Shown here in pieces: positions 1 through 64,000 of a stretch of DNA of 64,000 bases. The stretch covers positions 1,915,159 through 1,979,158 of the forward strand of contig OZ238992.1 of the NCBI GenBank assembly GCA_965183885.1. The letters are read 5' to 3'. Made by a program: the position numbers and the translations under genes. Within the stretch, counting starts at the first letter, position 1. The number at the start of each line of letters is the position of its first letter. The notes beneath the pieces were generated by a model. That model ran no database searches. It saw only the letters and a program-made list of their open reading frames with translations, and had not been told where the DNA came from. Source of the DNA: Flavobacteriales bacterium (GTDB lineage: Bacteria; Bacteroidota; Bacteroidia; Flavobacteriales; BACL11).

Positions 1-1
1 T

Positions 2-628
2 TTAGCTGCTTGTACTTTTTATGCTACAATATTTAAGAAAAGTGCTGTTGGTAGTAGTTTTTGGCCTTCAGCTATAGACTCTGTAACAGCCTTAAGTCTT
101 CAGCAAATTGCAAGTAGTACCGTTTTAGATAGTTTAGCTACTTGGAATATTTTTAATGCTGATTATTCTTTTACTCAATTTTCTGATAGTGTAAACTTTT
201 TTAATCTATCATCTAATTATGAGAATGTAATTTGGGATTTTGGAGATGGATCTTATTCAACAGTAGAGAATCCTACGCATACTTATACTGCTAATGGAAC
301 TTATACAATTACTTTATCTGCACTTACTAATGGAGGATGTTTATTGGATACACATGCAATAACTGTTGTTGTAAATACTACGGCTATACCTTCTTGGGAT
401 TGTATAAATGATGCTTGTATTGATTTAGGAGCAGGAACAGGAGTATATACAAGTTTATCTGACTGTCAGGCTGTATGTGGTGTAGCTGGAATAAATGATA
501 TAAATGGAAGCCGTAAGCTAATAAATATTGTTGATGTTTATGGTAGAAAAAGTATAGCTAAGTTAAATATACCTTTGTTTTATAGGTATGATGATGGAAC
601 AGTAGAAAAGGTAATACTAACAGAATAA
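2..628 (+). CDS. Secreted protein fragment (5' end outside window): PKD-like domain, 4-Cys module and short T9SS-like C-terminal domain
   Basis: Frame 2 is open from the window edge. My translation reads ...NVIWDFGDGSYSTVENPTHTYTANGTYTITL, a PKD-type WDFGDG..H.Y..G.Y signature. Track ORF 344..628 is only the Met-initiated tail. The tail SWDCINDACIDLGAGTGVYTSLSDCQAVC + KLINIVDVYGRK..LFYRYDDGTVEKVILTE matches the tail of 5324..6835. Confidence 0.75.
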   Translation, partial: LAACTFYATIFKKSAVGSSFWPSAIDSVTALSLQQIASSTVLDSLATWNIFNADYSFTQFSDSVNFFNLSSNYENVIWDFGDGSYSTVENPTHTYTANGTYTITLSALTNGGCLLDTHAITVVVNTTAIPSWDCINDACIDLGAGTGVYTSLSDCQAVCGVAGINDINGSRKLINIVDVYGRKSIAKLNIPLFYRYDDGTVEKVILTE

Positions 629-1306
629 TTATAAAATAGATTCTCCATTAAGATTAGTTGTAAGTACATCGCTCATATAATCTAAGAAAGGTCTTACTTC
701 TAAAAAGGAATCAATAATAGTTTTATGGAAGTTCTTTGATAGAACCTCTTTATCAGTAAATTTACGCATTAGGATAAAGTCTTTCTTTTTTATAAGTTCA
801 ATATTAGGGTGTGCTTTATCAAACCCGTTAGGAGCATTTTTTACAGCATTTCCTTTGTAGAACCCTCCAAACATTTTTTGTATACCTTTTTCTTCTAGTA
901 TTGCTGTTATTTCTGAGGCATCAGTTTCAAATTCTTTTCTTATCCTAAATAAATCATCTTTGTTAGGCTGCCAAAACCCAGTAGCTAAGAAGCTACCTCC
1001 TGGGGTGATTTCAAGATGATAGCCTCCTCTTAAAGCATCAGTAGCCCTTTTGTAACTACAACTTCTATAGGTTTTGTAAGGTGTTTTATCTTTAGAGAAA
1101 CGAATATCTCTATAAATTCGATAAGCTTTCATTCCTTCAATATTATCAATAGTTGATAATTTATCATTTATAGCTGTAAAGAATTCCTTTATTTGCTGTT
1201 CTTCTTTTTGATAATAAGCTTTATTTTCTGCAAACCATTCTCTAGTATTATTGTTCTTAAGTTGGTTTAAGAATTTGAAGATAGAAGGGTTTACAATTGC
1301 AGTCAT
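629..1306 (-). CDS. DUF2461 (TIGR02453-like) family protein
   Basis: 225 aa. N-terminus FKFLNQLKNNNTREWF and YRIYRDIRFSKDKTPYKT are the hallmark motifs of this family as I remember them. Confidence 0.7.
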   Translation of the reverse strand: MTAIVNPSIFKFLNQLKNNNTREWFAENKAYYQKEEQQIKEFFTAINDKLSTIDNIEGMKAYRIYRDIRFSKDKTPYKTYRSCSYKRATDALRGGYHLEITPGGSFLATGFWQPNKDDLFRIRKEFETDASEITAILEEKGIQKMFGGFYKGNAVKNAPNGFDKAHPNIELIKKKDFILMRKFTDKEVLSKNFHKTIIDSFLEVRPFLDYMSDVLTTNLNGESIL

Positions 1307-1317
1307 CGTTTTATTTT

Positions 1318-3321
1318 TTACAAATCTAATGAATTTATTAAACTTTCATCAGTAGTGTTAGGCATAGTAACTTTTAGGCTAGGGTTAGCTTTCATAGCTC
1401 TTTCAATAGCAAAATTGGCTTCTTTGTTTCTTGCCCAGCTTCTACGGCTAATTCCATTATTTACATCCCAAAATAACATTGATTTTAAGCGTCTTTCTGC
1501 ATCAGCACTTCCATCTAGTAACATTCCAAAACCACCATTGATTACTTCGCCCCAACCAACACCACCGCCATTATGGATTGAAACCCAAGTAGCGCCTCTA
1601 AAACTATCGCCAATTACATTGTGTATTGCCATATCAGCTGTAAACTGTGAACCGTCATAAATATTTGAGGTTTCTCTATATGGAGAATCAGTTCCTGATA
1701 CATCATGATGGTCACGCCCTAGTACTACAGGAGCAGAAAGTGTGCCATCTGCAATAGCATTATTAAAGGCTTCAGCAATTTTCATTCTTCCTTCAGCATC
1801 AGCATATAAAATACGAGCTTGTGAACCTACTACCATCTTATTTTCTCCAGCTGTTTTTATCCAATTGATATTATCATTCATTTGCAATTGAATTTCAGCA
1901 GGGGAGTCTTGCATTATTTTTTCAAGCACTTCTGCTGCAATTTTATCTGTTATAGCTAAATCTTTAGCATCATTAGATGCACATACCCAACGGAAAGGAC
2001 CAAATCCATAATCAAAGCACATAGGTCCCATAATATCTTGTACGTAGGATGGATATTTAAATGCTCCATTATCATCCAATATATCAGCATCAGCACGGGA
2101 AGCTTCTAATAAAAATGCATTTCCATAATCAAAGAAATACATGCCTCTTTCAGCTAAGGTATTTATAGCATTGGTATGGCGTACTAAGGTTTCTTGTACT
2201 TCTTTTTTAAAGGCTTCAGGGTTGTTTGCCATCATTTCGTTGGCAGCCTCATAACTCATTCCTACAGGATAGTATCCTCCTGCCCATGGGTTGTGTAAAG
2301 AAGTTTGGTCAGATCCTATTTCAATATGAATATTACGAGCAACTATGCGTTCCCATAAATCAACAATATTTCCATCATAAGCTAAGGAAACAGCTTCTTT
2401 ATTTGTTCTCGCTTCAACAGCTCTATCTAGTAGTTTGTCTAAATCATCATATACTTCGTCTACCCATCCTTGTTCATGTCTTTTGTAAGTAGCCTGAGGA
2501 TTAACTTCTGCAACAATACAAACTCCTTTAGCAATTACACCTGCTTTTGGTTGGGCGCCACTCATGCCACCTAGTCCAGCAGTAACAAATATTTTTCCGC
2601 TTAAGTCTTCTGCTTTAGCATCAATTTTTCGTGCAGCATTAAGTACTGTAATAGTAGTTCCATGTACTATTCCTTGTGGGCCAATATACATAAATGAACC
2701 TGCTGTCATTTGTCCATATTGTGTTACTCCTAATGCATTAAACTTCTCCCAATCATCAGGTTTAGAATAGTTAGGAATCATCATTCCATTGCTGACTACA
2801 ACTCTAGGGGCATCTTTATGTGAAGGGAATAAACCCATTGGATGCCCAGAATATATTACTAGTGTTTGTTTATCAGTCATTTCTGCTAGGTACTGCATAC
2901 ACAATAGGTATTGTGCCCAGTTTTGGAAAACCGCACCATTTCCACCATAAGTAATTAGTTCTTCAGGGTGTTGAGCTATGGCATTATCTAAGTTGTTAGA
3001 GAGCATTAATTGTATTGCTGCAGCCTGCTTACTCTTATGAGGGAAGTCGTTTAAGTGCCTAGCTTTTATCTCATAATTAGGCATAAAACGATACATGTAT
3101 ATTCTTCCATAGGTTTTTAATTCCTCAGCAAATTCAGGGGCTAATACAGCATGCATGTGCTCTGGGAAATAACGCAAAGCATTTCGTATTGCTAATTGCT
3201 TTTCTTTTTTATTTAAAATATCTTTTCTCTTAGGCGCATGGCTAAGTATTGTGCTTATTTTCTTCTTTGGAGGTAAAACACTTGGTATACCTTCTAAAAT
3301 AGCTGCTTTAATATTTGTCAT
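1318..3321 (-). CDS. hutU: Urocanate hydratase (long form)
   Basis: 667-aa ORF. NAD-site region TAGLGGMSGAQPKAG and overall urocanase-like sequence. Antisense track ORFs inside it are shadows. Confidence 0.92.
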   Translation of the reverse strand: MTNIKAAILEGIPSVLPPKKKISTILSHAPKRKDILNKKEKQLAIRNALRYFPEHMHAVLAPEFAEELKTYGRIYMYRFMPNYEIKARHLNDFPHKSKQAAAIQLMLSNNLDNAIAQHPEELITYGGNGAVFQNWAQYLLCMQYLAEMTDKQTLVIYSGHPMGLFPSHKDAPRVVVSNGMMIPNYSKPDDWEKFNALGVTQYGQMTAGSFMYIGPQGIVHGTTITVLNAARKIDAKAEDLSGKIFVTAGLGGMSGAQPKAGVIAKGVCIVAEVNPQATYKRHEQGWVDEVYDDLDKLLDRAVEARTNKEAVSLAYDGNIVDLWERIVARNIHIEIGSDQTSLHNPWAGGYYPVGMSYEAANEMMANNPEAFKKEVQETLVRHTNAINTLAERGMYFFDYGNAFLLEASRADADILDDNGAFKYPSYVQDIMGPMCFDYGFGPFRWVCASNDAKDLAITDKIAAEVLEKIMQDSPAEIQLQMNDNINWIKTAGENKMVVGSQARILYADAEGRMKIAEAFNNAIADGTLSAPVVLGRDHHDVSGTDSPYRETSNIYDGSQFTADMAIHNVIGDSFRGATWVSIHNGGGVGWGEVINGGFGMLLDGSADAERRLKSMLFWDVNNGISRRSWARNKEANFAIERAMKANPSLKVTMPNTTDESLINSLDL

Positions 3322-3487
3322 CTTCTTTCTTCTGCTTTAATTCTTTTTTATACGGACAATGCTTACAATTATTGTTACAGCAATATCCTCTCTTTAAATG
3401 GTACTTTTCAGTAAAAATAATATAGCCTTCTTTAGAATGATAATACTCATCCTTATCTAGCTTGTCTATTTTTGAAAATCCTTTCAT
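3308..3487 (-). CDS. Small Cys-rich protein, DUF5522-like (59 aa, below the ORF-track cutoff)
   Basis: Hand translation of the minus strand: MKGFSKIDKLDKDEYYHSKEGYIIFTEKYHLKRGYCCNNNCKHCPYKKELKQKKEDDKY*. The YHLxRGYCCxxxCxHCPY core is the DUF5522 signature. The stop overlaps the hutU start by 14 nt. Confidence 0.6.
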   Translation of the reverse strand: MKGFSKIDKLDKDEYYHSKEGYIIFTEKYHLKRGYCCNNNCKHCPYKKELKQKKEDDKY

Positions 3488-3517
3488 AAGGTTGGCAAAT
3501 TTACGATATTTGCACGA

Positions 3518-4405
3518 ATGAAAATAGAAACAAAGGAAATATCACTACCACTGCTAACGGAAAAGCAAGTGCGTTTATTTGTTAAACGCATTGATAAAGT
3601 GCATCCTTTTGTTTCAGGAAACAAATGGTATAAGCTAAAGTATAACTTGTTAGCAGCAAAAAAAGAGCATTACAGCTCACTTTTAACCTTTGGAGGGGCA
3701 TATTCTAACCATATTGCAGCTAGTGCCTGGTCAGCAAAAGAAAATGGCTTTAAAAGCATTGGAATTATAAGAGGAGAGGAGTGTTTGCCCTTAAATCCTA
3801 CATTAGCTTTTGCAAAAGCACAAGGAATGGAATTGTATTACGTGAGTAGGGCTGATTATCGTCAGAAACACACTGCTAGTTTTATTAAAAGTTTAAAAAA
3901 TAGGTTTGGTAACTTTTATTTGGTTCCAGAAGGGGGAACAAATGCTTTAGCAATAAAAGGAACTGCTGAAATATTAGATGCAAATGATACTCAAGATTAT
4001 ATTTGTTCTGCTGTAGGAACTGGAGGTACTATTGCAGGAATTATTAATAACAGTAAGGTAACACAAAAGATAGTAGGCTTTACTGCAATTAAGGGTTTTA
4101 ATTTATTGAAGCAAGATATAAAAAATTGGACTGAGAAAGAAAATTGGATACTCACAGATGATTATGTAGAGGGAGGTTACGCTAAGACAAGTGAAGCTTT
4201 AGTTGAATTTATTAATCAATTTTATTTATCACAAAATATTCCTTTGGATGCTATCTATACAGGAAAAATGATGATGGGTATTTTGGATTTAGTAGCTAAA
4301 GATTACTTTCCTAAGGGAAGTAGAGTGTTAGCCATACATACAGGAGGTTTACAAGGGAATAAAGGAATGAGTGAACGGTTAGGAATTAGTTTGCCTTTAA
4401 TATAA
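3518..4405 (+). CDS. PLP-dependent enzyme, ACC deaminase / D-cysteine desulfhydrase family
   Basis: 295 aa. SGNKWYKLKYNL, GGAYSNH and C-terminal HTGGLQG are typical of this fold-type II PLP family. Confidence 0.8.
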   Translation: MKIETKEISLPLLTEKQVRLFVKRIDKVHPFVSGNKWYKLKYNLLAAKKEHYSSLLTFGGAYSNHIAASAWSAKENGFKSIGIIRGEECLPLNPTLAFAKAQGMELYYVSRADYRQKHTASFIKSLKNRFGNFYLVPEGGTNALAIKGTAEILDANDTQDYICSAVGTGGTIAGIINNSKVTQKIVGFTAIKGFNLLKQDIKNWTEKENWILTDDYVEGGYAKTSEALVEFINQFYLSQNIPLDAIYTGKMMMGILDLVAKDYFPKGSRVLAIHTGGLQGNKGMSERLGISLPLI

Positions 4406-4433
4406 TATTAGCCCTTCAAAGGCTTATTTTCTG

Positions 4434-4441
4434 TAAGTTTG
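4434..4441 (+). promoter_or_regulatory. Bacteroidota -7 promoter box TAAGTTTG (TAnnTTTG)
   Basis: Exact match to the TAnnTTTG consensus. It ends 4 nt before the ATG at 4446, implying a leaderless or near-leaderless mRNA. Confidence 0.5.
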
Positions 4442-4445
4442 TGCT

Positions 4446-5318
4446 ATGAAAAAAATCTTCCCCTTATTTCTATCTTTAATATCTTTTTTCTCTTTAGCAC
4501 AAACTAAAACAGAAGCTTATATTAATAATTATAAAACACTTGCAATTGCTGAGATGAACCGTTTTAATATTCCTGCTTCTATTACACTTGCTCAAGGGAT
4601 ATTAGAGTCAGGGAATGGTGAGAGTAGATTAGCTACTGAAGGAAAAAATCATTTTGGAATAAAATGTCATAGTAATTGGAGTGGAAAAACAATAATTGAA
4701 GATGATGATGAAAAAGGAGAATGCTTTAGAAAATATCCTAAAGTAGCAGATTCTTATAGGGATCATTCTTTATTCTTGACTGAAAGAGGACGCTACTCGT
4801 TTTTATTTGATTACTCTCCAACAGATTATAAAAAGTGGGCCAAAGGGCTTAAAAGAGCTGGCTATGCTACTAATCCTAAGTACCCATCATTATTAATTAA
4901 CTTAATTGAGCGTTATGAACTTTATCAGTATGATAAAGGTAGTGAAAGAGGGAAACAATTATATTTTGCACATACTTATGGCTTGCCTTACCTTACAGGA
5001 CTAGGAGCTTATTACTTTAATAAAAAATCTTTGTATCATCTTGATGTAAGCACATCATTTGTTTTTTCTAATGCTAGTTTTGGGTATAATTATGAGCTTT
5101 TTAATAAGTTTTATGCAGGAGCGAATACTGGAGTACTTTATTTTCCTACAAAGGAAGAAGATTTTATTCCTCAAGTTTCTGCTGAATTGATGTATAGAAA
5201 ATCAAGTAAGAATAAGCGTTATAATTCTGTATTAATAAGGGGGGGGATGCAATACCCTTTAACCAAAATGGACTATAAATTTATACCTTATATTAGTATT
5301 TCATATTTATTGAATTAA
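4446..5318 (+). CDS. Secreted glucosaminidase-domain (mannosyl-glycoprotein endo-beta-N-acetylglucosaminidase-like) protein
   Basis: Signal peptide. ITLAQGILESGNGESRLATEGKNHFGIKC matches the catalytic region of FlgJ/LytD-type glucosaminidases. The C-terminal half is aromatic-rich and of unknown function. Confidence 0.8.
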   Translation: MKKIFPLFLSLISFFSLAQTKTEAYINNYKTLAIAEMNRFNIPASITLAQGILESGNGESRLATEGKNHFGIKCHSNWSGKTIIEDDDEKGECFRKYPKVADSYRDHSLFLTERGRYSFLFDYSPTDYKKWAKGLKRAGYATNPKYPSLLINLIERYELYQYDKGSERGKQLYFAHTYGLPYLTGLGAYYFNKKSLYHLDVSTSFVFSNASFGYNYELFNKFYAGANTGVLYFPTKEEDFIPQVSAELMYRKSSKNKRYNSVLIRGGMQYPLTKMDYKFIPYISISYLLN

Positions 5319-5323
5319 GAAAC

Positions 5324-6835
5324 TTATTCAATAATTATATGCTTGTCTACAGTACCATCATCATAAATGTAAAATAGGGTAGCATTTCTTTTTATAGTAG
5401 TTTCTTTTCCTAGTATATCTACTATTTTAAGAAGTTTTCGTTTAGTTTTTTGTACTTCATTAAGAATGCTTACAGTACAAACAGCTTGGCAAGAAGATAA
5501 ACTAGTGTAAACTCCTGTTCCTAGCCCGTAGTCAATACAAGTGCCATTTGTGCAATCCCAAGAAGGAGTAAAGTTACAATTGTTATTAAAAGAGTGTTGA
5601 GGATCAATATTTCCATTGTTTATAGTCCAGTTAGCATAAGCCCAAGTAGTATCATCAGCTTCAATGCAGTATAAATTAGGGTTGTTACTGATATTAAACT
5701 CTGATGCACTAATACTCATATTGCTGTTGTTTCCATTTCTAATATCTAGCGTTGTAAGCATATTATTGTTACAAATTAAGTTCTTTAATCTTGTATTTGT
5801 ACTTAAATCAAGACTATTAAGTTGATTATTAAAACATGATAAATGTTTTAAGGCTGTATCTTGATTTATTGTAAGGTTAGTTAGTTGATTACCGTCACAA
5901 GCTAATGTTCTTAAATTAAAAAGGCTGTCAGCATTTATACTAGTAAGCAGGTTTGTACTACATTCAAGTCTTATTAAACTAGGTAGTACTAGTGAGCTTA
6001 TGTTTGATATCTTATTGTTATTACAATGGAACTCTTTAAGGTTTGGATGTGTTCCAGCAATAATATTTGTAAGGTGATTATCATTACAATAAAGCTTTTT
6101 AAGTGAATAGTTGGAGCTGATGTCTAAAGTAGTAAGTGTATTGTCATTACAATACAGGTTTATTAGTGAAGGGTTTTGGTCTATATTTAAGCTAGATAGT
6201 AAATTTTGTCCACAATATAAATGTTCTAGATTAGGGTTGGCATTTAAGTTTAAACTACTTATTTGGTTTAAGAAACAGAATAGAAACTTTAAGGATGAAT
6301 TGTAAGTTGTGTTAAGGTTGGTGATTTGATTATCAATGCAATATAGTTTCTCTAATGCAAAATTATCATTAATGTTAAGGCTAGAAAGTTGGTTTGAGCT
6401 ACAGATTAATATTTTTAAACCGGTATTTGAGTTTACGTTCAGATTTGTAAGTTGGTTTATTTCACAGTTTAAGTATTCTAAAAAAGTATTACTACTTAGG
6501 TCCAGATTGTTAATCTGATTTCCATTGCAATCTAGGTGTGTTAAGGAGGTGTTGTTACTTACATCTAGACTCGTTAGTAAATTATTAGAACAGTTTAAGT
6601 CGTTTAGAGCAGCAAAAGCATTAATCCCTGTTAAATCAAGTATCGATAAAGAGCTAACATCTAAGGAGCTAATAGTATTAATTGAATTAGTATTAACTGA
6701 ATCATTAAAGCTAATACCATCACCCATACCATTGCTTTCTAAATAAAACTCAAATGCATTATCTGGAATATGTGTCTTTTGTGCTTTTCCGTTTAAGGCA
6801 AATACAAAAAATAAAAGTAGAAGTTTGTATTTCAT
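5324..6835 (-). CDS. Secreted leucine-rich-repeat protein with 4-Cys module and short T9SS-like C-terminal domain
   Basis: Signal peptide, then about 14 LRR units of 21-23 aa (L..L.C..N.L..L....N..). The tail is PSWDCTNGTCIDYGLGTGVYTSLSSCQAVC + KLLKIVDILGKE...LFYIYDDGTVDKHIIIE. Confidence 0.85.
   Translation of the reverse strand: MKYKLLLLFFVFALNGKAQKTHIPDNAFEFYLESNGMGDGISFNDSVNTNSINTISSLDVSSLSILDLTGINAFAALNDLNCSNNLLTSLDVSNNTSLTHLDCNGNQINNLDLSSNTFLEYLNCEINQLTNLNVNSNTGLKILICSSNQLSSLNINDNFALEKLYCIDNQITNLNTTYNSSLKFLFCFLNQISSLNLNANPNLEHLYCGQNLLSSLNIDQNPSLINLYCNDNTLTTLDISSNYSLKKLYCNDNHLTNIIAGTHPNLKEFHCNNNKISNISSLVLPSLIRLECSTNLLTSINADSLFNLRTLACDGNQLTNLTINQDTALKHLSCFNNQLNSLDLSTNTRLKNLICNNNMLTTLDIRNGNNSNMSISASEFNISNNPNLYCIEADDTTWAYANWTINNGNIDPQHSFNNNCNFTPSWDCTNGTCIDYGLGTGVYTSLSSCQAVCTVSILNEVQKTKRKLLKIVDILGKETTIKRNATLFYIYDDGTVDKHIIIE
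5713..6613 (-). repeat. Intragenic tandem LRR-coding repeats (about 66-69 nt units)
   Basis: Periodic L..L.C..N.LT.L motif through roughly residues 75-375 of the 503-aa protein. Boundaries are approximate. Confidence 0.7.
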
Positions 6836-6974
6836 TAATTATTATCTATTTAAACCAAAATATTTTACTTAAAAAATCTTTAAAACCTATTTATAAAGGT
6901 TCTGGGTTTAAAGGTAATAATTTTTCTTAACTAATAAAAATATAGGATTTAAGGCTTATCTACTAGGGATTACT

Positions 6975-9617
6975 TTACTTTTTACTTCCTAATTCGTAGC
7001 TATAAATAAAACCATTTTTAACATTAAGGATATTTATTTTGCTATTATTATTAAGATCAACCATATTAAAATAGCCATCTGTTGCAATAGGGAAGCCTTC
7101 AATTATTCCTGAGCTATTAAATAAATACAGATGTTGTTTAGTAGTTGTAGCATAAATATTATTAGTCATAGCTGAAAGTGCTATAATTTCACTATTTAAA
7201 GTAAAAGACTGTAGGTTATTAAACTCCTTAGTATCAATAATAAATAACTGATTATTATTAGTGTAAGCTAGTTGAGAGTTAGACGTTTCTGTATTATTAA
7301 ATACTAATTGAGTATGTAGTAGTTTACTATTTGAGCTTAAGTTAGGAACGGTAATAGTAGTTGCATTACCATTAGTTGTACCTTTCCAAAGCTTGCCTTC
7401 AGTAGTAATATTATATAGAGTGCCGTTATTATCTATTTGTGTAGGATTGTTGGTGAATTGAATATTTGTTTCAAAAGAAACTCTTTCACTACCATTCAAT
7501 GCTAGTAATCTAGTATTGCTATTTTGGGTAGCAGCTAATATATAATCCTTTGTACCTACTCTAAAGTGTCTAGGACTTTCTTTTATGTTGTCTGTTGTTA
7601 CCTCATATTTCCACCCTTTTACATCTTTTCCTTTCTTATCTAAGTTGTATATATTGTTGTCATTTCCAACAATAATAATACGGTATTTTTTAGTGTTGTT
7701 ATAATCAAATAAGGAGTGTCCTAAAGAAGTTTTAGAAGGTAATATTTTTGGGAATCCATCTACATTTTTACCATTTCTATCTAATAAGTGTAATTGTGAG
7801 TTAGTATTAAAAAGGCATTGGTATTTATTATTTTTATAGGCATCAATAACTGATATCTCTCCAATAATTTTAGCATCTAGTTCTTTTTTCCATAACTGTT
7901 CTCCTTTTGCATTAATTGCAAATAAAGTATTGTTGTCATTCTGTATCAATATCATTTGTTCTTTAGTAAAATGATTGTATACAAACTGAGGAGTCATACT
8001 TGTTGTAGTGTCTAATTGTTTAAACCACTCTTCTTTTATATCTTCTTTAAAGTCTGTATCATAAAAAAGGTTAAGGTTGTTAAGTAGTAAGTTTTTCTTT
8101 GCAGTTATTTGTAATGATAGAGCAGTAAATTTAGCTAATGAGTCAGTATTAAATACTAACTGTTTGCTAAAATTAGCTTGTAATTTATTTTTTAAGGCAC
8201 TAGCAGTCTTTCCAGGGTTTATGTAGAAAAATAGATTTGATTTAGATGAAAAGTAGTTGCTGTAATTAGAAAAATGTTTGCTGTTTACTAAAGTGTTTTT
8301 CCCTTTGTAATTATCAATTAGGTACTCCAGGGAAGCAACAGTATTACTAAAAATAAAGTAATCATTAATACTTGTAAAGTATGGGGTGCTTTGTTCAAAT
8401 AGGTCACCAAAAAGGTGAGCTGTTATTTTAGGGTCTGCAATAGTGTTAATTGCATAATCTGAGTAGGTTTTCTTATCAGTGATTAAACCTTGAAGTAGGC
8501 TACTAGTAGTAATTGAATTTTTACTTTTAAAATATGTATATTGTTGTTGTTGACTTTGAGTAGCAGATGTGTTGAATAAACCAGCTTCTTTTTCTAGTTC
8601 ATTTATAAACTCATTATAATTCACATTATTACTATCAATAATAGCTTTACGGTGTTTATCCCAGCTCCAGAAGTTATTTTGATTTTGAAGAATTTTATTC
8701 TTCTTTTCATATAAATCCTTTGTGTTGTTAAAGCCAATTGCAAGTAGTAAAGAGGTATTTTCTGGTATAATATCAGTAATTCCTATTTTTTGCGGAGATT
8801 GATTGTTAAATACATCGGTAAAATCATTTGTATTTTTATTAAAAGTTCCAAAACCATTTGCAACTATAAGTTCATTTTTTAGGCTTATATCAGTAGCTAC
8901 CCAAGAAGAGAAGTCAGAAATATTAATATTTGAATTGCAGAATAAATTAGTGTATTCAAAGAGTTTGTTGTAGTTATATATTAAATTAATATCTGCTGTT
9001 TCGCTAATAGTTTTATATGCATTGGCAAAAGAGGGGAGTGTTGTTAGGTTTTCAGTAGAGGTACTTGCTCTAATAGCATCTTCAACTAACATCTTATTAG
9101 TAGAGCAAAATACAATATCCTCTTTAAAGCTCATAAATATAACTTCTGACTTGTTATTTAATTCAAATATTGATTGGTTATTATATTGTACTTCATTAAT
9201 AATTCCTCCAAATAAGCGAGTTATTGCTGACTCGTCATTAATTTCATTTTTTAAGAAATTACCACTTAATAGAACTGCATTATTGTTAGCACCTACTTTA
9301 TGAAATGAAATGAATAAGGCGCTGTTTTTAAACAAGGTATGGTGTGTGTTGTAGAAGCTGCTAAGATTCTTAATTTGAGTATTAACACTATCAACTAGAC
9401 TAATATTCCTTAAACGGTTCCAGATTAATACGTCATTTAAATTAGTATGTACCTTTTCCACATCATTTATTTGCAAAATAACAGCAGCATTGCTAGGTAT
9501 AACATTTAATGGGTTTTCAGTATTTTTTACCGCTCTTTGATAACTGTTATAGCCTATGGCTATAATTATGAATACCAGGATTATAGGTATGGAGATTTTA
9601 AGTGTTTTAAGAAACAT
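6975..9617 (-). CDS. Large membrane-anchored hypothetical protein with C-terminal beta-propeller-like repeats
   Basis: 880-aa ORF with an N-terminal TM helix (ISIPIILVFIIIAIGY). The C-terminal third has repeated NG/DG..G.. blade-like segments (LLDRNGKNVDGFP, YNLDKKGKDVKGW). I do not recognise a family. Confidence 0.6.
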   Translation of the reverse strand: MFLKTLKISIPIILVFIIIAIGYNSYQRAVKNTENPLNVIPSNAAVILQINDVEKVHTNLNDVLIWNRLRNISLVDSVNTQIKNLSSFYNTHHTLFKNSALFISFHKVGANNNAVLLSGNFLKNEINDESAITRLFGGIINEVQYNNQSIFELNNKSEVIFMSFKEDIVFCSTNKMLVEDAIRASTSTENLTTLPSFANAYKTISETADINLIYNYNKLFEYTNLFCNSNINISDFSSWVATDISLKNELIVANGFGTFNKNTNDFTDVFNNQSPQKIGITDIIPENTSLLLAIGFNNTKDLYEKKNKILQNQNNFWSWDKHRKAIIDSNNVNYNEFINELEKEAGLFNTSATQSQQQQYTYFKSKNSITTSSLLQGLITDKKTYSDYAINTIADPKITAHLFGDLFEQSTPYFTSINDYFIFSNTVASLEYLIDNYKGKNTLVNSKHFSNYSNYFSSKSNLFFYINPGKTASALKNKLQANFSKQLVFNTDSLAKFTALSLQITAKKNLLLNNLNLFYDTDFKEDIKEEWFKQLDTTTSMTPQFVYNHFTKEQMILIQNDNNTLFAINAKGEQLWKKELDAKIIGEISVIDAYKNNKYQCLFNTNSQLHLLDRNGKNVDGFPKILPSKTSLGHSLFDYNNTKKYRIIIVGNDNNIYNLDKKGKDVKGWKYEVTTDNIKESPRHFRVGTKDYILAATQNSNTRLLALNGSERVSFETNIQFTNNPTQIDNNGTLYNITTEGKLWKGTTNGNATTITVPNLSSNSKLLHTQLVFNNTETSNSQLAYTNNNQLFIIDTKEFNNLQSFTLNSEIIALSAMTNNIYATTTKQHLYLFNSSGIIEGFPIATDGYFNMVDLNNNSKINILNVKNGFIYSYELGSKK

Positions 9618-9652
9618 ATTTTGTTTTGGAATAAAAAATCAAAATTAGTAAT

Positions 9653-10249
9653 TTATAAGCACAAACTTAATTGTGAGGGAAGTAGTTGAAAACTTTTTCT
9701 ATGATGAGTAGTTGCACCAAACTCACTAATAGCTTTTCGGTGTTGTTTGGTTGGGTAACCTTTGTTATTTTTCCAGTAATATTCAGGGTGTTCTTTATCT
9801 AAATCATGCATGATATCATCCCTATAGGTTTTAGCTAATACAGAAGCAGCAGCTATTGACATGAATTTAGCATCTCCTTTAACAATACATTTATGAGGAA
9901 TATTTGAGTAGGGATTAAATCTATTTCCATCAATAAGAAGTAGTTCTGCTTTTTTTTCTAGAGATTTAATTGCTCTGTGCATTGCTAAGAAAGAAGCATT
10001 AAGTATATTTATTTCATCTATTTCTTTAGGGCTAACAACACCTACAGCCCATGTAATTGCTTCTTTCTCTATAATAGGACGTAATAACTCTCTTTTCTTT
10101 TCTGAAAGAACTTTACTATCATTTAATAGATTGTTAGTGAAGTTCTTAGGCAAGATAACTGCAGCAGCTACTACAGGTCCAGATAAGCAGCCTCTTCCAG
10201 CTTCATCACAGCCAGCAATTATTAGCTTTGATTTGTAGTGTTTTAACAT
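9653..10249 (-). CDS. rnhB: Ribonuclease HII
   Basis: 198 aa. Catalytic motif [19 protein letters not shown] and downstream LLIDGN. Confidence 0.93.
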
Positions 10250-10278
10250 TTTATCTTATTGATAATTTAGTCTATTGT

Positions 10279-11163
10279 TTACCTAGGCATTAATCCTCTT
10301 TTAGGTGCTTTTACTTTTTTATCTTTTTCCATATTTCTAATGTCGATATCTTGTTTAAGCCACCATTTTCCTTTTTCATATTTATAGGCATTGAATGTTC
10401 CCTCAGGTATATAATACTCATGTAAGCCCTCTAAGTCTTTTTTTGGAGGTACTAAATGGTTAAATACAATTTGTTGCTCTTTTTCATGGTACTTTACACT
10501 AACGCTTGTTCTAGAATCATATTCTAAAAAAACACGCTTTTGACTTTCTTTTTTGTTTGTTTTGAAAATTGGAAGTCCAAATTTTATTTTGTTTTTCCCT
10601 GAAAAATACATTGCATCAATTATTTTCTTTGTGCTTCTACCATCATTTCCATCCCACCCTAATAGGGTATAGTATTTGCGTCCTGATTTTTTAATGTATG
10701 AAATTTGATAATAAAGCGCCCCATACCAGTTTTTTGCATCTAAATCTTCTTGTTCAGGGTTTCGAATATTATCAGAGTTATCAGTAAGTGAGATTAATTC
10801 GAATCGTTTTTTCTTTTTATTGTAGTAGTGTACAATTCCGTAGTAGCTATAAGAGTCATTGTCTTTTTTGAGTAGCCAGTTAAATATCCTAAAGCTATTG
10901 TCAGGAGCATTAACCCTAGCAATAGTTACTAAAGAGTCAAAAGGAAATTTAAAAGACTTTTCATATTGCAGTACTTCAGTAAGGTTAGTAATAAATGCTT
11001 CGTTAGCAATGAGTTTTTCAGCTTCAGTTTCAGCATTCATAATGTGATGAGCCATTACTTTTAGTGTGTCTTCATACTCAATAAATAGGGCTTTGTTTCC
11101 TTTTTGAGCATAAGCCATTAGGTTAAGAAGTATAAAAATATTCAGAAATAATAATTTTCTCAT
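10279..11163 (-). CDS. Secreted hypothetical protein
   Basis: 294-aa ORF with a signal peptide (LLFLNIFILLNLMAYAQ). No recognisable catalytic motif. Confidence 0.6.
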   Translation of the reverse strand: MRKLLFLNIFILLNLMAYAQKGNKALFIEYEDTLKVMAHHIMNAETEAEKLIANEAFITNLTEVLQYEKSFKFPFDSLVTIARVNAPDNSFRIFNWLLKKDNDSYSYYGIVHYYNKKKKRFELISLTDNSDNIRNPEQEDLDAKNWYGALYYQISYIKKSGRKYYTLLGWDGNDGRSTKKIIDAMYFSGKNKIKFGLPIFKTNKKESQKRVFLEYDSRTSVSVKYHEKEQQIVFNHLVPPKKDLEGLHEYYIPEGTFNAYKYEKGKWWLKQDIDIRNMEKDKKVKAPKRGLMPR

Positions 11164-11189
11164 TGTATAGGTGTTTGCAAACTATATTT

Positions 11190-11197
11190 TACTTTTG
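11190..11197 (+). promoter_or_regulatory. -7 promoter box TACTTTTG
   Basis: Exact TAnnTTTG match, 18 nt upstream of the ATG at 11216. This argues against the GTG 11171 start used by the track ORF. Confidence 0.5.
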
Positions 11198-11215
11198 CAC
11201 AAAGATAATTATTTG

Positions 11216-12220
11216 ATGAATTTACAAGCAAGAATAGCAGCATTTACTGAGTTAGGAGAGTATTTAAAAAATGATTTGCATAAAGAAGCAGCAGAACAAT
11301 TGCATTTAACTGAAGTGCGTAACCCATGGTTTACTCAGGAAAATATAAAACAAGCTCTTAATGCTTGGCAAGAGCAGTTAAGTGAGGATATGCTTAAAGC
11401 TTGGTTAAGTCCTTATAAGTTAAAGGAGGTTGAGGGACCTAAAAAGGTACTTGTTATAATGGCAGGGAATATTCCATTAGTTGGTTTTCATGATTTCTTA
11501 ACAGTTCTTGTTTTAGGGCATAAAGTAGTAATCAAAATGTCTAGTACAGATAATGTACTTTTAAAGGTAATTATTGATAAGTTAATTGATATTGCTCCTG
11601 ATCTTAAAAACAGCATTGAATTTATTGATGATGTAAAAAATAGAAAGTTTGATGCTGTAATAGCAACAGGTAGTGATAATTCAGCTCAATATTTTGAGTA
11701 TTATTTTAAAGATGCTAAAAAGATAATTCGTAAAAATAGAAGATCCGTAGCTGTATTGGATGGTACGGAGTCTAGCATGGAGTTAAAAGGTCTTGCTAAT
11801 GATGTATTTGCCTATTTTGGGTTGGGTTGCCGTAATGTGTCAAAGCTATTTTTGCCTAAAGGTTTTAATTTAGATAATTTATTTAAAGCATTTTTTCCGT
11901 ATTCTCATGTAGTGGAACATAAAAAGTATGGAAATAATTACGATTATAATAAGGCTATCTTTTTAATGGGAAGTAATGATTTAATTGAAAATGGATTTTT
12001 ATTAATGAAAGAGGATAGGTCTTTGCTTTCTCCTGTAGCTATGTTGTATTATGAATATTACAATGATATTAGTACTGTGGAACATTTTGTTGAAGAAAAT
12101 GCTGAGCAGTTGCAGTGTGTAGTTTCAAAAAAAGACATTCCTTTTGGGAATACACAACAGCCTAATCTTTGGGATTATGCTGATGGAGTAGATACAGTAG
12201 AATTTTTAAGAGCATTATAA
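11216..12220 (+). CDS. Acyl-CoA reductase (LuxC-like) family protein
   Basis: The track ORF starts at GTG 11171. I prefer ATG 11216 (MNLQARIAAF) because it lies downstream of the promoter box. VLVIMAGNIPLVGFHDFL.. and GLGCRNVSK resemble LuxC-type acyl-CoA reductases. Confidence 0.7.
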   Translation: MNLQARIAAFTELGEYLKNDLHKEAAEQLHLTEVRNPWFTQENIKQALNAWQEQLSEDMLKAWLSPYKLKEVEGPKKVLVIMAGNIPLVGFHDFLTVLVLGHKVVIKMSSTDNVLLKVIIDKLIDIAPDLKNSIEFIDDVKNRKFDAVIATGSDNSAQYFEYYFKDAKKIIRKNRRSVAVLDGTESSMELKGLANDVFAYFGLGCRNVSKLFLPKGFNLDNLFKAFFPYSHVVEHKKYGNNYDYNKAIFLMGSNDLIENGFLLMKEDRSLLSPVAMLYYEYYNDISTVEHFVEENAEQLQCVVSKKDIPFGNTQQPNLWDYADGVDTVEFLRAL

Positions 12221-12227
12221 GAGTCTA

Positions 12228-13682
12228 TTAAAACTCGTAAGCTCCAATATCAGGGGTATTCCTAGTATTTCCTTCTATATCGCTATTTATAAAAGTAGTT
12301 GTTGCAGCATCAATTGCAACTGATGTGCTGTCTAAGTTAAAATCATTCTCTCGGTAATTCTTAAACAGAGGGTCTTCATTTATAATACAATTTATATAGT
12401 TTGAGGTTGCTGTATTTATTTCAGAGTCTATTCTTAACAAGCTGTGGTCAAAACTGTAGTTAAAAGCACCTAATTCTTGCTCTTGAAATTCTATTTCATT
12501 GGCTTGATTTCCGTAGATAATACAATTTGTAAAATTAGCAGCATTTAAGTCTCTTATATATATGTTTCCGTCTGCACCTTCATAATAGTTGTTGAGTAGG
12601 ATAGAAGGGGTATTTCTATGGCTGTAGTCCCAGTAATTAGCAAAAGTACAATGCGTAAAGTTATAAGTTCCTCCTATATTGCAGGCAACAGCATATTGTC
12701 CGCATTTGGCTATTAGGGTATTGTTAGCCTCAATATTTGCTCCTTGCCCTAGTATACCTATGCTTGACATGTTTTCGATAATTGTATTGTTTATAGTTAC
12801 AGTAGGGTTGCTATTGGCTACAGAATCAGCTCTTATTCCAAAATTTCCATTCTTGATAATAGCATAGTCAATAGTACTGTTTATGCTTCCTTGAACAAAA
12901 TGAATTCCATTCCATTGTCCTGGAATATTTTCATACCAAGAATCGAGCCTATCTCCTTTAAATACTACTTCGTTGTTTAGTGTCCCATTAATGATTAATG
13001 TTCCATTGTTAAGGGGTGGAGTTCCATCGCTATTACTTAAGATAGGATTTCCAACAAATATTCCTGAATTATTATGAAAGAATATTTCAGTCCCTGCTTC
13101 AATTGTTAAAGTGGCATTAGGTTCAATTACTATATAGCCATAAACTACATGAGGAAGATCATTAGTCCAAGTTTGTTGTCCTTTTATGGAGTAATAGCCA
13201 TAATTAACGCTATCGGTTCCATTTGTAAAAATGTTATCGTGAGGTAAATGAAAATTAGCATTTCTTCCTGGTGCAACTAGTTTAATGTCTTGCTGTTTTG
13301 TTCCAGTTGTAAAGTCGATACTGCTAGTAAGTAAAAACTCATTATTACTATTCTGATTTGGAGTAACCTCCAGAAAAATAAAGATACTATCTTTTGCAGG
13401 AATTTCAACCTCTTTATGTGAGTTCCCTGGAGTTCCATCAACATTTATTCTGAAACTACCTTCATTTATTTGATTTAAAGAGATATCAGTAATTACAGTA
13501 AAATTATTTTTATTGTAGACCGTAAGCGTTTGTGTTGGTGTGCCTATAGAGTGGAAAGCAGTATCAAATATTACAGTGTCATTTGAAAAATGCAAGCTAG
13601 CACTTTGCTTAGTATCCATAATATCTTTTTTACAGGCAAAAAGAATAGTTAGTAGTAGTAGGGGAAGGATGTATTTGTTCAT
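12228..13682 (-). CDS. Lipoprotein with right-handed beta-helix (pectin-lyase-fold-like) repeats
   Basis: Lipobox LTILFAC, repeated N..I.N/G.. rungs, and the C-terminal DIEGNTRNTPDIGAYEF motif common at the end of beta-helix-region proteins. Confidence 0.65.
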   Translation of the reverse strand: MNKYILPLLLLTILFACKKDIMDTKQSASLHFSNDTVIFDTAFHSIGTPTQTLTVYNKNNFTVITDISLNQINEGSFRINVDGTPGNSHKEVEIPAKDSIFIFLEVTPNQNSNNEFLLTSSIDFTTGTKQQDIKLVAPGRNANFHLPHDNIFTNGTDSVNYGYYSIKGQQTWTNDLPHVVYGYIVIEPNATLTIEAGTEIFFHNNSGIFVGNPILSNSDGTPPLNNGTLIINGTLNNEVVFKGDRLDSWYENIPGQWNGIHFVQGSINSTIDYAIIKNGNFGIRADSVANSNPTVTINNTIIENMSSIGILGQGANIEANNTLIAKCGQYAVACNIGGTYNFTHCTFANYWDYSHRNTPSILLNNYYEGADGNIYIRDLNAANFTNCIIYGNQANEIEFQEQELGAFNYSFDHSLLRIDSEINTATSNYINCIINEDPLFKNYRENDFNLDSTSVAIDAATTTFINSDIEGNTRNTPDIGAYEF

Positions 13683-14134
13683 TACCTCATGTTTCTTATT
13701 CTATCCATATCTCGTTTTTGGTCTTTCTCTTTTATGCTTTCTCTTTTATCGTATATCTTTTTACCTTTAGCTAAAGCAATTTCAAGCTTTGCTCTTCCTT
13801 TTTCATTAATGAATAAACGAATAGGAATAATTGCATTTCCTTTTTCTTTTACTTTCCCTAGCATCTTATTTAGTTCTTGTCGGTTTAGTAAAAGTTTACG
13901 ATCCCTTTTTGGCTCATGATTAACATAGCCTCCATTTGGATATTCAGCAATGTGTAAATTTTTAACATACAATTCTTCATCTACAAAAACGCAATGTGCA
14001 TCCGAAATATTGGCTTTATTGTTACGAATAGATTTAATTTCTGTTCCTACTAGAGAAATTCCAGCAACAAAATTAGCTATGAATTGGTATTCAAAGCTTG
14101 CTTTACGATTTTTGATGTTTACTTTGCTTGACAT
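13682..14134 (-). CDS. smpB: SsrA-binding protein
   Basis: 150 aa. KNRKASFEYQF, GTEIKSIR, and LLLNRQELNKM followed by a basic tail. Confidence 0.93.
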   Translation of the reverse strand: MSSKVNIKNRKASFEYQFIANFVAGISLVGTEIKSIRNNKANISDAHCVFVDEELYVKNLHIAEYPNGGYVNHEPKRDRKLLLNRQELNKMLGKVKEKGNAIIPIRLFINEKGRAKLEIALAKGKKIYDKRESIKEKDQKRDMDRIRNMR

Positions 14135-14151
14135 AGGACAAAGATAGTATT

Positions 14152-14178
14152 TAGATGTTAGATATTAGATGTTAGATG
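14152..14178. repeat. Tandem heptamer repeat (TAGATGT TAGATAT TAGATGT TAGATG)
   Basis: Read directly in the smpB/ZIP intergenic spacer. The TAGATATTAGA core recurs in reverse complement at 18883-18897 and 18913-18927. Confidence 0.8.
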
Positions 14179-14213
14179 AAAATCTCTTATGTCAAAATAT
14201 TCACCACTAAGTT

Positions 14214-15074
14214 TTATCCCAGTGCTACATCTAGTATCATCATAACAATAAACCCTGCGATAAGTCCCATAGTGGCAAGGTCAGTATTTCCACCACTTTG
14301 GCTTTCTGGAATTACTTCTTCTACTACAATAAATATCATAGCTCCAGCAGCAAAGGCAAGGGCATAAGGTAGGATAGGGAGTACTTGCATAACAACGGCA
14401 GCACCAATTACTGCAAAAATAGGTTCTACAATAGCAGATAGCTGTCCCCATTTCCAAGATTTCCACCTGCTAACTCCTTGTCTTCTTAGGGGCATAGATA
14501 CGGCAAATCCTTCAGGGAAATTCTGTATCCCAATTCCTATAGCTAATGCAATGGCTGATCCTATAGAAAACACTTCACTCATTCCGGTAAGTTCGGGACT
14601 TGCGAGCGCTCCAAAAGCAACTCCTACAGCCAATCCTTCAGGGATATTGTGTAGGGCAATAGCAAGGACTAATAAAATGGTTTTACGCCAATTTGTTTCT
14701 ACTCCTTCAGCTTCTTCTCTTTTTGCAAAAAGGTGGAGGTGAGGAATAACCTTATCTAACCCATATAGGAAAAGAGCTCCCAATAAAAAACCAATTGCAG
14801 GAGGCAGCCATGAAGGGGTAGAAGTAAGACCCATTTCATTCTGCATTTCTACATAGTTAATGGATGGTGATAAGAGCGACCAGAAACTTGCTGCTATCAT
14901 TACACCTCCTGTAAATCCTAAGGATATATCTAAAACTTTTCGGTTAGAGTTCTTAAATAAAAAGACTAATGCAGCACCAAGAGCAGTTAATCCCCAAGTA
15001 AAAAGCCCTGCAAATAAGGCTTGCATTACTGGAGTTTGTGCTATAAACCATTTGTATATTTCGTAATTTTCCAT
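14214..15074 (-). CDS. ZIP-family divalent metal transporter
   Basis: 286 aa and polytopic. HNIPEGLAVG and QNFPEGFAVS motifs of ZIP/ZupT-type transporters. Confidence 0.88.
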   Translation of the reverse strand: MENYEIYKWFIAQTPVMQALFAGLFTWGLTALGAALVFLFKNSNRKVLDISLGFTGGVMIAASFWSLLSPSINYVEMQNEMGLTSTPSWLPPAIGFLLGALFLYGLDKVIPHLHLFAKREEAEGVETNWRKTILLVLAIALHNIPEGLAVGVAFGALASPELTGMSEVFSIGSAIALAIGIGIQNFPEGFAVSMPLRRQGVSRWKSWKWGQLSAIVEPIFAVIGAAVVMQVLPILPYALAFAAGAMIFIVVEEVIPESQSGGNTDLATMGLIAGFIVMMILDVALG

Positions 15075-15075
15075 T

Positions 15076-15732
15076 TTAGTTTGTTTTTATTAGGAGGTGC
15101 TTGGCAACTTCATTGCTAATTTGCCTTTTTTCATTGCTTATCATTATTTCTAATGATTTGTCAAAGCTGTTAATTTTTATAAGTTCAATTTCTGTTCCTA
15201 TACTAATGTTAAGTTGAGTAAGGTAGTCCAGAAATGCTTTTTCATCTAGTGTAACGCCCATTAGCTTGCCTTTTGTATTTGCTGGTAATTTAGTTAGGGC
15301 TATGGTATTTGTATGGTGTATTTTCCCATCCTTTGTTGGAATAGGCTCTCCGTGAGGATCAAATTTTGGATGCTTTAGGTAGGCGTCTAAACGATCAATC
15401 AATTCTTCCGACTTTATATGTTCTAATTGTTCGGCTACCTCATGTACTTCTCCCCAGTTAAAGCCTAAGTTGTTTACTAGAAAAGTTTCCCAAAGCCTGT
15501 GCTTTCTTAGGATGTTTATGGCTTTTTTTGCTCCGAGCTTACTGAGTTCAACTCCTTTGTATTTTTGGTACTTTATGAGTTTTTTCTCTTGTAGTTTTTT
15601 TAGCATATCGGATACTGATGCAGCAGATGTGCTAATTTCTTGGGCTATTGCATTGGTAGATACTTTTCCTCCTTCATTTAAGGAGATGGATAAAATGGCT
15701 TTTAAATAATTTTCTTCTGCTAAAGTAATCAT
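15076..15732 (-). CDS. DtxR/MntR-family metal-dependent transcriptional regulator
   Basis: 218 aa. N-terminal winged HTH (ENYLKAI...), HRLWETFL dimerisation region, and a C-terminal FeoA/SH3-like domain. There is a 1-nt gap to the downstream ZIP gene. Confidence 0.88.
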   Translation of the reverse strand: MITLAEENYLKAILSISLNEGGKVSTNAIAQEISTSAASVSDMLKKLQEKKLIKYQKYKGVELSKLGAKKAINILRKHRLWETFLVNNLGFNWGEVHEVAEQLEHIKSEELIDRLDAYLKHPKFDPHGEPIPTKDGKIHHTNTIALTKLPANTKGKLMGVTLDEKAFLDYLTQLNISIGTEIELIKINSFDKSLEIMISNEKRQISNEVAKHLLIKTN

Positions 15733-15769
15733 ATTGCAAAAATATAAATTAAATTAATATAAATAAAAG

Positions 15770-15785
15770 TTTAGGCTTGTCTAAA
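15770..15785. promoter_or_regulatory. Candidate metal-repressor operator (TTTAG-N6-CTAAA palindrome)
   Basis: TTTAGGCTTGTCTAAA lies between the divergent DtxR-family gene and the TonB receptor, just upstream of the receptor -7 box. TTAGG..CTAA half-sites resemble DtxR/MntR boxes. Confidence 0.3.
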
Positions 15786-15792
15786 AATAAAG

Positions 15793-15800
15793 TACTTTTG
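15793..15800 (+). promoter_or_regulatory. -7 promoter box TACTTTTG
   Basis: Exact TAnnTTTG match, 31 nt upstream of the ATG at 15832. Confidence 0.5.
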
Positions 15801-15831
15801 CTCCGAAAACTAAAAAACTAAAAACAAGGGT

Positions 15832-18135
15832 ATGAAAAATGTATTTAATCTAGTAATTGTAGGGTGTTTGCTTATGAGTTTTCATTTAAAAGCACAAACA
15901 ATTAAGGGGGAAATAAAGGCTAATGGCGTTGCTGTTTCTTTTGCAAATATTGTGTTAGATGGAAAAAAGAAGGGGGTTTCTGCTAATGAAAACGGAATGT
16001 ATCAATTTGATGATGTGGTTTTAGGACATCAACATCTTATTGTTAGTGCAGTAGGGATGCTTACTAAAAAAGTGCATGTTACTATTGTAGAAGGAGTAAA
16101 TACAGTTGATATTGAATTAAAGCCTTCGGTGTATGATTTGGATCAGGTGGTAGTAACAGGTACTAAAACATTTAAGAGAAGAACGGAATCTCCAGTAATT
16201 GTAAATGTAATTGACAGCAGGCAATTAGAGGCTGTGCAAGCTTGTAATTTGGCAGAAGGGTTAAATTTTCAGCCAGGAATACGAATAGAAACGGATTGCC
16301 AAACTTGTAATTATACGCAGTTGCGTATGAATGGATTATCGGGAGGATATTCACAGATTTTAATTAATGGGCGTCCAATTTTTAGTCCGCTTACAGGTTT
16401 GTATGGTATGGAGCAAATTCCAACAAATATGATAGATAGAATTGAAATTGTTAGGGGTGGGGGAAGTTCGCTTTACGGGTCTTCTGCTATAGGTGGTATT
16501 GTTAATGTAATTACAAAACTTCCTAGTGATAACAGTTATAGTTTTGGTTATGATTTTTCTCGTATAAATGCGAGTGCTGATGATAAGGTATTGTATGGAA
16601 ACGCTACTGTTGTTGCAGCTAATAAAAACTCTGGAGCTACTTTTTTTGTAAACAATAGAGGTAGAATGTGGTATGATGATAATGGCGATAATTATTCGGA
16701 GTTACCTGCACTTAAGGACAATACTTTTGGAGCTAATTTCTTTTTCTTGCCTTCAAAAAATCAGAAGTTAGAGGCAAATATTGGTAGTTTACATGAGTAC
16801 AGGTATGGTGGGGAGATGACTAATAAGGCGGCTCATTTTGCCATGCAATCTGAAGAAAGGGTGCATGATGTATTGTTAGGAAATATAGATTATCAGATTA
16901 ATTTTAATGGAGGGGCTTCTTCTTTTATAACTTATTTGGCAGCTCAGCAAACAGGTAGAGAGCATTATACAGGAATAAGGCCAGAGGTTGGAACGGCGGA
17001 AGATGCTGCACATTTAGCAAACCCTCCTTATGGAACATCATTAAATACTACTAAGCAGTTTGGTGTACAGTTGAATCATAAGTATGATAAGTTTATTGGA
17101 TCTAATGTATTTACTCTAGGGTCGGAATATGTATCGGATGATGTGATGGATGAAATTGGGGCGTATAATTACTTAATTGATCAGCAGGTAAAAACTATAG
17201 GGACATTTTTGCAATCGGACTGGAATTTGTCTGAGCGTATTAATTTATTGAGTGGAGCAAGGTTTGATAAACACTCTCTTTTGGATAAAATAGTGATCAG
17301 CCCTAGGTTATCTTTATTGTACAAACTAAAAAAGAGCACACAATTTAGGTTCTCGTACAGTACAGGTTTTAGGGCGCCACAAGCTTTCGATACTGATTTG
17401 CATATGGCTTTTGCTGGAGGAGGTATCTCAAGAATAATGTTAGCTGATGATTTAAAAGAAGAGCGTTCAGAGAGTTTAAGCGCATCTGTAAACTATGATA
17501 AGGCAACGGCAGACTATGTGTATGGTTTTACGCTAGAAGGCTTTTATACGCGCTTAGAAGATGCTTTTTATCAAGATCCTGTAGGGGAAGATGCATTTGG
17601 AGAAGTTTTTGTTAAGAGAAATGGTGCGGGAGCTACTGTTAAGGGCTTAACTTTAGAGTTTAGAGCAAACCTTTATCAGAAGTTACAACTAGAGTCAGGC
17701 TTTACTTTGCAGGAATCTTTGTACGATGAGGCGGTAAGTTATGCTGATGGCTTAGAAGATAAGAAAGAGTTCTTGCGTACTCCAGCAGCCTATGCTTATG
17801 CTACGCTAAGTTATGCTCCTTCTGCTAGATTTTCTTTTGCTGCTAACCTAGTACATACAGGAGAAATGACTTTAGTGCATATGGCAGGAGCTCCAGAGCA
17901 AACTGAAGATGAATATCTAACCTCTAAGGCTTTTAATGCAATTGGTGTAAAAGCAACTTATATTCAAAAATTAAAAAGGGTAGGGGTTAAGTTGGAGTAT
18001 AGTGTTGGAGTTAAGAATTTAACTAATGACTATCAGCAGAAATTTGATACCTTAAAAAATCGTGATAGTAATTTTGTTTATGGGCCAAGTATGCCACGAA
18101 CGGTGTACTTATCTTTGGTGCTAAAGTCATTGTAA
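15832..18135 (+). CDS. TonB-dependent receptor with N-terminal carboxypeptidase-regulatory-like domain
   Basis: Signal peptide, CarboxypepD_reg-like segment (IKGEIKANGVAVSFANIVL), plug motif DRIEIVRGGGSSLYGSSAIGGIVNVITK, and a long beta-barrel. Confidence 0.9.
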   Translation: MKNVFNLVIVGCLLMSFHLKAQTIKGEIKANGVAVSFANIVLDGKKKGVSANENGMYQFDDVVLGHQHLIVSAVGMLTKKVHVTIVEGVNTVDIELKPSVYDLDQVVVTGTKTFKRRTESPVIVNVIDSRQLEAVQACNLAEGLNFQPGIRIETDCQTCNYTQLRMNGLSGGYSQILINGRPIFSPLTGLYGMEQIPTNMIDRIEIVRGGGSSLYGSSAIGGIVNVITKLPSDNSYSFGYDFSRINASADDKVLYGNATVVAANKNSGATFFVNNRGRMWYDDNGDNYSELPALKDNTFGANFFFLPSKNQKLEANIGSLHEYRYGGEMTNKAAHFAMQSEERVHDVLLGNIDYQINFNGGASSFITYLAAQQTGREHYTGIRPEVGTAEDAAHLANPPYGTSLNTTKQFGVQLNHKYDKFIGSNVFTLGSEYVSDDVMDEIGAYNYLIDQQVKTIGTFLQSDWNLSERINLLSGARFDKHSLLDKIVISPRLSLLYKLKKSTQFRFSYSTGFRAPQAFDTDLHMAFAGGGISRIMLADDLKEERSESLSASVNYDKATADYVYGFTLEGFYTRLEDAFYQDPVGEDAFGEVFVKRNGAGATVKGLTLEFRANLYQKLQLESGFTLQESLYDEAVSYADGLEDKKEFLRTPAAYAYATLSYAPSARFSFAANLVHTGEMTLVHMAGAPEQTEDEYLTSKAFNAIGVKATYIQKLKRVGVKLEYSVGVKNLTNDYQQKFDTLKNRDSNFVYGPSMPRTVYLSLVLKSL

Positions 18136-18160
18136 AATATTGAATAAATAAAATAAAAGA

Positions 18161-18184
18161 GCCACTTGTTAAGTGGCTTTTTTT
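18161..18184 (+). terminator. Rho-independent terminator of the TonB receptor gene
   Basis: GCCACTT-GTT-AAGTGGC hairpin followed by a 7-T run. Confidence 0.8.
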
Positions 18185-18375
18185 ATACATATAATTTACT
18201 TTTGTAAACAAAATTTGGTGTGTAATTGTAAATTAATTTACTTGAAATTTCAAAATGAATTAACAAGAGTTGAAATTACTTATAATTAATTGTTTACACA
18301 ATTTACATGAACTGATAGTTTGGTATATTTTGTGTGAAAACGATAGTATTTCTAATCTTTTATAAAATTTATTTG

Positions 18376-18383
18376 TAGTTTTG
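18376..18383 (+). promoter_or_regulatory. -7 promoter box TAGTTTTG
   Basis: Exact TAnnTTTG match, 27 nt upstream of the ATG at 18411. Confidence 0.5.
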
Positions 18384-18386
18384 CGA

Positions 18387-18400
18387 TTTACAATTGTAAA
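18387..18400. promoter_or_regulatory. Perfect 14-bp palindrome TTTACAATTGTAAA (candidate operator)
   Basis: Sits between the -7 box and the start codon of the XRE-type HTH gene. TTTACA/TGTAAA half-sites recur at about 18203, 18227, 18293 and 18302. Confidence 0.4.
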
Positions 18401-18410
18401 CTTATAATTT

Positions 18411-18710
18411 ATGCACTCAAGGCTTAAAAATTGGATGGAATCTGAAGGCTTAAAATCCTCTGCTTTGGCGGATAGTATTGGTGTGAATCGTGCTACAATT
18501 TCTCACATACTTTCGGGTCGTAATAAGCCAAGTATTGATTTTTTAGAAAAGCTTTTGCAGCAATATTCGGACTTAAATGCCAACTGGCTTATTACAGGAA
18601 TTGGTTTTATGCAAGCTTCTAAGCAGCAAAAAGAAGTGCAGGTAAGCAAGAAAATAGGGAAAATAGTGGTCTTTTATGATGATAATTCCTTTGATGAAGT
18701 AGGGGAATAG
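18411..18710 (+). CDS. XRE-family helix-turn-helix transcriptional regulator
   Basis: 99 aa. LKSSALADSIGVNRATISHILSGRNKPSIDFLEKLL is a classic Cro/C1-type HTH. Confidence 0.8.
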   Translation: MHSRLKNWMESEGLKSSALADSIGVNRATISHILSGRNKPSIDFLEKLLQQYSDLNANWLITGIGFMQASKQQKEVQVSKKIGKIVVFYDDNSFDEVGE

Positions 18711-18713
18711 GCA

Positions 18714-18741
18714 TTAGTATTAAGACTTTAGTATTTAGACT
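18714..18741. repeat. Two adjacent 14-mers: TTAGTATTAAGACT TTAGTATTTAGACT
   Basis: Read directly. They are inverted relative to the AGTCTAATATCTATT copies at 18883 and 18913. Confidence 0.7.
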
Positions 18742-18882
18742 AAAGGGGTAAAGCTATTAGCATTTTTGTCATAGCGAACTTTGGTACAAAGTGTGACTAT
18801 CTTATCATACACTAAGGAATAGATTGCTTGGCTTTGCCGAACAAAAAGCGTTTCACATTCGTTCGCAAAGATATTGTTTTTA

Positions 18883-18927
18883 AGTCTAATATCTATTGTC
18901 TAAAAGCATAGCAGTCTAATATCTATT
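18883..18927. repeat. Two direct copies of AGTCTAATATCTATT spaced 30 nt apart
   Basis: Identical 15-mers at 18883-18897 and 18913-18927. The second abuts the pyrD -7 box TACTTTTG at 18931-18938. Confidence 0.75.
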
Positions 18928-18952
18928 TTCTACTTTTGTCAAAAAATTTCCC

Positions 18953-19984
18953 ATGTACAGAATAATCCGTTTTTTCTTGTTTTTATTCAATCCTGAATCA
19001 ATACATCATCTTACTTTCAAAATTATTAAGTTTAGTGCTATGATTCCTGGTAAAATGTGGAGCTGGCGTTTGCTTTTTAAAGTAAAGGATGCTAGGTTGG
19101 AGCGTGAAGTATTCGGAATAAAATTTGAAAACCCTGTAGGGCTTGCAGCAGGTTTTGATAAGGATGCAAAGCTGTTTGATGAGTTAGGGGCATTTGGTTT
19201 TGGTTTTGTAGAGATAGGAACAGTTACTCCACTTCCTCAGGATGGAAACCCTAAACCTAGGTTATTCCGCTTAAAAGAAGACAATGCAATTATCAACCGT
19301 ATGGGCTTTAATAATGAAGGGATTGAAGCGGCAGTTGCTCGATTAAGAAGAAAAAGATCGAATGTTATTATTGGAGGTAATATTGGAAAAAATAAAGTTA
19401 CTCCTAATGCTGAGGCAGTAAACGATTATGAAATTTGTTTTGAGAAATTTTTCCCTCATGTAGATTATTTTGTGGTGAATGTAAGTTCTCCAAATACACC
19501 AGGGTTAAGAGATTTACAGGAGAAAGCACCGCTTACAGCTTTGCTTAACAGACTGCAGGAGTTAAATGCTTTAAAGAGTGCCAGAAAACCAATCTTATTA
19601 AAAATTGCTCCTGATTTGACTAATGAGCAGTTGGATGATATTATTGAAATTGTTGCTGACACAAAAATTGATGGTGTGGTAGCTACTAACACAACAATTG
19701 ATAGAAGTGGGCTTAAAACGGATAAAAACAAGGTTGAGACCATTGGAAATGGTGGCTTGAGTGGTAAGCCTGTTAAAAAGCGATCAACAGAGGTGGTAAG
19801 GTATCTTTCTGAAAAATCGAATAAGGCATTCCCAATTATTGGAGTGGGAGGAATACACTCGGCTGAAGATGCTTTAGAGAAACTAGAAGCAGGAGCTACA
19901 TTAGTACAGCTGTACACAGGCTTTATTTATGAAGGACCTTTATTGATAAAAAGAATTAATAAGGCAATATTGGGTAGAGAGTAG
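18953..19984 (+). CDS. pyrD: Dihydroorotate dehydrogenase (quinone), class 2
   Basis: 343 aa. N-terminal membrane-associated helix, [19 protein letters not shown] and GGLSGKP motifs. Confidence 0.92.
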
Positions 19985-20047
19985 TTGTTAGAGTCTCTAG
20001 TAAAACCAGCAACTATCAACTAATAACTGTCAACGAACAACTAAACT

Positions 20048-20884
20048 ATGAAAGTAATAGAATGTCCTAGAGATGCAATGCAAGGAATAGTTGATTTTAT
20101 TCCTACAGCCCAAAAGGCGGGATACATCAACCAATTGCTAAAAGTTGGCTTTGATACTATTGATTTTGGAAGTTTTGTATCGCCAAAAGCCATACCTCAA
20201 TTAAAAGATACTGCTGAAGTATTGGCAAAGCTCGATTTAAGCACTACCTCTAGTAAACTGCTTGCAATTATTGCAAATACTAGGGGTGCAAAGGATGCTT
20301 GTAATTTTGAGGAGATAAATTATTTAGGCTTTCCACTTTCGGTATCGGAGCAGTTCCAGCAAAGAAATACGAAAAAAAGCATAGCAGAAGCTTTGCATAC
20401 GGTAGAAGAGGTACAGAATTTAGCACTTCAGCATAATAAGGAGATGCTAGTGTATTTGTCTATGGCATTTGGGAATCCTTATGGGGAAACATACCATCCT
20501 GATATAGTAGCAGAGCTTACCGAAAAGTTACATCAGCTAGAGATAAAAACAGTTGCTTTATCGGATACTATTGGTGTTTCTGCTCCTGAAAATATAGCAC
20601 CTCTTTTTAGTACTTTAATACAAGAATATCCTAATATTGAGTTTGGGGCACATTTCCATACTACTCCTGATAAATGGGAAGAAAAAGTAGCTGCTGCCTA
20701 TGAAAATGGTTGTAGAAGATTTGATAGTGCACTTAAAGGTTTTGGGGGTTGCCCTATGGCTGCTGATGCTTTAACAGGAAATATGCCAACTGAAAAGCTT
20801 ATTACTTACTTTACTGAGGATTTAGGTTTGGATAAGCAGGAGCTAGAAAAAAGCTTGGCATTAAGCGGATCTATTTTTCTCTAA
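20048..20884 (+). CDS. Hydroxymethylglutaryl-CoA lyase family protein
   Basis: 278 aa. ECPRDAMQG N-terminal motif, LSDTIGV, and GAHFHTT metal-ligand region. Confidence 0.85.
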   Translation: MKVIECPRDAMQGIVDFIPTAQKAGYINQLLKVGFDTIDFGSFVSPKAIPQLKDTAEVLAKLDLSTTSSKLLAIIANTRGAKDACNFEEINYLGFPLSVSEQFQQRNTKKSIAEALHTVEEVQNLALQHNKEMLVYLSMAFGNPYGETYHPDIVAELTEKLHQLEIKTVALSDTIGVSAPENIAPLFSTLIQEYPNIEFGAHFHTTPDKWEEKVAAAYENGCRRFDSALKGFGGCPMAADALTGNMPTEKLITYFTEDLGLDKQELEKSLALSGSIFL

Positions 20885-21056
20885 AGATAGAAGCTTACCA
20901 AAAGTTTCTTTACTAACTTAACTATAATTTTATTTCCAAAATTACCTATCTTCCTTAAATACCTGATTATCAATAAAAATATTGTCTATTGTTCTGTACT
21001 TATGCAAATAGGTTAGTTCAGATTTGTTTTGTATGTTTAGGGCTTTATTAGAAAAA

Positions 21057-24000
21057 ATGACAATAGAACAATATATAGACAATATAAACCAGAGATACCA
21101 ATTAGGAAATGCAACAGAACATACATTTAGAGGAGACTTACAGCAACTCATTGAAAGTTTAGTTCCTGAAATAAGAGCTACTAATGAGCCAAAAAGACAA
21201 TCTTGCGGAGCACCTGACTACATCTTGACTAAAAAAGATATACCGGTAGGGTTTATTGAAGCTAAAGATATTGGAGATAAAGACCTTGAGGGAAAGAAAA
21301 AATCAGTAAATAAAGATCAATTTGACCGATATAAAGCATCATTAGTTAATTTGATTTTTACAGATTACATAGATTTTCATTTATATAATGATGGTGAGTT
21401 TGTTACCAGAATTGCCATTGCAGAAGTAACTGAGAAAGGAATTGTTGCATTACCTCAAAATTTTGAGACGTTTGAAAATCTGATAAAAGACTTTTGCACT
21501 CACATTGGGCAAAATATAAAAAGCTCAAAAAAGCTTGCCCAAATGATGGCAGGAAAGGCTAGGCTTCTTTCTGATGTTATTGAAAAAGCTTTAACTAGTG
21601 ATGAAGATAATCATGAAGATAGTACTTTGAAAGAGCAAATGACTGCCTTTAAAAGCATTCTGATACACGATATTACTCCTAAAGGCTTTGCGGATGTTTA
21701 TGCACAAACCATTGCCTACGGAATGTTTGCAGCTCGTTTGCACGATCCAACTTTAGATACTTTTAGCAGACAAGAAGCGGCAGAATTGATACCCAAATCA
21801 AATCCATTTTTAAGAAAACTATTTGGCTACATTGCTGGACCCGATATTGATGACAGAATTAAATGGATTGTTGACAACCTTACCGAAATATTTTTAGCCT
21901 GCAATGTTGAAGAAATTCTAAAGAATTACGGAAAGTCCACAAAAATGGAAGACCCAATCATTCATTTTTATGAAACTTTTTTGGCAGAATACGACCCGAA
22001 ACTAAGAAAAGCAAGAGGTGTTTGGTACACTCCTGCCCCTGTTGTAAATTTTATTGTTCGTGCAGTTGATGATATTTTAAAAACAGAATTTGATTTACAA
22101 CAAGGTTTGGCGGAGACTTCTAAAACAAAAATTAAAGTCAAAGTACCTACCAACGATAAACGTTCTAAAGCAGGTTATAAGCAGGTTGAAAAAGAAATAC
22201 ACAAAGTACAAATTCTTGACCCTGCTACAGGAACAGGAACTTTTTTAGCAGAAGTAATAAAACACGTACACAAAAAAATTAAAGGACAAGAGGGGGTTTG
22301 GAGTAGTTATGTAGAAAAACACTTGCTACCACGCTTAAGTGGTTTTGAGTTGTTAATGGCAAGTTATGCAATGGCACATTTACAATTGGATTTATTGCTA
22401 AAAGAAACAGGGTTTAAACCTACAAAAAACCAACGAACAAGAGTTTATCTAACCAATAGTTTAGAGGAATACCACCCAGACACAGGAACTTTATTTGCCA
22501 ATTGGTTAAGTAGTGAAGCTAATGAAGCTAGCCATATAAAACGAGATACACCTGTAATGTGTATTATCGGGAATCCGCCATACAGTGGTGAAAGTGCCAA
22601 TAAAGGAGATTGGATTATGGATTTAATGCAAGACTACAAAAAAGAACCAGGAGGTAAAGAAAAATTAAAAGAACGAAACCCAAAATGGATAAATGACGAT
22701 TACGTAAAATTCTTACGCTATGGTCAGCACTTTATCGAAAAAAACGGAAGTGGTGTTTTGGCTTTTATCAATCCTCACGGATTTTTGGATAATCCTACTT
22801 TTAGAGGAATGCGTTGGAACTTACTCAAAACGTATGATAAGATTTACACCATAGATTTACATGGTAATAACAAAAAGAAAGAAGTTAGTCCTGACGGTTC
22901 AGTAGACCAAAATATTTTTGATATAGAACAAGGTGTTTCAATAAATATTTTTGTTAAAACAGGTAATAAAAAGAAAAGTGATTTGGGTAAAGTTTTTCAT
23001 TATGACCTATACGGAAAACGAAATGTTAAATATGATTTTTTATCTAATAATGATTTAAAAACTATTGATTTTAAAGAACTTGAAAATATCGTACCAAATT
23101 ATTATATGGTTCAAAAAGATTTTGCTCAACAAAAATTGTATGATAAGGGATTTGTTCTAAATAAATTATTCCCAGTAAACAGTGTTGGCATAGCAACTTC
23201 AAGAGATAGTTTCACTATTCATGAAACAAAACAAGAAGTAATTGATGTTATTGAAGAATTTTTGAGCCTTGATAATGAAACTGCTAGAGATAGGTTTAAA
23301 CTAGGGAACGATGTTCGAGATTGGAAAGTAGAACTAGCTAAAAAGGATTTAGTGGAGAGTAATTGTGACTACAACAACATAATCTCAGTAACATATCGTC
23401 CATTTGAGGATAAAAAAACATATTTCACTGGTAAATCAAAAGGTTTCCATTGTATGCCTAGAGGAAAAGTAATGGGGCACTTTTTTAATAAAAGTAATTT
23501 AGGTTTAGTTATTGGCAGACAAGGATTAGCAGTAGGTACAATGACTTGGAACTTGTCTTTTATAACCAAAAATATGACAGACCTAAATATATATAGGAGA
23601 GGTGGAGGAAATACATACCCTCTTTATCTCTATCCTGAAAACAACGAACAACAAACTATTGAAGAATCAGCAGATAGAAAACCTAACCTTAACCAAGAAA
23701 TTGTAAGAGAAATAGCTGAAAAATTGGAGTTAACATTTACCAATGAAAAAGAGCAAATGGAAAATACTTTTGCACCTATTGATATTTTAGACTACATCTA
23801 TGCCATTATACACTCACCAACTTATCGAGAGAAATACAAAGAATTTCTAAAAATCGATTTCCCAAGAATTCCTTATCCAAAAGACAAAAATACGTTTTGG
23901 AAATTGGTTAAATTAGGCAGAGAAATACGCCTAATACATTTGTTAGAGTCTCCAATAGTGGAAGATTACATTACAACTTATCCAAAAGACGGAAATAATA

Positions 24001-24278
24001 CCATTACAACCAAAGTCGGCAAAAAAGATTGGGAGTTATTTGATGAAGAAAAGCAATTGGGAAGAATATGGATAAATGAAGAACAGTACTTTGACAATAT
24101 TCCTTTAACTGCTTGGGAGTTTTATATTGGAGGCTACCAACCTGCCCAAAAGTGGTTGAAAGACCGAAAAGAAAGAACCTTAGAATTTGATGATATTTTA
24201 CATTATCAAAAAATTATAGTTGCTCTAACTGAAACGGATAGGATAATGAAGAAAATTGATAAAATTGAGATTGAATGA
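21057..24278 (+). CDS. Type IIG-like restriction-modification fusion: PD-ExK nuclease + gamma-class N6-adenine methyltransferase + type-ISP-like C-terminal specificity domain (no helicase)
   Basis: The track ORF starts at TTG 21024; I prefer ATG 21057 (MTIEQYIDN). N-terminal GAPDY..(x20)..FIEAKD (DNA 21213-21266) is PD-(D/E)xK-like. SAM motif VQILDPATGTGTFL. Catalytic IIGNPPYSG (DNA 22572-22583). The C-terminal FAPIDILDYIYAIIHSPTYREKYKEFLKIDFPRIPYP is typical of LlaGI/YeeA-type specificity domains. Confidence 0.8.
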   Translation: MTIEQYIDNINQRYQLGNATEHTFRGDLQQLIESLVPEIRATNEPKRQSCGAPDYILTKKDIPVGFIEAKDIGDKDLEGKKKSVNKDQFDRYKASLVNLIFTDYIDFHLYNDGEFVTRIAIAEVTEKGIVALPQNFETFENLIKDFCTHIGQNIKSSKKLAQMMAGKARLLSDVIEKALTSDEDNHEDSTLKEQMTAFKSILIHDITPKGFADVYAQTIAYGMFAARLHDPTLDTFSRQEAAELIPKSNPFLRKLFGYIAGPDIDDRIKWIVDNLTEIFLACNVEEILKNYGKSTKMEDPIIHFYETFLAEYDPKLRKARGVWYTPAPVVNFIVRAVDDILKTEFDLQQGLAETSKTKIKVKVPTNDKRSKAGYKQVEKEIHKVQILDPATGTGTFLAEVIKHVHKKIKGQEGVWSSYVEKHLLPRLSGFELLMASYAMAHLQLDLLLKETGFKPTKNQRTRVYLTNSLEEYHPDTGTLFANWLSSEANEASHIKRDTPVMCIIGNPPYSGESANKGDWIMDLMQDYKKEPGGKEKLKERNPKWINDDYVKFLRYGQHFIEKNGSGVLAFINPHGFLDNPTFRGMRWNLLKTYDKIYTIDLHGNNKKKEVSPDGSVDQNIFDIEQGVSINIFVKTGNKKKSDLGKVFHYDLYGKRNVKYDFLSNNDLKTIDFKELENIVPNYYMVQKDFAQQKLYDKGFVLNKLFPVNSVGIATSRDSFTIHETKQEVIDVIEEFLSLDNETARDRFKLGNDVRDWKVELAKKDLVESNCDYNNIISVTYRPFEDKKTYFTGKSKGFHCMPRGKVMGHFFNKSNLGLVIGRQGLAVGTMTWNLSFITKNMTDLNIYRRGGGNTYPLYLYPENNEQQTIEESADRKPNLNQEIVREIAEKLELTFTNEKEQMENTFAPIDILDYIYAIIHSPTYREKYKEFLKIDFPRIPYPKDKNTFWKLVKLGREIRLIHLLESPIVEDYITTYPKDGNNTITTKVGKKDWELFDEEKQLGRIWINEEQYFDNIPLTAWEFYIGGYQPAQKWLKDRKERTLEFDDILHYQKIIVALTETDRIMKKIDKIEIE

Positions 24279-25666
24279 GTAATTACTATTGTTTAGATAT
24301 TGAATTTATAAATATTGATTTTAGTTTTTGTTACAGAAACACTGAGATTCCAGTTAGTGAGGTTCATCACTGTCATTTGACCACAAGGGAAAACGAAATT
24401 GAACTTAAAATTTTCTTTGACGACCAAACTTATTTTGGTAATAAATTAATGCATTGGTCAAGTAAAATTGATTGGCGAAAATTTGGTTCATTTTTAAAAG
24501 TAGAAGTAACTAAAAACTATTTAAATGAAAGTTTACAAAAAGTAGACTTATCGGATGCTGAATTAATTGAATATATAAATAGTACAGATTATTATGAAAA
24601 TGGAAAAAAGTATATTATCTTAAAAATTAATACCGTAAAATTTTACTGGAATCCTGTTGAATATAAAAACCAAACAGCTGAATTTTATTTAGACGATAAA
24701 GGCTTTAGAGTTGTAGAGCCTTTTTACTCATTTTTATCATCAAAATCGTCTGAAAATGATGGAGAATTTGATATTGGAAGAATGAATGACTCTACTATGT
24801 TTTACAAACTTGGAAAATCAAGATTTCGTCCCGAATATAATTTTGTTTCAAAAGATGAAGGTAAAGAAAGAGTTGCTAGAATAGTCAAAGAACCTAAAAT
24901 TCAATTCAAATACGCAAAAGGAATAACTGAAATAGAAGCCATTTCTTATGGAGATGTAGTTTTAATGTTGGCTTCATTTTATCATCATATAAAAATTGAT
25001 TATACACTTAGAAGAATTCATTTGCCTGAGAACACAATCATTATAAAAAACATTGAGCAAAAAAATTACTTTAATACAAGCGGAAATCTTTGGGGTTTTG
25101 AAATTTATTGGAATTTTAACAAGTTTCTTCAGGAAAGTTGGCAAGAAGAAACTTTAAAAAACTTTGATTTACTTTCAAAAGCAATTACGTTATTTAATCA
25201 ATCGCTCTTGGTTGATAATTCTTCTGCATTTTTAATACGTTACAACATTATTGAAATTTGTGGAAAGACAAGTGCGGAAGGTGGGATTTGGAATTTCAAA
25301 TTAAAAAACGATAAATTAGACAAGTTTTTCAGTGATACGAAAGAAAGTATTTCTAATATAATTGATGAGACCGAGCAAGAGAATTTTAATAACAAGTGGA
25401 ATTCAATTCAAAGTATCATCAAGAGTAAATCACTTAGAAAACAACTTGAAGATTCACTAATCAAACACGATATTAATGTGGAATCTTTGCCTATTCAAAC
25501 AAGTAAAATAGTGCAGCTAAGAAATAATATTACTCACGGAAGTATTGATAAAGTAGATGTAGAAAAACTTAGAAAAGCAAATATATTGTTGTACAGAATT
25601 AGTGGAATACTAATATTAAACTTAATGGGAATAAAAGATTGGAAATTAAATACTGAAATTAATTAA
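24275..25666 (+). CDS. Hypothetical protein with C-terminal HEPN-like domain (R-x4-H), possible ApeA-like abortive-infection RNase
   Basis: 463 aa. Its start overlaps the RM stop (ATGA). Near the C-terminus, IVQLRNNITHGS gives R416-N-N-I-T-H421 (DNA 25520-25537), the RNxxxH HEPN signature, inside a helical region. The N-terminal roughly 300 aa is beta-rich and I do not recognise it. Confidence 0.5.
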   Translation: MSNYYCLDIEFINIDFSFCYRNTEIPVSEVHHCHLTTRENEIELKIFFDDQTYFGNKLMHWSSKIDWRKFGSFLKVEVTKNYLNESLQKVDLSDAELIEYINSTDYYENGKKYIILKINTVKFYWNPVEYKNQTAEFYLDDKGFRVVEPFYSFLSSKSSENDGEFDIGRMNDSTMFYKLGKSRFRPEYNFVSKDEGKERVARIVKEPKIQFKYAKGITEIEAISYGDVVLMLASFYHHIKIDYTLRRIHLPENTIIIKNIEQKNYFNTSGNLWGFEIYWNFNKFLQESWQEETLKNFDLLSKAITLFNQSLLVDNSSAFLIRYNIIEICGKTSAEGGIWNFKLKNDKLDKFFSDTKESISNIIDETEQENFNNKWNSIQSIIKSKSLRKQLEDSLIKHDINVESLPIQTSKIVQLRNNITHGSIDKVDVEKLRKANILLYRISGILILNLMGIKDWKLNTEIN

Positions 25667-25722
25667 CAAAATCAGTATACCAATGCTATCAATAGAATGA
25701 ATTTAGAGAAATCAAATATAAA

Positions 25723-25980
25723 ATGCAAAAAGAATTAATATTAAGATTACATTATAGAAGAGAACTAAGCGAAAAAGAAGAAGATGACTTCTTAGAAGCA
25801 CTACTCTTAGCGCTAGATAGTAAGAAAATTAGTGCGGGTGGAGGTAGCGACAATCAAAAAATAGAATGGGGAATTGATGGCTCAAGAAGTGAATTAAATA
25901 ATGCTGAAATAATCGCTTATCTGCAACAGTTCTTTAAACAGTATGAATCACTTGTTGCTACATATACCGTTAAGCCATAA
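25723..25980 (+). CDS. Small acidic hypothetical protein (85 aa)
   Basis: ORF only. Same strand as, and 56 nt downstream of, the HEPN gene. No recognisable motif. Confidence 0.4.
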   Translation: MQKELILRLHYRRELSEKEEDDFLEALLLALDSKKISAGGGSDNQKIEWGIDGSRSELNNAEIIAYLQQFFKQYESLVATYTVKP

Positions 25981-26068
25981 AACGTAATAAATTGCTTTTC
26001 CAACTAGGGTTGAGTTGTTTATTCATCTAAAAAAATAGGCCTAAGCTATTTTGTATTAAATCTTTTCT

Positions 26069-26076
26069 TAGTTTTG
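26069..26076 (+). promoter_or_regulatory. -7 promoter box TAGTTTTG driving the B12 riboswitch transcript
   Basis: Exact TAnnTTTG match about 10 nt upstream of the riboswitch 5' end. Confidence 0.5.
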
Positions 26077-26085
26077 CCCCAAGTT

Positions 26086-26236
26086 TAGTACACCACAATG
26101 GTGTAAAAGGGAATGAGGTGTAAATCCTCAACTTTACCAGAAGCTGTAAAGTCCGTAAATTTTTGGAAACTACACGAGCCACTGTTTATTAAAATGGGAA
26201 GGCCACTCCAAAAGGACCAAGTCAGAAGACCTGCTA
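26086..26236 (+). promoter_or_regulatory. Cobalamin (B12) riboswitch
   Basis: Core AAAAGGGAATGAGGTGTAAATCC..GCTGTAAAG. B12 box GAGCCACTG (26176-26184) followed by GGGAAGGC (26196-26203). 3' end GTCAGAAGACCTGC. It lies directly upstream of a TonB-dependent receptor. Confidence 0.85.
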
Positions 26237-26279
26237 AGCAAAACAAAACCGAATCGTTTCTGGATAAAACGACAGGCAG

Positions 26280-28163
26280 ATGAAACAGACTTTAGCACAC
26301 ATATTACTCTTTTTAGGAGCATCAGTACAACTGATGGCGCAAACTGCTATGGATACGATTAGCCTTCCTGAGGTTGTCTTAGAAGAGAGCCGTTTGCAAA
26401 CCCATACCATTAGCACTGTTTGTACAGCTGCAAATAAAATTATTCCTGATGCTATACTACAAGCAAGTTCACAAAGGCTTTCGGATGTATTAACACAATA
26501 TTCTTCTTTCTACATAAAGCAATATGGAGCTTTGGCTACTCCTAGTTTTAGAGGTACATCTAGTGAGCATACACTCGTTTTATGGAATGGAATTCCTATT
26601 AATTCTATCGCTAATGGCTTGCTCGATTTTTCTATTCTACCGAGTAATGGTTTTGCTAATGTGTATCTAGTACATGGTGGAGATGCTTCTGTATTTGGGA
26701 GTGGCGCAATAGGAGGGAGTGTGCATTTAAATTCTACCCCAAGTTTTAAGCCAACAAAGGAATTAAAATTAAATACTGAACAAGGAAGTTTTGGTTTAGC
26801 AAGTAAAGGCCTTTCTTTTAAGTACGCTAATGGAAAAACCTCTGCTTCAGGGGCTTTTTCTTCCTTAACTGACGCCAATGCTTTTGAGTATGTAAATATT
26901 ACTCAAATAGGGCATCCTACAGTAGTAAATGATTATGGTAAGGTAAAAAGCCAACATCAACAATTTAACCTAGCGAGTAAGTATAATAACAACAATCAAT
27001 TTTCATTTTCTTATTGGGCAGCACAAAACGAAAGAGAAGTGCCACAAAACATGACCATTCCTTTTTCGGATGCCATGCAGTATGATGCTAGTAAAAGAAT
27101 CTTATTCTCTTTAAAACACAAAAGAGAGCATATAGGCATTAGCTTAAAACAAGCATATTTACTAGAGGATTTCCGCTATACTGAGCTTAAAAAAGGGATT
27201 GATAGTAAAATACTTGCTGAAAACTACATCTCAGATATTGATGTAAAATATTATAAAGAGAACCTTTTAGTAAATATTGGAGGTATCCTTAATGCTAAGA
27301 AGATAAATACGAATAACTATAAAGCTAAGGAGCAGGAAGAGCAAACGCTAGCGGCATTCTCAGCACTACAATACCAAGCAGGGATTTTTCAGCTAGGTAC
27401 AGTGTTGCGTAAGGAATGGCAAACAGCTTATAAAGTTCCTTTTATGCCTACTTTATCATTCACTGCTGCAATAAATGATTATTTAAACCTTAGGCTTAAA
27501 TACAACAGAAACTTCCGTACGCCTACTTTTAACGAGCGATACTGGATAGGAGCAGGGACAAATGGAAATCCTGATTTGGTTCCAGAAAGTGCTTGGAATA
27601 AAGAGTTTGGATTTGATATTTCCTCAAGGTTTATTAAGTTTAGTGCTACTGCTTATAACTTAGATATATCTGATATGATACTCTGGCAACAGTTAGAAAA
27701 TGGAAATTGGACAACTGATAATATAAAGCAAGTTTGGAGTAGAGGGCTTGAAGGAAAAATAAAAATCAAGATTAAGGATTTAAGTATTATTGGAAATTAC
27801 GCTTATACCAAATCTACTAGTGAGATACCTACAGATAATTTAGATGAGTCCGTTGGAGAGCAGCTAAGGTATGTTCCGCTTCATAAAGGAAATATTACAT
27901 TTATAATTACTGAAGACAACTTACAATTGAGCTTAAATCAATCTTATACAGGAGAGGTTATTACTTCTCATGGTGCTTTGGAAAACAAGACTTTAGATGC
28001 TTTTATCTTAACCGATATTGCTGTAAAATATACAGTAAAGGGTTCCCCAATTAGCATAACTGGGCAAGTAAAAAACTTGATGAATAAGAGCTATACTACT
28101 TATCAAAATTATCCTAACCCAGGAAGAGAATTATTATTAACATTAAATTATACACTAAATTAA
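26280..28163 (+). CDS. btuB: TonB-dependent receptor, vitamin B12 transporter type
   Basis: 627 aa. Signal peptide, plug (SFRGTSSEHTLVLWNGIPIN, GGDASVFGSGAIGGSVHL) and a 22-strand-size barrel. The btuB assignment comes from the upstream cobalamin riboswitch. Confidence 0.8.
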   Translation: MKQTLAHILLFLGASVQLMAQTAMDTISLPEVVLEESRLQTHTISTVCTAANKIIPDAILQASSQRLSDVLTQYSSFYIKQYGALATPSFRGTSSEHTLVLWNGIPINSIANGLLDFSILPSNGFANVYLVHGGDASVFGSGAIGGSVHLNSTPSFKPTKELKLNTEQGSFGLASKGLSFKYANGKTSASGAFSSLTDANAFEYVNITQIGHPTVVNDYGKVKSQHQQFNLASKYNNNNQFSFSYWAAQNEREVPQNMTIPFSDAMQYDASKRILFSLKHKREHIGISLKQAYLLEDFRYTELKKGIDSKILAENYISDIDVKYYKENLLVNIGGILNAKKINTNNYKAKEQEEQTLAAFSALQYQAGIFQLGTVLRKEWQTAYKVPFMPTLSFTAAINDYLNLRLKYNRNFRTPTFNERYWIGAGTNGNPDLVPESAWNKEFGFDISSRFIKFSATAYNLDISDMILWQQLENGNWTTDNIKQVWSRGLEGKIKIKIKDLSIIGNYAYTKSTSEIPTDNLDESVGEQLRYVPLHKGNITFIITEDNLQLSLNQSYTGEVITSHGALENKTLDAFILTDIAVKYTVKGSPISITGQVKNLMNKSYTTYQNYPNPGRELLLTLNYTLN

Positions 28164-28174
28164 AAAAACTAATT

Positions 28175-29503
28175 ATGAAACATGAAATGTTCACGAACAC
28201 TTTTAGAAATATTTCTAAAGTGACTAAAAAAACACTATTAAAAATTGCATTATGCTCTCCTTTTCTAGGATTTGCACAAAACTCATTAGTTTATATTGCT
28301 AATGAAGGAAATTTTGGAACAGGAAATGGTTCTTTATCAGTTTATGATAAAGGTTCAAACACAGTAGCAAACGATGTGTTTAGTAGTGCTAATGGAGGGG
28401 CTTTATTAGGTGATGTGGTACAATCCGTAGCATATTTTGATGGAAAAGGATATGTATGTGTAAATGGTTCTGCAAAAGTTGAAGTAATTAATGCAAATGC
28501 TACTTATGTGGCAAGTATACCTGTTGGATCTCCAAGGTACTTAAAGCAAGTAAATACAAATAAGGCATATGTAACAGATTGGGGAGATAATACAGTAAAG
28601 GTAATTGATTTAAGTGCGAATGCAGTTACTGCTACAATTGCTTGTGGTGTAGGTCCTGAAGGTTTAGCAGTAAGTAATGGTTTTGCTTATGTATGTAATA
28701 TTGGTGGTTGGGGATTGGACTCAACAGTAACAATTATTAATACCGCTACTGATGCTGTTGAGGCTACTTTAACAGTAGGAGATAAGCCAAATTCAGCAGT
28801 AGTAGATGCTAATGGAAATGTATGGGTACTAACAGGTGGTTATACTGAGTATGATGCATCTTGGAATATTATTAATGAAACTCCAGGTGTTTTAGCAATG
28901 ATTAATACTACTACTAATGCTATTGATGCTTCTTATACTTTTGCAGTTGGTGATCATCCTGAGGATTTAATAATTAACGGATTAGGAGATAAGTTATACT
29001 TTAGCAATGGTAGCTTTAGTAAAGCTGTTTATGAATTTGGAATAAATGATACTCAATTGCCTTCAGCGCCTTTTATCAATAGAAGTTTTTATGGCTTAGG
29101 TTATGATGGTATTTCAAATGAAATATATGGTTCTGATGCAGTTGATTTTACACAGCAAGGATGGGTGTTTCGCTATGCAACAACAGGAGCAGTAGTTGAT
29201 TCTTTTCAGGTAGGAATTATCCCAGGAGATTTTGCTTTCCGTCAAGATGTTTTAGGAGTTTCGGAAATACATACTACTTCAGTTTCTGTTTATCCTAATC
29301 CATCAAGTGGAAGGTTCTTTATAAATTCTTCAGAAATGATAGAATCAATTGTTGTAAGAAATATTTTAGGAGCTGCTATTAAAACAATTTTTATATCAAG
29401 TTTATCAGATGTAATTGACTTAACATCAGAAGGTAAAGGGGTGTATTTAATTGAAGTAAAAACAAGTTTAGGAGTAATAACAAAAAAACTAATAGTTGAA
29501 TAA
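28175..29503 (+). CDS. YncE/DUF5074-like beta-propeller protein with canonical T9SS type-A C-terminal domain
   Basis: YIANEGNFGTGNGSLSVYD and repeated V.D..G.. blades. The C-terminus is VSVYPNPSSGRFFI...GVYLIEVKTSLGVITKKLIVE (YPNP..GxY..K motifs). The gene is 11 nt downstream of btuB. Confidence 0.7.
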   Translation: MKHEMFTNTFRNISKVTKKTLLKIALCSPFLGFAQNSLVYIANEGNFGTGNGSLSVYDKGSNTVANDVFSSANGGALLGDVVQSVAYFDGKGYVCVNGSAKVEVINANATYVASIPVGSPRYLKQVNTNKAYVTDWGDNTVKVIDLSANAVTATIACGVGPEGLAVSNGFAYVCNIGGWGLDSTVTIINTATDAVEATLTVGDKPNSAVVDANGNVWVLTGGYTEYDASWNIINETPGVLAMINTTTNAIDASYTFAVGDHPEDLIINGLGDKLYFSNGSFSKAVYEFGINDTQLPSAPFINRSFYGLGYDGISNEIYGSDAVDFTQQGWVFRYATTGAVVDSFQVGIIPGDFAFRQDVLGVSEIHTTSVSVYPNPSSGRFFINSSEMIESIVVRNILGAAIKTIFISSLSDVIDLTSEGKGVYLIEVKTSLGVITKKLIVE

Positions 29504-29523
29504 ACTTTAAATTAATAAGATTA

Positions 29524-29559
29524 AGAGGGGTAAAGGATAGGTTTTACCTCTCTTTTTTT
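29524..29559 (+). terminator. Rho-independent terminator of the riboswitch-btuB-propeller operon
   Basis: AGAGGGGTAAA / TTTACCTCTCT 11-bp stem (one G-U pair), 8-nt loop, then TTTTTT. Confidence 0.8.
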
Positions 29560-29560
29560 C

Positions 29561-29568
29561 TACATTTG
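29561..29568 (+). promoter_or_regulatory. -7 promoter box TACATTTG
   Basis: Exact TAnnTTTG match, 14 nt upstream of the ATG at 29583. Confidence 0.5.
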
Positions 29569-29582
29569 TAAAAATTTAGAAT

Positions 29583-30641
29583 ATGAAATTAGTTAAATAC
29601 CTGTTTATTGCTTTAGTATTTGTTTCATCTTGTAAGGAAGATGAAGAAGAGGTGAAAACTCCTAATTACCCTGAAAAATATGGCGCTGGAATGTATGTTG
29701 TTACAGATAATGGGATTACATTTGTTAAGGATGATGTAGTTGAAGGACAGATTTACCAAAACGTAAACGGAACAAGCATTACTAGCCCTAAAAAGATAAA
29801 GTTTTCAGGTAGTAAGGCTTATATTGTTGCTGATAAAATTAGGATAGCAGATGCTAAAACTTTTGGAAGTTTAGGAACAGTTGGAGGTTTTGAAGACTTA
29901 TCTGATCTTGAAGTAGTATCTCATAGTAGGTTGTTTACACTAGATAAAGGAGATTCCAAATTAAAAGTTGTTGATTTAGATAAATTAGAAATAACTTCTG
30001 ACATTGAAACTGGAGATAGTACGCATCCAGCCTTTATAATAAGCCATTGGTATCGTTCATATGCACTTAACGGAGGTGGAATAGCGGATTCTTTAAACGA
30101 CTCAACAATAGTTGCTGTTGATTTTAGAGACAATGTAGTTCCTTTAGCTGATTTTATGGGCAAAGTTATAGTTGGTGATAATCCTAGTGCAGCTATATGG
30201 CACGGTAACCTAAAGGTATTATGTAAAGGTATTTATGATGAAAATAATATTATAGATAATGTTGAGTCATCATTTTATAGTGTAGATCCTTGGGGTGTGG
30301 AAGTAGATTGGAGTGGTACTCTTAGTGGAATTTATAATGCTAAAAATTTAGTAAAAATAGATCAAGGTTTAAGATATTATTTTACTGCAAAAGATGGGAT
30401 TTACTGGATGGTAGATAACCCTACCTCTACTACTCAAGTTTTAAATGTAGAGTCAGATGTATTAGCTCTAAAATGGGAATGGTATGCAGTAAATGATTCT
30501 ACTAATGCTCAGTCAGGAATGCTTTACTTTAATGATGTAAATAATGCACCAAATACAGTTTACAAGTATAATTTAGCTACTTCAGCTTATTGTGATACTA
30601 TTGTTGTGGATGGTCCTGTAAGAGATATTAATTTCTACTAA
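29583..30641 (+). CDS. Lipoprotein of unknown function (possibly propeller-like)
   Basis: 352 aa. Lipobox FVSSC followed by an acidic KEDEEE linker typical of surface-exposed Bacteroidota lipoproteins. No family recognised. Confidence 0.6.
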   Translation: MKLVKYLFIALVFVSSCKEDEEEVKTPNYPEKYGAGMYVVTDNGITFVKDDVVEGQIYQNVNGTSITSPKKIKFSGSKAYIVADKIRIADAKTFGSLGTVGGFEDLSDLEVVSHSRLFTLDKGDSKLKVVDLDKLEITSDIETGDSTHPAFIISHWYRSYALNGGGIADSLNDSTIVAVDFRDNVVPLADFMGKVIVGDNPSAAIWHGNLKVLCKGIYDENNIIDNVESSFYSVDPWGVEVDWSGTLSGIYNAKNLVKIDQGLRYYFTAKDGIYWMVDNPTSTTQVLNVESDVLALKWEWYAVNDSTNAQSGMLYFNDVNNAPNTVYKYNLATSAYCDTIVVDGPVRDINFY

Positions 30642-31223
30642 ATGAATTACAGAAAAGTAAGATTAATAAGAAGGATTTTTCTTACATTTTCTATCCTTTT
30701 AGGTGTTTTTTCTCCTATTTATTTTTGGTTTAAATTTCCTGATTTTAATCCCTTAATCGAACCTATTTCTACTTTTGGTGTTAAGGAGTCAACTTATCAG
30801 TTTTGGAGTTTTGTGCTTATTGTGCTTGCTGTTGCTATGGTGTTAAATGCACTAAAAGCAATCAAATTTCATTTCAGATTAAGAAAAATAAGGTTATTTT
30901 TAAAATCTGTTGTAGGTATCTCCTCAATTGCTTTACTACTAGTAGCACTTGTCTCAATGGAATATAATGAAACTGTTCATCACTTAGCTGCAATAGTTTA
31001 CTTTATGCTATACAATTTTTTTGTTTTTGTTTTTGGACTAATAAGAATGTACAGAGATTTAAGGAAAGGGTTCTTTTCCGTAATTATGGGGTGTTTAATG
31101 TTGCTTTCAACCTTGTTAATTATCCCTTTTGAGTCCTATGGAGTTTTTGAAATTGTATACGTATTCCTGGTTTTATTTTGGAACGGTATAATTTTTATAA
31201 AACGAGTTAAAAGAATAGGGTAG
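30642..31223 (+). CDS. Integral membrane protein of unknown function
   Basis: 193 aa with about 5-6 hydrophobic helices. The start abuts the upstream stop. Confidence 0.6.
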   Translation: MNYRKVRLIRRIFLTFSILLGVFSPIYFWFKFPDFNPLIEPISTFGVKESTYQFWSFVLIVLAVAMVLNALKAIKFHFRLRKIRLFLKSVVGISSIALLLVALVSMEYNETVHHLAAIVYFMLYNFFVFVFGLIRMYRDLRKGFFSVIMGCLMLLSTLLIIPFESYGVFEIVYVFLVLFWNGIIFIKRVKRIG

Positions 31224-31227
31224 TATA

Positions 31228-32139
31228 CTACAAACGCTTCATTAACTCCTTATACAAAGTAACCATAGTATTTATATCTTTCTTATGTACTTTTTCATCA
31301 GGTGAGTGCACATGGTCTTCAGGAGCGCCAATAAAGCACCAATCCCAAGGATAATCACTTTTTTGTAAGCCATTTCCATCACTACCTCCTGCATTTTCTA
31401 CTTCTAGTTGAAAAGGAATACCGCTTTCTTTGGCAATACTTACAATTTTATTAACGTATGATCTTCTAGGTATTCCACTATCTCGTAATGATATAGCAAC
31501 ACCGTTTCCGTGTGTAACTCCTTCAGTTACCCATGTAATATCAGAGATAAGGGCTTGTTTTACATCGTAAGTTTCGTAAATAAACTTCCCTAAATACCCT
31601 ACAGATCCTCCTCCGTGTTCTTCCCACGATGAGAATACAATAATTCCGTTTTCAAGAGTTTTAGCAACTTCTAAGGCGTTCCATACTCCTAATCGGTTAT
31701 CCATGTAGCAGCATTGTACAAAATCTGTTGTATCTCTAAAATCAGGCTTAAAAGTTAAAGATGTTCCTCTGTCAATAGTTCGGTCAAAATCAATAAACAT
31801 ACCATTATCATTCTTAATGATTTTACCTTCAATTTTCCCTGTACTATCTTCACCAATAAGTATTATCCCTTCGGTAGTAACTGGTCCTCCAATTTTTACA
31901 ATTTCGTTATTGTACTTTACTGTAAATCCTATAGAATCCAAATGTGCAAAAATTGCAGCTTTTGGCTTATCTCCAAATACTAGGATTAAATTATCCTGAA
32001 AACCATCACCATAATGTAAGGTAGGTTGTGCCTTCCAGTCTTTTTGATTTTCTTTAATATGATTAAGAACAAATGTAGTCATTGCAAATTCTTCTCCTGC
32101 TGGGGCATGAATATTGCACATTTCTTTTAATAATTTCAT
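31228..32139 (-). CDS. M42-family (FrvX-like) aminopeptidase-type protein
   Basis: 303 aa. LLKEMCNIHAPAGEE start, IFAHLDSIGF metal-ligand region, and EEHGGGS. Confidence 0.75.
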   Translation of the reverse strand: MKLLKEMCNIHAPAGEEFAMTTFVLNHIKENQKDWKAQPTLHYGDGFQDNLILVFGDKPKAAIFAHLDSIGFTVKYNNEIVKIGGPVTTEGIILIGEDSTGKIEGKIIKNDNGMFIDFDRTIDRGTSLTFKPDFRDTTDFVQCCYMDNRLGVWNALEVAKTLENGIIVFSSWEEHGGGSVGYLGKFIYETYDVKQALISDITWVTEGVTHGNGVAISLRDSGIPRRSYVNKIVSIAKESGIPFQLEVENAGGSDGNGLQKSDYPWDWCFIGAPEDHVHSPDEKVHKKDINTMVTLYKELMKRL

Positions 32140-32753
32140 TATAGTGTTTTTAGGTATTTTAAGCTTAATTCATGGTTTTTTTCAAAAGCTGCTACTACTG
32201 TTTCAGCTTTGCTTTTTGAGACTGCAAATATAAGTTTACATTCCAGTTGGAAGTCTGTATTTATCACTTCTAAATCAAATTCTTTTACTTGGCGCATTAC
32301 ATTGTTCATTTGAGGGTATTTAAAGCTTACCTCGTAATGTTCTTTTATTGTTTTGGTAACAATGCTTGCTGTGGCTATTGCATCGGCTGCTGCGGTCTTA
32401 TAAGAGCGTATCAGCCCTGGAACACCAAGTTTTACACCTCCAAAATAACGCACTACAACTATGAGTACATTGGTTAGGTCATTAGAGAGTAGCTGTCCTA
32501 AAATAGGTTTTCCTGCTGTAGAAGAAGGTTCTCCATCGTCATTAGCTCTTTGTGCTGATTTGTCAGGGTTAAGAATGTAAGCATAGCAGTGATGTCTAGC
32601 TGCGTACTCAAGTTTTTTTACTTCTTCTAGCTTTTCTTTTACTTCCTCTTCGGAATAAACAGGGTAGGCATAAGCAATAAACTTACTTCCTTTTTCTTTA
32701 TAAACTCCTGTGGTAGGGCTTTTTAGTTCTTTGTAGGTGTCGTTAAATAACAT
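32139..32753 (-). CDS. YigZ / IMPACT-family protein
   Basis: 204 aa. GSKFIAYAYPV, ARHHCYAYIL, and DDGEPSSTAGKPIL motifs of UPF0029. Confidence 0.85.
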   Translation of the reverse strand: MLFNDTYKELKSPTTGVYKEKGSKFIAYAYPVYSEEEVKEKLEEVKKLEYAARHHCYAYILNPDKSAQRANDDGEPSSTAGKPILGQLLSNDLTNVLIVVVRYFGGVKLGVPGLIRSYKTAAADAIATASIVTKTIKEHYEVSFKYPQMNNVMRQVKEFDLEVINTDFQLECKLIFAVSKSKAETVVAAFEKNHELSLKYLKTL

Positions 32754-33604
32754 TAGGAAAGTAAATAAATTGCAAAAGAAGATAATAGGATTCCAAACCA
32801 GTTTAGCCTACTAAGTTGTTCCTTATAGAGCAGGACTCCAACTAGGGTTGAAGTAAGTACTACACCTATGCTGATTAATGGAAAAACAACAGTGCTATTA
32901 AGAGTTTGTAGTGCTTTTAGGAAAAATACTAGAGAAAAAAAGTTAGGTATACCAAGTGCAACTCCCCAATAAATGCTTTTTGCTTGAAGCTTTACTTTAT
33001 TTTTGAAGCTAGAGATTAATAAAATGAGTATTCCGCTAATGCTTGCACTAGCAAAGAGTACCATAAAATATAAGTAGTTGTTCTCGTTTGGAAATTGTTG
33101 AGCAAAATCATTAAAGATACTATCGGCTATACCTTGTCCAATAAAAATAAAGAGTATCGCTCCTAGGTATTTGCTGTCAAAATTAATTTTCCCTGCTTCA
33201 GTGGAGGAAAAATAAATTCCTGCTAGTGCAAATATAAGGCCAATACCAAGGTTTAGAGTAAGGCTAGCACTAGGGTATAGGGCTAAACTAACTGATACAG
33301 GAATAATAACAGACATCTTATTGGCAACGGTAGTAATTGAAATTCCTATTTTTTGTGTGCCAAAAGAATAAAACATGAAAACAATTATAAAAAGGAAGCC
33401 CATACTTACTGCATGTACAATCCAGTCGGCAGTTAGTATAGCATTAAGAGTTACTGTATTGTTAAAATACAATAAGGCACAAATTGCTGCAGTAGCATAA
33501 TTAACTATTAACCCCTGTAAATTAGCTACTTTATACTTTTGAAACTGCTTAAATATAATGATTAAGACATTGAATAATAGTATGGTATAAATAATATTAT
33601 TCAT
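32753..33604 (-). CDS. DMT/EamA-like membrane transporter
   Basis: 283 aa with about 10 TM helices in two halves. Family call is by topology only. Confidence 0.6.
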   Translation of the reverse strand: MNNIIYTILLFNVLIIIFKQFQKYKVANLQGLIVNYATAAICALLYFNNTVTLNAILTADWIVHAVSMGFLFIIVFMFYSFGTQKIGISITTVANKMSVIIPVSVSLALYPSASLTLNLGIGLIFALAGIYFSSTEAGKINFDSKYLGAILFIFIGQGIADSIFNDFAQQFPNENNYLYFMVLFASASISGILILLISSFKNKVKLQAKSIYWGVALGIPNFFSLVFFLKALQTLNSTVVFPLISIGVVLTSTLVGVLLYKEQLSRLNWFGILLSSFAIYLLS

Positions 33605-34625
33605 TGATAATAAGCGCTAGTTTATCTTCTGTAGTATTAGTTTTAGAATATATTTTTCCATTGATACTTGGAGTTTCTACACCGTTATTAAGTATTTTAT
33701 TTGCAGTAAAAACCCTTGCTTCATCCCATATATTAGCATCAATAAATGTTTGTAAAGTTTTGCTTCCTCCTTCAACAATTAAAGACTGAATATTTAATTT
33801 ATATAAATATTCTAAAATACTATTAATTAAGTTGTTAAAATCTATTTTAATAAAAGTATTACTTCCTTTTTTTTTTGATTTTAATGCATTAAAAATGATG
33901 GTTTCTGCTTCATTATTAAATAACTTTAAGTCCTCAGAAAGTTTTAAATTGCTATCAAGCACAATTCGTGTAGGGTTATTTCCTTTTACCTGACGAACGG
34001 TTAGGGAAGGGTTGTCTTTTTCAGCTGTAGTTCTACCTACAAGTATGGCAGTTTCTTCAGCTCGCCATTGATGCACTAACTCTTTGGATTTACTAGAGGT
34101 CATCCAAAATGGTTCTTTTTGGTCTTTAGGAGCTATGAATCCATCTTTACTTTTTGCCCATTTAAGAATGATGTAAGGGCGTTTCTTCTCATGAAAAGTG
34201 AAAAACCGCTTGTTTAAGAGTCGGCTTTCTTTTTCTAAAATTCCAACACTTACTTCAATGCCCTTGTTTCTCATTTTTGCTATTCCTTTTCCAGCAACTT
34301 CAGAAAAAGAATCAATACAACCAATAACTACTTTTGGTATTTTATGTTCAATAATTAAGTTAGAACAGGGAGGAGTTTTTCCAAAATGAGCACAAGGTTC
34401 TAGGTTTACATAGAGGGTAGATTTTGAGAGTAAACTTTTATCTTTTACACTAGCAATTGCATTAACTTCAGCATGAGCTGCTCCATAATTTTGATGATAG
34501 CCTTCTCCAATAATTTCACCATTATATACAATAACAGAACCTACCATAGGATTTGGAGCTACATGGCTTAATCCTTTTTGGGCTAAGCTTAAACATCTTT
34601 TCATGAAAATCTCCTCAGTTTGCAT
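33597..34625 (-). CDS. ribD: Bifunctional riboflavin biosynthesis deaminase/reductase
   Basis: 342 aa. Deaminase zinc motifs HAEVNAI and PCAHFGKTPPC, plus the C-terminal reductase domain. Confidence 0.92.
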   Translation of the reverse strand: MQTEEIFMKRCLSLAQKGLSHVAPNPMVGSVIVYNGEIIGEGYHQNYGAAHAEVNAIASVKDKSLLSKSTLYVNLEPCAHFGKTPPCSNLIIEHKIPKVVIGCIDSFSEVAGKGIAKMRNKGIEVSVGILEKESRLLNKRFFTFHEKKRPYIILKWAKSKDGFIAPKDQKEPFWMTSSKSKELVHQWRAEETAILVGRTTAEKDNPSLTVRQVKGNNPTRIVLDSNLKLSEDLKLFNNEAETIIFNALKSKKKGSNTFIKIDFNNLINSILEYLYKLNIQSLIVEGGSKTLQTFIDANIWDEARVFTANKILNNGVETPSINGKIYSKTNTTEDKLALIINE

Positions 34626-34647
34626 GGCTCAAAAATAGCAAATTGAA

Positions 34648-34655
34648 TACATTTG
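34648..34655 (+). promoter_or_regulatory. -7 promoter box TACATTTG
   Basis: Exact TAnnTTTG match ending 4 nt before the prmC ATG at 34660, i.e. a leaderless-type arrangement. Confidence 0.5.
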
Positions 34656-34659
34656 TGGC

Positions 34660-35493
34660 ATGGAAAGAGTTAGCAATATTATAGCCTATTTTAAACAGGA
34701 GTTAGCAGGTGTTGCTCCTGATAGGGAGCTTGTTTCTTGGGCATATATTGTTATGGAGCACTTCTTAGGTTTTGATCGTGCCGCAACCATTATTAATGCA
34801 AATACTTTGCTTTCTCCTGAAATGTTTGATAAAATAGTAAAAACTGTTGAAGCCTTAAAAACACAAGAACCCTTACAGTATATCTTAGGGGTAACGGAGT
34901 TTTATGGCTTAAAGCTTAAGGTAAATAAGCATACCTTAATTCCTAGACCTGAAACAGAGGAGCTGGTAAATTGGATACTTAAAGATGATTTTAACAGTGC
35001 TTTAGATATAGGTACAGGGAGTGGCTGTATTCCTATTGCTTTGGTAAAACATACTAAGGCTTTAATTTCAGCTATAGATGTGTCAGAAGGGGCATTATCT
35101 GTTGCAAAAGAAAATGCTAAAGAACATGGAGTTAAAATTAACTTCTTACATCAGGACATTCTTAAGACAGAGCGTTTAGAAAACGTAGATGTAATCATAA
35201 GTAACCCCCCTTATGTTTTGGAATCAGAGAAAGAATTTATGCTGTTAAATGTATTGGGACATGAGCCTGCTTCAGCGCTTTTTGTTCCTGATAATAATCC
35301 TTTATTGTTTTATAATAATATTGCTGAACTGGCAGTTAAAGCTTTAAATAAAGGAGGGAGGCTATATTTTGAAATCAATGAGCGTTTTGCTGAGCAAACT
35401 ATAGCAATGCTACAGGAAAAAGGTTTTGTTAATATAGCGTTAAAAAAAGATATAAACGATAAGGATAGAATGATAAAAGCTATCAAGAAATAA
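34660..35493 (+). CDS. prmC: Release factor glutamine N5-methyltransferase
   Basis: 277 aa. SAM motif LDIGTGSGCI and catalytic IISNPPYV. Confidence 0.9.
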   Translation: MERVSNIIAYFKQELAGVAPDRELVSWAYIVMEHFLGFDRAATIINANTLLSPEMFDKIVKTVEALKTQEPLQYILGVTEFYGLKLKVNKHTLIPRPETEELVNWILKDDFNSALDIGTGSGCIPIALVKHTKALISAIDVSEGALSVAKENAKEHGVKINFLHQDILKTERLENVDVIISNPPYVLESEKEFMLLNVLGHEPASALFVPDNNPLLFYNNIAELAVKALNKGGRLYFEINERFAEQTIAMLQEKGFVNIALKKDINDKDRMIKAIKK

Positions 35494-35521
35494 TTATTTT
35501 TGAACAAGAAAAATTAAAAAG

Positions 35522-35983
35522 ATGATAACAAAAGAAGAAGTATTAGATTTCCAGAACAAATGGGGAGAAGGAATTATTAGTATGAGTAAAACCTTTAAAG
35601 AAGGAGGTGATTATACTGGAGAAGCAAAGGTATTTATTAGTGATTTATATGCTTATGAAACTGAAGGTATACTTTTTAAACCAACACTTGCTGCTGATGC
35701 TCAATTCAGATTAGATAAAGTTGCTGCATTATCGTATTTTGTAGGTGGTAATGCTGATTTTCAGGAAGATGGAGGTTTTGCTATTAAAGGGTGGAATAGT
35801 GTAAGATGGGAAAATGCTGGAATTAAAATAGAAGGTTCAATTGCAATATGTATGGGGAATTACTTCTTTGGAAAAGAAAATGAAGCAGATTTGAAAGTAG
35901 AATATTCTGTTGTACTAAAGAAGCTAGAAGATGGAACAGTAAAAATGATTTTACACGATTCACATTTGCCTTTTAGTAAATAA
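35522..35983 (+). CDS. Conserved hypothetical protein (possibly NTF2/SnoaL-like fold)
   Basis: 153-aa ORF on the same strand as its neighbours. The fold guess is weak. Confidence 0.55.
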   Translation: MITKEEVLDFQNKWGEGIISMSKTFKEGGDYTGEAKVFISDLYAYETEGILFKPTLAADAQFRLDKVAALSYFVGGNADFQEDGGFAIKGWNSVRWENAGIKIEGSIAICMGNYFFGKENEADLKVEYSVVLKKLEDGTVKMILHDSHLPFSK

Positions 35984-37974
<1,991 letters not shown>

Positions 37975-37975
<1 letters not shown>

Positions 37976-38517
37976 TGCAATTTATAGAGGATACAAAGCA
38001 AAGGATTGGACAATGGGTTTTTCAAAGGGAGTTGAAAACGAATAAACGCTTAAAGGCTGTTTGTAATTTAGATGATGCAAAGTCAGTTGGGATATTATAT
38101 GACGCAACATCTGAAGAGCAGATTAAACAAATAAAACCTTTTGTTGATTATTTCTTTAACTTAAGAAAAGATGTAAAGGCTTTAGGTTATGTTAATGCCA
38201 AGCAGCTTTCTTATTGTCATACTCCTAAATTACAATATGATTTTTTTTATCAAAAAGATTTGAACTGGTACTATAAACCTCAGAGCTATATCATAGATAA
38301 TTTTGTAAAAAAGGAATATGATATCTTAATTAATTTATGTGATAGTAGTTGTATTCCTGTAAAGTATCTAGTAGCAAGTTCTATTGCTCACTTTAAGATA
38401 GGACAGCATGAGGAAGGTTATGAAATATACGATTTGATGTTGGCTTTAAAAGAAGATAAAAGTATGGAAAAACTCATGCATGAGATAAAACATTATATCA
38501 ACTTAATAAATAAATAA
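37975..38517 (+). CDS. Conserved hypothetical protein
   Basis: 180-aa ORF whose start overlaps the ligA stop. No motif recognised. Confidence 0.6.
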
Positions 38518-38519
38518 GA

Positions 38520-39389
38520 ATGGAAATGATTAAAGGAACAGGTGTAGCATTAGTTACTCCTTTTAATACTGATTTAAGTGTAGATTATAAAGGGTTAGAG
38601 CAGCTATTAAACCATGTAATTGATGGTGGTGTAGATTATTTAGTTTTGATGGGTACTACTGGAGAAAGTGCAGTTTTAACAAAAGATGAAAAACAAAATG
38701 TAATAGCTTTTTGTAAAAAGATAAATAATGGAAGGCTGCCTATAGTATTAGGAATTGGAGGGAATAATACTTTGGCTTTAGTAGAAGAAATTAAGCATAC
38801 TGATTTTGCAGGTGTTGATGCTGTGCTTTCAGTTTCCCCAGCTTATAACAAACCTACACAGGAAGGTATTTACCAGCATTATAAAATGATAGCTGAAGCA
38901 TGTCCTTTGCCAATTATCTTGTATAATGTTCCTGGGCGTACAGCTTCAAATATGACTGCTGATACTACTTTACGTTTGGCAAATGATTTTGAAAATATAG
39001 TTGCAGTTAAGGAAGCATCAGGGGATATGGATCAAATCATGAAAATATTAAAAGATAAACCTAGTAATTTTGTAATGCTATCGGGTGATGATGGTTTAAC
39101 CTTGTCTATGATTTATTTGGGAGCAGAGGGTGTAATATCTGTTATAGGACAATCTCATCCTAAGGAATATTCTGATATGGTTTCTTTTGGAATGTCAGGG
39201 AATAATAATATTGCAAATCAAATACATTATAAATTATATGATTATTATGGGCCACTTTATAATGAAGGAAACCCTGTAGGTGTAAAGGCTTGTCTTGAGT
39301 TGATAGGTGTTTGCAAGGCTGTTGTTCGCCCACCACTTGTTGAGGCGAGTGCTGCAATAAAGAATGAACTAAAAGGTTTATTAAACTAA
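38520..39389 (+). CDS. dapA: 4-hydroxy-tetrahydrodipicolinate synthase
   Basis: 289 aa. GTTGES motif, YNVPGRT, and the Schiff-base lysine context VAVKEASGD. Confidence 0.93.
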   Translation: MEMIKGTGVALVTPFNTDLSVDYKGLEQLLNHVIDGGVDYLVLMGTTGESAVLTKDEKQNVIAFCKKINNGRLPIVLGIGGNNTLALVEEIKHTDFAGVDAVLSVSPAYNKPTQEGIYQHYKMIAEACPLPIILYNVPGRTASNMTADTTLRLANDFENIVAVKEASGDMDQIMKILKDKPSNFVMLSGDDGLTLSMIYLGAEGVISVIGQSHPKEYSDMVSFGMSGNNNIANQIHYKLYDYYGPLYNEGNPVGVKACLELIGVCKAVVRPPLVEASAAIKNELKGLLN

Positions 39390-39922
39390 TGAAATATCTA
39401 ATTCCACTACTTATGGCACTATTTTCTTTCTCCACTACAAATGCACAAGAATCAATTTATGATATTGCAATAAACGATATTAAAGGGAATCCTATCGATT
39501 TAAATGCATTTAAAGGGAAGTATATCATGTTTGTTAATGTGGCCTCGGAGTGTGGTTTTACACCTCAATATGAAGGGCTAGAGGAATTGCATAAAAAGTA
39601 TAAAGACAATTTAGTGTTAATTGGTTTGCCTTGTAATCAGTTTGGAGGACAAGAACCAGGAGGGGCACAAGAAATACAAGAGTTTTGTAAATTAAACTTT
39701 GGTGTTACTTTTTTATTGACCGAAAAAATTGAAGTTAAAGGGGAAGGACAGCACCCGCTTTACAAATGGCTTACTAGTAAAAGTCTTAATGGAGAATCAA
39801 ATTCTTCAGTAAAATGGAACTTTCAAAAGTATATTATAAACAGGGAAGGAGTTTTTGTAAATTACTTTTACTCAATAACAAAGCCATTAAGCTCTAAAAT
39901 CACTTCTATATTAGAGCAATAA
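39389..39922 (+). CDS. Glutathione peroxidase (Cys type), secreted
   Basis: 177 aa. Signal peptide, NVASECGFTPQY, LPCNQFGGQEPG, and WNFQKY. Confidence 0.9.
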   Translation: MKYLIPLLMALFSFSTTNAQESIYDIAINDIKGNPIDLNAFKGKYIMFVNVASECGFTPQYEGLEELHKKYKDNLVLIGLPCNQFGGQEPGGAQEIQEFCKLNFGVTFLLTEKIEVKGEGQHPLYKWLTSKSLNGESNSSVKWNFQKYIINREGVFVNYFYSITKPLSSKITSILEQ

Positions 39923-39983
39923 AATAAAATTATTGCAGTTTACTAGATAGAAAAATAATTTAGGAATATCCAATTATTGCATT

Positions 39984-39991
39984 TATCTTTG
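39984..39991 (+). promoter_or_regulatory. -7 promoter box TATCTTTG
   Basis: Exact TAnnTTTG match, 16 nt upstream of the ATG at 40008. Confidence 0.5.
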
Positions 39992-40007
39992 CCACCCATT
40001 AAAAATT

Positions 40008-40802
40008 ATGATGAGAAAAATTACAAGCATTATTCTACTTACTTTACTTATTGCTTCTTGTGGAGAATATCAGAAAGTATTAAAAAGTGATGATTACAAC
40101 TATAAATACACAAAAGCTATTGCCTACTATGAAGCTGAAGACTATAATAGGGCACTTCCAATTTTTGATGAATTAGTTACAGTGCTTAGAGGAACTGCTA
40201 AGATGGAAGAGGTGAGCTATTATTATGCATATTGTCATTATTCTACTGGAGAAAACTTAATGGCAGCTTATTTATTTAATTCTTATTATAAATCCTACCC
40301 AAATAGTAAGCACACTGAGGAATGTAAATATATGAGTGCTTATTGTCATTATCTTGAAGCTCCTAATTATACTTTAGATGCAACAAATAATTACAAAGCA
40401 ATAAAGGAGTTGCAGAGCTTTATTGATGCTTATCCTAATAGCGAAAGAGTAGAAAAGAGTAATGAGTTGATTGATGAGTTAAGAGCTAAGTTGTCTTTAA
40501 AAGCATTTGAGAATGCAAGACAATACTATTTAACTGAGAATTATAAATCAGCAATTATTGCTTTAGACAATGTGCTTATTGACTTTCCTTCTTTTGATAG
40601 AAGAGAAGAGGTACATTTTCTAATTGTTAAATCTTCTTATTTATTAGCAATAAATAGTATCAGTACTAAAGTAGAGGAGCGTTTAAAAGCAACACTTGAT
40701 GCTTATGCTCAATTTACAGACAATTATCCTAATAGTACTTATTTAAAAGAGCTAGAAAGAACACATACAAAAACTTTAAAATCATTAAAAGAACTTAACT
40801 AA
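40008..40802 (+). CDS. bamD: Outer membrane protein assembly factor BamD (YfiO-like lipoprotein)
   Basis: 264 aa. Lipobox LIASC, TPR-like helices, and the conserved position upstream of rpoZ-coaBC. Confidence 0.82.
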   Translation: MMRKITSIILLTLLIASCGEYQKVLKSDDYNYKYTKAIAYYEAEDYNRALPIFDELVTVLRGTAKMEEVSYYYAYCHYSTGENLMAAYLFNSYYKSYPNSKHTEECKYMSAYCHYLEAPNYTLDATNNYKAIKELQSFIDAYPNSERVEKSNELIDELRAKLSLKAFENARQYYLTENYKSAIIALDNVLIDFPSFDRREEVHFLIVKSSYLLAINSISTKVEERLKATLDAYAQFTDNYPNSTYLKELERTHTKTLKSLKELN

Positions 40803-40808
40803 ATTATT

Positions 40809-41162
40809 ATGAAATTTAAAAACACCGGAGCACAGAAATCTACAATTACTAGAAATGTTGATAGTTTTGTTTCAAAAACAGATAACATTTTTAAAGCTGT
40901 ATCAGTAATGGCAAAAAGATCTTCTCAAATTAATGAAAAAATGAAAGAGGAGTTGATGGATAAACTACAAGAATTTGCTTTAACTCAAGAGCAGTTGGAT
41001 GAAGTTTTTGAAAATCAAGAGCAGATTGCAGTTTCTAAATTCTATGAAAGCTTGCCAAAACCTTGGGCAATTGCGATGAAAGAATTATTAAACGATGAAA
41101 TTTACATGCGTGATAATTTGCAAGAGGAAAAGGAAGAGGATGAATCAAACCAAGATGCTTAA
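40809..41162 (+). CDS. rpoZ: DNA-directed RNA polymerase subunit omega (Bacteroidota long form)
   Basis: 117 aa. KAVSVMAKRSSQIN-type core, acidic tail, and bamD-rpoZ-coaBC synteny. Confidence 0.65.
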   Translation: MKFKNTGAQKSTITRNVDSFVSKTDNIFKAVSVMAKRSSQINEKMKEELMDKLQEFALTQEQLDEVFENQEQIAVSKFYESLPKPWAIAMKELLNDEIYMRDNLQEEKEEDESNQDA

Positions 41163-42351
41163 TAGAAAGAAAGTATTACTAGGGGTATCAGCTAGCATTG
41201 CAGCTTATAAAACAGCTGAATTGGTACGTTTATTGAAAAAATCAGGAGCTTCAGTTAGAGTAATTCAAACTGAAGCTTCTTTGGATTTTGTAGCTCCCTT
41301 AACTTTAGCTACATTATCTGAAAATCAGGTTCTGAGTAAAATGGTTGACGCCGAAAGTGGTGAGTGGAATAGTCATGTTGAACTAGGTTTATGGGCAGAT
41401 ATTATGCTTATAGCGCCACTTACAGCAAACACTATGGCAAAAATGGTAAATGGGGTTTGCGATAACTTATTATTAGCAACTTATTTATCGGCAAAGTGCC
41501 CAGTTTATTTTGCTCCAGCTATGGATTTAGATATGTACAAGCATCCTTCAACGGCTAGTAATATTGTAAAGCTAGAGAGTTTTGGGAATATATTAATTCC
41601 TTCAGGATTTGGAGAATTAGCTAGTGGACTAGTAGGTGAGGGACGTATGGCAGAGCCTTCTGAGATTATTGAGCATATAAATAATGATTTAAATAAGAAG
41701 CTTACATTATCAGGAAAAAAGGTATTAATTACTGCTGGACCTACTCATGAAGCAATTGATCCTGTTCGTTTTATAGGAAACAGGTCTTCAGGAAAAATGG
41801 GAATTGCTTTAGCACTTGAGGCTGCAAGTAAAGGAGCAAAAGTAGATTTAGTGTTAGGGCCAACTCATTTGGACTGTAAGCATTCAAATATTACAGTACA
41901 TAGGATTGAGAGTGCAAGTGAGATGCATGATATGGTAAATATTCATTTTAAGGCTTCAAATATTTCAATATTTGCTGCTGCTGTAGCTGATTATACTCCA
42001 GAGTTAAAAGCAGTACATAAGATTAAAAAGAAGGATAGTAAACTAGCAGTATCACTAATAAAAACTATTGATATTTTAGCAGATATGTCAGCCAAAAAAC
42101 AATCTGGACAGTTTGTAGTAGGATTTGCTTTGGAAACTGAGAATGAATTGGAAAATGCTAAACAAAAATTAGTCCGTAAGAAATTAGATATGATAGTTCT
42201 TAATTCTTTAAACAATAAAGGAGCAGGCTTTGGACATAATACTAATAAAATAACTATTATTGACAAGCATAATAATAGTAGTAATTATGATTTGAAAGAG
42301 AAACAAGAGGTGGCAAGAGATATTATTAATAAAATTATTGAAATTAGCTAA
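41140..42351 (+). CDS. coaBC: Bifunctional phosphopantothenoylcysteine decarboxylase / phosphopantothenate-cysteine ligase
   Basis: The track ORF (41095) is over-extended. The likely start is ATG 41140 or 41155 (MLNRKKVLLGVSASIAAYK). CoaB motif ITAGPTHEAIDPVRFIGNRSSGKMG. Confidence 0.9.
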   Translation: MNQTKMLNRKKVLLGVSASIAAYKTAELVRLLKKSGASVRVIQTEASLDFVAPLTLATLSENQVLSKMVDAESGEWNSHVELGLWADIMLIAPLTANTMAKMVNGVCDNLLLATYLSAKCPVYFAPAMDLDMYKHPSTASNIVKLESFGNILIPSGFGELASGLVGEGRMAEPSEIIEHINNDLNKKLTLSGKKVLITAGPTHEAIDPVRFIGNRSSGKMGIALALEAASKGAKVDLVLGPTHLDCKHSNITVHRIESASEMHDMVNIHFKASNISIFAAAVADYTPELKAVHKIKKKDSKLAVSLIKTIDILADMSAKKQSGQFVVGFALETENELENAKQKLVRKKLDMIVLNSLNNKGAGFGHNTNKITIIDKHNNSSNYDLKEKQEVARDIINKIIEIS

Positions 42352-43259
42352 TGAGAAAAATTGTATTGTTTATTGTATTAATTGGTTTAACTAAGACTAA
42401 TCTTAGTGCTCAGGAGATATTATGTAATGTAAGAGTAAATGCTTCACAAGTGCAAACAAGTGATAGAAAGGTATTTAATACTATGCAAAAAACTATCTAT
42501 GAGTTTATTAATAATACTAAATGGACAAACACAAATATTAAGAATGAGGAACGTATTGATTGTACGATACTAATAAGTATTAATAAGAAGACTTCTACTG
42601 ATGAGTATGAAGGTTCTATTCAAATTCAAAGTACAAGACCTGTTTATGGAACTTCTTATAAGTCAACATTGTTTAATTATATGGATAATAACTTTAAATT
42701 CAAGTATTTAGAATATCAGTCTTTAGAGTTTTCAGAAGCAACACATATGTCTAATTTAACATCTGTTTTGGCCTTTTATGTAAATATTATATTAGGTTTA
42801 GATTTTGCGACTTTTTCAGAATCAGGAGGTAATGAATATTTTAATAAAGCTCAGAAAATTGTAAGTAATGCACAAAGTGCTGCTGAACCAGGTTGGAAAG
42901 CATTTGAAAGTGATAAGAATAGGTATTGGTTGGCACATGATTTATTAGACTCAAGGTATTCCTCTTATCAATCAGCAATGTATAGCTATCATAGGTTAGG
43001 GCTTGACTTATTAGCTGAAGAGCCTGATGATGCACGTTTTGAAATTACTCAAGCTATAGAAAGCTTAAAAGATATTTATCGTGAAAATGCATCGGCATTT
43101 ATATTAAAACTATTTTTTGATGCTAAGTCAGATGAAATAATTAAAATCTATTCAGAAGCTTTTTCAAATGAAAAAGCGAGAATTGTTAAAACCCTTGTTG
43201 AGATTGATCCTTCTCATTCCTCAAAATATCAAGCTATTACTAAATCTTCAGAAAAATAA
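42351..43259 (+). CDS. DUF4835-family protein
   Basis: 302 aa. Signal peptide, then EILCNVRVNASQVQTSDRKVFNTMQKTIYEFINNTKWT, the characteristic N-terminus of this family. Conserved coaBC-DUF4835-recN synteny. Confidence 0.75.
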   Translation: MRKIVLFIVLIGLTKTNLSAQEILCNVRVNASQVQTSDRKVFNTMQKTIYEFINNTKWTNTNIKNEERIDCTILISINKKTSTDEYEGSIQIQSTRPVYGTSYKSTLFNYMDNNFKFKYLEYQSLEFSEATHMSNLTSVLAFYVNIILGLDFATFSESGGNEYFNKAQKIVSNAQSAAEPGWKAFESDKNRYWLAHDLLDSRYSSYQSAMYSYHRLGLDLLAEEPDDARFEITQAIESLKDIYRENASAFILKLFFDAKSDEIIKIYSEAFSNEKARIVKTLVEIDPSHSSKYQAITKSSEK

Positions 43260-43263
43260 GTAA

Positions 43264-44904
43264 ATGATTAAAAGCTTGCATATTAGTAATTACGCTCTAT
43301 TAAAAGAGGTAAATATTAATTTTAAGGATGGGTTTACAGTAGTCTCAGGAGAAACAGGAGCAGGTAAATCAATTATGTTAGATGCACTTTCCCTTTTAAT
43401 AGGGAAGAGGGTGGAGCGTTTTTCATCTGATAAAAAGAATGCAGCTAAAAGTATTATTGAAGGTGTGTTTGAAATGAGTGATTATCATCATCAGTTTTTT
43501 ATAGATAATGACTTAGATTATGAGCTTAATACTGTAGTTCGAAGGGAGATAAATCAGAATGGGAAGAGCAGAGCTTTTATTAATGATACTCCAGTATTGT
43601 TAAGTACGCTTACAGCTTTTGGAAAGCAAATTATTGAAATACATGCACAGCATCAGTCAATTGTATTAAAAGATGAAATGGCTCAATTTTCTTTGATTGA
43701 TCAATTAGCTAAGTCAGAAAAAGAATTAAAGAATTATTTAATTGAATTTGCAGCTTATAATCAGTTAAAAAAGGAGTTAAGTAATATTAAAAGTAAAGGA
43801 AGTTTATCTTTAGCTGAGTTAGAATTTTTACAATTTCAATTTGATGAGTTGTATGCAGCCAATATAGTAGAGGGTGAGAAGGAAACTTTAGAGCAGGAGA
43901 TAGTTTTACTTGAAAACGTTGATGGAATTGCTTCAGCTATTGGTGAAAGTGAACATTTCTTGAACAATGAACAAGGTGTTTTATCTTCATTAAGTGCTAT
44001 TAAAAGAAGATTGCTAGAGTTTGATACGTTTTCTGAATTATCAGATAGAGTAGAGAGTGTTCTTATTGAATTGAATGATATTAATGCAAATTTATCTGAT
44101 ATAAATAATAGGTTAGAAGCAGACCCTGAACAACTTTTAAAATTAAATACTAGGTTGGATTTAATCAATAATTTACTTCAGAAGCATAGGAAATCATTTA
44201 TTGAGGAGCTTATTGATTTAAGGGATGAAATGGAGCAGAAGATTAATCTTTCTGCAAGTTTTGATGCAGTATTAACAACTAAGGCAAAGGAGTTGGAGGC
44301 ACAAATGCTAAAGCTAGAACAGGCTGCTAACCTTTTAACAGTAAAAAGAAGTAAAATTGTAAAAAAAGTAAAAAGTGATATTGAAGGGTTATTAAAGAAA
44401 CTAGGTATGCCATATGCTCAGTTTGATGTGTTAATGGAACAAATTGATACTTATCACTCATATGGGAATACTTCAATTTCATTTCAATTTTCAGGAAATA
44501 AAGGGAGTGCTATTCAAGAGATTTCAAAGGTAGCTTCTGGGGGTGAATTGTCACGTTTAATGTTAGCAATAAAGTACATAACTGCACAATTATCAAAAGT
44601 AAATATCCTTGTTTTTGATGAAATTGATACAGGAGTTTCTGGAGAAATAGCAGCATTAATGGGAGATATGATGAAGAAAATTAGTGTTTCAAATCAATTA
44701 ATTGCGATATCACACCTTCCGCAAATAGCAAGTAATGCTAATACGCATTTAAAGGTAGTAAAATCGGTAGTAAAAGATGAAACAGTGTCTGCTGTTTTGG
44801 AGTTAAATAAAGAGCAAAGGGTAGAGGAAATAGCAAAGCTATTAAGTGGAAAAAAAATTACTAAAGCAGCAATTGATAATGCTTTGGAGTTATTAAATCA
44901 ATAA
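43264..44904 (+). CDS. recN: DNA repair protein RecN
   Basis: 546 aa. Walker A GETGAGKS, long coiled coil, SMC signature SGGELSRLMLA, and Walker B LVFDEIDTG. Confidence 0.93.
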   Translation: MIKSLHISNYALLKEVNINFKDGFTVVSGETGAGKSIMLDALSLLIGKRVERFSSDKKNAAKSIIEGVFEMSDYHHQFFIDNDLDYELNTVVRREINQNGKSRAFINDTPVLLSTLTAFGKQIIEIHAQHQSIVLKDEMAQFSLIDQLAKSEKELKNYLIEFAAYNQLKKELSNIKSKGSLSLAELEFLQFQFDELYAANIVEGEKETLEQEIVLLENVDGIASAIGESEHFLNNEQGVLSSLSAIKRRLLEFDTFSELSDRVESVLIELNDINANLSDINNRLEADPEQLLKLNTRLDLINNLLQKHRKSFIEELIDLRDEMEQKINLSASFDAVLTTKAKELEAQMLKLEQAANLLTVKRSKIVKKVKSDIEGLLKKLGMPYAQFDVLMEQIDTYHSYGNTSISFQFSGNKGSAIQEISKVASGGELSRLMLAIKYITAQLSKVNILVFDEIDTGVSGEIAALMGDMMKKISVSNQLIAISHLPQIASNANTHLKVVKSVVKDETVSAVLELNKEQRVEEIAKLLSGKKITKAAIDNALELLNQ

Positions 44905-44907
44905 GTT

Positions 44908-44915
44908 TATATTTG
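44908..44915 (+). promoter_or_regulatory. -7 promoter box TATATTTG
   Basis: Exact TAnnTTTG match, 18 nt upstream of ATG 44934. The TTG 44913 start of the track ORF lies inside the box, so I reject it. Confidence 0.5.
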
Positions 44916-44933
44916 CACCCTAAAATAAATAAT

Positions 44934-45764
44934 ATGGCAAACAATATTTTAAAAGGAAAAAGAGGAATTATATTCGGAGCATTAGATAGTAAATCTATAG
45001 CTTGGAAGGTTGCAGAGCATGCTCATGCAGAAGGTGCAAAATTTGTGCTAACTAATGCGCCTATCGCTTTGCGTATGGGTACAATTAATGAATTAGCTGA
45101 AAAAACAGGCTCAAAAGTTATTCCAGCTGATGCAACATCAATGGATGACTTAAAAGCATTGTATGAGGCTGCAATGGAAGAATTAGGAGGAAAGATTGAC
45201 TTTGTGCTGCACTCAATAGGAATGTCTGTTAATGTGAGAAAAGGAAAAGCTTATTATGAGCAAAACCACGATTGGACTATGAAAGGGATGGATGTTTCTG
45301 CAATGTCATTTCATAAAACAATGCAAGCAGCTTGGGAACTTGATGCTTTAAATGAATGGGGGTCAGTAGTTGGTTTGTCTTATATTGCTGCTCAAAGAGT
45401 ATTCCATACTTATAATGATATGGCTGATAATAAAGCAATGTTAGAGTCTATTGCTCGTAGCTTTGGTTACCATTATGGTTTAAGAAGAAAAGTAAGAGTA
45501 AATACAATTTCACAATCGCCTACTGATACTACTGCTGGTAGTGGAGTTGCTGGTTTTGATGGGTTTTACAAATTCTCAGATGATTTAGCGCCTTTAGGTA
45601 ATGCTTCAGCTGATGATTGTGCAGACTACTGCATTTCATTATTCTCTGATTACACTAAAAAAGTAACAATGCAAAACCTTTTCCATGATGGAGGGTTCTC
45701 TTTTATGGGGATGAGTGCTGAAGTAATGGAGACTTATATGAAAACAGTAAATGAGAATAAATAA
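44934..45764 (+). CDS. fabI: Enoyl-ACP reductase (NADH), FabI type
   Basis: Start at MANNILKGKRG. GALDSKSIAW dinucleotide-binding region, the Y-x6-K context YNDMADNKA, and SQSPTDTTA. Confidence 0.88.
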   Translation: MANNILKGKRGIIFGALDSKSIAWKVAEHAHAEGAKFVLTNAPIALRMGTINELAEKTGSKVIPADATSMDDLKALYEAAMEELGGKIDFVLHSIGMSVNVRKGKAYYEQNHDWTMKGMDVSAMSFHKTMQAAWELDALNEWGSVVGLSYIAAQRVFHTYNDMADNKAMLESIARSFGYHYGLRRKVRVNTISQSPTDTTAGSGVAGFDGFYKFSDDLAPLGNASADDCADYCISLFSDYTKKVTMQNLFHDGGFSFMGMSAEVMETYMKTVNENK

Positions 45765-45790
45765 TATCTAATTATATTTTATAATAAAAA

Positions 45791-45818
45791 AGCCCACTCA
45801 TTTGAGCGGGCTTTTTTT
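45791..45818. terminator. Bidirectional hairpin terminator between fabI and clpC
   Basis: AGCCCACTC / GAGCGGGCT stem (one mismatch), flanked by an A-run upstream and a 7-T run downstream. It abuts the clpC stop. Confidence 0.75.
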
Positions 45819-48366
45819 ATTTGCTAGCACTAGTGCTGCTGCTAGAGGGTTTCTTTTTTCTAGGCTTGCTAATTTTCATTACAAGTTCCGTTTTTTCTTT
45901 ATTAAGACTAACCTTTATAGTGTCTCCTTCTTTTATCTGAGCATTAATAATTTCTTCTGATAACGGATCTTCAAAATATTTCTGGATAGCTCTTTTTAAA
46001 GGTCTAGCGCCAAACTTAATATCAAAACCTTTATCTGCAATAAAGTCCTTAGCCTCTTCAGTTATTTTTACAGTGTACCCTAAAGTATTTATACGTTTTA
46101 GTAGGCTGTTCATTTCAATATCAATTATTTTATTGATGTCCTCTTTTTCAAGTGAATTAAATACAATAATATCATCAATTCTATTTAGGAATTCTGGAGC
46201 GAAAGCTCTTTTTAATGCTTTTTCTATTACTCCTTTTGAATGGGTGTCAGAATTTTGTTTTTTGGCTGTAGTATTAAAGCCAATTCCTTGCCCAAAATCT
46301 TTTAACTGACGTGCTCCAATATTAGACGTCATTATAATAATGGTGTTCTTAAAGCTTATTTTACGGCCTAAACTATCCGTCATTTGTCCATCATCGAGTG
46401 CTTGAAGCAGTATGTTAAATACATCAGGATGTGCTTTTTCAATTTCATCTAATAGGATAACAGAGTAGGGCTTTCTTCTTACCTTTTCAGTAAGTTGCCC
46501 GCCTTCTTCATAGCCTATATATCCTGGAGGAGCTCCAACTAATCTGCTTACTGCAAATTTCTCCATATACTCACTCATATCTAACCTTATTAAGGCTTCT
46601 GATGAGTCAAACATTTCTTCTGATAAAGCTTTTGTAAGTTGTGTTTTTCCAACTCCTGTAGGTCCTAAAAAGATAAATGATCCAATTGGTTTTTCAGGGT
46701 CTTTTAATCCAACTCTGTTTCGTCTAATTGCTTTCACAACCTTTTCTACTGCTTCATCTTGTCCAATAATCTTACTCTTGATATTATTAGTCATTGAAGA
46801 TAGTTTCTTTCTCTCTTGAGAAGCAACTCTTTGTACTGGGATTCCTGTCATTATTGAAATTACATCAGCAACTATTTCTTCTGAAACAGTCTCTTTATTC
46901 GATTTTAATTCCTTCTCCCAAATGTCTTTTGCATGTTCTAGTTGAGCAGTTAATTTCTTTTCTGTATCCCTAAGCTCGGCTGCAATCTCAAACTTTTGTT
47001 TTTTAATAGCTGCTTTTTTATCAGTAGTTATCTTCTCTAGTTTTTGTTCTAAACTAGTAATATTTTTAGGAACAATAATGTTAGTTATATGTACTCTAGA
47101 TCCTGCTTCATCTAAGGCGTCAATAGCCTTATCGGGCAAGAAACGATCATTCATGTATCTGTCAGTAAGAATAACACAAGCTTTTATAGCTTCTTCAGTA
47201 TAACTTACATTATGGTGCTCTTCATATTTGAATTTAATATTACTAAGTATCTCTATTGTTTCTTCAATAGAGGTAGGTTCAACTATTACCTTTTGAAATC
47301 TACGCTCTAAAGCTCCATCTTTTTCAATATGTTGTCTGTATTCATCTAAGGTAGTGGCGCCAATACATTGTAGCTCTCCTCTAGCTAGGGCTGGCTTAAA
47401 CATATTTGATGCGTCTAAAGATCCAGAAGCACCTCCAGCACCAACTAAGGTGTGTATTTCATCTATAAATAAAATAATATCAGGATTCTTCTCTAGTTCA
47501 GAAATAATTCCTTTCATTCTTTCTTCAAATTGTCCTCTATACTTTGTGCCTGCAACTAATGCAGCTAAGTCAAGCATTACTATTCTTTTGTTAAATAATA
47601 CTCTGGAAACTTTCCTTTGTGTTATTCTTAAGGCTAGTCCTTCTGCTATTGCTGATTTTCCTACTCCAGGTTCTCCAACTAAAATTGGATTATTTTTCTT
47701 TCTTCTACTTAGTATTTGAGATACTCTTTCAATTTCTTTATGCCTACCAACAATTGGGTCTAACCTTCCTTCAATTGCATACTTTGTAAGGTCTCTACCA
47801 AAGTTATCAAGTACTGGAGTTGCACTTTTTGTAGTTGATTTTGGTTTTTCAGGAGTTGATGGTCCAAAAATATCATCATCATTCTCTGCTTCATCTCCTA
47901 AGTCATCTTCATGTTCCGATTTTATATCAAGATTATGTACTTCGTATTCTTCAAGTATAATTTCATAGCTTAAGTGTAAGTGTTTAAATGAAAGAGTAAC
48001 GATATTGTTTTCATCCAGTAGTATAGCTAGTAGTACATGAATAGTTTTTATTTCATCTTCACCTAAATTTTTACGTTCCATTATTGATTTTTTAAGAATA
48101 CGTTCAGTTTGTTTCTTAAAATTAATGCTGTCCTTGTCTATACTAGTGCGACTGTCTCTTTTTGTAATATTACTTTCAATAATTACTCTTAAATCTTTTG
48201 GGTCAATCCCTAAGCCTTTAAGTACATTTATTGCAGTACCACCTCCTTCACGAAGTATACCTAAAAAAAGGTGTTCTACACCAATACTCTCGTTGCCCAG
48301 TCGAAGTACTTCCTCTCTTACGTAGGTAAATACATCTTTCATTCTTTCTGAAAATCCAGTACTCAT
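45817..48366 (-). CDS. clpC: ATP-dependent Clp protease ATP-binding subunit (ClpC-type)
   Basis: 849 aa. Clp_N repeats, two AAA+ modules (GEPGVGKS and GPTGVGKT Walker A), a middle coiled-coil, and a basic/Ser-rich tail. Confidence 0.9.
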   Translation of the reverse strand: MSTGFSERMKDVFTYVREEVLRLGNESIGVEHLFLGILREGGGTAINVLKGLGIDPKDLRVIIESNITKRDSRTSIDKDSINFKKQTERILKKSIMERKNLGEDEIKTIHVLLAILLDENNIVTLSFKHLHLSYEIILEEYEVHNLDIKSEHEDDLGDEAENDDDIFGPSTPEKPKSTTKSATPVLDNFGRDLTKYAIEGRLDPIVGRHKEIERVSQILSRRKKNNPILVGEPGVGKSAIAEGLALRITQRKVSRVLFNKRIVMLDLAALVAGTKYRGQFEERMKGIISELEKNPDIILFIDEIHTLVGAGGASGSLDASNMFKPALARGELQCIGATTLDEYRQHIEKDGALERRFQKVIVEPTSIEETIEILSNIKFKYEEHHNVSYTEEAIKACVILTDRYMNDRFLPDKAIDALDEAGSRVHITNIIVPKNITSLEQKLEKITTDKKAAIKKQKFEIAAELRDTEKKLTAQLEHAKDIWEKELKSNKETVSEEIVADVISIMTGIPVQRVASQERKKLSSMTNNIKSKIIGQDEAVEKVVKAIRRNRVGLKDPEKPIGSFIFLGPTGVGKTQLTKALSEEMFDSSEALIRLDMSEYMEKFAVSRLVGAPPGYIGYEEGGQLTEKVRRKPYSVILLDEIEKAHPDVFNILLQALDDGQMTDSLGRKISFKNTIIIMTSNIGARQLKDFGQGIGFNTTAKKQNSDTHSKGVIEKALKRAFAPEFLNRIDDIIVFNSLEKEDINKIIDIEMNSLLKRINTLGYTVKITEEAKDFIADKGFDIKFGARPLKRAIQKYFEDPLSEEIINAQIKEGDTIKVSLNKEKTELVMKISKPRKKKPSSSSTSASK

Positions 48367-48558
48367 AATTTAATTGTTTTTATTCAACTTAAAATCTTTT
48401 GCAAGATATTGACTAAAATCAGACATTTAACAATAGCATTCCCTCATTTTTTTTAACAAATATTGTTCATAACTTAACTGTTAATATTTAGTGGTTTTAC
48501 TACCCTAAAATACGCAAATTTCTTTTATTTGTTACCTTAACGAAAAAAGATAAAAAAT

Positions 48559-51162
48559 ATGTCATTAGGAGGAGAAAAAATTATCCCTATTAATATTGAA
48601 GAGGAAATGAAATCAAAGTACATTGATTATTCAATGTCAGTTATTGTTTCTAGAGCTTTACCAGATGTGAGAGATGGATTAAAACCAGTGCATAGAAGAG
48701 TGCTTTATGGTATGCATGAATTGGGGATAAAATCAAATACAGCTTATAAAAAATCTGCAAGAATTGTAGGGGAGGTGCTTGGTAAGTTTCACCCTCATGG
48801 TGATACTTCTGTATATGATGCTATGGTTCGTATGGCTCAACCCTGGAGTTTACGATATATGTTAGTTGATGGACAAGGGAATTTTGGTTCTGTTGATGGG
48901 GATAACCCTGCAGCAATGCGTTATACGGAGGCTAGAATGCGCAAAACAGCAGAAGATATGCTGATGGATATTGATAAAGAAACTATTGATTGGAATTTAA
49001 ACTTTGATGATACCTTAAAAGAACCATCTGTTTTACCTGCAAGATTACCTGCTTTACTTTTAAATGGAACTACTGGTATTGCGGTAGGTATGGCTACTAA
49101 TATGCCTCCACATAATATTACTGAGGTTGTTAATGGTACGCTTGCTTATATTGAAAAAAGAGGAGACCTTGAAGTTTCTGATTTAATGGAGCATGTTAAA
49201 GCTCCTGATTTTCCTACAGGAGGAACAATTTATGGTTACGATGGAGTTCGTTCTGCTTTTGAAACAGGTAGAGGGCGTATTGTAATTAGAGGTAAAGTAC
49301 GATTTGAAGAAACTGCTACTAGAGAACAAATTATTGTAGAGGAGATTCCTTATATGGTAAATAAATCGAACATGATTAAGCAAACTGCTGATTTAGTAAA
49401 TAATAAAAAGTTGGAGGGTATCGCTGATATTAGAGATGAGTCGGATAGAAATGGGATGCGTATTGTTTATGATTTAAAGCGTGATGCAATACCAAACATT
49501 GTATTAAATAAATTGTATAAGTATACTGCTTTACAGTCTTCATTTTCAGTAAACAACATTGCTTTGGTTAAGGGTAGGCCACAGTTACTAAACTTAAAAG
49601 AATTGATTGGTCATTTTGTTGATCATAGACATGAAGTACTTATTCGTAAAACAAAGTATGAATTAGCAGCTGCTGAAAAAAGAGCTCATATTTTAGAAGG
49701 TTTACTTATTGCATTGGATAATTTAGATGCAGTAATTAAGTTAATTCGTTCTTCTCGTACTCCTGAGGATGCAAGAAACGGATTAATGTCTAACTTTAAA
49801 TTATCAGAAGTACAATCTAGGGCAATACTTGATTTAAGATTGCAGAAACTTACTGGGTTAGAAATGGATAAGATTAAAGCTGAACATGCTGAGATTATGG
49901 AAAGAATTAAGCATTTAAACTTAATCTTATCTGATGAAAATTTAAGATACACGATACTTTCTGACGATTTAAAAGAAGTTAGAGAAAAGTATGGTGATGA
50001 TAGAAGATCAACTATTGAGTATTCTTCATCAGAGGTTAGTATAGAAGATATGATACCAAATGAGGAAGTATTAATTACTATTTCTCATTTAGGTTATGTT
50101 AAAAGAACTTCATTATCAGAATATAAAGCACAAGGTAGAGGAGGAGTTGGTAGTAGAGGAGCAACTACTAGAGATGAAGACTTTGTAGAAGAAATGGTAA
50201 TGGCAAATAATCATGATTATATGCTATTCTTTACTGAGCAAGGAAGATGTTTCTGGTTAAAAGTATATGAAATTCCTGAAGGAGGTAAAACTGCAAAAGG
50301 TAGGGCAATACAAAACATGATTAATCTTCCTAAGGATGATAAAGTTATGGCTTATATTACTACTAAGGATTTAAAAGATGAAGAATATATTAACTCTCAC
50401 TATATAGTAATGTGTACTAAAAAAGGGGTTATTAAAAAGACATCATTAGAGGCATATTCAAGACCAAGAACTAATGGTATTAATGCAATTACTATTCGTG
50501 AAGGAGATCAATTATTAGAAGCAAAAATGACTACTGGTAATTCTCAAATTATGATGGCAGTTAAATCTGGTAAGTCTATTCGATTTGAAGAAGAAAAAGT
50601 AAGGTCAATGGGGCGTACTGCTGCTGGAGTTAGAGGAATTACTTTAGGTAGTGATACTGATGAAGTTGTAGGAATGATATGTGTTAATGATTTAGAATCA
50701 AATGTATTAGTAGTTTCTGAAAATGGATACGGAAAACGTTCAGCTGTTGAAGATTATAGAATAACAAATAGAGGAGGAAAAGGAGTTAAAACTATTAATG
50801 TAACAGAGAAAACAGGAAATCTTATTGCTCTTAAAAATGTAACTGATGCTGATGATTTAATGGTAATTAATAAATCAGGAATTACAATTAGAATAGGAGT
50901 GGACACGTTAAGAGTAATGGGTAGAGCTACTCAGGGAGTAAAAATAATAAGACTAAGAGATGAAGACAGTATAGCATCTGTTGCTAAAGTATCTAAATGG
51001 GAGGAAGAGGAAGAAGAAACGGTACTTTTAGATGAACATGGTAATGTTATTGAAGCAGAGGGAATTATAGAGGGTGAGGCTACTGCTGAAACTAAGAGTG
51101 AAGCAACTACTACAGAAGAGAATAATGATAATCAAAAAGATGAAGAAAATGAAGAAAATTAA
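48559..51162 (+). CDS. gyrA: DNA gyrase subunit A
   Basis: 867 aa. [21 protein letters not shown], catalytic Tyr context [11 protein letters not shown]-terminal beta-pinwheel, and a long acidic tail. Confidence 0.96.
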
Positions 51163-54001
51163 TCTTATTGCAGCAGTTTTACTGTTTGCATCAACACTTG
51201 TAGCACAAGACTTAACAGAAACAACTTTAATAAAAGAAGCAAGTACTAATCCTTTAGATATTCCTTATGAAAAATGGGAGTTGCCTAATGGTTTAACAGT
51301 ATTAATCCATGAGGATCATTCTGACCCTTTGGTGCAAGTTCATGTTACTTACCACGTAGGAAGTAATCGTGAAACTGCTGGAAAATCAGGGTTTGCTCAC
51401 TTTTTTGAGCACATGATGTTTCAAGGGTCTGAGCATGTAGCTGATGAAAGACACTTTAAAATTATAAGTGATGCTGGGGGAGATATGAATGGGAATACTA
51501 CTGCTGATAGAACTGTATATTTTCAGACTGTTCCTTCAAATTATTTAGAGACTGCTTTGTGGTTAGAGTCTGATAGAATGGGCTTTATGTTAAACGCTGT
51601 AACTCAGGAAAAATTTGAAAACCAAAGAGATGCGGTAAAAAATGAAAAATATCAAAATCAAATTAACAGGCCTTACGGAATGAGTTATGAGATTTTAGGT
51701 CAGAACTTATATCCTCCATCTCACCCATATAACTGGCCGGTAATTGGTTATGTTGATGACTTAGATAGAGCAACAGTTGATGATTTAAAAAATTTCTTTT
51801 TAAGATGGTACGGACCAAATAATGCAATATTAACTATAGCAGGGGATGTTACTGCAGAAGAGGTACTTCCTTTAGTGGAAAAATACTTTAGCACAATACA
51901 AAGGGGTGCAACAGTAAGAAGACAAAAAGCAAATGTTCCAAGATTATCTTCAGATGTATATTGTGGTTATACTGATAATACCTATTTGCCTTTAATTGAT
52001 ATGGTATTTCCTACAGTACCTATGTACCATAAAGATGAAGCTCCTTTAGATATGTTATCAGCATTAATGGGTGGTGGAAATAACTCATTATTTTATAAAA
52101 ACTTTGTAAAAGAAGAAAAAGCAATGCAAGCTTCTGTTAATCACCCTTGCCGTGAGTTAGCAGGAGAGTTTCACTTTACAGTATTATCTTACCCTGATTG
52201 GCAAGAGGATCAAGGGGTCTATTTTAACCAGATTGAACAAGATATAAGAAGTACAATTTCAGAGTGGGAAGAAAAAGGGTTTACCGATGAAGCCTTAGCA
52301 ATGGTAAAAACAGAAATGGAGACTGGAATTATTAATCAAAAAGGGTCTGTAAGCTCTAAAGCATCAGCTATTTCTTCTATGGAATGGAGAGCTAGAGGTC
52401 GTATTAATATTTCTTCAGATATTAAAAGATATAATGATGTAACCAGGGAAGATATAATGCGCGTTTTCAAAAAGTATATTAAAAATAGAAAAGCTGTTAT
52501 TAATATTGTTCGTCCTAAAAGCCCTTATGTAAAAGAATTAGATAGTATTATTAGTATTAACCCTAATGCTAACTTAATGCTAACTGAGGACTCACAATAT
52601 GAAGATTTAGTATATAATAGACCAGTAGATAACTTTGATAGAGCAATACAGCCTAAAGCAGGTACACCAAAGCCTCCTAAAATTCCAGAATATTATAAAG
52701 ATAAGTTTGCAAATGGAATTAGTATTATTGGTACAGAGTCATCAGAATTACCTAAGGTAACTATACGATTAAACTTAGAAGGTGGAAGTTTATTAGAAGA
52801 TGCTAAAAAAGTAGGTTTATCAGAGTTTACAGCTTATATGATGAATGAGAGTACTAAAAGTAATGATGCTGAGGCTATAAGTACAATTTTAAGAAAATTA
52901 GGAAGTAGTATTTCTTTTTCTTCAGGAAAAACAGCTACAACTATGACCATTAACTGTTTAACTAAAAACCTTGATGCAACATTAGCTATTGCTAAAGAAA
53001 AACTTTTTGAACCTGCATTTACTAGTGAAGATTTTGAATTGGTTAAAAAGCAAATGATTGAAAGTATAGAAGCTGATAAGAAAAATGCTCAAGGACTAGC
53101 ATCTTCAGCATACTCAAAACAACTTTTTGGAGATACTCCTTTTGGAAGAAAAGCTAGTAGTAAAACAATTAATAAAATAAAGGTGTCTGATATAGAATCT
53201 TACTATAATAGTTTTTATACTCCTTCAGTAGCTTCTTTAGTTATAGTTGGTGATATTGATAAGGAAACTATATTAGCTAAACTTGATTTTTTAAAGAATT
53301 GGGAAGGGGAGAGTGTTAATATCCCTACAGCTGATGACTTTGAATATCCAGAGGATAATGTAACACAAATTTATTTAATTGATAAAGAAGGGTCTTCACA
53401 ATCTAATATATTTTTAGGACATAAAGCTGATAAGTTTGATGTTGCTGGAGATTATTTTAAATCAAAAATTATGAACTATCCATTAGGAGGTGGAGCTAGT
53501 GGGCGTTTATTCTTAAACCTTAGAGAAGATAAAGGGTTTACCTATGGTGTATATTCATTCTTTAGAGGTAGTGAGTATAATGGTTCCTTTACTGTATTTT
53601 CATCAGTAAAAACAGAAGCTACTGATAGTGCATTAGTTGAAATATTTAAAGAGTTAAATGCTATGAATACAACAGGAATTACTGCTGATGAATTAGCAAC
53701 TACAAAAAGCTCAATGCTTAATAGTGAGGCTTTAGAGTATGAAACGTTAGGACAAAAAGCAGGTTTCTTAAACACAATGTTAAAGTATAATCTTGATGAA
53801 ACATTTATTGACGAACAAGTAAAAGTACTTAATGAGATTAGTTTAGATGAGATTAATGCATTAGCAAAAGCAAAAATTAATCCTGAAAAAATGAGTATTG
53901 TTATTGTAGGGAATAAGTATCTTATTAAAAAGAAATTAGAAAATTTACAATCTAGTGCTGATGGCTTAAAATTTAATTTTAAGGTGACAGAACTTAAATA
54001 A
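51140..54001 (+). CDS. M16-family (pitrilysin/insulinase-like) zinc peptidase, secreted
   Basis: The track ORF (51074) is over-extended into gyrA. The likely start is [18 protein letters not shown] (ATG 51140 or 51149) with a signal peptide. Inverted zinc motif [11 protein letters not shown], and two M16 halves. Confidence 0.88.
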
Positions 54002-54023
54002 AACTTAATTAATAAAATCAATT

Positions 54024-55202
54024 ATGAAACTTAAAAAAGGAATATTAACAGCAGTATTATTAGCTGTTACCACACTTACATTTGCACAATCGCATAATAT
54101 TGTTAACGCTTCAATTGCATTAAGAAATGAGAACCTTGCTGAAGCTAAGGACTATATTGACCAGGCTTATTCGGCAGAAAGTACTGCTAATGATCCTAAA
54201 ATGTGGAACTACCGTTCAAAAATCTACTTGGAGATAGCTATTAAAAAATCTGAACTAGATAGTGATGCTATTTTTAAAGCAACTGAAGCGTATTTAAAGT
54301 GCTTACAAACAGATAAAAAAGGAAGAATAGTTGTACGTAAATGGACAGCAGAGGAGGATGTAAGATCAAGTTTAGTACAGTGTGGTTATAAACTATTTAA
54401 TATTGCAATTGATAAGTATAACAAGGAGGACTATACAAGTTCTTTAAAGCACTACAATGTAATATTTGATATTATTCCTTTTGATACTGAAGATCAGTTA
54501 AAAAGAGGTAATATTACTGAAGAAACAATACTTTTTAATTCATTTTACGCTGCAAATAAAATGAAGGATAATGTAAAGTCACGTGAGTTATTACAAAAGC
54601 TTATTGATATTAACTTTAATGAGCCTTCTATTTATATTCATATGAGTAATAGTTACCTTGAAGATGATAATACAGAAAAGGCTATAGAGTATTTAGCATT
54701 AGGTAGAGAGAATTTTGAGGATGACCAATCACTTATTAATACTGAAATTAACTTGTATATTAAATTAGGAAGAACATCTGAGTTAATTGAGAAGTTAGGT
54801 GAGGCAATAGCTTTAGATGAGGAAAATGATGTATTATTCTTTAATAGAGGAACTATTTATGATCAAGAAGGAGATTTAATAAATGCTGAAAAAGATTATA
54901 AAAAAGCTATCGAGTTGAATCCTTCAGCATTTGGAGCTAATTATAATTTGGGAGCACTTTATTTTAATCAAGGAGTAGAGATAAATAATAAAGCAAATAG
55001 TACTAGTAATAATAGTACATATGAAAAATTAAAGAAGCAATCAGAAAGCACATTTGCTAAATCATTACCATATTTAGAAACTGCTTATGATTTAAACCCA
55101 GAGGATAAGAACACATTGTTGTCATTAAAACAATTATATTATTTAAATGGGGACTATGCAAAGTCAGAAGAAATGAAGAAGCTTATTGCAGAACTTAAAT
55201 AA
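54024..55202 (+). CDS. Tetratricopeptide-repeat protein, secreted
   Basis: 392 aa. Signal peptide and several TPR units (for example AEKDYKKAIELNPSAFGANYNLGALY). Confidence 0.8.
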   Translation: MKLKKGILTAVLLAVTTLTFAQSHNIVNASIALRNENLAEAKDYIDQAYSAESTANDPKMWNYRSKIYLEIAIKKSELDSDAIFKATEAYLKCLQTDKKGRIVVRKWTAEEDVRSSLVQCGYKLFNIAIDKYNKEDYTSSLKHYNVIFDIIPFDTEDQLKRGNITEETILFNSFYAANKMKDNVKSRELLQKLIDINFNEPSIYIHMSNSYLEDDNTEKAIEYLALGRENFEDDQSLINTEINLYIKLGRTSELIEKLGEAIALDEENDVLFFNRGTIYDQEGDLINAEKDYKKAIELNPSAFGANYNLGALYFNQGVEINNKANSTSNNSTYEKLKKQSESTFAKSLPYLETAYDLNPEDKNTLLSLKQLYYLNGDYAKSEEMKKLIAELK

Positions 55203-55217
55203 GAATAAAATGATAAG

Positions 55218-55242
55218 TGGGAGCTAATACTCCCATTTATTT
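55218..55242 (+). terminator. Probable terminator of the TPR gene
   Basis: TGGGAG-CTAATA-CTCCCA hairpin followed by TTTATTT. Confidence 0.5.
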
Positions 55243-55786
55243 AAATACAGTAATTTAACATAATATTAATTATAGGACAAAAGGAGTTGTGTGTTTATAT
55301 ATAGTACTATTGTATACTTTAGTCAACTATAATATATATTATGTCTGCACTAGCGTTTGCCCTTTGGGTAAATTTTTTTACAAAAAAAATGAAAAAGAAA
55401 ACTTTGGTCCTATAATTAGACATTATGTATAAATAGCCTGCTTGCCCTAGCACAATTTATTTTTTAAAAATATTTTTGTTTTAATAACAAAAAATTTTAA
55501 ATATAAATTCAGCCGCTTTGCCAATGCATTTTTAAGAATTTAATATTTTACCCACCGCCAAGAAATTTTATGTGGTAGTTTACTTGTATACAAAAAATGC
55601 TTTTGCCTTTATAATCTTAAGGCTTTATTTCGCATTTTTCTATACTGCATTAACTGAATTTTATTATTTATTCATTTTGCCTTGATGACAAATGAAGCGT
55701 TAGCAAATTCACGAATACTATTAAATAAAATTATTAATGAGTAAAACGAACCAAAAAATCAAGAATTATTATAGTCTTTTCTTTAG

Positions 55787-55826
55787 CAACAATTAGCAAG
55801 TATATTAAAATGTTTGCTAATTGTTG
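55787..55826 (-). terminator. 13-bp hairpin immediately downstream of the JAB-E1 gene (candidate terminator without U-tract)
   Basis: CAACAATTAGCAA (55787-55799) and TTGCTAATTGTTG (55814-55826) are perfect complements with a 14-nt loop, 30 nt past the stop at 55856. Confidence 0.4.
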
Positions 55827-55855
55827 TTATAGGAAATTTATCAGGTGAAAATAAT

Positions 55856-57346
55856 TTAAAAACTAAATATTGAAGATGCTACTTTTTTTATAAGAGAATA
55901 TAATCCTTTATTTTTTTTACCTGACAGGGAATTCTGATATTTAATTCTACTATTTTCTGATTGTAAGTGTTTTATTATTAAGGATTTATTTGTATCATCT
56001 GCACTTCCAATTAAATCTTTGGAAATCATACAGTCATGCTTACAATTATTTTCAAAACTAAAATCTATATTTCCTGTATTAAAATCCATTTCTTTTGGAC
56101 CGTAATAGAATCCTCTTGGTTTTAAAATCAAAGATAAAAATTGTTGTATTTCCATTCCTGCTAGACCCAAACTAAAACCGAAAACATTTTCACCTCGATT
56201 AATAAAGTGATTCTTAGGTAACCCCTTTATATACTTTGGATTATCTAATTCTCCTGATAATTCTAATGCCGCATCTTCAGGTCTATATTGCCCCAAACAT
56301 TGCATGCATATTCTTTCAGGTCCTATTGTGTGTGCTTTCCATCTAGCTTGATCTATATTTGATAAATCTGCATTTGGATTTGTATCAATTCCACCATCAA
56401 TAACTGGAATTAAGTTTGCAAATGATAAACAATCTAAAGCGTATCTAGGAAGAGGCATATCTACACAAGAAAATAAAATATCACAATCAAGCGCTGCTTC
56501 TTGTCCTTCTTTTTCAGTAATACTATAAGGTACGGCATTAATTTTTAAACCAGAAATGAGTTCAGTTTTTAAAAGTCTCTTTTTTTGAACATCTACTTTA
56601 AATTTTCCAATATCAGCTCTATTTATTGCTAATAATCTATCTAAATTTTTTAATTCAACTAAATCAAAATCAATAAGCGTTAAATTCTTAATACCTGTTC
56701 TTAAAATAGCTTCAGTAACTATAGAGCCAACACTACCTAAACCTACTATTCCAATTTTCAATCTAGAAATTTCATGCTGTTTTAAATCTCCCCAAGATGA
56801 AATAGTACGTTTAAACTCTTCTCCGAAATTAGATTTTGGGAAAATATCATCACAGAAATATGTTTTTAGGGACTTACCTACTACCCTTACGGATTCGCAC
56901 CAATATCGTTCATAAGTATTTGGGGCTTTTTTTATCCAAAATCGAGCACTCCAATAATTATCTATTCCAATTGTCATTCCAACTAGAGGTAACCCTGTAA
57001 CTGCCTTAACTCTTGGAGCTAACATTTTTTCTGCCTCTATATCGTCAAAGCTCATTCCTTGCCAACCTGGATAAGGATGACTATGAATAAAACAGATTCC
57101 TAAATTATTAGCTAAAGCATAAGAGGTTGCCTTATCAAAATAAACGGAATTAAAACTTACATTTCCATGTATATTTCTATCTCCAAATTCTGGTAAAATC
57201 ACTTCATTAATAACTCCTGTTTCTCGTAGTTTTCCAGAAGATAATTTATAAAAAGCAAAGCATAAATCTTCTTGACCATCCTCTCTAATAAGGTGTTCAA
57301 AAAATATCCTATTGACATTTTCTGTCATTGTTATACTATACTTCAT
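55856..57346 (-). CDS. JAB (JAMM-like deubiquitinase-type metalloprotease) fused to ThiF/MoeB-type E1-like adenylating enzyme
   Basis: 496 aa. N-terminal E (GQEDLCF) plus HSHPYPGWQGMSFDD (H-x-H-x8-S-x2-D). The C-terminal half has IGIVGLGSVGS (GxGxxG), LIDFDLVELKNLDRL, FSCVDMPLPR, and CMQC...CKHDC cysteine pairs. Confidence 0.8.
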   Translation of the reverse strand: MKYSITMTENVNRIFFEHLIREDGQEDLCFAFYKLSSGKLRETGVINEVILPEFGDRNIHGNVSFNSVYFDKATSYALANNLGICFIHSHPYPGWQGMSFDDIEAEKMLAPRVKAVTGLPLVGMTIGIDNYWSARFWIKKAPNTYERYWCESVRVVGKSLKTYFCDDIFPKSNFGEEFKRTISSWGDLKQHEISRLKIGIVGLGSVGSIVTEAILRTGIKNLTLIDFDLVELKNLDRLLAINRADIGKFKVDVQKKRLLKTELISGLKINAVPYSITEKEGQEAALDCDILFSCVDMPLPRYALDCLSFANLIPVIDGGIDTNPNADLSNIDQARWKAHTIGPERICMQCLGQYRPEDAALELSGELDNPKYIKGLPKNHFINRGENVFGFSLGLAGMEIQQFLSLILKPRGFYYGPKEMDFNTGNIDFSFENNCKHDCMISKDLIGSADDTNKSLIIKHLQSENSRIKYQNSLSGKKNKGLYSLIKKVASSIFSF

Positions 57347-57702
57347 TCGAAATCTAATAATGTTCTTAAAAATGCTAAATAATCATCCGCAGTCATACCA
57401 GAAGTCCATCCTTTAAATGGTCTACTCCAATACTGATATTCTTGTGTAGGAACTTTTCTGTCGTGTATTCCGCCAAAAGGATGTGTGCCTCCACCTCCTG
57501 TAATAGGAAGTAAATGTGGTTTTATATGTGGTCCTGAAGGCGGTAACAATGGAAACTGTTGACCTTGTAAAGCTATTTCAATTTCTTGTCCTTTAAACCT
57601 CCCTAATGGAACGATAAACTTGAAGCACACAAAATTATTTGTGTGCATCCAAGTTTCGAGTCCTTTGCTTTGCAGTTGACTCATTAACTCATTATTTCCC
57701 AT
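57343..57702 (-). CDS. E2/UBC-fold-like protein lacking an active-site cysteine (Prok-E2_E-like)
   Basis: 119 aa. FPLLPPSGPHIKPH resembles the UBC YPxxPP...HPN segment. The gene sits between a Ubl gene and an E1 gene and overlaps the E1 start by 4 nt. The only Cys is C26. Confidence 0.55.
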   Translation of the reverse strand: MGNNELMSQLQSKGLETWMHTNNFVCFKFIVPLGRFKGQEIEIALQGQQFPLLPPSGPHIKPHLLPITGGGGTHPFGGIHDRKVPTQEYQYWSRPFKGWTSGMTADDYLAFLRTLLDFE

Positions 57703-57704
57703 AA

Positions 57705-58148
57705 CTACGAAACAGTTGTAGGTTCAAGTTTACAAGAACTAAATTTAAGAGCATTTTTAATAGATACTTTATGCTCTCTATCATTTTTATAACTAACTTC
57801 TATATGTCCACTAATTTGTTTTAAATAAAACCCATTAGCATTCTTTCCTGATGCAGTTAATATTTGATTTGGAGTCATAAAACATTCATCTACTTGAAAA
57901 GGTTCATCATCAACATAAATGATTAGTTTCTTATAAGGTTTTGCAAAAAAACCTTCAATTCCAGCCTCATTAAGATCAATTCTTTCATCTAATTGAACTG
58001 GCTCAAAACCTTTCTCATTTACTTTGATTAATAATTCATAATCTTCAACCGGGAATAGATTTGCTTTCTTTAATATTTCTTCCCCTGTAATAATTGCATC
58101 AACAGTTTCAAATTTTTCTCTGTTAACTTTGTAACTAAATTTTTCCAT
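57705..58148 (-). CDS. Tandem ubiquitin-like (two beta-grasp repeats; Multiubiquitin-type) protein
   Basis: 147 aa. Two roughly 65-aa repeats share the same pattern (FSYKVNREKFETVDAIITGEEILKKANL... and LIIYVDDEPFQVDECFMTPNQILTASGK...). 2-nt gap to the E2-like gene. Confidence 0.6.
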   Translation of the reverse strand: MEKFSYKVNREKFETVDAIITGEEILKKANLFPVEDYELLIKVNEKGFEPVQLDERIDLNEAGIEGFFAKPYKKLIIYVDDEPFQVDECFMTPNQILTASGKNANGFYLKQISGHIEVSYKNDREHKVSIKNALKFSSCKLEPTTVS

Positions 58149-58173
58149 TTTTTTGTTTTTTTAATGGATTAAC

Positions 58174-58197
58174 TCATGTTCTTATATTAGAACATGA
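58174..58197. promoter_or_regulatory. 24-bp palindrome TCATGTTCT-TATATT-AGAACATGA (candidate operator of the Ubl operon)
   Basis: Perfect 9-bp arms, 26-49 nt upstream of the Ubl start codon (58148, minus strand), in the divergent region shared with the HTH-ImmA gene. Confidence 0.4.
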
Positions 58198-58265
58198 ATA
58201 TACTATTTTGGTAAAAGTTGTAAAAGAAATTTTGATAATAAATATAAAATTATATCTTTGCACAA

Positions 58266-58376
58266 CTATATAGGGATATTAAGGTGATAAGCCTTAATAG
58301 TGCAAGTCTGTAGAAAACTTTTACCCCATTTATATAATCCAATTTATTGTTACCTGCAATAGATTGGATTTTTTTG
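58266..58376 (+). ncRNA. Candidate small RNA (about 110 nt) bounded by a promoter box and a strong intrinsic terminator
   Basis: TTG (58232-58234)-N18-TATCTTTG (58253-58260) promoter. Internal 8-bp hairpin TATTAAGG/CCTTAATA (58277-58299). No ATG-initiated ORF in between. Confidence 0.35.
58337..58376 (+). terminator. Strong Rho-independent terminator with no upstream + strand gene
   Basis: 14-bp stem AATCCAATTTATTG / CAATAGATTGGATT (one G-U pair that would become an A-C mismatch on the other strand), 7-nt loop, then TTTTTT. Confidence 0.7.
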
Positions 58377-58616
58377 TTTTTATCCTTTTTTATTTTTAAA
58401 TTATGAATACAAATATACTTAAATAATATGTAATGATATTACAATGATACTGTTTTTGTTATCAAAGTTTTTAACTTTATGTTAATAACATATTTCAATA
58501 TTAATAACAGTATACTGAATATTTATTAGTTAGAGAGTTCTGACAATAGTATCTTATATAGTTACTTGTAAAGTAAATAAATTAACAAACAACCTAATAA
58601 TTAATTTATATTTTAA

Positions 58617-58624
58617 TAGATTTG
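58617..58624 (+). promoter_or_regulatory. -7 promoter box TAGATTTG
   Basis: Exact TAnnTTTG match. The TTG 58622 start of the track ORF lies inside the box, so the real start is ATG 58637 or 58649. Confidence 0.5.
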
Positions 58625-58636
58625 CAATCAACTTAT

Positions 58637-59734
58637 ATGATAAAATTTATGTCAAAAGATATTAATCATCCTGGTGTATTTCTAAATAAGCTACTTGTAG
58701 ATAAAGGAATTAGCCAACGAGAATTTGCCTCAAAGATTAATATTGCACATTCACTTTTAAATAACATATTAAAAGGTAATAGAAATATCAATATTAATAT
58801 TGCTATTTCACTTGAATCTGCTAGGATGAAAACTGCTGATTATTGGCTAAAAGAGCAAATGAAGTACTCTTTATATTTAGCAAAGAATAATGAAGAAATA
58901 ATAAAGAAAAATGAATGTATAAAGATATGGAATGATTTAGAGGAATTAGTTCCCATTTCATTTTTCAAAAAACAGGGTCATCTAGAATCAAGTTCTTTAA
59001 ATGATGATATTAATAAAATATATGAAATTTATGAGGTAGAAGACATAAGAAGCTTAAAGCATAAAGTTAACACCTATCAACTAAGCCATTTTAGAAAATC
59101 ATCAAAATTTCCTGAAAATGAAAGGAATATAATTGCTTGGTCTCTATTAGCAAAATATAAAGCAAAGCAAGAAGAATTAAAACCTTTTTCAAAAACGAAT
59201 GAAGGATTCTTGATAAATGAACTGAAAAGATGTTTTTTGAAGAATGAGAACACATTAAGTAAGTCTAAAGAAATACTAAATAAATATGGAATTAAATTTT
59301 TTATTTTGGACAGGCCACCTAAAACTCCAGTTGATGGGAAATCATTTATGTCTGGAAAATCTCCTGCAATAGTTTTATCATTAAAATATAAAAGATTAGA
59401 TAATTTTGCTTTTACATTATTTCATGAGATTGGACATGTTTTTAAGCACTTGATTACTCCTAAATATAAAGGTGTTGATTTCTTTGTTAACGGTTCTAAT
59501 GAAAAGTTTGAAGAATTTGAAGCTAACATATACGCAAGAAATCACTTAATTGATTCTGAATCTTGGAGTAATTTTATTAATTCAAATAGTGAATTTAATG
59601 ATGAAGTTATTAATAAGTTCTCTACTTCAATTAAAGTTCATCCTTCAATAATTAGAGGAAGAGTATGTTTTGAATATCCAGAATATTATAAAAAGAGGAG
59701 TGCTATAAATAGAATTAATTATTTAACTTACTAA
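58637..59734 (+). CDS. Fusion of XRE/HigA-type HTH domain and ImmA/IrrE-family (COG2856) zinc metallopeptidase
   Basis: N-terminal HPGVFLNKLLVDKGISQREFASKINIAHSLLNNILKGNRNI (HTH). C-terminal FAFTLFHEIGHVFKH (HExxH), then EEFEANIYARNHLI (downstream Glu ligand). Confidence 0.85.
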   Translation: MIKFMSKDINHPGVFLNKLLVDKGISQREFASKINIAHSLLNNILKGNRNININIAISLESARMKTADYWLKEQMKYSLYLAKNNEEIIKKNECIKIWNDLEELVPISFFKKQGHLESSSLNDDINKIYEIYEVEDIRSLKHKVNTYQLSHFRKSSKFPENERNIIAWSLLAKYKAKQEELKPFSKTNEGFLINELKRCFLKNENTLSKSKEILNKYGIKFFILDRPPKTPVDGKSFMSGKSPAIVLSLKYKRLDNFAFTLFHEIGHVFKHLITPKYKGVDFFVNGSNEKFEEFEANIYARNHLIDSESWSNFINSNSEFNDEVINKFSTSIKVHPSIIRGRVCFEYPEYYKKRSAINRINYLTY

Positions 59735-59793
59735 CCTTCTATTCTAAACCAGTAATTAATTTACTACTTTTTTTTAATAATGCCTCCCCCCTA

Positions 59794-60589
59794 TTACTCC
59801 AAAATAATTCGCTTTTCAACACTACCATCGCTATAAATATAAAACAAAATACCTTTTTGTTTGGGGTTGGCTTCTTTACCTAAAATATCCACAACTTTAA
59901 CAAGTTTTTTGTTACTGCCATTTACCTCATAAACAGCATTAGGCTGCTCAGTAGTTTCCTCTAAAACAAAATTATCTATATACACTACATAGTTATTGGT
60001 GTCACCTATCCCTACTTCTACAGTAACATACTGCTCTGCATTTTGGGTATTGAATACCACACTGTACTGTTTCCAAATGCTATCACCTAGAGGAGAAGTA
60101 TAAAGATGAGTACCAAAAGAAGTATCAACATTAGAAATCCCTACTTGTATATAATTATTTTTAACATTATAACAAGGGGTTGTATCTGTTGGATAAGTAG
60201 ATGGCTCTTTCACATAAAAAGAGAGTTTGTAATTTTGTTCCGTACTTAAAGGTTGGCTCAGCTCCAACGAAAATTTAGATTGAGTCCAATATATATTTCC
60301 TGATATATATAGGCTCAGAATGCATATTAAGGTGCCAATGCCCATCTTGTGCCCCCCCCCCCAAAAAATAATTTGGAAGAAAAGTGCAGGTAACACAAGA
60401 ATCTTTAATTAGGGCTATCTGAGTACCATAAGCAACAGAATATAACATAGTATTATTCCAAGAGTTTGTATTCATAGCATGATAACATTGGCTTTCAGTA
60501 TTTAATTCAAAACTACCATTAAGGATTAAATTTTGAGAATTAGCAGTTAAACCAAAACATAAAAATAATATATAGATTAATTTTTTCAT
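59794..60589 (-). pseudogene. Frameshifted secreted CBM-like (jelly-roll) protein with short C-terminal domain, paralog A
   Basis: Track ORFs 60275..60589 (signal peptide, NLILNGSFE) and 59794..60396 are two frames of one gene. By homology to paralog B, the poly-G (11 G, 60352-60362) is in frame. The break maps to the (TA)4 run at 60303-60311. Confidence 0.7.
60352..60362 (-). repeat. Homopolymer: 11 C on + strand (poly-G in the coding strand of paralog A)
   Basis: Counted directly. Encodes the Gly run in ..NYFLGGGAQ.. Confidence 0.95.
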
Positions 60590-60636
60590 TTTAAAAAATA
60601 GTTGCTCGTTACTAGTTTTTAGTTGTTAGTATTTCA

Positions 60637-61441
60637 TTACTCAACAAAAACTTTCTTCTCCACACTACCATCGCTATAAATATAAAACAAAATACCTTTT
60701 TGTTTGGGGTTGGCTTCTTTACCTAAAATATCCACAACTTTAACAAGTTTTTTGTTACTGCCATTTACCTCATAAACAGCATTAGGCTGCTCGGTAGTTT
60801 CTACTAAAACAAAGTTGTCTACAAAAATATCTTTGTTATTTATATTGCCAGTATCTATCTTGACTGTAAGATATTCTTCTGCATTTTGGGTATTGAATAC
60901 TACACTGTACTGTTTCCAAATGCTATCCCCTAAAGGACTAGTGTAAAGATGAGAACCAAAAATAGTATCTGTATTGGATATACCTACTCTTATAGAATTA
61001 TTAAGAGGGTTATCACATAAACTATCATTTGATGGAGGTGGAGGGTCTTTAACATAAAAAGAAAGTTTATAATTTTTTTCACCACTTAATGGGGCATTCA
61101 ATTGTAAAGAAAAACGAGATTGTGCCCATCCACTTCCTGTTGGAAAATTAAAAGGTTTTGAGCGCATAAGTACCATCCAATTTCCATGTTGTACCCCCCC
61201 CCCCCCAATACATAGAAGGAATACATTTTTCACAAGAATCACTATGTATTTCCATTTTATGCCCATAAGAAGTAGAATAAGAAACTTTAGTATTCCAAGA
61301 ATTAAAAAATAAGCTTTCATAACATGAATTTACAGAGTGTTGCTCAAAGCTACCATTAAGGATTAAGTTCTGTGCTTTTATGATAAAAGCACAGAACATA
61401 ATTAAAAATATAACTGTTATTTTTTTAGTGACATCTAGCAT
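60637..61441 (-). pseudogene. Frameshifted (likely phase-OFF) secreted CBM-like protein with short C-terminal domain, paralog B
   Basis: Track ORFs 61148..61441 (signal peptide, NLILNGSFE ... MYWGGGG) and 60637..61320 (..IGGGGVQHGNW...) switch frame exactly at the 13-G tract. 12 or 15 G would give one continuous ORF. Confidence 0.75.
61194..61206 (-). repeat. Homopolymer: 13 C on + strand (poly-G in the coding strand of paralog B)
   Basis: Counted directly (61194-61200 plus 61201-61206). Confidence 0.95.
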
Positions 61442-61451
61442 TATACATCAT

Positions 61452-64000
61452 TTATTCTCCAAAGATAGTTAATTTTTCACTAAAGCGTATTGTACCATTA
61501 TTGTCGGTAATATTCACTAAATATAAACCTGTACTTAAATGTGCTACATTAAGTGCTGTTTGCTGCTTATTTTCAATAATGTATTTTGCAACTACCTTTC
61601 CTCTGGCATCAACAATGGATATTGTTGCAGTTTCATTATCTGCTAAATTAGTAGTAATATTAAGTACATCTTGTGCAGGATTAGGATAGATAATAAACCC
61701 TTCCATATCCTCAGCTGCCAAACGAGGTTGCGGCACTAAAGCCAAAGTACGCTCACAAATATTTACATAATCTATCCAATAATGATCATAATACCTCGCA
61801 ATTACTCGTGCTGTATATACTGCTAAACCATCGGTATGCGGACAAAGATAAGCAATAGTACGGACAGTTGCCAATTCACTAGCAGTAAGCTTAGTAAAAT
61901 CCTCTCCTCTAAGATAAGGCGCTAGTATTTTTTCATAGATGGTTTTAGCATTGAGCTCATAGCTACTTGTAGCTTGCATACTATCAATTATGGCTTGTGC
62001 TTCAGTATACAAGCTATCATTCATTTTTTCTTTAATCCTTACCATACGCCCCATATCTTCCTGTTCCTTAGTACTTACAAAAGTGGAAAGCACACTACTG
62101 CTGCTTATTAAAGTATTATCGTCTTTTACTTTTTCATACAAGCGTTCTTGGTTGTTGTAGACCTCACCAGTACTGCTCAATGCCGTATCAGATAAAGCAA
62201 GGGTTTCTAATGTTGCTAAATTAGGAGTAGCGCTAGTTGTAGGTGGAGGGGCTATAGGCAGTGGTGCACTTGTACAATTAGGTAAAGCACCACAGAAATT
62301 ATAAGGAGCGTATTTATTGGCAGCAAGCACAGGTACAGGTAAAGCACCACCACCATCATCATCACTAAAGAAAGGATTATAAGGATTAATATTTCTAGTA
62401 AAGAAAGAAGATAGGGTTCCATCACTCATTCCTTTAGTATAAATGTGTGGTTTAGTTGGAGTTCCTCCTACAATTTGTCCAAAATTCCCAGTCCACATAT
62501 TATCGTTAGGGTTAGCAAAAGTTCCTTGCTGTCCTATACTTCCTGCATTGTCAATTACTACTCCAAAATCAGAAAAACGAATATTATTGTTTGTTAATAT
62601 AGCTTGCATCTGTCCATCAAAATGCATACTCTCTACATAAAAACCTGAGTAATTGCAGTTTAGTGTTGGTGCATCAGAGTCAGAAATTTTAATTCCCATT
62701 TGTGTGCTTTGTCCGTCCCCAATAACACTATTGCTGTTTAGCATTGCATTATTACAATGTCCTAATTCCACCCCATAATTACTGTGCTTTAAATAATTCT
62801 GTTCTATTTGCAAGTTGCTTACATTCAAAAGGTTAATTCCTTGCCAATACACATCATCAAAACAATTGTTATTAATGTTATAGCTATTAGTAAGTGATGG
62901 GTTAAAATTACCTCCATACACCCCAATAGCTGCACTAATAGTGCCCAAAGTAGGGTCAGTGTTAAAACTATTGTTTTCAATAGTCATAAATCCATAATCG
63001 TTCATATTAGTCCACACCCCAACCGATACATTAGTCATTTGGTTATCATTTATAGTAGTAGCCCTATTCATTGTTATTGAAGTCCCCATTGCAGCCCATT
63101 GTCCCCTAGTAAAAGTATTGTTACTTAGGGTGGAGTTCATACGCTCAGCATATATTCCCAAGTCAAAATTATTAAACGTATTTGTTTTTAAGCTAAGACC
63201 TCCTACTGTTACTACATCGCCTATTAGTCCAGGAGTACCATCGGCATAAATACAGGCTGTAGGGTTAATAAAACTAGGGAAACTAGCTCCTGTGCTATGG
63301 GCAAAGTGAATGTTTTCAAAACTATTGTTATAGACTTCAAAACTTGTTTGCATCCCTACAATACCATACCTTAAATCTCTTATCGTGTTTTGATAAGCTG
63401 CATTGCTTGCATCTCCAATCACTAAACCATTAGTTTGGTGTAAGAGTATTCCCGTAAAGCTACTATCCACCTGTACGCCATTATATTGGTTGTATAAGAG
63501 TAATTCATCATTACTAATGGTATTTCCTCTAAAGATAGAGCCATTATCGGTTAAAGGGTGGCATACCAAACTATACAGATTATTATTGAATGTTGTGTTT
63601 TCAATAGTATATGCTGAATTATGAGCATTAGGGCTCATTACCACTGCTTTCATAGCATCCTCAATTATGGAGTTATTTGTGATAATATAACTATAATCGA
63701 CATAAATACCTTGCCACATACTATCCACACAAGCCTCTATATGTGTATTATTTAGGGTTAAAGAGGCTTCATCCACCCAAATAACGGCATCAGGTCCCAT
63801 TTTTATTTCACAATTATTAAAGGTAAGTCCATCAGGATTATCTACAAATAAGGTATCCTTAATTACGATGAGCTTATTATCTACAATAAAGGGAGGGCTT
63901 CCTAAAGGAACATTATTTTGTGCTATTACATCATTGGAGTTACCCCCTGCATAAAGCTTAATATCAGCTAATGGTACTCTACAACACAGCGTATCAAACA
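61452..64000 (-). CDS. Large right-handed beta-helix repeat protein with canonical T9SS type-A C-terminal domain (5' end outside window)
   Basis: The track starts at Met 63800, but I checked that the frame stays open to position 64000. Repetitive N..I.N/G rungs. C-terminus FIIYPNPAQDVLNI...GLYLVNITDNNGTIRFSEKLTIFGE. Confidence 0.8.
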   Translation of the reverse strand, partial: FDTLCCRVPLADIKLYAGGNSNDVIAQNNVPLGSPPFIVDNKLIVIKDTLFVDNPDGLTFNNCEIKMGPDAVIWVDEASLTLNNTHIEACVDSMWQGIYVDYSYIITNNSIIEDAMKAVVMSPNAHNSAYTIENTTFNNNLYSLVCHPLTDNGSIFRGNTISNDELLLYNQYNGVQVDSSFTGILLHQTNGLVIGDASNAAYQNTIRDLRYGIVGMQTSFEVYNNSFENIHFAHSTGASFPSFINPTACIYADGTPGLIGDVVTVGGLSLKTNTFNNFDLGIYAERMNSTLSNNTFTRGQWAAMGTSITMNRATTINDNQMTNVSVGVWTNMNDYGFMTIENNSFNTDPTLGTISAAIGVYGGNFNPSLTNSYNINNNCFDDVYWQGINLLNVSNLQIEQNYLKHSNYGVELGHCNNAMLNSNSVIGDGQSTQMGIKISDSDAPTLNCNYSGFYVESMHFDGQMQAILTNNNIRFSDFGVVIDNAGSIGQQGTFANPNDNMWTGNFGQIVGGTPTKPHIYTKGMSDGTLSSFFTRNINPYNPFFSDDDGGGALPVPVLAANKYAPYNFCGALPNCTSAPLPIAPPPTTSATPNLATLETLALSDTALSSTGEVYNNQERLYEKVKDDNTLISSSSVLSTFVSTKEQEDMGRMVRIKEKMNDSLYTEAQAIIDSMQATSSYELNAKTIYEKILAPYLRGEDFTKLTASELATVRTIAYLCPHTDGLAVYTARVIARYYDHYWIDYVNICERTLALVPQPRLAAEDMEGFIIYPNPAQDVLNITTNLADNETATISIVDARGKVVAKYIIENKQQTALNVAHLSTGLYLVNITDNNGTIRFSEKLTIFGE

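Follow-up and report, generated by a model that had tools for sequence, protein, structure and literature searches.

A predicted HEPN ribonuclease with a beta-rich N-terminal domain, recurrently but not obligatorily linked to restriction-modification genes

The window, the whole 64,000-nucleotide stretch of Flavobacteriales DNA analysed here, contains a gene with an ATG start (24275..25666, forward strand) whose 463-aa product, as judged from its sequence and a structural model, is very probably a ribonuclease of the HEPN type whose beta-rich, presumably sensory domain is unrecognised. The gene belongs to an uncharacterised family of Bacteroidota defence genes, with a highly conserved protein length of ~464 aa and comprising roughly 330 clusters at 90% and 219 at 50% identity. 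The association of this family with restriction-modification (RM) genes is recurrent, not fixed: its members often follow RM genes, as in the window, but also occur alone, and the HEPN gene is therefore not an obligate RM partner.

Directly upstream lies an RM gene on the same strand (21024..24278), a 1084-aa ORF with its TGA stop codon at 24276-24278. As listed, this ORF starts with a TTG at 21024, but homologues begin with MT(I/L)EQYI, corresponding to an ATG at 21057, which is the likely true start. The predicted protein is a single-chain type IIG/IIL enzyme composed of a nuclease, a gamma-class N6-adenine methyltransferase and a specificity domain, without a helicase. It matches the PADLOC model REase_MTase_IIG (PDLC03610) over its full length with 1200 bits, and the Pfam families Type_ISP_C (1.5e-89) and N6_Mtase/Eco57I/MmeI_Mtase. 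The sequence NPPY is found at residue 517, and D65...E79-x-K81 forms a candidate nuclease motif. The nearest PDB entries (7lo5, LlaBIII and LlaGI; 7lo5, 4xqk, 5ffj) cover only the methyltransferase and specificity-domain (TRD) part. An earlier note on this DNA, made from the sequence alone, had described a helicase-less type IIG-like enzyme whose stop codon contains the start of the HEPN ORF. Both statements hold: no helicase family matched the RM protein, and stop and start codons overlap in an ATGA on the forward strand (24275..24278), a junction of the translational-coupling type.

The module is marked by a stretch of low GC content (22500..26000; 0.275-0.31 versus 0.34-0.38 in the flanks) and is flanked by housekeeping genes, an HMGL-like gene and a pair consisting of a cobalamin riboswitch and a TonB-receptor gene. 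This GC dip between housekeeping genes is consistent with horizontal acquisition of the RM/HEPN module. Direct or inverted repeats marking the limits of the island were not found at its flanks. Downstream of the HEPN gene follows an 85-aa ORF on the same strand (25723..25980), whose place in the module is doubtful; it matches no protein family and was seen beside no HEPN homologue. A scan for promoters and terminators, of a kind ill-suited to Bacteroidota promoters, yielded 20 promoter-like sites versus 24.8 expected.

The C-terminal part of the HEPN protein contains the sequence LRNNITHG (residues 415-422), and within it the predicted catalytic R-x4-H motif R416-N-N-I-T-H421 (25520..25537, forward strand; codons of R416 at 25520-25522 and of H421 at 25535-25537). 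An R-x(4-6)-H occurs just once in the 463 residues. With ~0.31 R-x4-H occurrences to be expected by chance at this amino-acid composition, the presence of the motif alone proves nothing; it is conservation that lifts it above chance. Residues were counted across 101 representatives of the family, which share 17-60% identity with the window protein. R416 and H421 each persist in 100 of them, even at 17% identity, G422 and P207 in 98 each, and K205 in 91. In the preceding conserved helix, the NIIE helix, E327 (25253..25255, forward strand), a conserved acidic residue of the predicted HEPN core, is glutamate in 96 and aspartate in 3 of the 101 sequences.

An AlphaFold2 model built from the 101 diverse representatives reached a pLDDT of 95.3 and a pTM of 0.91, with strands up to residue 259 and helices at residues 281-450; a model based solely on close homologues scored low (pLDDT 66.7) and was discarded. 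The protein can thus be divided into a beta-rich N-terminal domain (~aa 1-280; 24275..25114, forward strand) and an all-helical C-terminal domain, the predicted HEPN domain (~aa 281-463; 25115..25663, forward strand), with a pLDDT >90. The N-terminal domain, presumably sensory or regulatory, has many conserved aromatic residues, and K205, P207, R169, D162 and W61 are among its near-invariant polar or aromatic positions.

Profile searches placed the C-terminal domain near the HEPN families. The window protein matched Pfam HEPN_Apea (PF18739) over aa 349-438 with 20.7 bits (E 5.8e-4), below the gathering cut-off of 24.4 bits. The same model matched 12 of 32 close relatives at E<=0.01 and 12 of the 101 representatives at E<=1e-3 (best E 7.9e-7), and a precomputed PF18739 match exists for P0024, a close homologue at 71% identity. 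Furthermore, HEPN_RiboL-PSP matched five representatives (1.7e-5) and HepT-like one of the 101, while Swt1 and the PADLOC Csx1 model (3.2e-5) each matched one representative in the same C-terminal stretch, so that several independent HEPN models converge on this region among family members. Apart from the single Csx1 match, no model in the PADLOC library recognised the family. Profiles of the whole family and of the C-terminal domain retrieved no relative from the PDB, and a whole-chain Foldseek search with the AlphaFold2 model against PDB and BFVD returned nothing at E<=1e-3; the top matches, beta-sandwich and pore-forming proteins with query-normalised TM-scores <=0.15, were rejected as noise. 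Residues 1-290 of the window protein and of the scanned relatives matched no Pfam family at E-values up to 10.

The C-terminal domain is therefore very likely a catalytic HEPN domain, and the protein is a predicted RNase. The architecture read from the letters in the earlier note, a beta-rich N-terminus and a helical C-terminus, is borne out by the model, its N-terminal region is indeed unrecognised in Pfam, PDB and BFVD, and R416/H421 can be accepted as the HEPN signature proposed there, given their near-invariance, the conserved acidic residue in the preceding helix, the predicted helical fold and the weak matches to HEPN models.

The closest described architecture is that of the ApeA/BMEI1217 clade of HEPN proteins, in which a mostly beta-stranded N-terminus of ~300 aa with several conserved aromatic residues (ApeA-NTD1) precedes an R-x4-H HEPN domain, and which was noted inside RM operons (Anantharaman et al. 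2013, PMC3710099). This clade was defined purely computationally, and no mechanism is known for it. Its likeness to the window protein lies in this architecture and in HEPN_Apea being the best Pfam match here; on the other hand, the window protein remains under the PF18739 cut-off and its N-terminal 290 residues lack a Pfam match. Agreement with ApeA-NTD1 is by verbal description (beta-rich, conserved aromatics) and by the UniRef name of the homologue P0048, 'ApeA N-terminal domain-containing protein'; a profile match is absent.

The resemblance to ApeA-type defence proteins suggested in the earlier note fails when it is taken to mean the characterised anti-phage proteins Ec1ApeA and Ec2ApeA (bioRxiv 10.64898/2026.01.26.701840, 10.64898/2026.03.20.713152). 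These share with the window protein a large single chain, a C-terminal HEPN domain with R-N-x-I-x-H, and the concept of a non-catalytic sensing domain gating a HEPN RNase; by hhalign, R502...H507 of Ec2ApeA is in register with R416...H421. However, alignments of the family against a 36-sequence ApeA alignment covered only 56 columns around RNxIxH with probabilities of 2-6%, and against the single Ec1ApeA and Ec2ApeA sequences only the motif was aligned. The PADLOC ApeA model (PDLC02157) matched neither the window protein nor three relatives at E<=1, while the positive controls Ec1ApeA and Ec2ApeA scored 1385 and 45 bits. Moreover, ApeA proteins have 583-601 aa and are described as predominantly helical, the N-terminal and Mid domains of the published structures included, whereas the window protein has 463 aa and a beta-rich N-terminus. 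Further hallmarks of the characterised ApeA proteins are a doughnut-shaped oligomer, a ligand pocket and cleavage of the tRNA anticodon loop. We therefore rejected membership in the characterised ApeA family. Ec1ApeA and Ec2ApeA themselves have no Pfam HEPN_Apea match, and at the two E. coli ApeA loci examined no RM gene lies beside ApeA.

Activation of Ec2ApeA depends on 5'-phosphorylated deoxydinucleotides, which occupy a pocket separate from the active site (bioRxiv 10.64898/2026.01.26.701840). By analogy with this precedent, the non-catalytic domain of the window protein might bind small DNA degradation products, arising either from phage DNA through the RM enzyme and host exonucleases or from host DNA through phage nucleases, so that RM activity would feed the trigger of the RNase. 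The physical coupling of the HEPN gene to a DNA-cleaving enzyme fits such a scheme, and the near-invariant N-terminal residues named above are compatible with a ligand pocket. We nevertheless consider it improbable, as neither the ApeA N-terminal and Mid domains nor the pocket show detectable homology to the window protein, the fold class differs, and the ligand is not conserved even within ApeA, Ec1ApeA binding no dinucleotides.

Looking at homologous loci, we found the family of the window's RM enzyme (in the following called RM1) directly upstream of the HEPN gene at 27 related loci. Besides the window, all 26 RM1-linked junctions that were read have a stop/start overlap (ATGA, TGATG or TAATG), which, together with the overlap in the window, makes the co-expression suggested in the earlier note plausible. 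A different type IIG enzyme is located upstream at three loci, and the same overlap follows an unrelated type IIG enzyme at L011. A type I hsdR-hsdM-hsdS operon ends with one distant relative, and a second one shares an island with an MmeI-type RM gene, a DUF3800 gene and a helicase gene. At one locus (L010) a YhcG/DUF1016 gene interrupts the RM gene, with the HEPN gene intact.

The upstream RM gene is absent from about half of the informative homologous loci (~25), where the nearest upstream ORF is mostly 100-600 bp away and the neighbours are unrelated. Homologues without an RM partner, which the earlier note itself had listed as speaking against its two-gene module, thus exist in number, and the RM family in turn is widespread without a HEPN partner: it occurs in 211 plasmid records of a collection in which no HEPN homologue was found. 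Of the co-occurrence that the earlier note wanted measured, recurrence is seen in the 27 RM1-linked loci, whereas a fixed operon is not tenable. A tree of the N-terminal domain implies ten or more changes of the linkage state; shuffled states required 18 changes on average and never fewer than 13.

No HEPN homologue was detected by tblastn against plasmids and phages or by a scan of viral contigs; mobility of the gene can hence be deduced only from its patchy distribution, the GC dip and flanking integron attC sites. The latter were found at many RM-less homologues, in the form of GTTAGGC/GCCTAAC core sites, and were assessed by hexamer enrichment, single-strand folding and RNAalifold. CCTAAC occurs <=70 nt past the stop codon in 9 of 25 RM-less loci and GTTAGG <=160 nt ahead of the start codon in 9 of 25; overall, attC core sites are present at nine to eleven of the ~25 loci. 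At five RM-less loci the gene is followed by attC-like sites of ~132 nt with a common fold of 24 pairs, 14 of which show compensatory changes. Three home-made strict attC scanners missed all sites seen by eye, their thresholds being too strict.

Integron cassettes reportedly include phage defence systems (bioRxiv 10.1101/2024.07.02.601719). Like such cassettes, among them an 'integron cassette HEPN' (PMC3710099) and the systems of mobile integrons (bioRxiv 10.1101/2024.07.02.601719), many of the RM-less homologues are flanked by core sites. The window copy differs in that no attC site follows its ORF and no GTTRRRY core precedes it, and in belonging to a two-gene RM module with housekeeping genes on either side. 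Members of the family occur in defence islands: across the loci, neighbours of the HEPN gene include a Schlafen-type helicase, SIR2 and Abi_alpha genes, and one distant relative is located between two reverse-transcriptase genes and an AAA_15/21 ATPase gene, with an integrase nearby. We infer a role in defence for the HEPN gene.

Such mobile contexts, i.e., integron cassettes and low-GC islands, would also suit a non-immune function, either as an addiction toxin stabilising the RM genes or the integron cassette, or as a non-catalytic RNA-binding accessory. HEPN toxins are a frequent component of toxin-antitoxin systems (PMC3710099), which likewise speaks for such a function. We searched the RM-less loci for a shared partner gene or an antitoxin-like neighbour (MNT gene, small upstream ORF) and found none common to them; the 278-aa ORFs upstream at L085 and L089 were rejected as a shared partner, since they are unrelated. 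In addition, R, H and E are near-invariant, which points to catalysis, and the large, conserved, sensor-like domain is atypical of minimal HEPN toxins. We therefore regard a non-immune function as highly improbable.

Taking these observations together, we moderately favour the reading that the protein acts as an autonomous HEPN RNase effector, which restrains itself and is expressed together with an RM enzyme serving as the first line of a layered defence. The Pfam score of the window protein under the cut-off and the whole-chain fold searches, which gave no neighbour backing a HEPN fold, count against it. The ribonuclease would normally be latent, with latency and activation both mediated by the N-terminal domain. 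This beta-rich domain of ~280 aa probably senses an infection cue, and the HEPN domain would probably dimerise to form the active site with R416 and H421. Cleavage of host tRNA or rRNA, or of phage RNA, would then halt phage propagation. The HEPN gene would have been taken up into a two-gene operon as its promoter-distal member, translationally coupled to the type IIG/IIL RM gene, so that a first line at the DNA level and a second line at the RNA level would be expressed together. The coupling of the two genes would then be one of expression and co-mobility, not of obligate dependence.

A different relationship between the two proteins is conceivable, in which the RM enzyme binds the HEPN RNase and keeps it inactive until a phage anti-restriction protein disables the enzyme and thereby unleashes the RNase, as in PrrC; the RM enzyme would then be both sensor and antitoxin. 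This guard model was proposed for RM-linked HEPN proteins by Anantharaman et al. 2013 (PMC3710099), which counts in its favour, as do the invariant gene order and the overlap of stop and start at every RM1-linked junction read. It also gains from the independent linkage of the HEPN gene to at least three kinds of RM systems (RM1, Eco57I/TaqI_C type and type I), with an MmeI-type enzyme nearby in a further case, and from the last ~50 residues of the RM enzyme, which are 79-94% conserved among loci comparable in register despite a hypervariable specificity domain. Yet the many homologues without an RM gene indicate that RM is not generally needed for silencing, and a conserved protein-protein interface is unlikely with partner enzymes from unrelated families. 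We consider guarding by the RM enzyme unlikely.

The HEPN domain itself provides a further piece of evidence on this point. Between two conserved HEPN helices it contains a variable cassette (aa 331-412; 25265..25510, forward strand), which occurs in two forms, called alleles A and B, that are only 16-23% identical, while the flanking parts share 45-92% identity. The window protein carries allele A, as do ten other loci; all 11 are RM1-linked (Fisher p = 2.9e-4, uncorrected for phylogeny) and occupy 8 separate positions on the N-terminal tree, a distribution that favours guarding. The RM-less homologues all carry allele B. Together with the strictness of the overlap, the confinement of allele A to RM1-linked loci hints that the functional bond to the RM enzyme may go beyond co-expression. 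A link between allele A and a particular RM subclade was rejected, as the allele-A loci do not cluster on the RM tree, which speaks against guarding, and an exchange of parts among RM1-linked modules by homologous recombination would lead to this distribution of alleles with no selection acting.

Pushed further, the family could be a dedicated RM guard, with this three-helix cassette acting as a surface that reads the partner or evades inhibitors. Allele A would be co-adapted to type IIG enzymes of the Type_ISP_C class, with the RNase firing when phage anti-restriction proteins block the enzyme, and allele B would be free-standing, also as an integron cassette. The logic of PrrC would then have arisen a second time on a new beta-rich scaffold, joined to type IIG, IIL and I systems in independent events. 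We judge this elaborate version quite unlikely, and an autonomous effector co-expressed with the RM enzyme remains our preferred reading.

PrrC-EcoprrI is a characterised RM-linked HEPN nuclease, and to our knowledge only PrrC and RloC have been worked out among the RM-linked HEPN RNases. The pairing, for which the earlier note knew of no characterised precedent, thus belongs to an established theme of comparative genomics (PMC3710099), which the present family extends. RM-linked HEPN genes were predicted in 2013 to encode second-line suicide RNases (PMC3710099). With PrrC-EcoprrI and RloC, which are RM-linked anticodon nucleases, the window module has in common a HEPN-type RNase gene in or attached to an RM locus and the layered DNA-then-RNA logic (PMC3710099). 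PrrC and RloC, however, have an N-terminal ABC/NTPase domain and type I partners, whereas the window protein has a beta-rich N-terminus without a match to any ATPase family and a single-chain type IIG/IIL partner, and about half of its family is RM-free.

The family thus exists in three natural states: translationally coupled to a single-chain RM enzyme, coupled to RM systems of unrelated classes, and on its own, in many cases beside attC core sites. These natural linkage variants permit a direct test between co-expression only and real cross-talk, and a compact protein of ~464 aa with conserved length is an asset as an experimental system. If the protein is simply an independent Abi-type RNase, it would be a useful but incremental entry in the catalogue of defence genes. 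If confirmed, the swapped HEPN cassette may point to a surface that confers specificity or counters inhibitors, and the beta-rich N-terminal domain could represent a new infection-sensing module.

The HEPN gene was found in the ORF listing and in the raw sequence as an ORF of 463 codons at 24275-25666 (+). Its ATG and the TGA stop codon of the preceding RM gene (21024-24278, 1084 aa) share the tetranucleotide ATGA, so that the raw sequence confirms the start-in-stop arrangement described in the earlier note. The motif LRNNITHG lies at residues 415-422 and contains the sole R-x(4-6)-H of the protein, R416-x4-H421. About 0.31 such motifs are expected by chance for a protein of this composition, and the motif is therefore meaningful only because it is conserved across the family. 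A search of 5.8 billion clustered proteins yielded 327 relatives; the 120 listed show 59-78% identity, are almost always 464-466 aa long and are nearly all unnamed. A profile search of 1.84 billion representatives gave 219 clusters at 50% identity, mostly full length (440-480 aa). According to named sources and genome loci, the hosts are Bacteroidota (Saprospiraceae, Flavobacterium, Tenacibaculum, Winogradskyella, Zobellia, Adhaeribacter, Cytophagales, Paludibacter and Bacteroidales). Across 101 full-length representatives with 17-60% identity to the window protein, the columns conserved to at least 90% are L139, K205, P207, E327, R416, H421 and G422. Of the 101, 100 retain R416 and 100 retain H421, in agreement with the HEPN signature previously assigned to them.

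Structure prediction by AlphaFold2 was poor with close homologs only (pLDDT 66.7) and reached a pLDDT of 95.3 and a pTM of 0.91 with the 101 diverse representatives. The model consists of a mainly beta domain with a few helices (residues 1-260) and a helical domain (residues 281-450), bearing out the beta-rich N-terminus and helical C-terminus suspected before. E327 lies in helix 315-330 and R416 in helix 409-420, directly followed by H421 and then by the long helix 429-450; three inserted helices (345-397) separate the E327 helix from the R416 helix. Among profile models, Pfam HEPN_Apea (PF18739) matched residues 349-438 of the window protein with 20.7 bits, under the 24.4-bit cut-off. It matched 12 of 32 close relatives at E ≤ 0.01 and 12 of the 101 representatives at E ≤ 1e-3 (best E-value 7.9e-7). 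Other HEPN models hit the same stretch, namely RiboL-PSP in five proteins and HepT-like in one, as well as Swt1 and the PADLOC model Csx1. The whole-chain Foldseek comparison of the model gave no match at E ≤ 1e-3 in the PDB (350,542 chains) or BFVD. Sequence-profile searches of the PDB with the HEPN family were empty, and no profile model of any kind matched the N-terminal 290 residues. We regard the C-terminal domain as very probably a genuine catalytic HEPN domain, placed at the edge of the HEPN_Apea model.

The earlier note had also seen a resemblance to ApeA-type single-gene HEPN defense proteins. We recovered the full genes of the two characterized representatives from E. coli genomes (Ec2ApeA, locus L075, 3105-4853; Ec1ApeA, locus L076, 3151-4953). 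The PADLOC ApeA model scored Ec2ApeA with 45 bits and Ec1ApeA with 1385 bits, and did not match the window protein or three of its relatives. Using hhalign, the HEPN family aligned with each ApeA alone and with a 36-sequence ApeA alignment over only ~56 columns around R-N-x-I-x-H, pairing R416 with R502 of Ec2ApeA at a probability of 2-6%. Helices predominate in the published structures of ApeA, which comprise an N-terminal, a Mid and a HEPN domain (bioRxiv 10.64898/2026.01.26.701840), whereas the N-terminal domain of the window protein is mainly beta. On these three grounds, the absent PADLOC match, the motif-only alignment and the fold class of the N-terminus, we rejected membership in the characterized ApeA family. 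Ec1ApeA and Ec2ApeA themselves have no match to HEPN_Apea at E ≤ 0.1; hence, the name of the defense system and that of the Pfam entry do not stand for one and the same set of proteins. In its layout, the window protein fits the verbal description of "ApeA-NTD1", a region of ~300 aa of mostly beta strands with conserved aromatics, fused to an Apea HEPN domain in a clade noted to lie inside RM operons (Anantharaman et al. 2013, PMC3710099).

The upstream gene encodes a single-chain type IIG/IIL RM enzyme. Its product matched the PADLOC model REase_MTase_IIG over the full length (1200 bits) and Pfam Type_ISP_C (1.5e-89), N6_Mtase, Eco57I and MmeI_Mtase, with no helicase family among the Pfam matches, as expected for the helicase-less type IIG-like partner proposed initially. 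The closest solved sequence relatives are 7lo5 (the type IIL enzyme DrdV), LlaBIII (4xqk) and LlaGI (5ffj), and the matches span the methyltransferase and specificity-domain (TRD) part. The enzyme carries NPPY at residue 517 and a candidate PD-(D/E)xK nuclease motif (D65...E79-A-K81). Because the homologs and the PADLOC alignment begin at MT(I/L)EQYI, the equivalent of which (MTIEQYI) is encoded from ATG 21057, this codon is probably the true start rather than the listed TTG 21024. A GTTAGTTCAGATTTG motif lies ~45 nt upstream of ATG 21057. The TRD part (23400-24278 in the window) is hypervariable between loci, with ~30% identity over the last 200 aa in most pairs (L004, L007, L014, L043 and other homologous loci). 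The last ~50 residues, adjoining the junction, are 79-94% conserved in loci comparable in register.

To describe the association of both genes, we collected 13 genome and 61 metagenome loci. The family of the window RM gene (RM1) ends at the HEPN start in 27 loci (tblastn), and in all 26 readable junctions the RM stop and HEPN start codons overlap (ATGA, TGATG or TAATG), as they do in the window. In three further loci (L011, L063 and L067) a different type IIG enzyme (RM2) with DUF7149, DUF7814, Eco57I and TaqI_C domains lies upstream, again with an ATGA overlap in L011 and with a 299-aa ORF between the two genes in L067. Neither enzyme was found upstream in 25 loci whose upstream DNA could be read for 300 bp or more. 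There, the gap to the nearest upstream ORF is mostly 100-600 bp and the neighbors are unrelated between loci, some being housekeeping genes (ClpB, FtsY, a carboxyltransferase) and others defense genes (Schlafen-type helicase, SIR2, Abi_alpha). Among more distant members, that of L080 closes a type I hsdR-hsdM-hsdS operon, that of L085 shares an island with an MmeI-type RM gene, a helicase, DUF3800 and T5orf172, and that of L082 is located between two reverse-transcriptase genes and an AAA_15/21 ATPase gene with an integrase nearby. In a Cytophagales MAG (L010, 1696-5989), a YhcG/DUF1016 PD-(D/E)xK nuclease gene (3584-4606) has inserted into the RM gene and divides it, and the downstream HEPN gene is intact; in a Bacteroidetes MAG (L013, 6001-7387), the homolog is frameshifted, split into three frames and a probable pseudogene. 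RM1 was present in 211 plasmid records from many phyla, 44 of which cover at least 80% of the enzyme; searches of these plasmids, of phage genomes and of viral contigs found no member of the HEPN family. A neighbor-joining tree built from the N-terminal domain requires at least 10 changes of linkage state, compared to 18 on average and never fewer than 13 after shuffling; linkage is thus partly inherited, yet was gained or lost many times. The idea of a HEPN gene fixed in an operon with RM therefore does not hold: the linkage recurs, has a stereotyped structure and arose convergently with several RM classes, yet is obligate for neither gene.

The many RM-less copies indicate that the RM enzyme is not generally needed for the HEPN protein to be tolerated. 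This argues against a PrrC-like guard, which we consider unlikely, and favors an autonomous HEPN effector, co-expressed with the RM enzyme as a layered defense, the reading towards which we lean. By analogy to characterized HEPN RNases (established knowledge; PMC3710099; two ApeA preprints), we infer three steps as the most likely mechanism of such an effector: the HEPN domain would dimerize the protein to form a composite R/H site, the dimer would stay inactive as long as the N-terminal domain detects no infection cue, and the active form would cleave RNA of the phage, or tRNA or rRNA of the host. The protein may work in an ApeA-like manner, its HEPN RNase being gated by a sensor domain. That the protein instead senses DNA-breakdown products appears improbable, and a non-immune toxin or RNA binder slightly more so.

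The window module forms a low-GC stretch (0.275-0.31 versus 0.34-0.38), flanked by an HMGL-like gene on one side and by a cobalamin riboswitch and a TonB-dependent receptor gene on the other, without detectable flanking repeats around it. The riboswitch (26069-26252, +; Rfam RF00174, 87.7 bits), upstream of the receptor gene (26280-28163), marks the downstream limit of the RM-HEPN insertion. Just 3′ of the HEPN gene lies an 85-aa ORF (25723-25980, +) that matches no family and is missing from all related loci, and a stand-alone XRE-type HTH gene (18411-18710, +; 99 aa) is located ~2.3 kb upstream of the RM gene, with two metabolic genes in between. Directly after the HEPN stop, most RM1-linked loci share a conserved element of ~100 nt (L014 6125-6235, L004 4762-4872, L001 1482-1600 and at least 14 further loci; alignment A7); the window has no such element. 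GCCAACGC repeats delimit it, and a 12-bp hairpin within it shows compensatory changes at four pairs, although only about two haplotypes are represented. The element may act as a terminator, serve as a recombination site or mark a module boundary.

Integron core and inverse-core sites follow the consensus GTTRRRY and RYYYAAC. Nine of the 25 RM-less loci carry GTTAGG(CACAAT) in the 160 nt before the start codon, and nine of the 25 carry the inverted partner (ACTGTG)CCTAAC in the 70 nt after the stop, compared to ~0.3 per 25 loci expected from hexamer frequency; neither flank was found in the RM1-linked loci (0/23). The core forms are GTTAGGC and GCCTAAC, with upstream examples in L008 (5971) and L045 (4019). 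In five loci, the RM-less copy is followed by a segment of 131-134 nt that runs from CCTAAC as far as the following GTTAGC or GTTAT (L020 2470-2600, L024 4328-4459, L028 6415-6546, L045 5449-5581, L051 from 6404). These attC-like sites fold alike, with R-box, L-box and a GC-stem around a variable loop, and 14 of the 24 pairs show compensatory changes. In L024, YCTAAC follows 38-56 nt after each of three consecutive co-oriented ORFs. Judged by the core-site flanks and the covarying attC-like sites, many free-standing HEPN copies look like integron gene cassettes in Bacteroidota, which fits the report that integron cassettes encode phage defense systems (bioRxiv 10.1101/2024.07.02.601719).

Within the HEPN domain, a three-helix segment (residues 331-412; 25265-25510) exists in two forms, alleles A and B, that share 16-23% identity, compared to 45-92% in the flanking parts; the proteins are otherwise 60-77% identical. 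Allele A was found in 11 loci, all directly downstream of RM1 (window, L001-L003, L010, L014-L019), and allele B in 16 RM1-linked, three RM2-linked and all 25 RM-less loci (Fisher p of 2.9e-4 for allele A and RM1 linkage, uncorrected). On the N-terminal tree, allele A is spread over eight separate positions, a pattern indicative of mosaic recombination. We rejected a tracking of RM subclades, to which allele A shows no correspondence. Its restriction could reflect co-adaptation with the RM enzyme, but recombination that stayed within the pool of RM1-linked modules could explain it equally well.

The attachment of HEPN RNases to RM systems has been a known theme since 2013, with PrrC as a worked example. 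What appears new here is a family that has no PADLOC model, is covered by Pfam only at the borderline and has an N-terminal fold without a match in the PDB or BFVD. The stereotyped overlap junction with single-chain type IIG/IIL enzymes, the convergent attachment of this HEPN family to several RM classes, the RM-less copies adjoining integron attC core sites and the cassette swapped between lineages within the HEPN domain likewise appear to be new.

Follow-up and report, generated by a model that had tools for sequence, protein, structure and literature searches.

A probable minimal, BubE-less Bub protein-conjugation cassette resembling Type I in a Flavobacteriales bacterium

Introduction

Does a run of three tightly packed genes in a Flavobacteriales bacterium encode a complete ubiquitin-like protein-tagging pathway, and how is it related to the Bub pathways already described? 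The genes lie in a 64,000-nt stretch of DNA, hereafter the window (GCA_965183885.1 OZ238992.1:1915159-1979158), for which an original prediction had proposed a 6E/Bub-type operon comprising a tandem Ubl, an E2 and a JAB-E1 fusion. That call is supported by the profiles, structures and conserved residues presented below.

Two Bub classes have been described by Ye, Gong, Chambers and Corbett (Ye et al.; 10.1101/2024.11.21.623953). Type I (formerly 6E.1) is exemplified by BubAB, BubCD and BubE of Citrobacter sp. RHBSTW-00271 (PDB 9ea4, 9ea5, 9ea8), and Type II (formerly 6E.2) by BubA, BubBD and BubE of Escherichia coli ZDHYS365 (PDB 9cd2). The family was characterized biochemically during 2024-26, recently, as the original prediction held, and the targets, trigger and role of Bub systems were still uncharacterized in June 2026 (PMC13373217), also as it held. 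Its further claim that Bacteroidota JAB-E1 fusions are uncharacterized calls for correction: a JAB at the N-terminus of the E1 defines Type I (BubCD), for which crystal structures and biochemistry exist, and Bacteroidetes examples, together with separate Ubl and E2 genes, already appear in Table S1 of Ye et al.

Results

Organization of the operon

The features of the locus are as follows.

[quoted passage not shown]
56852..57346, minus strand: JAB/JAMM metallopeptidase domain, about residues 1-165 (intact E26, H88-S-H90, S99, D102)
56012..56824, minus strand: E1 adenylation domain, about residues 175-445 (conserved residues, ThiF)
57343..57702, minus strand: BubB-like E2, 119 aa, minimal UBC fold (AF2/Foldseek, family-level Prok-E2_E)
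57705..58148, minus strand: Ubl, 147 aa, two beta-grasps (Multi_ubiq, AF2, Foldseek)
58149..58421, minus strand: conserved leader/promoter region accompanying the cassette (DNA homology with 13 loci)
58336-58370, within the leader: palindrome with 14-bp arms, AATCCAATcTATTG-N7-CAATAAATTGGATT
58649..59734, plus strand: Xre-HTH fused to an M78 (ImmA/IrrE) peptidase with a HEIGH motif (HTH_3, Peptidase_M78)

By ORF translation, the Ubl, E2 and JAB-E1 genes are co-directional on the minus strand within 55856-58148, in exact agreement with the coordinates and strand first proposed. The Ubl and E2 genes are separated by 2 nt (57703-57704), the E2 and JAB-E1 genes overlap by 4 nt (57343-57346), and every motif originally quoted (GQEDLCF, HSHPYPGWQGMSFDD, GLGSVGS, LIDFDLVELKNLDRL, CMQC...CKHDC and FPLLPPSGPHIKPH) is found in the translations. 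All three genes are under purifying selection, with dN/dS of about 0.1 (0.10-0.14 for Ubl, 0.04-0.12 for E2 and 0.08-0.14 for JAB-E1). The operon had also been placed in an AT-rich accessory patch; this holds for the flanking spacers (23-25% GC) and not for the genes, whose 31-32.5% GC is similar to that of most of the window.

The four points on which the original prediction had staked itself were all examined. The 147-aa protein yields profile and structural matches to the beta-grasp (Pfam Multi_ubiq, AF2, Foldseek), the 119-aa protein adopts a UBC fold in its AF2 model, with Foldseek and family-level Prok-E2_E matches, the adenylation residues of the E1 half are invariant in alignments, and the three genes occur together in all relatives retrieved. 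The operon is a real, intact, three-gene bacterial ubiquitin-like protein-tagging system of the Bub family.

The Ubl is a tandem beta-grasp protein ending in serine

Pfam Multi_ubiq matches residues 7-69 of the Ubl (E 1.2e-12), and the AF2 model (pLDDT 89.3) contains two beta-beta-alpha-beta-beta units. Searched with Foldseek, this model retrieves the bacterial multi-ubiquitins 8u38, 9d5b, 9d5a and 9cd2 over both domains (E 1e-11 to 1e-7). The original description of two repeats of roughly 65 residues is borne out as a tandem of folds and not as a shared sequence pattern, given that a BLASTP self-comparison detects no internal repeat beyond a short, out-of-register match (E=0.05).

The chain ends in ...KLEPTTVS, with neither a C-terminal glycine nor an extension; the glycine closest to the end, G113, lies inside the fold. 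AF2 models the tail, residues 141-147, less confidently than the folded core, which would fit a flexible end such as that of ubiquitin. About 45 standalone Ubl homologues (distinct clusters) stop exactly after ...TVS, and the motif of these ends recurs as [GE][PA]T[TP]VS at the Ubl/E2 junction of 20 fused relatives, a coincidence that marks the serine as the mature C-terminus; from its sequence, the Ubl of the window appears to be translated already mature. Since the Type II BubA of E. coli ZDHYS365 (PDB 9cd2), which was conjugated in vitro, ends in ...TQTDKS (10.1101/2024.11.21.623953), a serine-terminated Ubl is competent for conjugation in principle.

The E2 is a divergent, cysteine-free UBC-fold protein

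Labeled 'hypothetical protein' in every public record seen, the E2 is a divergent branch of Prok-E2_E. By itself it scores below threshold against that profile (0.045), and 35 of the 65 aligned members of its family match it, the best at 3.3e-9. Nearly all top Foldseek matches to its AF2 model (pLDDT 95.4) are UBC E2s (probability 0.9-0.99, TM 0.5-0.58), its weak PDB profile matches are E2s in 10 of 10 cases, aligned over FP..PP, and its hhalign alignment with the E2 portion of Type I BubAB (probability 81%, E 1.3e-5) sets YWSRP over QQWSRH. Its homologues, gathered in an exhaustive search, fall into 107 representative clusters; some are free-standing chains of about 120 aa, and the others form the C-terminal part of a Ubl fusion.

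Across the 65-sequence alignment G34, S93 and R94 are invariant, P95 is nearly so, and no cysteine is conserved. The predicted catalytic residue is Ser93 of the invariant YWSRP. The histidine of the Type I S-x-H motif is missing, the motif here being S-R-P, the column aligned with the Type I aspartate is variable, and the Lys/His partners of the catalytic serine known from Type II are likewise absent.

The JAB-E1 fusion retains its JAMM and adenylation residues

The best solved relative of the JAB-E1 protein is Citrobacter BubCD (PDB 9ea4; phmmer E 5e-17), aligned over residues 6-325 and hence across both domains. Identity to a canonical BubCD is only about 24%. Pfam assigns a single ThiF domain at residues 180-320 (1.9e-29). 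More than 3000 homologues were found, of which the best 120 are full-length proteins of about 490-510 aa that are 53-90% identical to it. Its JAMM residues align with E28, H91, H93 and D104 of Citrobacter BubCD; they are kept in 119/119 members of the clade and are invariant across Type I and fused relatives as well.

In the E1 domain, a glycine-rich ATP loop (G199-G207), D226/D228, R237 (the counterpart of Citrobacter R227), K250, D296, a four-cysteine site (C347, C350, C435, C439) and a crossover loop with invariant Y372, H380 and F381 are conserved in 116-119 of the 119 clade members. Besides the four cysteines of this MoeB-like CxxC...CxxxC set, no cysteine is conserved among the 119 E1s; in the alignment the set itself is missing from the canonical BubCD at locus L006.

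Citrobacter Y370 corresponds to the tyrosine of 'KQGYV' in the L006 protein, and MAFFT sets the invariant F381, not Y372, opposite this residue, in a loop whose alignment is uncertain because its length differs by four residues. Y372, conserved in 119/119 sequences, lies nine residues before the position aligned with Y370. The Y370F substitution kills the Citrobacter enzyme (10.1101/2024.11.21.623953), and since an invariant phenylalanine occupies the aligned position here, the hand-off from E1 to E2 may differ or be absent.

BubE is missing from the window and from the retrieved loci of its clade

When the whole window and the clade loci among L001-L018 were searched in six frames with an HMM for BubE (the DUF6527/PF20137 serine protease), none was found. 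The search did pick up both positive controls, L006 and L010, each of which also finds the other (5e-6). PF20137 is likewise absent from the precomputed Pfam annotation in 10 loci of the clade. It has been stated that 'all Bub operons possess bubE'; the published catalogue was seeded on DUF6527, so the presence of BubE as a Bub hallmark is partly definitional.

The original prediction had not picked up the missing BubE, the serine C-terminus of the Ubl or the shifted crossover-loop tyrosine.

A mobile cassette with a conserved leader and a divergent regulator

Copies of the 2.6-kb cassette and its palindromic leader, about 85% identical in DNA, are found in many Flavobacteriaceae; the cassette is horizontally mobile, moving between marine Flavobacteriaceae genomes. 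It often sits in mobile elements, next to IetAS defense genes or with regulators of the CapH/CapP type. Homology with 13 other loci begins in the leader, and the flanks are unrelated between genomes. The palindrome is present in 13/13 homologous loci with an invariant stem and a variable loop, and occurs once in the window, where none is expected by chance. Palindrome and leader also occur in the space that separates CapH from the divergently oriented BubA in a Type II Bub operon found here in Flavobacterium rakeshii (L010). The leader has a folding z of -5.9 and no match in Rfam. The palindrome is a candidate operator or boundary element.

Divergent to the operon is the HTH-ImmA/IrrE gene that had been noted as its neighbor, confirmed by matches to HTH_3 (8e-6) and Peptidase_M78 (1.7e-4) in Pfam, HigA (1.8e-12) in NCBIfam, and PD-Lambda-2_B (4.6e-33), capP (2.4e-5) and capH (0.009) in PADLOC. 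The mechanical ORF begins at TTG 58622; the likely start is ATG 58649. This gene is co-inherited with the cassette at two loci (L011, L016), where DNA homology extends to about 59736, and separate CapH and CapP pairs occupy the same divergent position at four others (L007-L009, L020). Bub Types I and II are frequently associated with CapH+CapP, CapW or CapK+CapS. The fused Xre-HTH-M78 protein of the window is only distantly similar to the CapH/CapP found beside this cassette in L020; it has no close relationship to validated CapH/CapP, and accompanies the cassette in some genomes only. Judged from this analysis, it is a probable stress-responsive repressor of the operon.

Discussion

Relation to known systems

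The operon is probably a minimal, BubE-less, Type I-like Bub protein-conjugation cassette whose role is most likely anti-phage or stress defense. With Type I it shares a JAB N-terminal to a single-domain E1, in the same domain order and with homology across both domains, an E2 of the Prok-E2_E/BubB lineage with its catalytic serine (predicted, in the window) in a W-S-R motif, a multi-beta-grasp Ubl, the lack of a catalytic cysteine in E1 and E2, the gene order Ubl-E2-(JAB-E1) and, in part of the family, divergent HTH/M78-type regulators. Type I BubA has one to three beta-grasps and is either fused to the E2 or separate from it; that of the window is separate and has two. The cassette differs from Type I in having no BubE/DUF6527, in a Ubl that ends in serine (...TVS) rather than the conserved glycine, in an E2 where S-R-P replaces S-x-H and the conserved aspartate has no counterpart, and in an E1 that carries phenylalanine at the Y370-aligned position, an invariant tyrosine nine residues earlier and a retained four-cysteine site. 

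Type II operons resemble the cassette in having a free Ubl gene with a serine-terminated product and CapH/CapP-type divergent regulators; in the Flavobacterium operon the upstream palindrome and leader are shared too. They are unlike it in that their E2 domain, a DUF6791, is fused to the E1, and in possessing a BubE and no JAB; no similarity was found between the window E2 and the L010 BubBD, whose E1 matches that of the window at the nucleotide loop only. Bil systems (BilABCD) also combine a tandem beta-grasp Ubl, an E2, a JAB and an E1 in one operon, and the N-terminal domain of the window Ubl matches the Ubl of a Methylobacterium Type II Bil system (8u38) at 1.2e-7; in the window, by contrast, a single adenylation domain is fused to the JAB and neither E1 nor E2 has a conserved catalytic cysteine. 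Type II CBASS, with Cap2 (E2-E1) and Cap3 (JAB), shares the E1-like adenylation fold, the JAB partner and CapH/CapP-type regulation, and PADLOC E1-E2 models match JAB-E1 residues of about 190-295 (1e-14 to 1e-5), which is the nucleotide-binding region only; the window differs in having no CD-NTase or effector, a separate E2 of a different family and a dedicated Ubl.

Proposed mechanism

Starting from what is directly established (gene integrity, folds, homology to BubA, BubB and BubCD, conservation of catalytic residues, the absence of BubE, mobility and neighborhood), we infer the following chemical steps, JAB role, regulation and biological function. The Citrobacter system uses a relay of tyrosine and serine oxyesters, and its JAB processes BubAB after the Ubl C-terminus (10.1101/2024.11.21.623953). 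[quoted passage not shown] In a transfer that involves no cysteine, the Ubl would then reach Ser93 of the E2, to be held there as a serine oxyester, by one of two routes: by way of an oxyester with the invariant crossover-loop tyrosine of the E1 (Y372), or straight from the adenylate. From Ser93 it would move on to lysines of target proteins. As the split form leaves no pre-protein to cut and BubE is missing, the intact JAB is most likely the sole deconjugase, acting in recycling or negative control. The divergent HTH-M78 protein probably keeps the operon repressed by acting on the conserved palindrome; as for CapH/CapP, stress or DNA damage may then relieve this repression.

More tentatively, the cassette may represent a third, BubE-independent Bub subtype, widespread in Bacteroidota and with fused forms in Ignavibacteriales, a reading that is possible and that we hold with less than even confidence. 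Such a subtype would combine a serine-terminated mature Ubl, a moved catalytic tyrosine or direct transfer from the adenylate to the E2 serine, and a JAB as sole deconjugase, in a self-contained mobile module that has its own palindromic operator and enters defense islands, repeatedly beside IetAS.

Alternative explanations

A true conjugation system might benefit its host mobile elements, in their transfer, maintenance or addiction, or act in a general stress response, rather than work against phage; we regard this account as a minority possibility of some weight. It bears on the biological role alone, and the proposed chemistry would stand under it. Integrative or mobilizable elements with integrase, relaxase, DUF932, SSB and RadC genes harbor several copies, the window regulator resembles toxin-antitoxin-derived Xre-peptidase proteins (PD-Lambda-2B/HigA), and the literature so far reports no phage protection by any Bub operon; PADLOC has no model that calls the Bub system of this window. 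The cassette is nevertheless also found away from recognizable mobile genes (in this window and at L001), and it is repeatedly adjacent to IetAS, which lies directly upstream in L002-5 and L021, and to regulators of the CapH/CapP type, the latter being typical of defense operons.

That the 147-aa protein is a scaffold, sensor or regulator, leaving E1, E2 and JAB to act on another substrate or on themselves, is distinctly unlikely. In its favor, the sequence corresponds, at 55-60% identity, to betaG1-betaG2 of three-domain (Ubl_3) BubAB proteins, in which the reactive glycine is on the third domain, and betaG1-2 of solved Ubl_3 proteins form Ca-dependent dimers and filaments, pointing to oligomerization rather than E1 binding; the lack of a C-terminal glycine fits the same picture. 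Against it, the ...P-T-x-V-S tail is strongly conserved and in fused relatives marks the exact point where Ubl and E2 meet, which is where a site of JAB cleavage and adenylation would be expected, and its lower modeling confidence suits a ubiquitin-like tail. Moreover, one beta-grasp superposes on the E1-bound betaG3 of Citrobacter BubA at 1.4 Å rmsd (Foldseek), the serine-terminated Type II BubA is conjugated in vitro, and the cassette conserves no further gene that is a candidate for the substrate.

A sulfur-carrier or cofactor system of the ThiS/MoaD and ThiF/MoeB type, in which the beta-grasp protein is adenylated and possibly thiocarboxylated for small-molecule biosynthesis, is highly improbable. 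Such systems share with the window a single-domain E1, presumably of the homodimeric type, a CxxC...CxxxC site and a beta-grasp partner; ThiF and MoeB are the best NCBIfam matches of the E1 domain, which has no catalytic cysteine and keeps the MoeB-like site that canonical BubCD has lost. These scores are, however, far under the family cut-offs (69 bits versus 159), and the Ubl ends in Val-Ser rather than Gly-Gly. No sulfurtransferase, rhodanese or biosynthetic partner is adjacent among flanks that are unrelated between genomes, a UBC-fold E2 and an active-site-intact JAB are strictly co-inherited, and protein conjugation has been demonstrated for the nearest homologue of solved structure.

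Finally, the notion that the Ubl and E2 genes are non-functional fragments of one BubAB gene, broken by mutation or sequencing error, draws on their different frames, 2 nt apart, with the E2 frame open for only 7 codons upstream, and on the existence of fused Ubl-E2 relatives (P0122, P0198, P0199), and is effectively refuted by an identical split with the same 2-nt gap in all retrieved Flavobacteriaceae loci as well as in Mucilaginibacter and Ulvibacterium, by the ...TVS stop common to the standalone Ubl clusters, by dN/dS of 0.04-0.14 for the two ORFs, and by the published catalogue, which already lists roughly 30 operons of Type I whose Ubl and E2 are encoded separately.

Significance

No known relatives of eukaryotic ubiquitination have diverged further than the Bub pathways. 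A minimal Bub cassette as it occurs in nature, consisting of a Ubl, a small E2 and a JAB-E1 without BubE, reveals which parts are dispensable and separates a possible deconjugase role of the JAB from the processing of a pre-protein. It also supplies natural 'mutants' at published catalytic positions, with phenylalanine at the Y370 position, S-R-P for S-x-H and serine for the terminal glycine, in a whole clade that DUF6527-seeded catalogues have missed. Cultivable marine Flavobacteriaceae that carry the cassette, beside IetAS or on mobile elements, are tractable hosts in which its part in phage and stress responses may be tested.

An intact Bub operon in the window

The original prediction described three tightly packed minus-strand genes with an HTH-ImmA/IrrE regulator as neighbor. 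Positions, strand, the 2-nt gap and the 4-nt overlap all match exactly, every motif quoted is found, and the regulator is present, in divergent orientation.

57705-58148, minus strand: Ubl gene, 147 aa
57343-57702, minus strand: E2 gene, 119 aa
55856-57346, minus strand: JAB-E1 gene, 496 aa
58622-59734, divergent from the operon: fusion of an Xre-type HTH to an M78/ImmA-IrrE peptidase, probable start ATG 58649

The operon had also been placed in an AT-rich patch, a description that is true of the flanks and not of the operon itself, because only the spacers on both sides are AT-rich (23-25% GC) and the three Bub genes (31-32.5% GC) resemble most of the window.

Bub (bacterial ubiquitination-like) operons, formerly termed '6E', were defined by Ye et al. 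(10.1101/2024.11.21.623953). Type I operons encode BubAB (a Ubl-E2 fusion), BubCD (JAB-E1) and BubE (a DUF6527 serine protease), and Type II operons encode BubA, BubBD (E2-E1) and BubE (10.1101/2024.11.21.623953). Given these published definitions, the predicted 6E/Bub assignment is right, and the supposed novelty of a JAB domain fused to E1 is lost, since Type I BubCD already has that fusion (10.1101/2024.11.21.623953). Split Ubl and E2 genes are not new either; Table S1 of the same study, which was seeded on DUF6527-containing operons, catalogs some 30 Type I operons in which the Ubl and the E2 are encoded apart, Bacteroidetes included (10.1101/2024.11.21.623953). The cassette is not a near-unknown system. 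It belongs genuinely to the Bub superfamily and is intact; a Type I-like variant that lacks BubE and has a Ser-terminated Ubl describes it best.

A two-domain Ubl ending on serine

Residues 7-69 of the Ubl match Pfam Multi_ubiq (1.2e-12). An AlphaFold2 model built with 50 homologues (pLDDT 89.3) contains two beta-grasp units and a less confident C-terminal tail. Its top structural matches are the bacterial multi-ubiquitins 8u38, 9d5b, 9d5a and 9cd2 (E 1e-11 to 1e-7, across both domains), followed by ISG15, and one of its domains superposes at 1.4 A on the E1-bound beta-grasp of Citrobacter BubA. The two beta-grasp units originally read from the sequence therefore stand by structure, but not as a detectable repeat, the two halves sharing no significant sequence similarity. 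In three-domain BubAB proteins, its counterpart is the leading pair of beta-grasps (55-60% identity). An exact look-up of the identical Ubl gave no contig on record.

The Ubl ends ...EPTTVS. Some 45 standalone homologues end on the same Ser, and in 20 fused members of the E2 family the Ubl/E2 junction reads [GE][PA]T[TP]VS followed by a variable linker. At the level of sequence, this shared stop and junction motif together argue that the mature C-terminus is Ser and not Gly. In Type I BubAB, the JAB cuts after a conserved Gly (10.1101/2024.11.21.623953). A Ser terminus has precedent: the Type II BubA of E. coli (PDB 9cd2) ends ...TQTDKS and shows activity in vitro (10.1101/2024.11.21.623953).

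A divergent E2 and a conserved JAB-E1

Taken singly, the E2 sequence scores below threshold against Prok-E2_E (E 0.045) and has no PDB sequence match. An exhaustive HMMER search collected its family into 107 representative clusters, and 35 of 65 members match Prok-E2_E individually. Across the 65 aligned sequences, invariance is limited to G34, S93 and R94, the latter two within a YWSRP motif, and no Cys is conserved. The family profile matches only ten eukaryotic E2s in the PDB, weakly and on the FP..PP segment; the AF2 model (pLDDT 95.4) recovers almost only UBC-fold E2s. Citrobacter BubB gave no direct PDB sequence or profile match and is absent from the top 50 Foldseek matches, so the link to BubB rests on Pfam Prok-E2_E and on hhalign against the E2 half of canonical Type I BubAB (probability 81%, E 1.3e-5), which places YWSRP on QQWSRH. 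The window E2 carries S-R-P and is missing the S-x-H/Asp set of Type I E2s. It is unrelated to the Type II Bub E2 domain (DUF6791), and a reading of the protein as that domain standing alone was ruled out for want of any similarity.

Among solved proteins, the JAB-E1 is closest to Citrobacter BubCD, with a match over residues 6-325 that takes in both domains (E 5e-17). Its homologues number more than 3000. Among 119 members of the clade formed by its relatives, the JAMM residues E26, H88, H90, S99 and D102 are kept throughout, as are the adenylation residues G202, G204, G207, D228, R237, K250 and D296; G199 (116/119) and D226 (118/119) are nearly invariant. Four near-invariant Cys (CxxC...CxxxC), which canonical BubCD lacks, are retained in the clade E1. 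By comparison with MoeB/ThiF, they would form a MoeB-like structural Zn site.

Bub conjugation proceeds without cysteines, through an E1 crossover-loop Tyr (Y370) and an E2 Ser (10.1101/2024.11.21.623953). Citrobacter Y370 corresponds to the Tyr of 'KQGYV' in L006, a canonical Type I Bub locus. The clade seems to differ in this loop: an invariant Phe (F381) aligns with that Tyr, in an alignment made uncertain by a 4-residue length difference, and an invariant Tyr, Y372 (119/119), lies nine residues earlier.

Absence of BubE

The ~650-bp downstream spacer (55203-55855) holds no ORF above 47 aa. A six-frame HMM search recovered both positive controls, the BubE proteins of L006 and of L010, a Type II locus of Flavobacterium rakeshii, and these controls apart found no BubE in the whole window or in L001-L018, other loci with Bub-type cassettes. 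The ORF scan and this search rule out a hidden BubE, be it in another part of the window or in a short ORF downstream. In precomputed Pfam annotation, BubE is absent too from relatives down to 57% E1 identity, which comprise Mucilaginibacter, Ulvibacterium and Cytophagales, along with the fused forms found in Ignavibacteriales and in one further metagenome.

Leader and regulator

A palindrome with 14-bp arms, AATCCAATcTATTG-N7-CAATAAATTGGATT (58336-58370), starts the conserved block and sits at the upstream boundary of the mobile cassette. Single-copy in the window, it recurs in 13/13 other loci with an invariant stem sequence and a variable loop; in L010, whose Type II operon has CapH/CapP, it occupies 5731-5765, in the space from which CapH and BubA diverge. 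Read on the plus strand, the palindrome precedes a T-run and so resembles a terminator. We infer that this palindrome is probably an operator. A second small hairpin (~58283-58302) shows two compensatory pair changes, and the leader folds with z=-5.9. Assignment of the leader to a known RNA family was rejected, as Rfam holds no match for it and the covariation does not suffice for an RNA call.

The mechanical ORF of the regulator begins at TTG 58622. Its homologues in L011 and L016 begin MSKNNIHPG, resembling MSKDINHPG at the window's ATG 58649. The Xre-HTH-peptidase architecture is that of PD-lambda-2B, which proved toxic in E. coli when expressed on its own; no HigB-like partner ORF lies upstream of the window's regulator. 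At L001 (Aquimarina macrocephali), an HTH/MqsA-like protein of 340 aa that carries a SocA/Panacea domain (6742-7764) precedes the cassette on the same strand and takes the place of the HTH-M78 protein. The cassette is evidently paired with different TA-like or regulatory partners across genomes. CapH+CapP or CapW regulators accompany about 40% of Bub operons (10.1101/2024.11.21.623953).

Mobility and genomic neighborhood

DNA homology with 13 other loci spans window positions 55834-58421 at 76-88% identity, between unrelated flanks, and reaches ~59736, regulator included, in two genomes (L011 and Zobellia L016). Many Flavobacteriaceae genera fall within the 90%-identity clusters of E2 and E1. 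Elsewhere, the cassette neighbors an integrase/DUF932/SSB/RadC element or an integrase/relaxase element with CapH+CapP. The window's island sits amid housekeeping genes (gyrA, M16 peptidase) and surface-protein genes; a tRNA- or integrase-flanked island was rejected here, there being no tRNA in the whole window and no ORF listed for 50000-64000 having the look of an integrase.

The defense pair IetA/IetS lies directly upstream of the cassette, on the same strand and ~270-290 nt away, in L002-L005, L021 and L006 (PADLOC E-values down to 0).

L002, 3955-7732: IetA/IetS
L021, 476-3902: IetA/IetS
L006, 2263-5729: IetA/IetS
L003-L005: IetA/IetS

Three independent lineages share this arrangement, a canonical BubE-containing Type I operon among them, and the adjacency could be ordinary defense-island clustering or functional pairing. 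In L006 (8910-10898) and L019 (710-2777), a dCTP-deaminase (DCD) gene stands ahead of two others, whose unannotated products measure ~356-376 aa and 95-100 aa. The group adjoins the canonical Type I operon in L006 and a cassette lacking BubE in L019, both times on the opposite strand, and is possibly another defense module recurring with Bub.

At 59794-61441 on the minus strand of the window are two tandem paralogous genes whose products have a signal peptide plus a C-terminal sorting domain of the T9SS type. Each gene is broken into two overlapping ORFs, with the frame break exactly at a long homopolymer.

~60352-60362, minus strand: poly-G tract, G11
~61197-61209, minus strand: poly-G tract, G13

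These breaks look like slipped-strand phase variation of surface proteins or homopolymer sequencing error.

Proposed pathway

By homology, E1 would adenylate the Ser147 carboxylate of the Ubl, which would pass to Ser93 of E2 via Y372, or straight from the adenylate, and then onto target lysines. The JAB domain, fully conserved although there is neither a pre-protein to cut nor a BubE, would reverse conjugation, and the HTH-M78 protein may provide stress-responsive derepression. A rival to conjugation is that the Ubl acts as a non-conjugated scaffold; in solved structures, the first two beta-grasps of three-domain Ubls form Ca-dependent dimers and filaments. A rival on the biological role, compatible with this chemistry, is a function in mobile elements rather than defense; as of June 2026, phage protection had been demonstrated for no Bub operon (PMC13373217). 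Reading the operon as a pseudogene, or as a frameshifted BubAB fusion, is effectively excluded, since the split and the stop position are both conserved and dN/dS is 0.04-0.14 for all three genes. A sulfur-carrier reading is likewise effectively excluded. The cassette, as a BubE-less Bub variant, is a useful natural minimal form of the Bub pathway.

What the first reader, a model, noticed from the sequence alone, without database searches (positions are those of the whole stretch)
58637..59734. Divergently transcribed HTH-ImmA/IrrE single-chain fusion next to the Ubl operon (CapH/CapP-like damage sensor?)
The protein combines an XRE/HigA-type HTH with a COG2856 HExxH metallopeptidase (FHEIGHVFKH). 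It is transcribed divergently from the Ubl-E2-JAB/E1 operon across a 470-nt regulatory region.

Two-protein HTH plus ImmA/IrrE pairs (ImmR/ImmA, DdrO/IrrE, CapH/CapP) de-repress mobile elements and defence operons after DNA damage. Here both halves are in one polypeptide, which suggests a self-cleaving or cis-acting switch controlling the neighbouring system.
Basis: partly seen in the sequence, partly recalled or inferred. Interest (0 to 1): 0.6.

Follow-up and report, generated by a model that had tools for sequence, protein, structure and literature searches.

The report
One-protein repressor-protease switch beside Bub operon
This gene encodes a DNA-binding domain fused to a zinc protease, and in many marine bacteria close relatives sit back-to-back with ubiquitin-like (Bub) or other defence operons together with their own conserved promoter-and-operator block. 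It is therefore most likely the on/off switch of the neighbouring operon, a known kind of regulator built from a toxin-antitoxin protein lineage.

Summary
**Observation: confirmed.** ORF 58637-59734 (+; likely true start 58649) encodes a HigA-type HTH fused to an M78/ImmA-IrrE peptidase with an intact HEIGH...E motif. It lies divergent from a Multi_ubiq / E2-like / JAB-ThiF (BubE-less Bub) operon.

**Interpretation: partly supported.**

- **Link to the operon is real.** In 23 distinct loci with homologs at 47% identity or more, the gene always faces a divergent cargo operon:
  - 19 Ubl/E1 operons (12 type II Bub, 5 three-gene JAB-E1 Bub, 1 truncated, 1 other ThiF operon)
  - 1 CBASS
  - 1 DUF1508+DUF2188
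  - 2 unknown
- **No HigB in this clade.** More distant homologs (42% or less) have a HigB-like toxin gene immediately upstream, as in PD-lambda-2.
- **A conserved DNA block travels with the gene.** It contains the gene's own promoter, the operator-like palindrome GTTAWTAAC (16/23 loci; 0.33 expected) and an outward promoter about 243 nt from the start codon, whatever the cargo.
- **It is not a CapP.** It has no GAF domain and no cysteine-switch loop, and scores 22 bits against capP versus 113 bits against PD-Lambda-2_B. ssDNA sensing and self-cleavage remain untested.
- **The proposed operator is misassigned.** The 58174-58197 palindrome belongs to the Bub leader, not to the regulator.

Fused CapH-CapP proteins and CapH+CapP-regulated Bub operons are already published, and this scan has noted two-gene versions in other genomes. 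I rate it a new variant of a known kind, of moderate interest.

The parts
58637..59734 (+). HTH-M78 fusion gene (365 aa from ATG 58637; probable true start ATG 58649, 361 aa)
   Evidence: ORF. Domains. Homolog N-termini align to M5.
58667..58891 (+). HigA-type helix-turn-helix DNA-binding domain (about residues 11-85)
   Evidence: Pfam HTH_3 residues 18-61. TIGR02607 HigA residues 10-84. PDB HigA sequence hits at E 1e-9. Foldseek HigA TM about 0.8, rmsd about 1 A.
59090..59110 (+). Invariant FRKSSKF loop (residues 152-158) between the HTH/helical part and the peptidase; candidate cleavage or recognition site (inference)
   Evidence: Invariant in 37 homologs. K154 and S155 are conserved in both clades. 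The residue block 151-160 has mean pLDDT 67 between confident helices. CapH is cut at F82-R83 (paper 10.64898/2026.05.16.725639).
59285..59560 (+). M78 (ImmA/IrrE, COG2856) zinc-peptidase domain; HEIGH at 59423-59437, third ligand candidate E293 at 59513-59515
   Evidence: Pfam PF06114. Invariant H263, E264, H267, H271 and E293. Foldseek hits to IrrE 3dti, CapP 7t5t and PprI 8sln at E 4e-3 to 1e-2.
58617..58624 (+). Bacteroidota-type -7 box TAGATTTG, predicted promoter of the fusion gene
   Evidence: A TAnnTTTG box lies 28-52 nt before the start codon in most clade-A loci. This is a consensus match only.
58582..58587 (.). Degenerate remnant (TTAACA) at the position where relatives carry operator O1, GTTATTAACA
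   Evidence: Module alignment.
58467..58508 (.). Three copies of the operator-like palindrome: GTTTTTAAC (58467-75, one mismatch), GTTAATAAC (58481-89, exact), ATTAATAAC (58500-08, one mismatch)
   Evidence: GTTAWTAAC is exact in 16 of 23 clade-A intergenic regions, against a mean of 0.33 (maximum 4) in 1000 shuffles. Its density is 1.7/kb against 0.05/kb background. It occurs in 1 of 36 regions upstream of clade-B higB.
58445..58463 (.). Second conserved site O2 (TGATACTGTTTTTGTTATC; family consensus TGATAACAnnTTTGTTAAC), just upstream of the cargo promoter
   Evidence: Module alignment of 20 loci; sequences.
58408..58417 (-). Predicted cargo (bub) promoter -7 box (TACAAATATA on +, which reads TATATTTG on -), firing toward bubA
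   Evidence: A conserved TACAAAKATA lies at a constant 239-252 nt from the fusion start in 16 loci with Bub I, Bub II, DUF1508 or unknown cargo. This is a consensus match only.
58253..58380 (+). Promoter-to-terminator unit for a roughly 115-nt small RNA, antisense to the predicted bub 5' leader. It is linked to bubA, not to the regulator.
   Evidence: nhmmer hits lie upstream of bubA in 13 loci, including ones without the fusion. Covariation: 8 pairs with changes on both sides against 3.4 +/- 1.0 in shuffles, 0/500. There is no Rfam match.
58174..58197 (.). 24-nt palindrome 26-49 nt upstream of the bubA start codon; the local version of a hairpin-forming element conserved in Bub leaders
   Evidence: Inverted repeat I11. 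The homologous CTCA..TTCTTTAAAACAGCTTGAG..ACTGTTCAGG block is present in Bub loci with fusion, Panacea or CapH+CapP neighbours.
55856..58148 (-). Cargo: three-gene BubE-less Bub-type operon (Multi_ubiq 147 aa, E2-like 119 aa, JAB-ThiF 496 aa)
   Evidence: Homologous operons.

Best explanation
The gene encodes a one-protein 'controller of adjacent pathway' (Cap-type) regulator of the neighbouring Bub operon.

**Inferred mechanism**
- The HigA-type HTH, presumably as a dimer, binds GTTAWTAAC-type palindromes and the TGATAAC..GTTAAC site. These lie over the -33 regions of its own promoter and of an outward-facing promoter that drives the cargo. Binding keeps both promoters low.
- The covalently attached M78 zinc peptidase inactivates the repressor on some stress or infection signal. 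Cleavage may be in cis or between subunits, possibly at the invariant F152-R153 loop. The Bub operon is then de-repressed.

**Shown here**
- The domain make-up and the intact catalytic motif.
- Near-obligatory divergent linkage of this clade to Bub, CBASS and DUF2188-type cargos.
- Interchangeability with a genuine CapH+CapP pair at the same operon type.
- A conserved promoter-operator block that moves with the gene.

**Inferred only**
- DNA binding, repression rather than activation, proteolytic inactivation, and the identity of the signal.

**Evolution.** The clade is a HigB-less offshoot of the HigB / HigA-M78 (PD-lambda-2-like) toxin-antitoxin family.
For: **Linkage**
- All 23 clade-A loci have a divergent cargo operon: 19 Ubl/E1, 1 CBASS (SMODS + Sa_NUDIX), 1 DUF1508+DUF2188 and 2 unknown. 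None has HigB.
- This cargo list mirrors the published CapH+CapP cargos (Lau 2022; Ye 2024).
- The same three-gene Bub operon carries a true capP (118.6 bits) plus a capH-like pair in the same divergent slot in L095.
- In the tree, clade A is one clade nested among HigB-linked fusions, and cargo types are interspersed within it. This indicates modular swapping.

**Regulatory block**
- GTTAWTAAC is exact in 16/23 loci (shuffle mean 0.33) and usually lies 70-90 nt before the start codon, over the -33 region of the gene's own promoter.
- The outward TAnnTTTG box lies at a fixed 239-252 nt in 16 loci, regardless of cargo.
- The motif is absent upstream of clade-B higB (1/36).

**Other**
- Both the fusion gene and the JAB-E1 gene are absent from the 67 other genomes of the family, so they are accessory here.
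- The catalytic residues are invariant.
Against: - No expression, binding or cleavage data exist. All promoters are consensus matches.
- In this window the canonical O1 site at about -75 is degenerate. The exact palindrome sits at -156 from ATG 58637 (-168 from ATG 58649), so autoregulation may differ here.
- The protein lacks the GAF domain and the cysteine-switch loop that couple CapP to ssDNA. The trigger is therefore unknown.
- Its closest characterised relative, PD-lambda-2B, behaved as a toxin when expressed alone (Vassallo 2022), not as a plain repressor.
- O2 lies about -35 to -55 relative to the cargo start site, a position also compatible with activation.
- Only about a third of published Bub operons have CapH/CapP-type neighbours. 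Some very close three-gene Bub operons have other upstream genes instead (L092, L093).
Confidence: 0.62

Rival explanations
1. The gene is an orphan or decaying remnant of a HigB / HigA-M78 (PD-lambda-2-like) toxin-antitoxin module. It merely sits in the same defence island as the Bub operon and has no functional link to it.
For: The best profile match is PD-Lambda-2_B. More distant homologs are preceded by HigB-like toxin genes (33 of 42 HigB-like, 7 ParE-like). Plasmid homologs are annotated as HigA antitoxins. No HigB gene is present here.
Against: The HigB-less state is shared by a whole monophyletic clade with conserved, intact catalytic residues. That clade is divergent from Bub or other Cap-type cargo in at least 21 of 23 loci, with fixed spacing and conserved motifs. 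Chance co-location in islands would not give a constant 243-nt architecture across different cargos.
Confidence: 0.06
2. The protein acts mainly at the protein level on the Bub pathway, not as its transcriptional switch. It could be a protease that processes or removes the Ubl in place of the missing BubE. Alternatively it could be a PD-lambda-2B-like toxic effector held in check by the Bub machinery.
For: This cassette lacks BubE. PD-lambda-2B is toxic alone. The peptidase is intact. ImmA-domain proteins are hub antitoxins that contact many partners (Ernits 2023).
Against: The same clade accompanies type II Bub operons that do have BubE (12 loci). It also accompanies CBASS and DUF2188 cargos that have no Ubl. 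It is always on the opposite strand with its own promoter and a conserved palindromic site, and it keeps a full HigA-type DNA-binding domain.
Confidence: 0.1
3. It is an ImmR/ImmA-type switch of a mobile element that controls excision or transfer, and the Bub operon is only passenger cargo.
For: Several related loci lie in mobile contexts, with integrase, relaxase, primase-like and GIY-YIG genes. ImmR/ImmA is the founding example of HTH + M78 control.
Against: In the window the accessory segment contains no integrase, relaxase or replication genes. Synteny with two relatives in the same genus breaks about 140 nt after the TPR gene. The gene is always directly divergent from the cargo's first gene, whatever the wider context.
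Confidence: 0.05
4. It is a transcriptional activator, or a dual regulator, of the cargo promoter rather than a repressor.
For: The O2 site lies about 27-46 nt upstream of the predicted -7 box, a typical activator position. No -33 TTTG is evident for the cargo promoter in the window.
Against: All characterised relatives are repressors: HigA, CapH, DdrO and ImmR. The O1 palindrome overlaps the -33 region of the gene's own promoter, as in autorepression.
Confidence: 0.1

Closest known systems
CapH + CapP (and the CapH-CapP fusions noted with 15 CBASS and some DISARM systems; Lau et al. 2022, bioRxiv 10.1101/2022.04.27.489752). Associated with 168 of 544 Bub operons (Ye et al. 2024, PMC11601596).
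   Same: It combines an HTH repressor part with an M78 zinc peptidase. It is encoded upstream of, and on the opposite strand to, an immune or stress operon. The cargo repertoire is the same (Bub/6e, CBASS, DUF2188). A true CapH+CapP pair replaces it at a 67%-identical three-gene Bub operon (L095).
   Different: The score against the capP profile is only 22 bits, over the peptidase core alone. There is no GAF domain and no cysteine-switch loop, so the known ssDNA-sensing groove is missing. The HTH is of the HigA type. The lineage is that of HigB-linked antitoxins. Both functions are in one chain.
PD-lambda-2B of the E. coli PD-lambda-2 defence system (Vassallo et al. 2022, PMC9519451); Xre-COG2856 fusions of predicted three-component TA systems
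   Same: This is the best sequence match (113 bits, E 4.5e-33). The architecture is the same: a HigA-like HTH, a helical linker and a C-terminal peptidase, about 360-400 aa in total. The catalytic and [FY][RK]KS motifs are shared.
   Different: Here there is no upstream HigB-like gene (PD-lambda-2A) and no third gene (PD-lambda-2C). Instead there is a divergent Bub operon and a clade-specific operator/promoter block. Toxicity has not been tested.
RmrA antitoxin of RosmerTA; the ImmA-protease hub antitoxin node D25 (Millman 2022; Ernits et al. 2023, PMC10440598)
   Same: It is a single-chain N-terminal HTH plus ImmA-type peptidase that partners with many different modules.
   Different: Similarity is only weak (16.6 bits). 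There is no adjacent co-directional toxin gene.
ImmR/ImmA (ICEBs1) and DdrO/IrrE (Deinococcus)
   Same: The logic is the same: an HTH repressor inactivated by an M78 metallopeptidase. The fold is similar to IrrE/PprI.
   Different: Those are two separate proteins. IrrE has a GAF domain. Their targets are ICE or DNA-repair genes, not an adjacent defence cassette.

Membership tests
CapP (CBASS-associated peptidase) / CapH-CapP regulator | M78 zinc metallopeptidase with HExxH plus a downstream Glu ligand | tested here: met
   H263, E264, H267 and E293 are invariant. The H267-E293 spacing is 26 residues, against H101-E128 (27) in CapP.
CapP (CBASS-associated peptidase) / CapH-CapP regulator | C-terminal GAF domain that forms the ssDNA-binding groove with the peptidase domain | tested here: not met
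   About 70 residues, all helical, follow E293 in the AF2 model. Foldseek aligns about 165 of the 278 CapP residues. The capP profile is matched only at positions 43-140 of 242.
CapP (CBASS-associated peptidase) / CapH-CapP regulator | Cysteine-switch loop between HExxH and the third ligand (present in many but not all CapPs) | tested here: not met
   There is no Cys between H267 and E293 in any of the 37 homologs.
CapP (CBASS-associated peptidase) / CapH-CapP regulator | Encoded upstream of, and divergent from, an immune or stress operon | tested here: met
   23 of 23 clade-A loci are divergent from a cargo operon.
CapP (CBASS-associated peptidase) / CapH-CapP regulator | ssDNA- or DNA-damage-stimulated cleavage of the HTH repressor | not testable with these tools
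   This needs biochemistry or reporter assays.
PD-lambda-2 (HigB-like A, HigA-peptidase B, C) | Component B: a HigA-like HTH fused to a C-terminal peptidase, with significant profile similarity | tested here: met
   PDLC03982, E 4.5e-33, residues 101-356. The HigA HTH is supported.
PD-lambda-2 (HigB-like A, HigA-peptidase B, C) | Upstream co-directional HigB-like gene (component A) | tested here: not met
   There is no ORF longer than 30 aa in 58149-58636. HigB is absent in all 23 clade-A loci and present in most clade-B loci.
PD-lambda-2 (HigB-like A, HigA-peptidase B, C) | Downstream third component (related to a P4 antitoxin) | tested here: not met
   The next gene is convergent (59794-60396, minus strand) and unrelated. 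Downstream genes vary among clade-A loci.
HigA antitoxin family (TIGR02607) | HigA-type HTH domain | tested here: met
   47.0 bits against a cutoff of 47.7. PDB HigA hits at 1e-9. Structural TM about 0.8.
HigA antitoxin family (TIGR02607) | Paired with, and neutralising, a HigB toxin | tested here: not met
   There is no higB in the locus.
ImmR/ImmA mobile-element switch | Controls integrase, excision or transfer genes of an ICE or prophage | tested here: not met
   No such genes lie in or next to the accessory segment in the window.

The most novel reading that the evidence does not exclude
A monophyletic, HigB-less branch of the HigB / HigA-M78 (PD-lambda-2-type) toxin-antitoxin family has been exapted in Flavobacteriia into a portable, one-protein sensor-repressor cassette. 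The cassette comprises the gene, its autoregulated promoter, GTTAWTAAC operators and an outward promoter at a fixed distance of about 243 nt. It plugs into different defence cargos (Bub I-like, Bub II, CBASS, DUF1508/DUF2188). It switches them on by cis or inter-subunit self-cleavage at the invariant F-R loop. The trigger would be something other than the GAF-dependent ssDNA sensing of CapP.
Probability: 0.3. Interest if true: 0.6.

Novelty: new variant of a known kind. Interest (0 to 1): 0.45.

Why it matters
How defence and stress operons such as Bub are kept silent and then switched on is an active question. [quoted passage not shown]

This locus adds a fourth flavour that can be tested easily:
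- It is a single polypeptide from the toxin-antitoxin (PD-lambda-2B) lineage.
- It lacks the known ssDNA-sensing domain.
- It carries a conserved operator and a portable outward promoter.

This links TA antitoxins and defence-operon regulators in evolution, much as VapKSC relates to CapK+CapS.

It also provides concrete DNA sites (58445-58508) and a candidate cleavage loop for experiments on Bub, whose biological role is still unknown.

However, the general principle of an HTH + M78 switch beside Bub, including fused forms elsewhere, is already published.

Tried and rejected
- **Same-family and same-order genome searches.** Both the fusion and JAB-E1 were absent from the 67 other family genomes. 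The fusion appeared in only 4 of 400 other genomes of the order. This shows accessory status but gives no co-occurrence statistics.
- **Genome-contig scan.** Run with the single protein, it returned only 3 loci.
- **Rfam.** No family matched in 55000-60500.
- **Sigma-70 promoter scan.** Uninformative: 26 hits against 27.8 expected. I used Bacteroidota TAnnTTTG boxes instead.
- **RNAalifold on a MAFFT alignment.** It recovered only the terminator. The inner hairpins had to be specified by hand.
- **Fission/fusion test.** I asked whether the L095 CapH/CapP pair is a split version of the fusion. BLASTP shows only motif-level similarity, so this is rejected. They are different lineages in the same slot.
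- **The 58174-58197 palindrome as operator.** Rejected, because the element is conserved with bubA irrespective of regulator type.
- **Model coordinates.** AF2 coordinates are not exposed. I could not check whether the FRKS loop or Cys344 lies near the active site.
- **Plasmid search.** It found only clade-B HigA-type homologs.
Full report
**1.

The + strand ORF ending at 59734 opens at TTG 58622 and has in-frame ATGs at 58637 and 58649. From 58637 it encodes 365 aa.

Domain evidence:
- Pfam finds HTH_3 (residues 18-61, E 8e-6) and Peptidase_M78 (residues 217-308, E 1.7e-4, 21.8 bits against a cutoff of 22).
- NCBIfam finds the HigA antidote model at 47.0 bits against a cutoff of 47.7.
- PADLOC's best hit by far is PD-Lambda-2_B (113 bits, E 4.5e-33, residues 101-356). 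capP reaches only 22 bits over the peptidase core, and RmrA 16.6 bits.

In an alignment of 37 homologs, H263, E264, H267 (the HEIGH motif), H271 and E293 are invariant. So are FRKSSKF (residues 152-158), TPVDGKSF and RGRVC. 36 of the 37 sequences start at the position of the window's second ATG, so 58649 is the more likely start.

An AlphaFold2 model built on that alignment is confident (pLDDT 89.8, pTM 0.77):
- Residues about 11-85 superpose on HigA antitoxins (TM about 0.8, rmsd about 1 A).
- The C-terminal half matches IrrE (3dti), CapP (7t5t) and PprI (8sln), but only over about 165 columns (E 4e-3 to 1e-2).
- After the third zinc ligand only about 70 helical residues remain, so there is no room for a GAF domain.
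- There is no cysteine in the loop between HExxH and E293.

The neighbour on the minus strand is Multi_ubiq (147 aa), an E2-like protein (119 aa) and JAB-ThiF (496 aa). The 488-nt spacer has no ORF longer than 30 aa, and in particular no higB.

**2. What is already published**

- Ye et al. (PMC11601596) report that 168 of 544 Bub operons are associated with CapH+CapP and 43 with CapW.
- Lau et al. 2022 state that 15 CBASS systems encode an apparent CapH-CapP fusion. [quoted passage not shown]
- Lau et al. add that CapH/CapP-like genes always lie upstream of, and on the opposite strand to, their cargo. The cargos include 6a and 6e ubiquitin-like operons and DUF2188 operons.
- Vassallo et al. 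2022 describe PD-lambda-2 as a HigB-like protein A, a HigA-HTH/peptidase fusion B that is toxic alone, and a third protein C.
- Ernits et al. 2023 describe HTH-ImmA proteins (RmrA) as promiscuous hub antitoxins.
[quoted passage not shown] It is gated by a cysteine-switch loop and cuts CapH at F82-R83.

A single-chain HTH-M78 protein, and an HTH+M78 switch next to Bub, are therefore not new in themselves.

**3. Is the gene linked to the Ubl operon?**

*Accessory status.* Both the fusion gene and the JAB-E1 gene are absent from the 67 other genomes of the same family. The fusion is rare in the order, found in 4 of 400 other genomes. Synteny with two genomes of the same genus stops about 140 nt after the TPR gene, at about 55341. 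The segment is therefore accessory.

*Sources of homolog contexts.* Homologs came from the protein database, a metagenome scan with the alignment, three genome contigs and exact-protein look-ups.

*Two groups emerge*:

- **Clade A** (47-71% identity; all named sources are Flavobacteriia). It comprises 23 distinct loci with enough upstream sequence. None has an upstream higB-like ORF, and all have a divergently oriented operon. Cargo types:

| Cargo | Loci |
|---|---|
| Type II Bub (Multi_ubiq + DUF6791-ThiF + DUF6527/BubE) | 12: L003, L004, L005, L011, L015, L017, L018, L020, L023, L099, L106, L109 |
| Same three-gene JAB-E1 Bub operon as the window | 5: window, L096 (Flavobacterium sp. LS1P28), L097, L098, L107 (Zobellia) |
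| BubA at a contig end | 1: L019 |
| Another small-protein + ThiF operon | 1: L021 |
| CBASS (SMODS cyclase + Sa_NUDIX) | 1: L014 |
| DUF1508 (YegP-like) + DUF2188 | 1: L108 |
| Unknown | 2: L012, L025 |

- **Clade B** (42% identity or less). A co-directional ORF of about 107 aa abuts or overlaps the fusion gene. Of 42 such ORFs, 33 match HigB-like_toxin and 7 match ParE_like. This is the PD-lambda-2A/B arrangement. Only L072 (31% identity) has a Bub operon.

*The reverse direction.* Close homologs of the window's three-gene operon (67-81% identical JAB-E1) have one of the following upstream:
- the fusion (L096-L098);
- a separate HTH_3 (115 aa) + Peptidase_M78 (176 aa) pair (L095), which PADLOC identifies as a genuine capP (118.6 bits) plus a capH-like protein;
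- a co-directional 115-aa protein + MqsA/SocA_Panacea pair (L092, L093).

BLASTP between the fusion and the L095 pair shows only motif-level similarity. Two unrelated HTH+M78 solutions therefore occupy the same slot.

*Phylogeny.* A FastTree phylogeny of 83 fusions, midpoint-rooted, places clade A as one long-branched clade nested among HigB-linked sequences. Bub I-like, Bub II, CBASS and DUF1508 cargos are interspersed within it. The window's nearest relatives (L099, L010) accompany type II Bub. Regulator and cargo therefore recombine as modules.

**4. A conserved regulatory block travels with the gene**

I oriented all intergenic regions so that the fusion gene lies to the right. The last roughly 260 nt before its start codon are alignable across cargos. 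They contain four elements:

- **(a) Own promoter.** A Bacteroidota -7 box, TAnnTTTG, lies 28-52 nt before the start codon. In the window it is TAGATTTG at 58617-58624.
- **(b) Operator O1.** The palindrome GTTAWTAAC, usually GTTATTAACA, lies 70-90 nt before the start codon, over the -33 region of that promoter. A second inverted copy abuts the -7 box in one subgroup.
- **(c) Site O2.** Consensus TGATAACAnnTTTGTTAAC.
- **(d) Cargo promoter.** The box TACAAAKATA, which reads TAnnTTTG on the opposite strand, lies at a nearly constant 239-252 nt from the start codon in 16 loci. These loci have Bub I-like, Bub II, DUF1508 or unknown cargo.

Statistics for GTTAWTAAC:
- It is exact in 16 of 23 clade-A regions. 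In 1000 shuffles the mean was 0.33 and the maximum 4.
- Its density is 1.7 per kb, against 0.05 per kb in all fetched DNA.
- It appears in only 1 of 36 regions upstream of clade-B higB genes.
- It has no exact copy in the four Bub loci that lack the fusion.

In the window:
- The cargo -7 box is at 58408-58417, and O2 at 58445-58463.
- The exact palindrome is at 58481-58489, with one-mismatch copies at 58467-58475 and 58500-58508.
- The canonical O1 position retains only TTAACA (58582-58587).

These are consensus and conservation arguments.

**5. What belongs to the cargo rather than the regulator**

*The small-RNA unit.* The left part of the spacer holds a promoter-to-terminator unit on the + strand, from TATCTTTG at 58253-58260 to the hairpin and T-run ending near 58380.
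- nhmmer finds it upstream of bubA in 13 other loci. These include L090, L092, L093 and L094 (Panacea neighbours) and L095 (CapH+CapP).
- A hand-specified structure of two inner hairpins plus the terminator shows 8 pairs with changes on both sides. Shuffles give 3.4 +/- 1.0 (0/500), and 89% of cells are paired, against at most 49% when the partners are slid.
- The G-U pairs favour the + strand.
- There is no Rfam match.
- If the cargo promoter at 58408-58417 is real, this roughly 115-nt RNA is antisense to the bub 5' leader.

That block lies 20-60 nt upstream of bubA in Bub loci with any kind of neighbour. It is therefore a Bub-leader element and not the fusion's operator.

**6. Mechanism**

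*Best reading (confidence about 0.6).* This is a one-protein Cap-type switch.
- The HigA-type HTH binds the GTTAWTAAC and O2 sites. It represses its own promoter and the outward cargo promoter.
- The fused M78 peptidase inactivates the repressor on a signal and de-represses Bub.

*Shown:* the architecture, the intact active site, the linkage, interchangeability with CapH+CapP, and the portable promoter-operator block.

*Inferred:* DNA binding, the sign of regulation, proteolysis and the signal.

*Candidate cleavage site.* The invariant F152-R153 lies in a lower-confidence loop (pLDDT about 67) between the HTH/helical half and the peptidase. By analogy with F82-R83 in CapH it is a candidate cleavage site. 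The same loop is [YF][KR]KS in HigB-linked relatives, so it may serve another role.

*Unknown trigger.* The GAF domain and cysteine switch are missing, so the CapP mode of ssDNA sensing cannot simply be assumed.

*Rivals.* I judge each of these unlikely, for the reasons given in its entry:
- an orphan TA remnant;
- a protein-level protease or toxin acting on Bub;
- a mobile-element ImmR/ImmA switch;
- an activator rather than a repressor.

**7. Novelty and verdict**

The principle is known, and this scan has repeatedly noted two-gene CapH/CapP-like switches beside Bub operons in other genomes.

What appears not to be described:
- This particular regulator is a HigB-less, GAF-less branch of the PD-lambda-2B / HigA-COG2856 antitoxin lineage.
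- The branch forms a monophyletic clade in Flavobacteriia that serves several cargos.
- It has a conserved operator and a fixed-distance outward promoter.

I could not check whether the fused entries in the supplementary tables of Lau et al. or Ye et al. already include this clade.

The wider family is large: 121 representative clusters at E <= 1e-30 and 1669 at E <= 1e-10.

I rate it a new variant of a known kind, with interest about 0.45.

Noticed in passing
window 58253-58380 (+): A conserved promoter-to-terminator unit encodes a roughly 115-nt structured RNA. It has an inner hairpin with a conserved UGAUAAG loop and covarying stems. It sits upstream of bubA in at least 13 other Flavobacteriia Bub loci of both types, whatever the neighbouring regulator, and has no Rfam match. 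It would be antisense to the predicted bub 5' leader.
   Followed up: partly
window 58174-58197: The 24-nt palindrome is the local form of a conserved hairpin-forming block (CTCA..TTCTTTAAAACAGCTTGAG..ACTGTTCAGG) just upstream of bubA in many Bub loci. It is probably an RNA-leader element rather than a repressor site.
   Followed up: partly
L092 2582-3953 and L093 1844-3216: In two close relatives of the three-gene Bub operon, the upstream slot holds a co-directional 115-aa protein plus a 340-aa MqsA-like/SocA_Panacea protein (a PanAT-like pair). This is a second 'hub antitoxin' type next to Bub.
   Followed up: no
L093 6017-7510 and L094 2838-4331: A 497-aa reverse transcriptase (RVT_1), preceded by a 49-aa ORF, follows the three-gene Bub operon directly on the same strand.
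   Followed up: no
L014 737-3921: A 60%-identical homolog of the fusion is only 65 nt from a divergent CBASS-like operon (SMODS cyclase, Sa_NUDIX effector and three small proteins). This is probably one of the 'fused CapH-CapP' CBASS cases.
   Followed up: partly
L108 3335-4386: A 53%-identical homolog faces a DUF1508 (YegP-like) + DUF2188 pair. Published work places these cargos under CapH/CapP and CapK/CapS control.
   Followed up: no
L099 453-1777; L107 6096-7133: Other defence or toxin genes flank these cassettes: SdpC/SdpA-like genes next to a type II Bub operon, and AbiEii + DUF6922 right after the fusion gene in Zobellia.
   Followed up: no
window about 55341: Synteny with two genomes of the same genus ends about 140 nt after the TPR gene. 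Everything from there to at least 64000, including the Bub/regulator cassette and the poly-G paralog genes, has no counterpart in the compared stretches: about 8.5 kb beyond the TPR gene in G064, and to the contig end in G060.
   Followed up: partly

Follow-up and report, generated by a model that had tools for sequence, protein, structure and literature searches.

Poly-G/C contingency loci are known from Campylobacter jejuni, Neisseria, Haemophilus and Helicobacter, in genes such as cj1139/capA, lgtA/C/D, pgtA and hmbR, and contingency loci that switch by slippage are textbook biology in host-adapted pathogens. Known phase variation in Bacteroidota is driven by invertases, as in the Bacteroides capsule, the SusC/D promoters and intragenic invertons. 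To our knowledge, slippage contingency loci are essentially undescribed in free-living marine Bacteroidota. In the literature, we found no earlier description of the gene family treated here, nor of SSR switching in T9SS-linked genes or marine Flavobacteriales. The mechanism considered below is well known, and its setting, a T9SS-linked gene of marine Flavobacteriales, is new.

The gene under study, hereafter paralog B, lies in a window of 64 kb (the whole stretch of DNA that was analysed) and occupies 805 nt as sequenced, from 60637 to 61441 on the minus strand. It codes for a signal peptide, followed by a CBM-like beta-jelly-roll and a tail at the C-terminus. A tract of 13 G on the coding strand (61194 to 61206, minus strand), which is read on the plus strand as a run of 13 C with an A on either side, corresponds to codons ca. 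80 to 83 of 267 and codes for a W-G-G-G motif. The N-terminal ORF (61148 to 61441, minus strand; 97 aa as sequenced) covers the part of the gene ahead of the tract, with the signal peptide MLDVTKKITVIFLIMFCAFIIKAQ and an NLILNGSFE motif. It reads MLDVTKKITVIFLIMFCAFIIKAQNLILNGSFE...CIPSMYWGGGG, continues for 14 out-of-frame residues and ends with ...CIPSMYWGGGGTTWKLDGTYALKTF at a stop codon. The C-terminal ORF (60637 to 61320, minus strand) reads ...CIGGGGVQHGNWMVLMRSKP... to the end of the gene and carries ...GGGGVQHGNWMVLMRSKP... up to that end. Within it, the C-terminal two-thirds of paralog B (60637 to 61193, minus strand), which are in the other frame and run from VQHGNW... to the stop, are intact, with 184 codons free of stops. 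Both reading frames are thus as the preliminary description gave them when it proposed that a 13-G homopolymer splits the gene.

The tract was edited in silico to evaluate the effect of its length on the frame. With 12 G, paralog B became a 267-aa ORF containing YWGGGVQHGNW, and with 15 G it became a 268-aa ORF containing YWGGGGVQ..., while 11, 13 or 14 G left the gene out of frame and truncated at 97 to 116 aa. These edits agree with the earlier arithmetic, according to which 12 or 15 G are needed for one ORF and 13 are present. No other stop or frameshift was found in the 83 + 184 codons on the two sides of the tract, and the tract is the sole lesion of paralog B. As sequenced, the gene is OFF by +1, and its ON lengths are 12 or 15 G.

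Like the poly-G/C loci of pathogens, paralog B has an uninterrupted run within the range of ca. 8 to 13 G/C in the 5' third of an ORF, the length of the tract sets the frame and with it the ON or OFF state, the products are surface-related, and several such tracts occur in one genome. It differs from them in that its host is a low-GC, uncultured-type marine member of Flavobacteriales and not a host-adapted pathogen, and in that its tract codes for the conserved structural W-G-G-G and not for a dispensable linker. The mechanism would be shared, and switching of paralog B is proposed from its sequence. Bacteroidota invertons belong to the same phylum and follow the same logic of stochastic surface variation, but they operate by site-specific inversion between inverted repeats, whereas paralog B has a homopolymer inside the ORF and neither inverted repeats nor an invertase. 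The length of the tract is near the G9 to G11 range of C. jejuni (PMC8355987), where poly-G tracts of G8 to G11 have a mutation rate of 1e-4 to 1.6e-3 for each division (PMC8355987).

Based on these comparisons and on the results below, we consider it probable (ca. 0.6) that paralog B is a slipped-strand contingency, i.e. phase-variable, locus that is currently OFF by +1. The switching would proceed as described below. The two strands, nascent and template, would misalign in the poly-G run as it is replicated, and a G would be gained or lost. Alleles with 12 or 15 G would give the full protein, whereas translation of the 13-G allele would halt after 97 residues, and a return to ON would take one G deletion or two insertions. 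The switch site would be shared with a tandem copy (paralog A) and with numerous genes of the family from other marine Flavobacteriales. Since several genes of the family would share this site, cells would vary stochastically in the surface proteins that they display. We infer that changes in tract length are frequent and reversible within a lineage of the source organism, which is the property that defines phase variation, and the switching is presumably adaptive.

Whether the run exceeds what chance would provide was evaluated from the composition of the window and by shuffling. The G+C content of the window is 32%, and G/C runs of at least 9 occur only twice within the 64 kb, as the 13-G tract of paralog B and an 11-G tract of paralog A. 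The claim that this genome favours GGA and GGT over GGG was confirmed by codon counts in 35 long ORFs of the window, where glycine is encoded by GGA (48%), GGT (30%), GGG (14.6%) and GGC (7%); in the window's 10 other G-G-G tripeptides, only 1 of 30 codons is GGG. When synonymous codons were shuffled within the repaired genes, the observed run length was reached or exceeded in 1.4% of the shuffles for paralog B (p=0.014) and in 0.6% for paralog A (p=0.006), a conservative comparison because each gene retains its own GGG codons. The low shuffle probabilities together with the rarity of GGG indicate that the run is not explained by amino-acid sequence plus codon usage. A similar excess was seen across the family. 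In 33 in-frame family genes, GGG makes up 42% of the glycine codons at the motif but 11.6% of those outside it (3.6-fold enrichment; odds ratio 5.6, p=8e-11). In these genes, GGA accounts for 25% of the glycine codons outside the motif and 49% within it, where GGT, their commonest glycine codon, contributes only 8%.

Paralog B, reconstructed with 12 G, had 157 relatives in a database search, most of them 250 to 285 aa in length, which came mostly from marine metagenomes and from MAGs of Flavobacteriales/Cryomorphaceae. The family comprises proteins of ca. 260 to 280 aa in marine Flavobacteriales/Cryomorphaceae. The motif W-G-G-G-(A/V)-Q-(E/D)-G is conserved throughout the family alignment, and the statement that the gene is split at a conserved motif therefore holds. 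Scans of genomes and metagenomes did not find the species of paralog B elsewhere, and the best matches were 55 to 57% identical.

The motif was located in 59 distinct family alleles from genome and metagenome loci to compare run length with frame. In many alleles the motif is written in interrupted codons (TGGGGAGGAGGG), and others carry uninterrupted runs of 6 to 13 G. Frame breaks rose with run length: 2 of 26 alleles were out of frame when the longest G run was 5 or shorter, 9 of 21 when it was 6 to 8, and 7 of 12 when it was 9 or longer (59 alleles; Fisher p=7e-4 between runs of up to 5 G and those of at least 6 G). The remaining 41 of the 59 alleles are in frame. Among the best 120 protein clusters, ca. 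22 are C-terminal fragments that start at or just past the motif. Across the family, the genes are broken at the motif site and essentially nowhere else. Of the 17 broken loci that bear a tract, 15 regained the full ORF through a change of one base in it, and the restored ORFs reach the conserved ...VEKK..E terminus, with +1 needed in some and -1 in others; extra lesions were present in L125 and L144/L148.

Differences in tract length were also found among closely related alleles. The allele L081 (T5G10) is in frame and identical across 11 loci from many samples, and L091 (T5G11) is out of frame and otherwise identical to it over 729 nt. In the same ortholog group, out-of-frame T8G8 was found in 3 independent assemblies and out-of-frame T9G7 in 2. 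P0017, the closest non-self relative of paralog B, would need G4TG7 to be in frame and has G4TG6 in 2 assemblies. In the P0037 lineage, which is well sampled, broken alleles result from three different indels inside G4AG4, and the contigs that carry them are roughly equal in number to those with the intact allele. The ratio pN/pS between lineages is 0.26 to 0.42, currently broken lineages included, and uninterrupted runs of 9 to 13 G are kept in at least 8 divergent lineages. Taken as a sequence pattern, this fits a G run that has been repeatedly retained or regenerated, with interruption by G-to-A changes in some lineages.

The phase variation put forward in the preliminary description is supported in part. 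The tract is long, uninterrupted, frame-deciding and in excess of codon usage, and it lies, with no other lesion, in the gene of a T9SS-linked secreted protein; in the family, frame breaks cluster at the site and rise with run length, and a G10/G11 pair with identical flanks exists. The gene shows an intragenic G run, a frame set by repeat number and an excess over codon usage; a difference in tract length between identical flanks was seen in the orthologs of other family members (L081/L091).

Paralog A, which lies 47 nt downstream of paralog B (59794 to 60589, minus strand), is also split. Its poly-G tract has 11 G (60352 to 60362, minus strand) and occupies the same motif site as in paralog B. 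The 11 G retain the ancestral frame through the tract (FLGGGAQDGHW, cf. P0024), and versions with 10 or 13 G give a complete ORF, but with a scrambled 17-aa patch inside. The ancestral frame is lost at an (AT)4 repeat (60303 to 60310, minus strand), where 2 nt are missing, and the addition of one AT unit there gave a 265-aa protein. Paralog A thus has a second lesion beyond its G tract. A block of 131 nt in paralog B (60662 to 60792, minus strand) is 100% identical to 59819 to 59949 of paralog A, while outside this block the two genes are far more divergent. An identical block of this kind amid otherwise divergent genes indicates gene conversion between the tandem paralogs.

The strongest of the alternatives is that the tract was miscalled, the true lengths being 12 G in paralog B and 10 G in paralog A, so that both genes are intact and the OFF state is an artefact. 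Runs of 11 to 13 G exceed the reliable length on any sequencing platform. Both paralogs are exactly +1 over a complete-ORF length, as a systematic over-call would make them. The source is a single 2.11-Mb contig, which has the size of a closed genome obtained from long reads or from a metagenome, and metagenome contigs can hold homopolymer errors; a comparable copy in a long-read MAG (L007) has three frameshifts, including those at a G7 and a C8. A consensus drawn from a mixed population may, moreover, match no single cell. Against this, the window is 93% coding and no other gene in it is split, and intact ORFs contain 38 of its 51 homopolymers of 7 or longer, including the T10 at 33867 to 33876, an A8 and the G8 at 5239 to 5246. 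The sole candidate for another split gene, the pair 40809 to 41162 and 41095 to 42351, proved to be rpoZ and coaBC, which are separate genes, and the idea of a noisy assembly with other split genes was rejected. An over-call of +1 in paralog A would require a compensated double frameshift, since its 11 G keep the ancestral frame. Some relatives are out of frame at just 6 to 8 G, repeatedly so in independent Illumina assemblies, in which an erroneous consensus is improbable. Because the family needs corrections in both directions, there is no uniform bias, and a uniform over-call was rejected for the family. We regard a miscall of the two tracts as unlikely. Even with 12 G as the true length, the tract could still be mutable.

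It is also conceivable that the family is dispensable, that its G-rich motif is simply the most mutable spot, and that paralog B, with paralog A, is a recent pseudogene whose run is under no selection. The second lesion of paralog A at (AT)4 and the extra lesions in L125 and L144/L148 would be expected from such decay; the indels in G4AG4 of the P0037 lineage are not easily reversible and resemble recurrent loss more than a tuned switch; and redundancy is plausible, given at least 5 other intact paralogs in the genome. These are P0001, P0006, P0058, P0067 and P0082, all on the 2.11-Mb contig. However, the 267 codons of paralog B hold no second lesion, rescue by a single base is the rule among the broken tract-bearing loci, and the pN/pS values point to ongoing constraint. 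A change from GGG to GGA is synonymous and would be favoured at 32% GC, yet the long runs persist in the divergent lineages and GGG is enriched at the motif. Non-adaptive decay thus appears improbable.

Expression despite the frameshift, by RNA polymerase slippage on G13 or +1 ribosomal slippage on GGG-G from a leaky or programmed allele, is very improbable: the two frames of paralog B do overlap at the tract, with 14 codons free of stops between them, and transcriptional slippage is known to take place at long homopolymers (mainly A/T runs, G/C runs being less documented), but 41 of 59 family alleles are plainly in frame, so that a frameshift is no conserved requirement, and the out-of-frame peptides differ between alleles. 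The same count of in-frame alleles led us to reject the idea that a programmed frameshift is the usual condition.

A link between paralog B and the type IX secretion system comes from gene context. The gene upstream (61452 to 63800, minus strand) ends 10 nt ahead of paralog B. Its product is a right-handed beta-helix protein with a C-terminal T9SS sorting domain of type A, which matches PF18962/TIGR04183 (Por_Secre_tail) with E=1.9e-17. No terminator-like site was found between the two genes, and a promoter/terminator scan gave no enrichment with a tool that models no Bacteroidota promoters; co-transcription of the two genes is possible. Elsewhere in the family, a type-A cargo gene is located upstream in ca. 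9 distinct loci and a PorP/SprF gene (TIGR03519, E=5e-44) in ca. 10, giving T9SS-linked neighbours in ca. 19 distinct loci overall. The signal peptide, the strictly C-terminal shared module and the linkage to T9SS genes suggest, by context, that the product is secreted or surface-exposed and T9SS-linked.

The preliminary description had referred to a sorting tail at the C-terminus. A conserved tail of ca. 40 aa, KKLVKVVDILGKEANPKQKGILFYIYSDGSVEKKVFVE, is indeed encoded at 60640 to 60759 on the minus strand, with the pattern K-x-L-L-K-I-V-D-I-L-G-K-E...G-L-L-F-Y-I-Y-S-D-G-T-V-E-K-K.... It is common to many otherwise unrelated secreted proteins of marine Flavobacteriales, and of its 207 matches, on diverse proteins, 163 extend exactly to the stop; two other genes of the window also carry it, one for an LRR protein (5324 to 6835) and an ORF ending at 628. 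A real, strictly C-terminal and widely shared module was thus found, while its match to known T9SS sorting domains was not. Searches for PF18962/TIGR04183 at the C-terminus of paralog B gave nothing with the full-length protein (E<=0.01) or with the tail by itself (E<=10), and no Por_Secre_tail or other known T9SS sorting-domain model in Pfam or NCBIfam matched the tail. Its assignment as a T9SS type-A CTD was rejected on these negative results and an hhalign probability of 1.8% between the tail profile and type-A CTD sequences. Compared with T9SS cargo of type A (TIGR04183/PF18962) or type B (TIGR04131), the family shares the N-terminal signal peptide and a strictly C-terminal module, and its genes lie directly downstream of type-A cargo or PorP/SprF genes; unlike the CTDs of such cargo, the tail is only ca. 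40 aa long and matches none of the sorting-domain models. We regard it as a putative sorting or anchoring module.

For the remainder of the protein, no Pfam or NCBIfam family matched paralog B above threshold, and paralog A gave a weak match to the Pfam HpiC1-like family. The AlphaFold model of paralog B (mean pLDDT 70) has a signal-peptide helix, a beta-sandwich and 3 to 4 terminal strands. In a Foldseek search against the PDB, the best matches were jelly-rolls of the CBM4-2, CBM22, CBM16 and HpiC1 types (E 6e-5 to 1e-3; TM ca. 0.5, normalised to the target). The model thus resembles the jelly-rolls of CBM4, CBM9, CBM22 and CBM16 and the HpiC1-like fold at E of ca. 1e-4, but paralog B differs from these modules in having no significant sequence-family match, and the model is of moderate confidence. 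A CBM4/22-like carbohydrate-binding jelly-roll is therefore a lead from a model of that quality, and the ligand may be of the carbohydrate type.

A broader reading, in which an evolutionarily maintained poly-G switch operates at the W-G-G-G motif across a T9SS-linked, lectin-like family of surface proteins in streamlined marine Flavobacteriales, with tandem and dispersed paralogs (at least 7 in this genome) and each cell displaying a stochastic subset, is a tentative one that we would hold somewhat below even odds. If it is true, the switch might serve for escape from phages or grazers, or for the sampling of algal glycans.

If the tract in paralog B was an assembly error, the result would still flag a family-specific site for checking in closed long-read genomes. 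If the broader reading is true, this would be the first SSR contingency system described in free-living marine bacterioplankton, and its carrier proteins would bear a previously undescribed C-terminal sorting module of ca. 40 aa. If the switch is real, annotators would be alerted that 'split' genes of the family are not necessarily junk, and tract length at the conserved motif would become a marker of population heterogeneity for metagenomic reads. Abundant, uncultured, bloom-associated Flavobacteriales would then diversify T9SS-linked surface proteins cheaply and stochastically, which would bear on phage-host dynamics in the ocean and on attachment to polysaccharides and particles.

Paralog A, the tandem copy (59794-60589, minus strand) of the split gene paralog B, carries a poly-G tract of 11 G (60352-60362, minus strand) at the same motif as in B. 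With 11 G, paralog A retained the ancestral frame FLGGGAQDGHW, and it dropped out of this frame ca. 45 nt downstream of the tract, where an (AT)4 repeat (60303-60310, minus strand) appears to be short of one AT unit. A tract of 10 or 13 G would give a complete ORF, but with a scrambled patch of 17 aa. Paralog A is thus either a copy in decay or the outcome of a double frameshift with compensation. Further genomes also had family genes in tandem arrays (L102/L103, 456-750 and 1564-1855, and L114), and a G9-G10 run in one copy and an interrupted motif in its neighbour can occur within a single one of these arrays. At the T/G junction, the difference between T5G10 and T6G9 replaces W with L and leaves the frame unchanged.

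Paralogs A and B share a block of 131 nt with 100% identity (60662-60792 in B and 59819-59949 in A, both on the minus strand), which codes for the C-terminal tail. Since the two genes diverge far more outside this block, a recent gene conversion between A and B limited to the tail region is suggested. The tail module of ca. 40 aa (60640-60759 in B, minus strand) is highly conserved (..LLKIVDILGKE..GLLFYIYSDGTVEKK..), and two further copies were found in the window at 5327-5458 (minus strand) and 497-625 (plus strand), with others outside it at loci L011-L080 and L162-L173. In marine Flavobacteriales, it forms the end of many secreted proteins unrelated to one another, one of which is an LRR protein in the window. 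The module had no match in Pfam or NCBIfam and no similarity with type-A T9SS CTDs, and it may be a previously undescribed sorting or anchoring signal.

The surroundings of the paralogs look like a defence island. The adjoining operon (55856-58148, minus strand) encodes a ThiF-type E1, which may carry a JAB-like HxH motif at its N-terminus, a small protein lacking annotation and a protein with a multiubiquitin domain, and next to it lies a gene for an HTH plus IrrE/M78 protein matching PD-Lambda-2_B (58622-59734, plus strand). The window also encodes a Type ISP/IIG restriction-modification enzyme of 1084 aa (21024-24278, plus strand; PADLOC REase_MTase_IIG, 1200 bits).

Two in-frame runs served as internal controls for homopolymer accuracy: G8 (5239-5246, plus strand), close to where a gene encoding a glucosaminidase domain (4446-5318) has its 3' end, and T10 (33867-33876), inside an ORF at 33597-34625 (minus strand). 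Either run could be mutable in its own right. A family copy in MAG AC_MB403 (CALSQD010000002.1; L007, 3001-3815) had three frameshifts in ca. 150 nt, of which one falls at a G7, the position of the motif, and another at a C8. These are either long-read assembly errors or signs of a decayed copy, and they warn against taking tract states from long-read MAGs at face value.

In the well-sampled P0037 ortholog (P0122-P0130; L006, L110, L111 and L137), the motif contains only G4AG4. Its frameshift alleles, of which there are at least three distinct ones, all lie inside the G-rich motif, and they occupied ca. 20 contigs as compared to ca. 22 on which the gene is intact. Natural loss-of-function alleles are, therefore, common in this family, and a long run is not needed for them.
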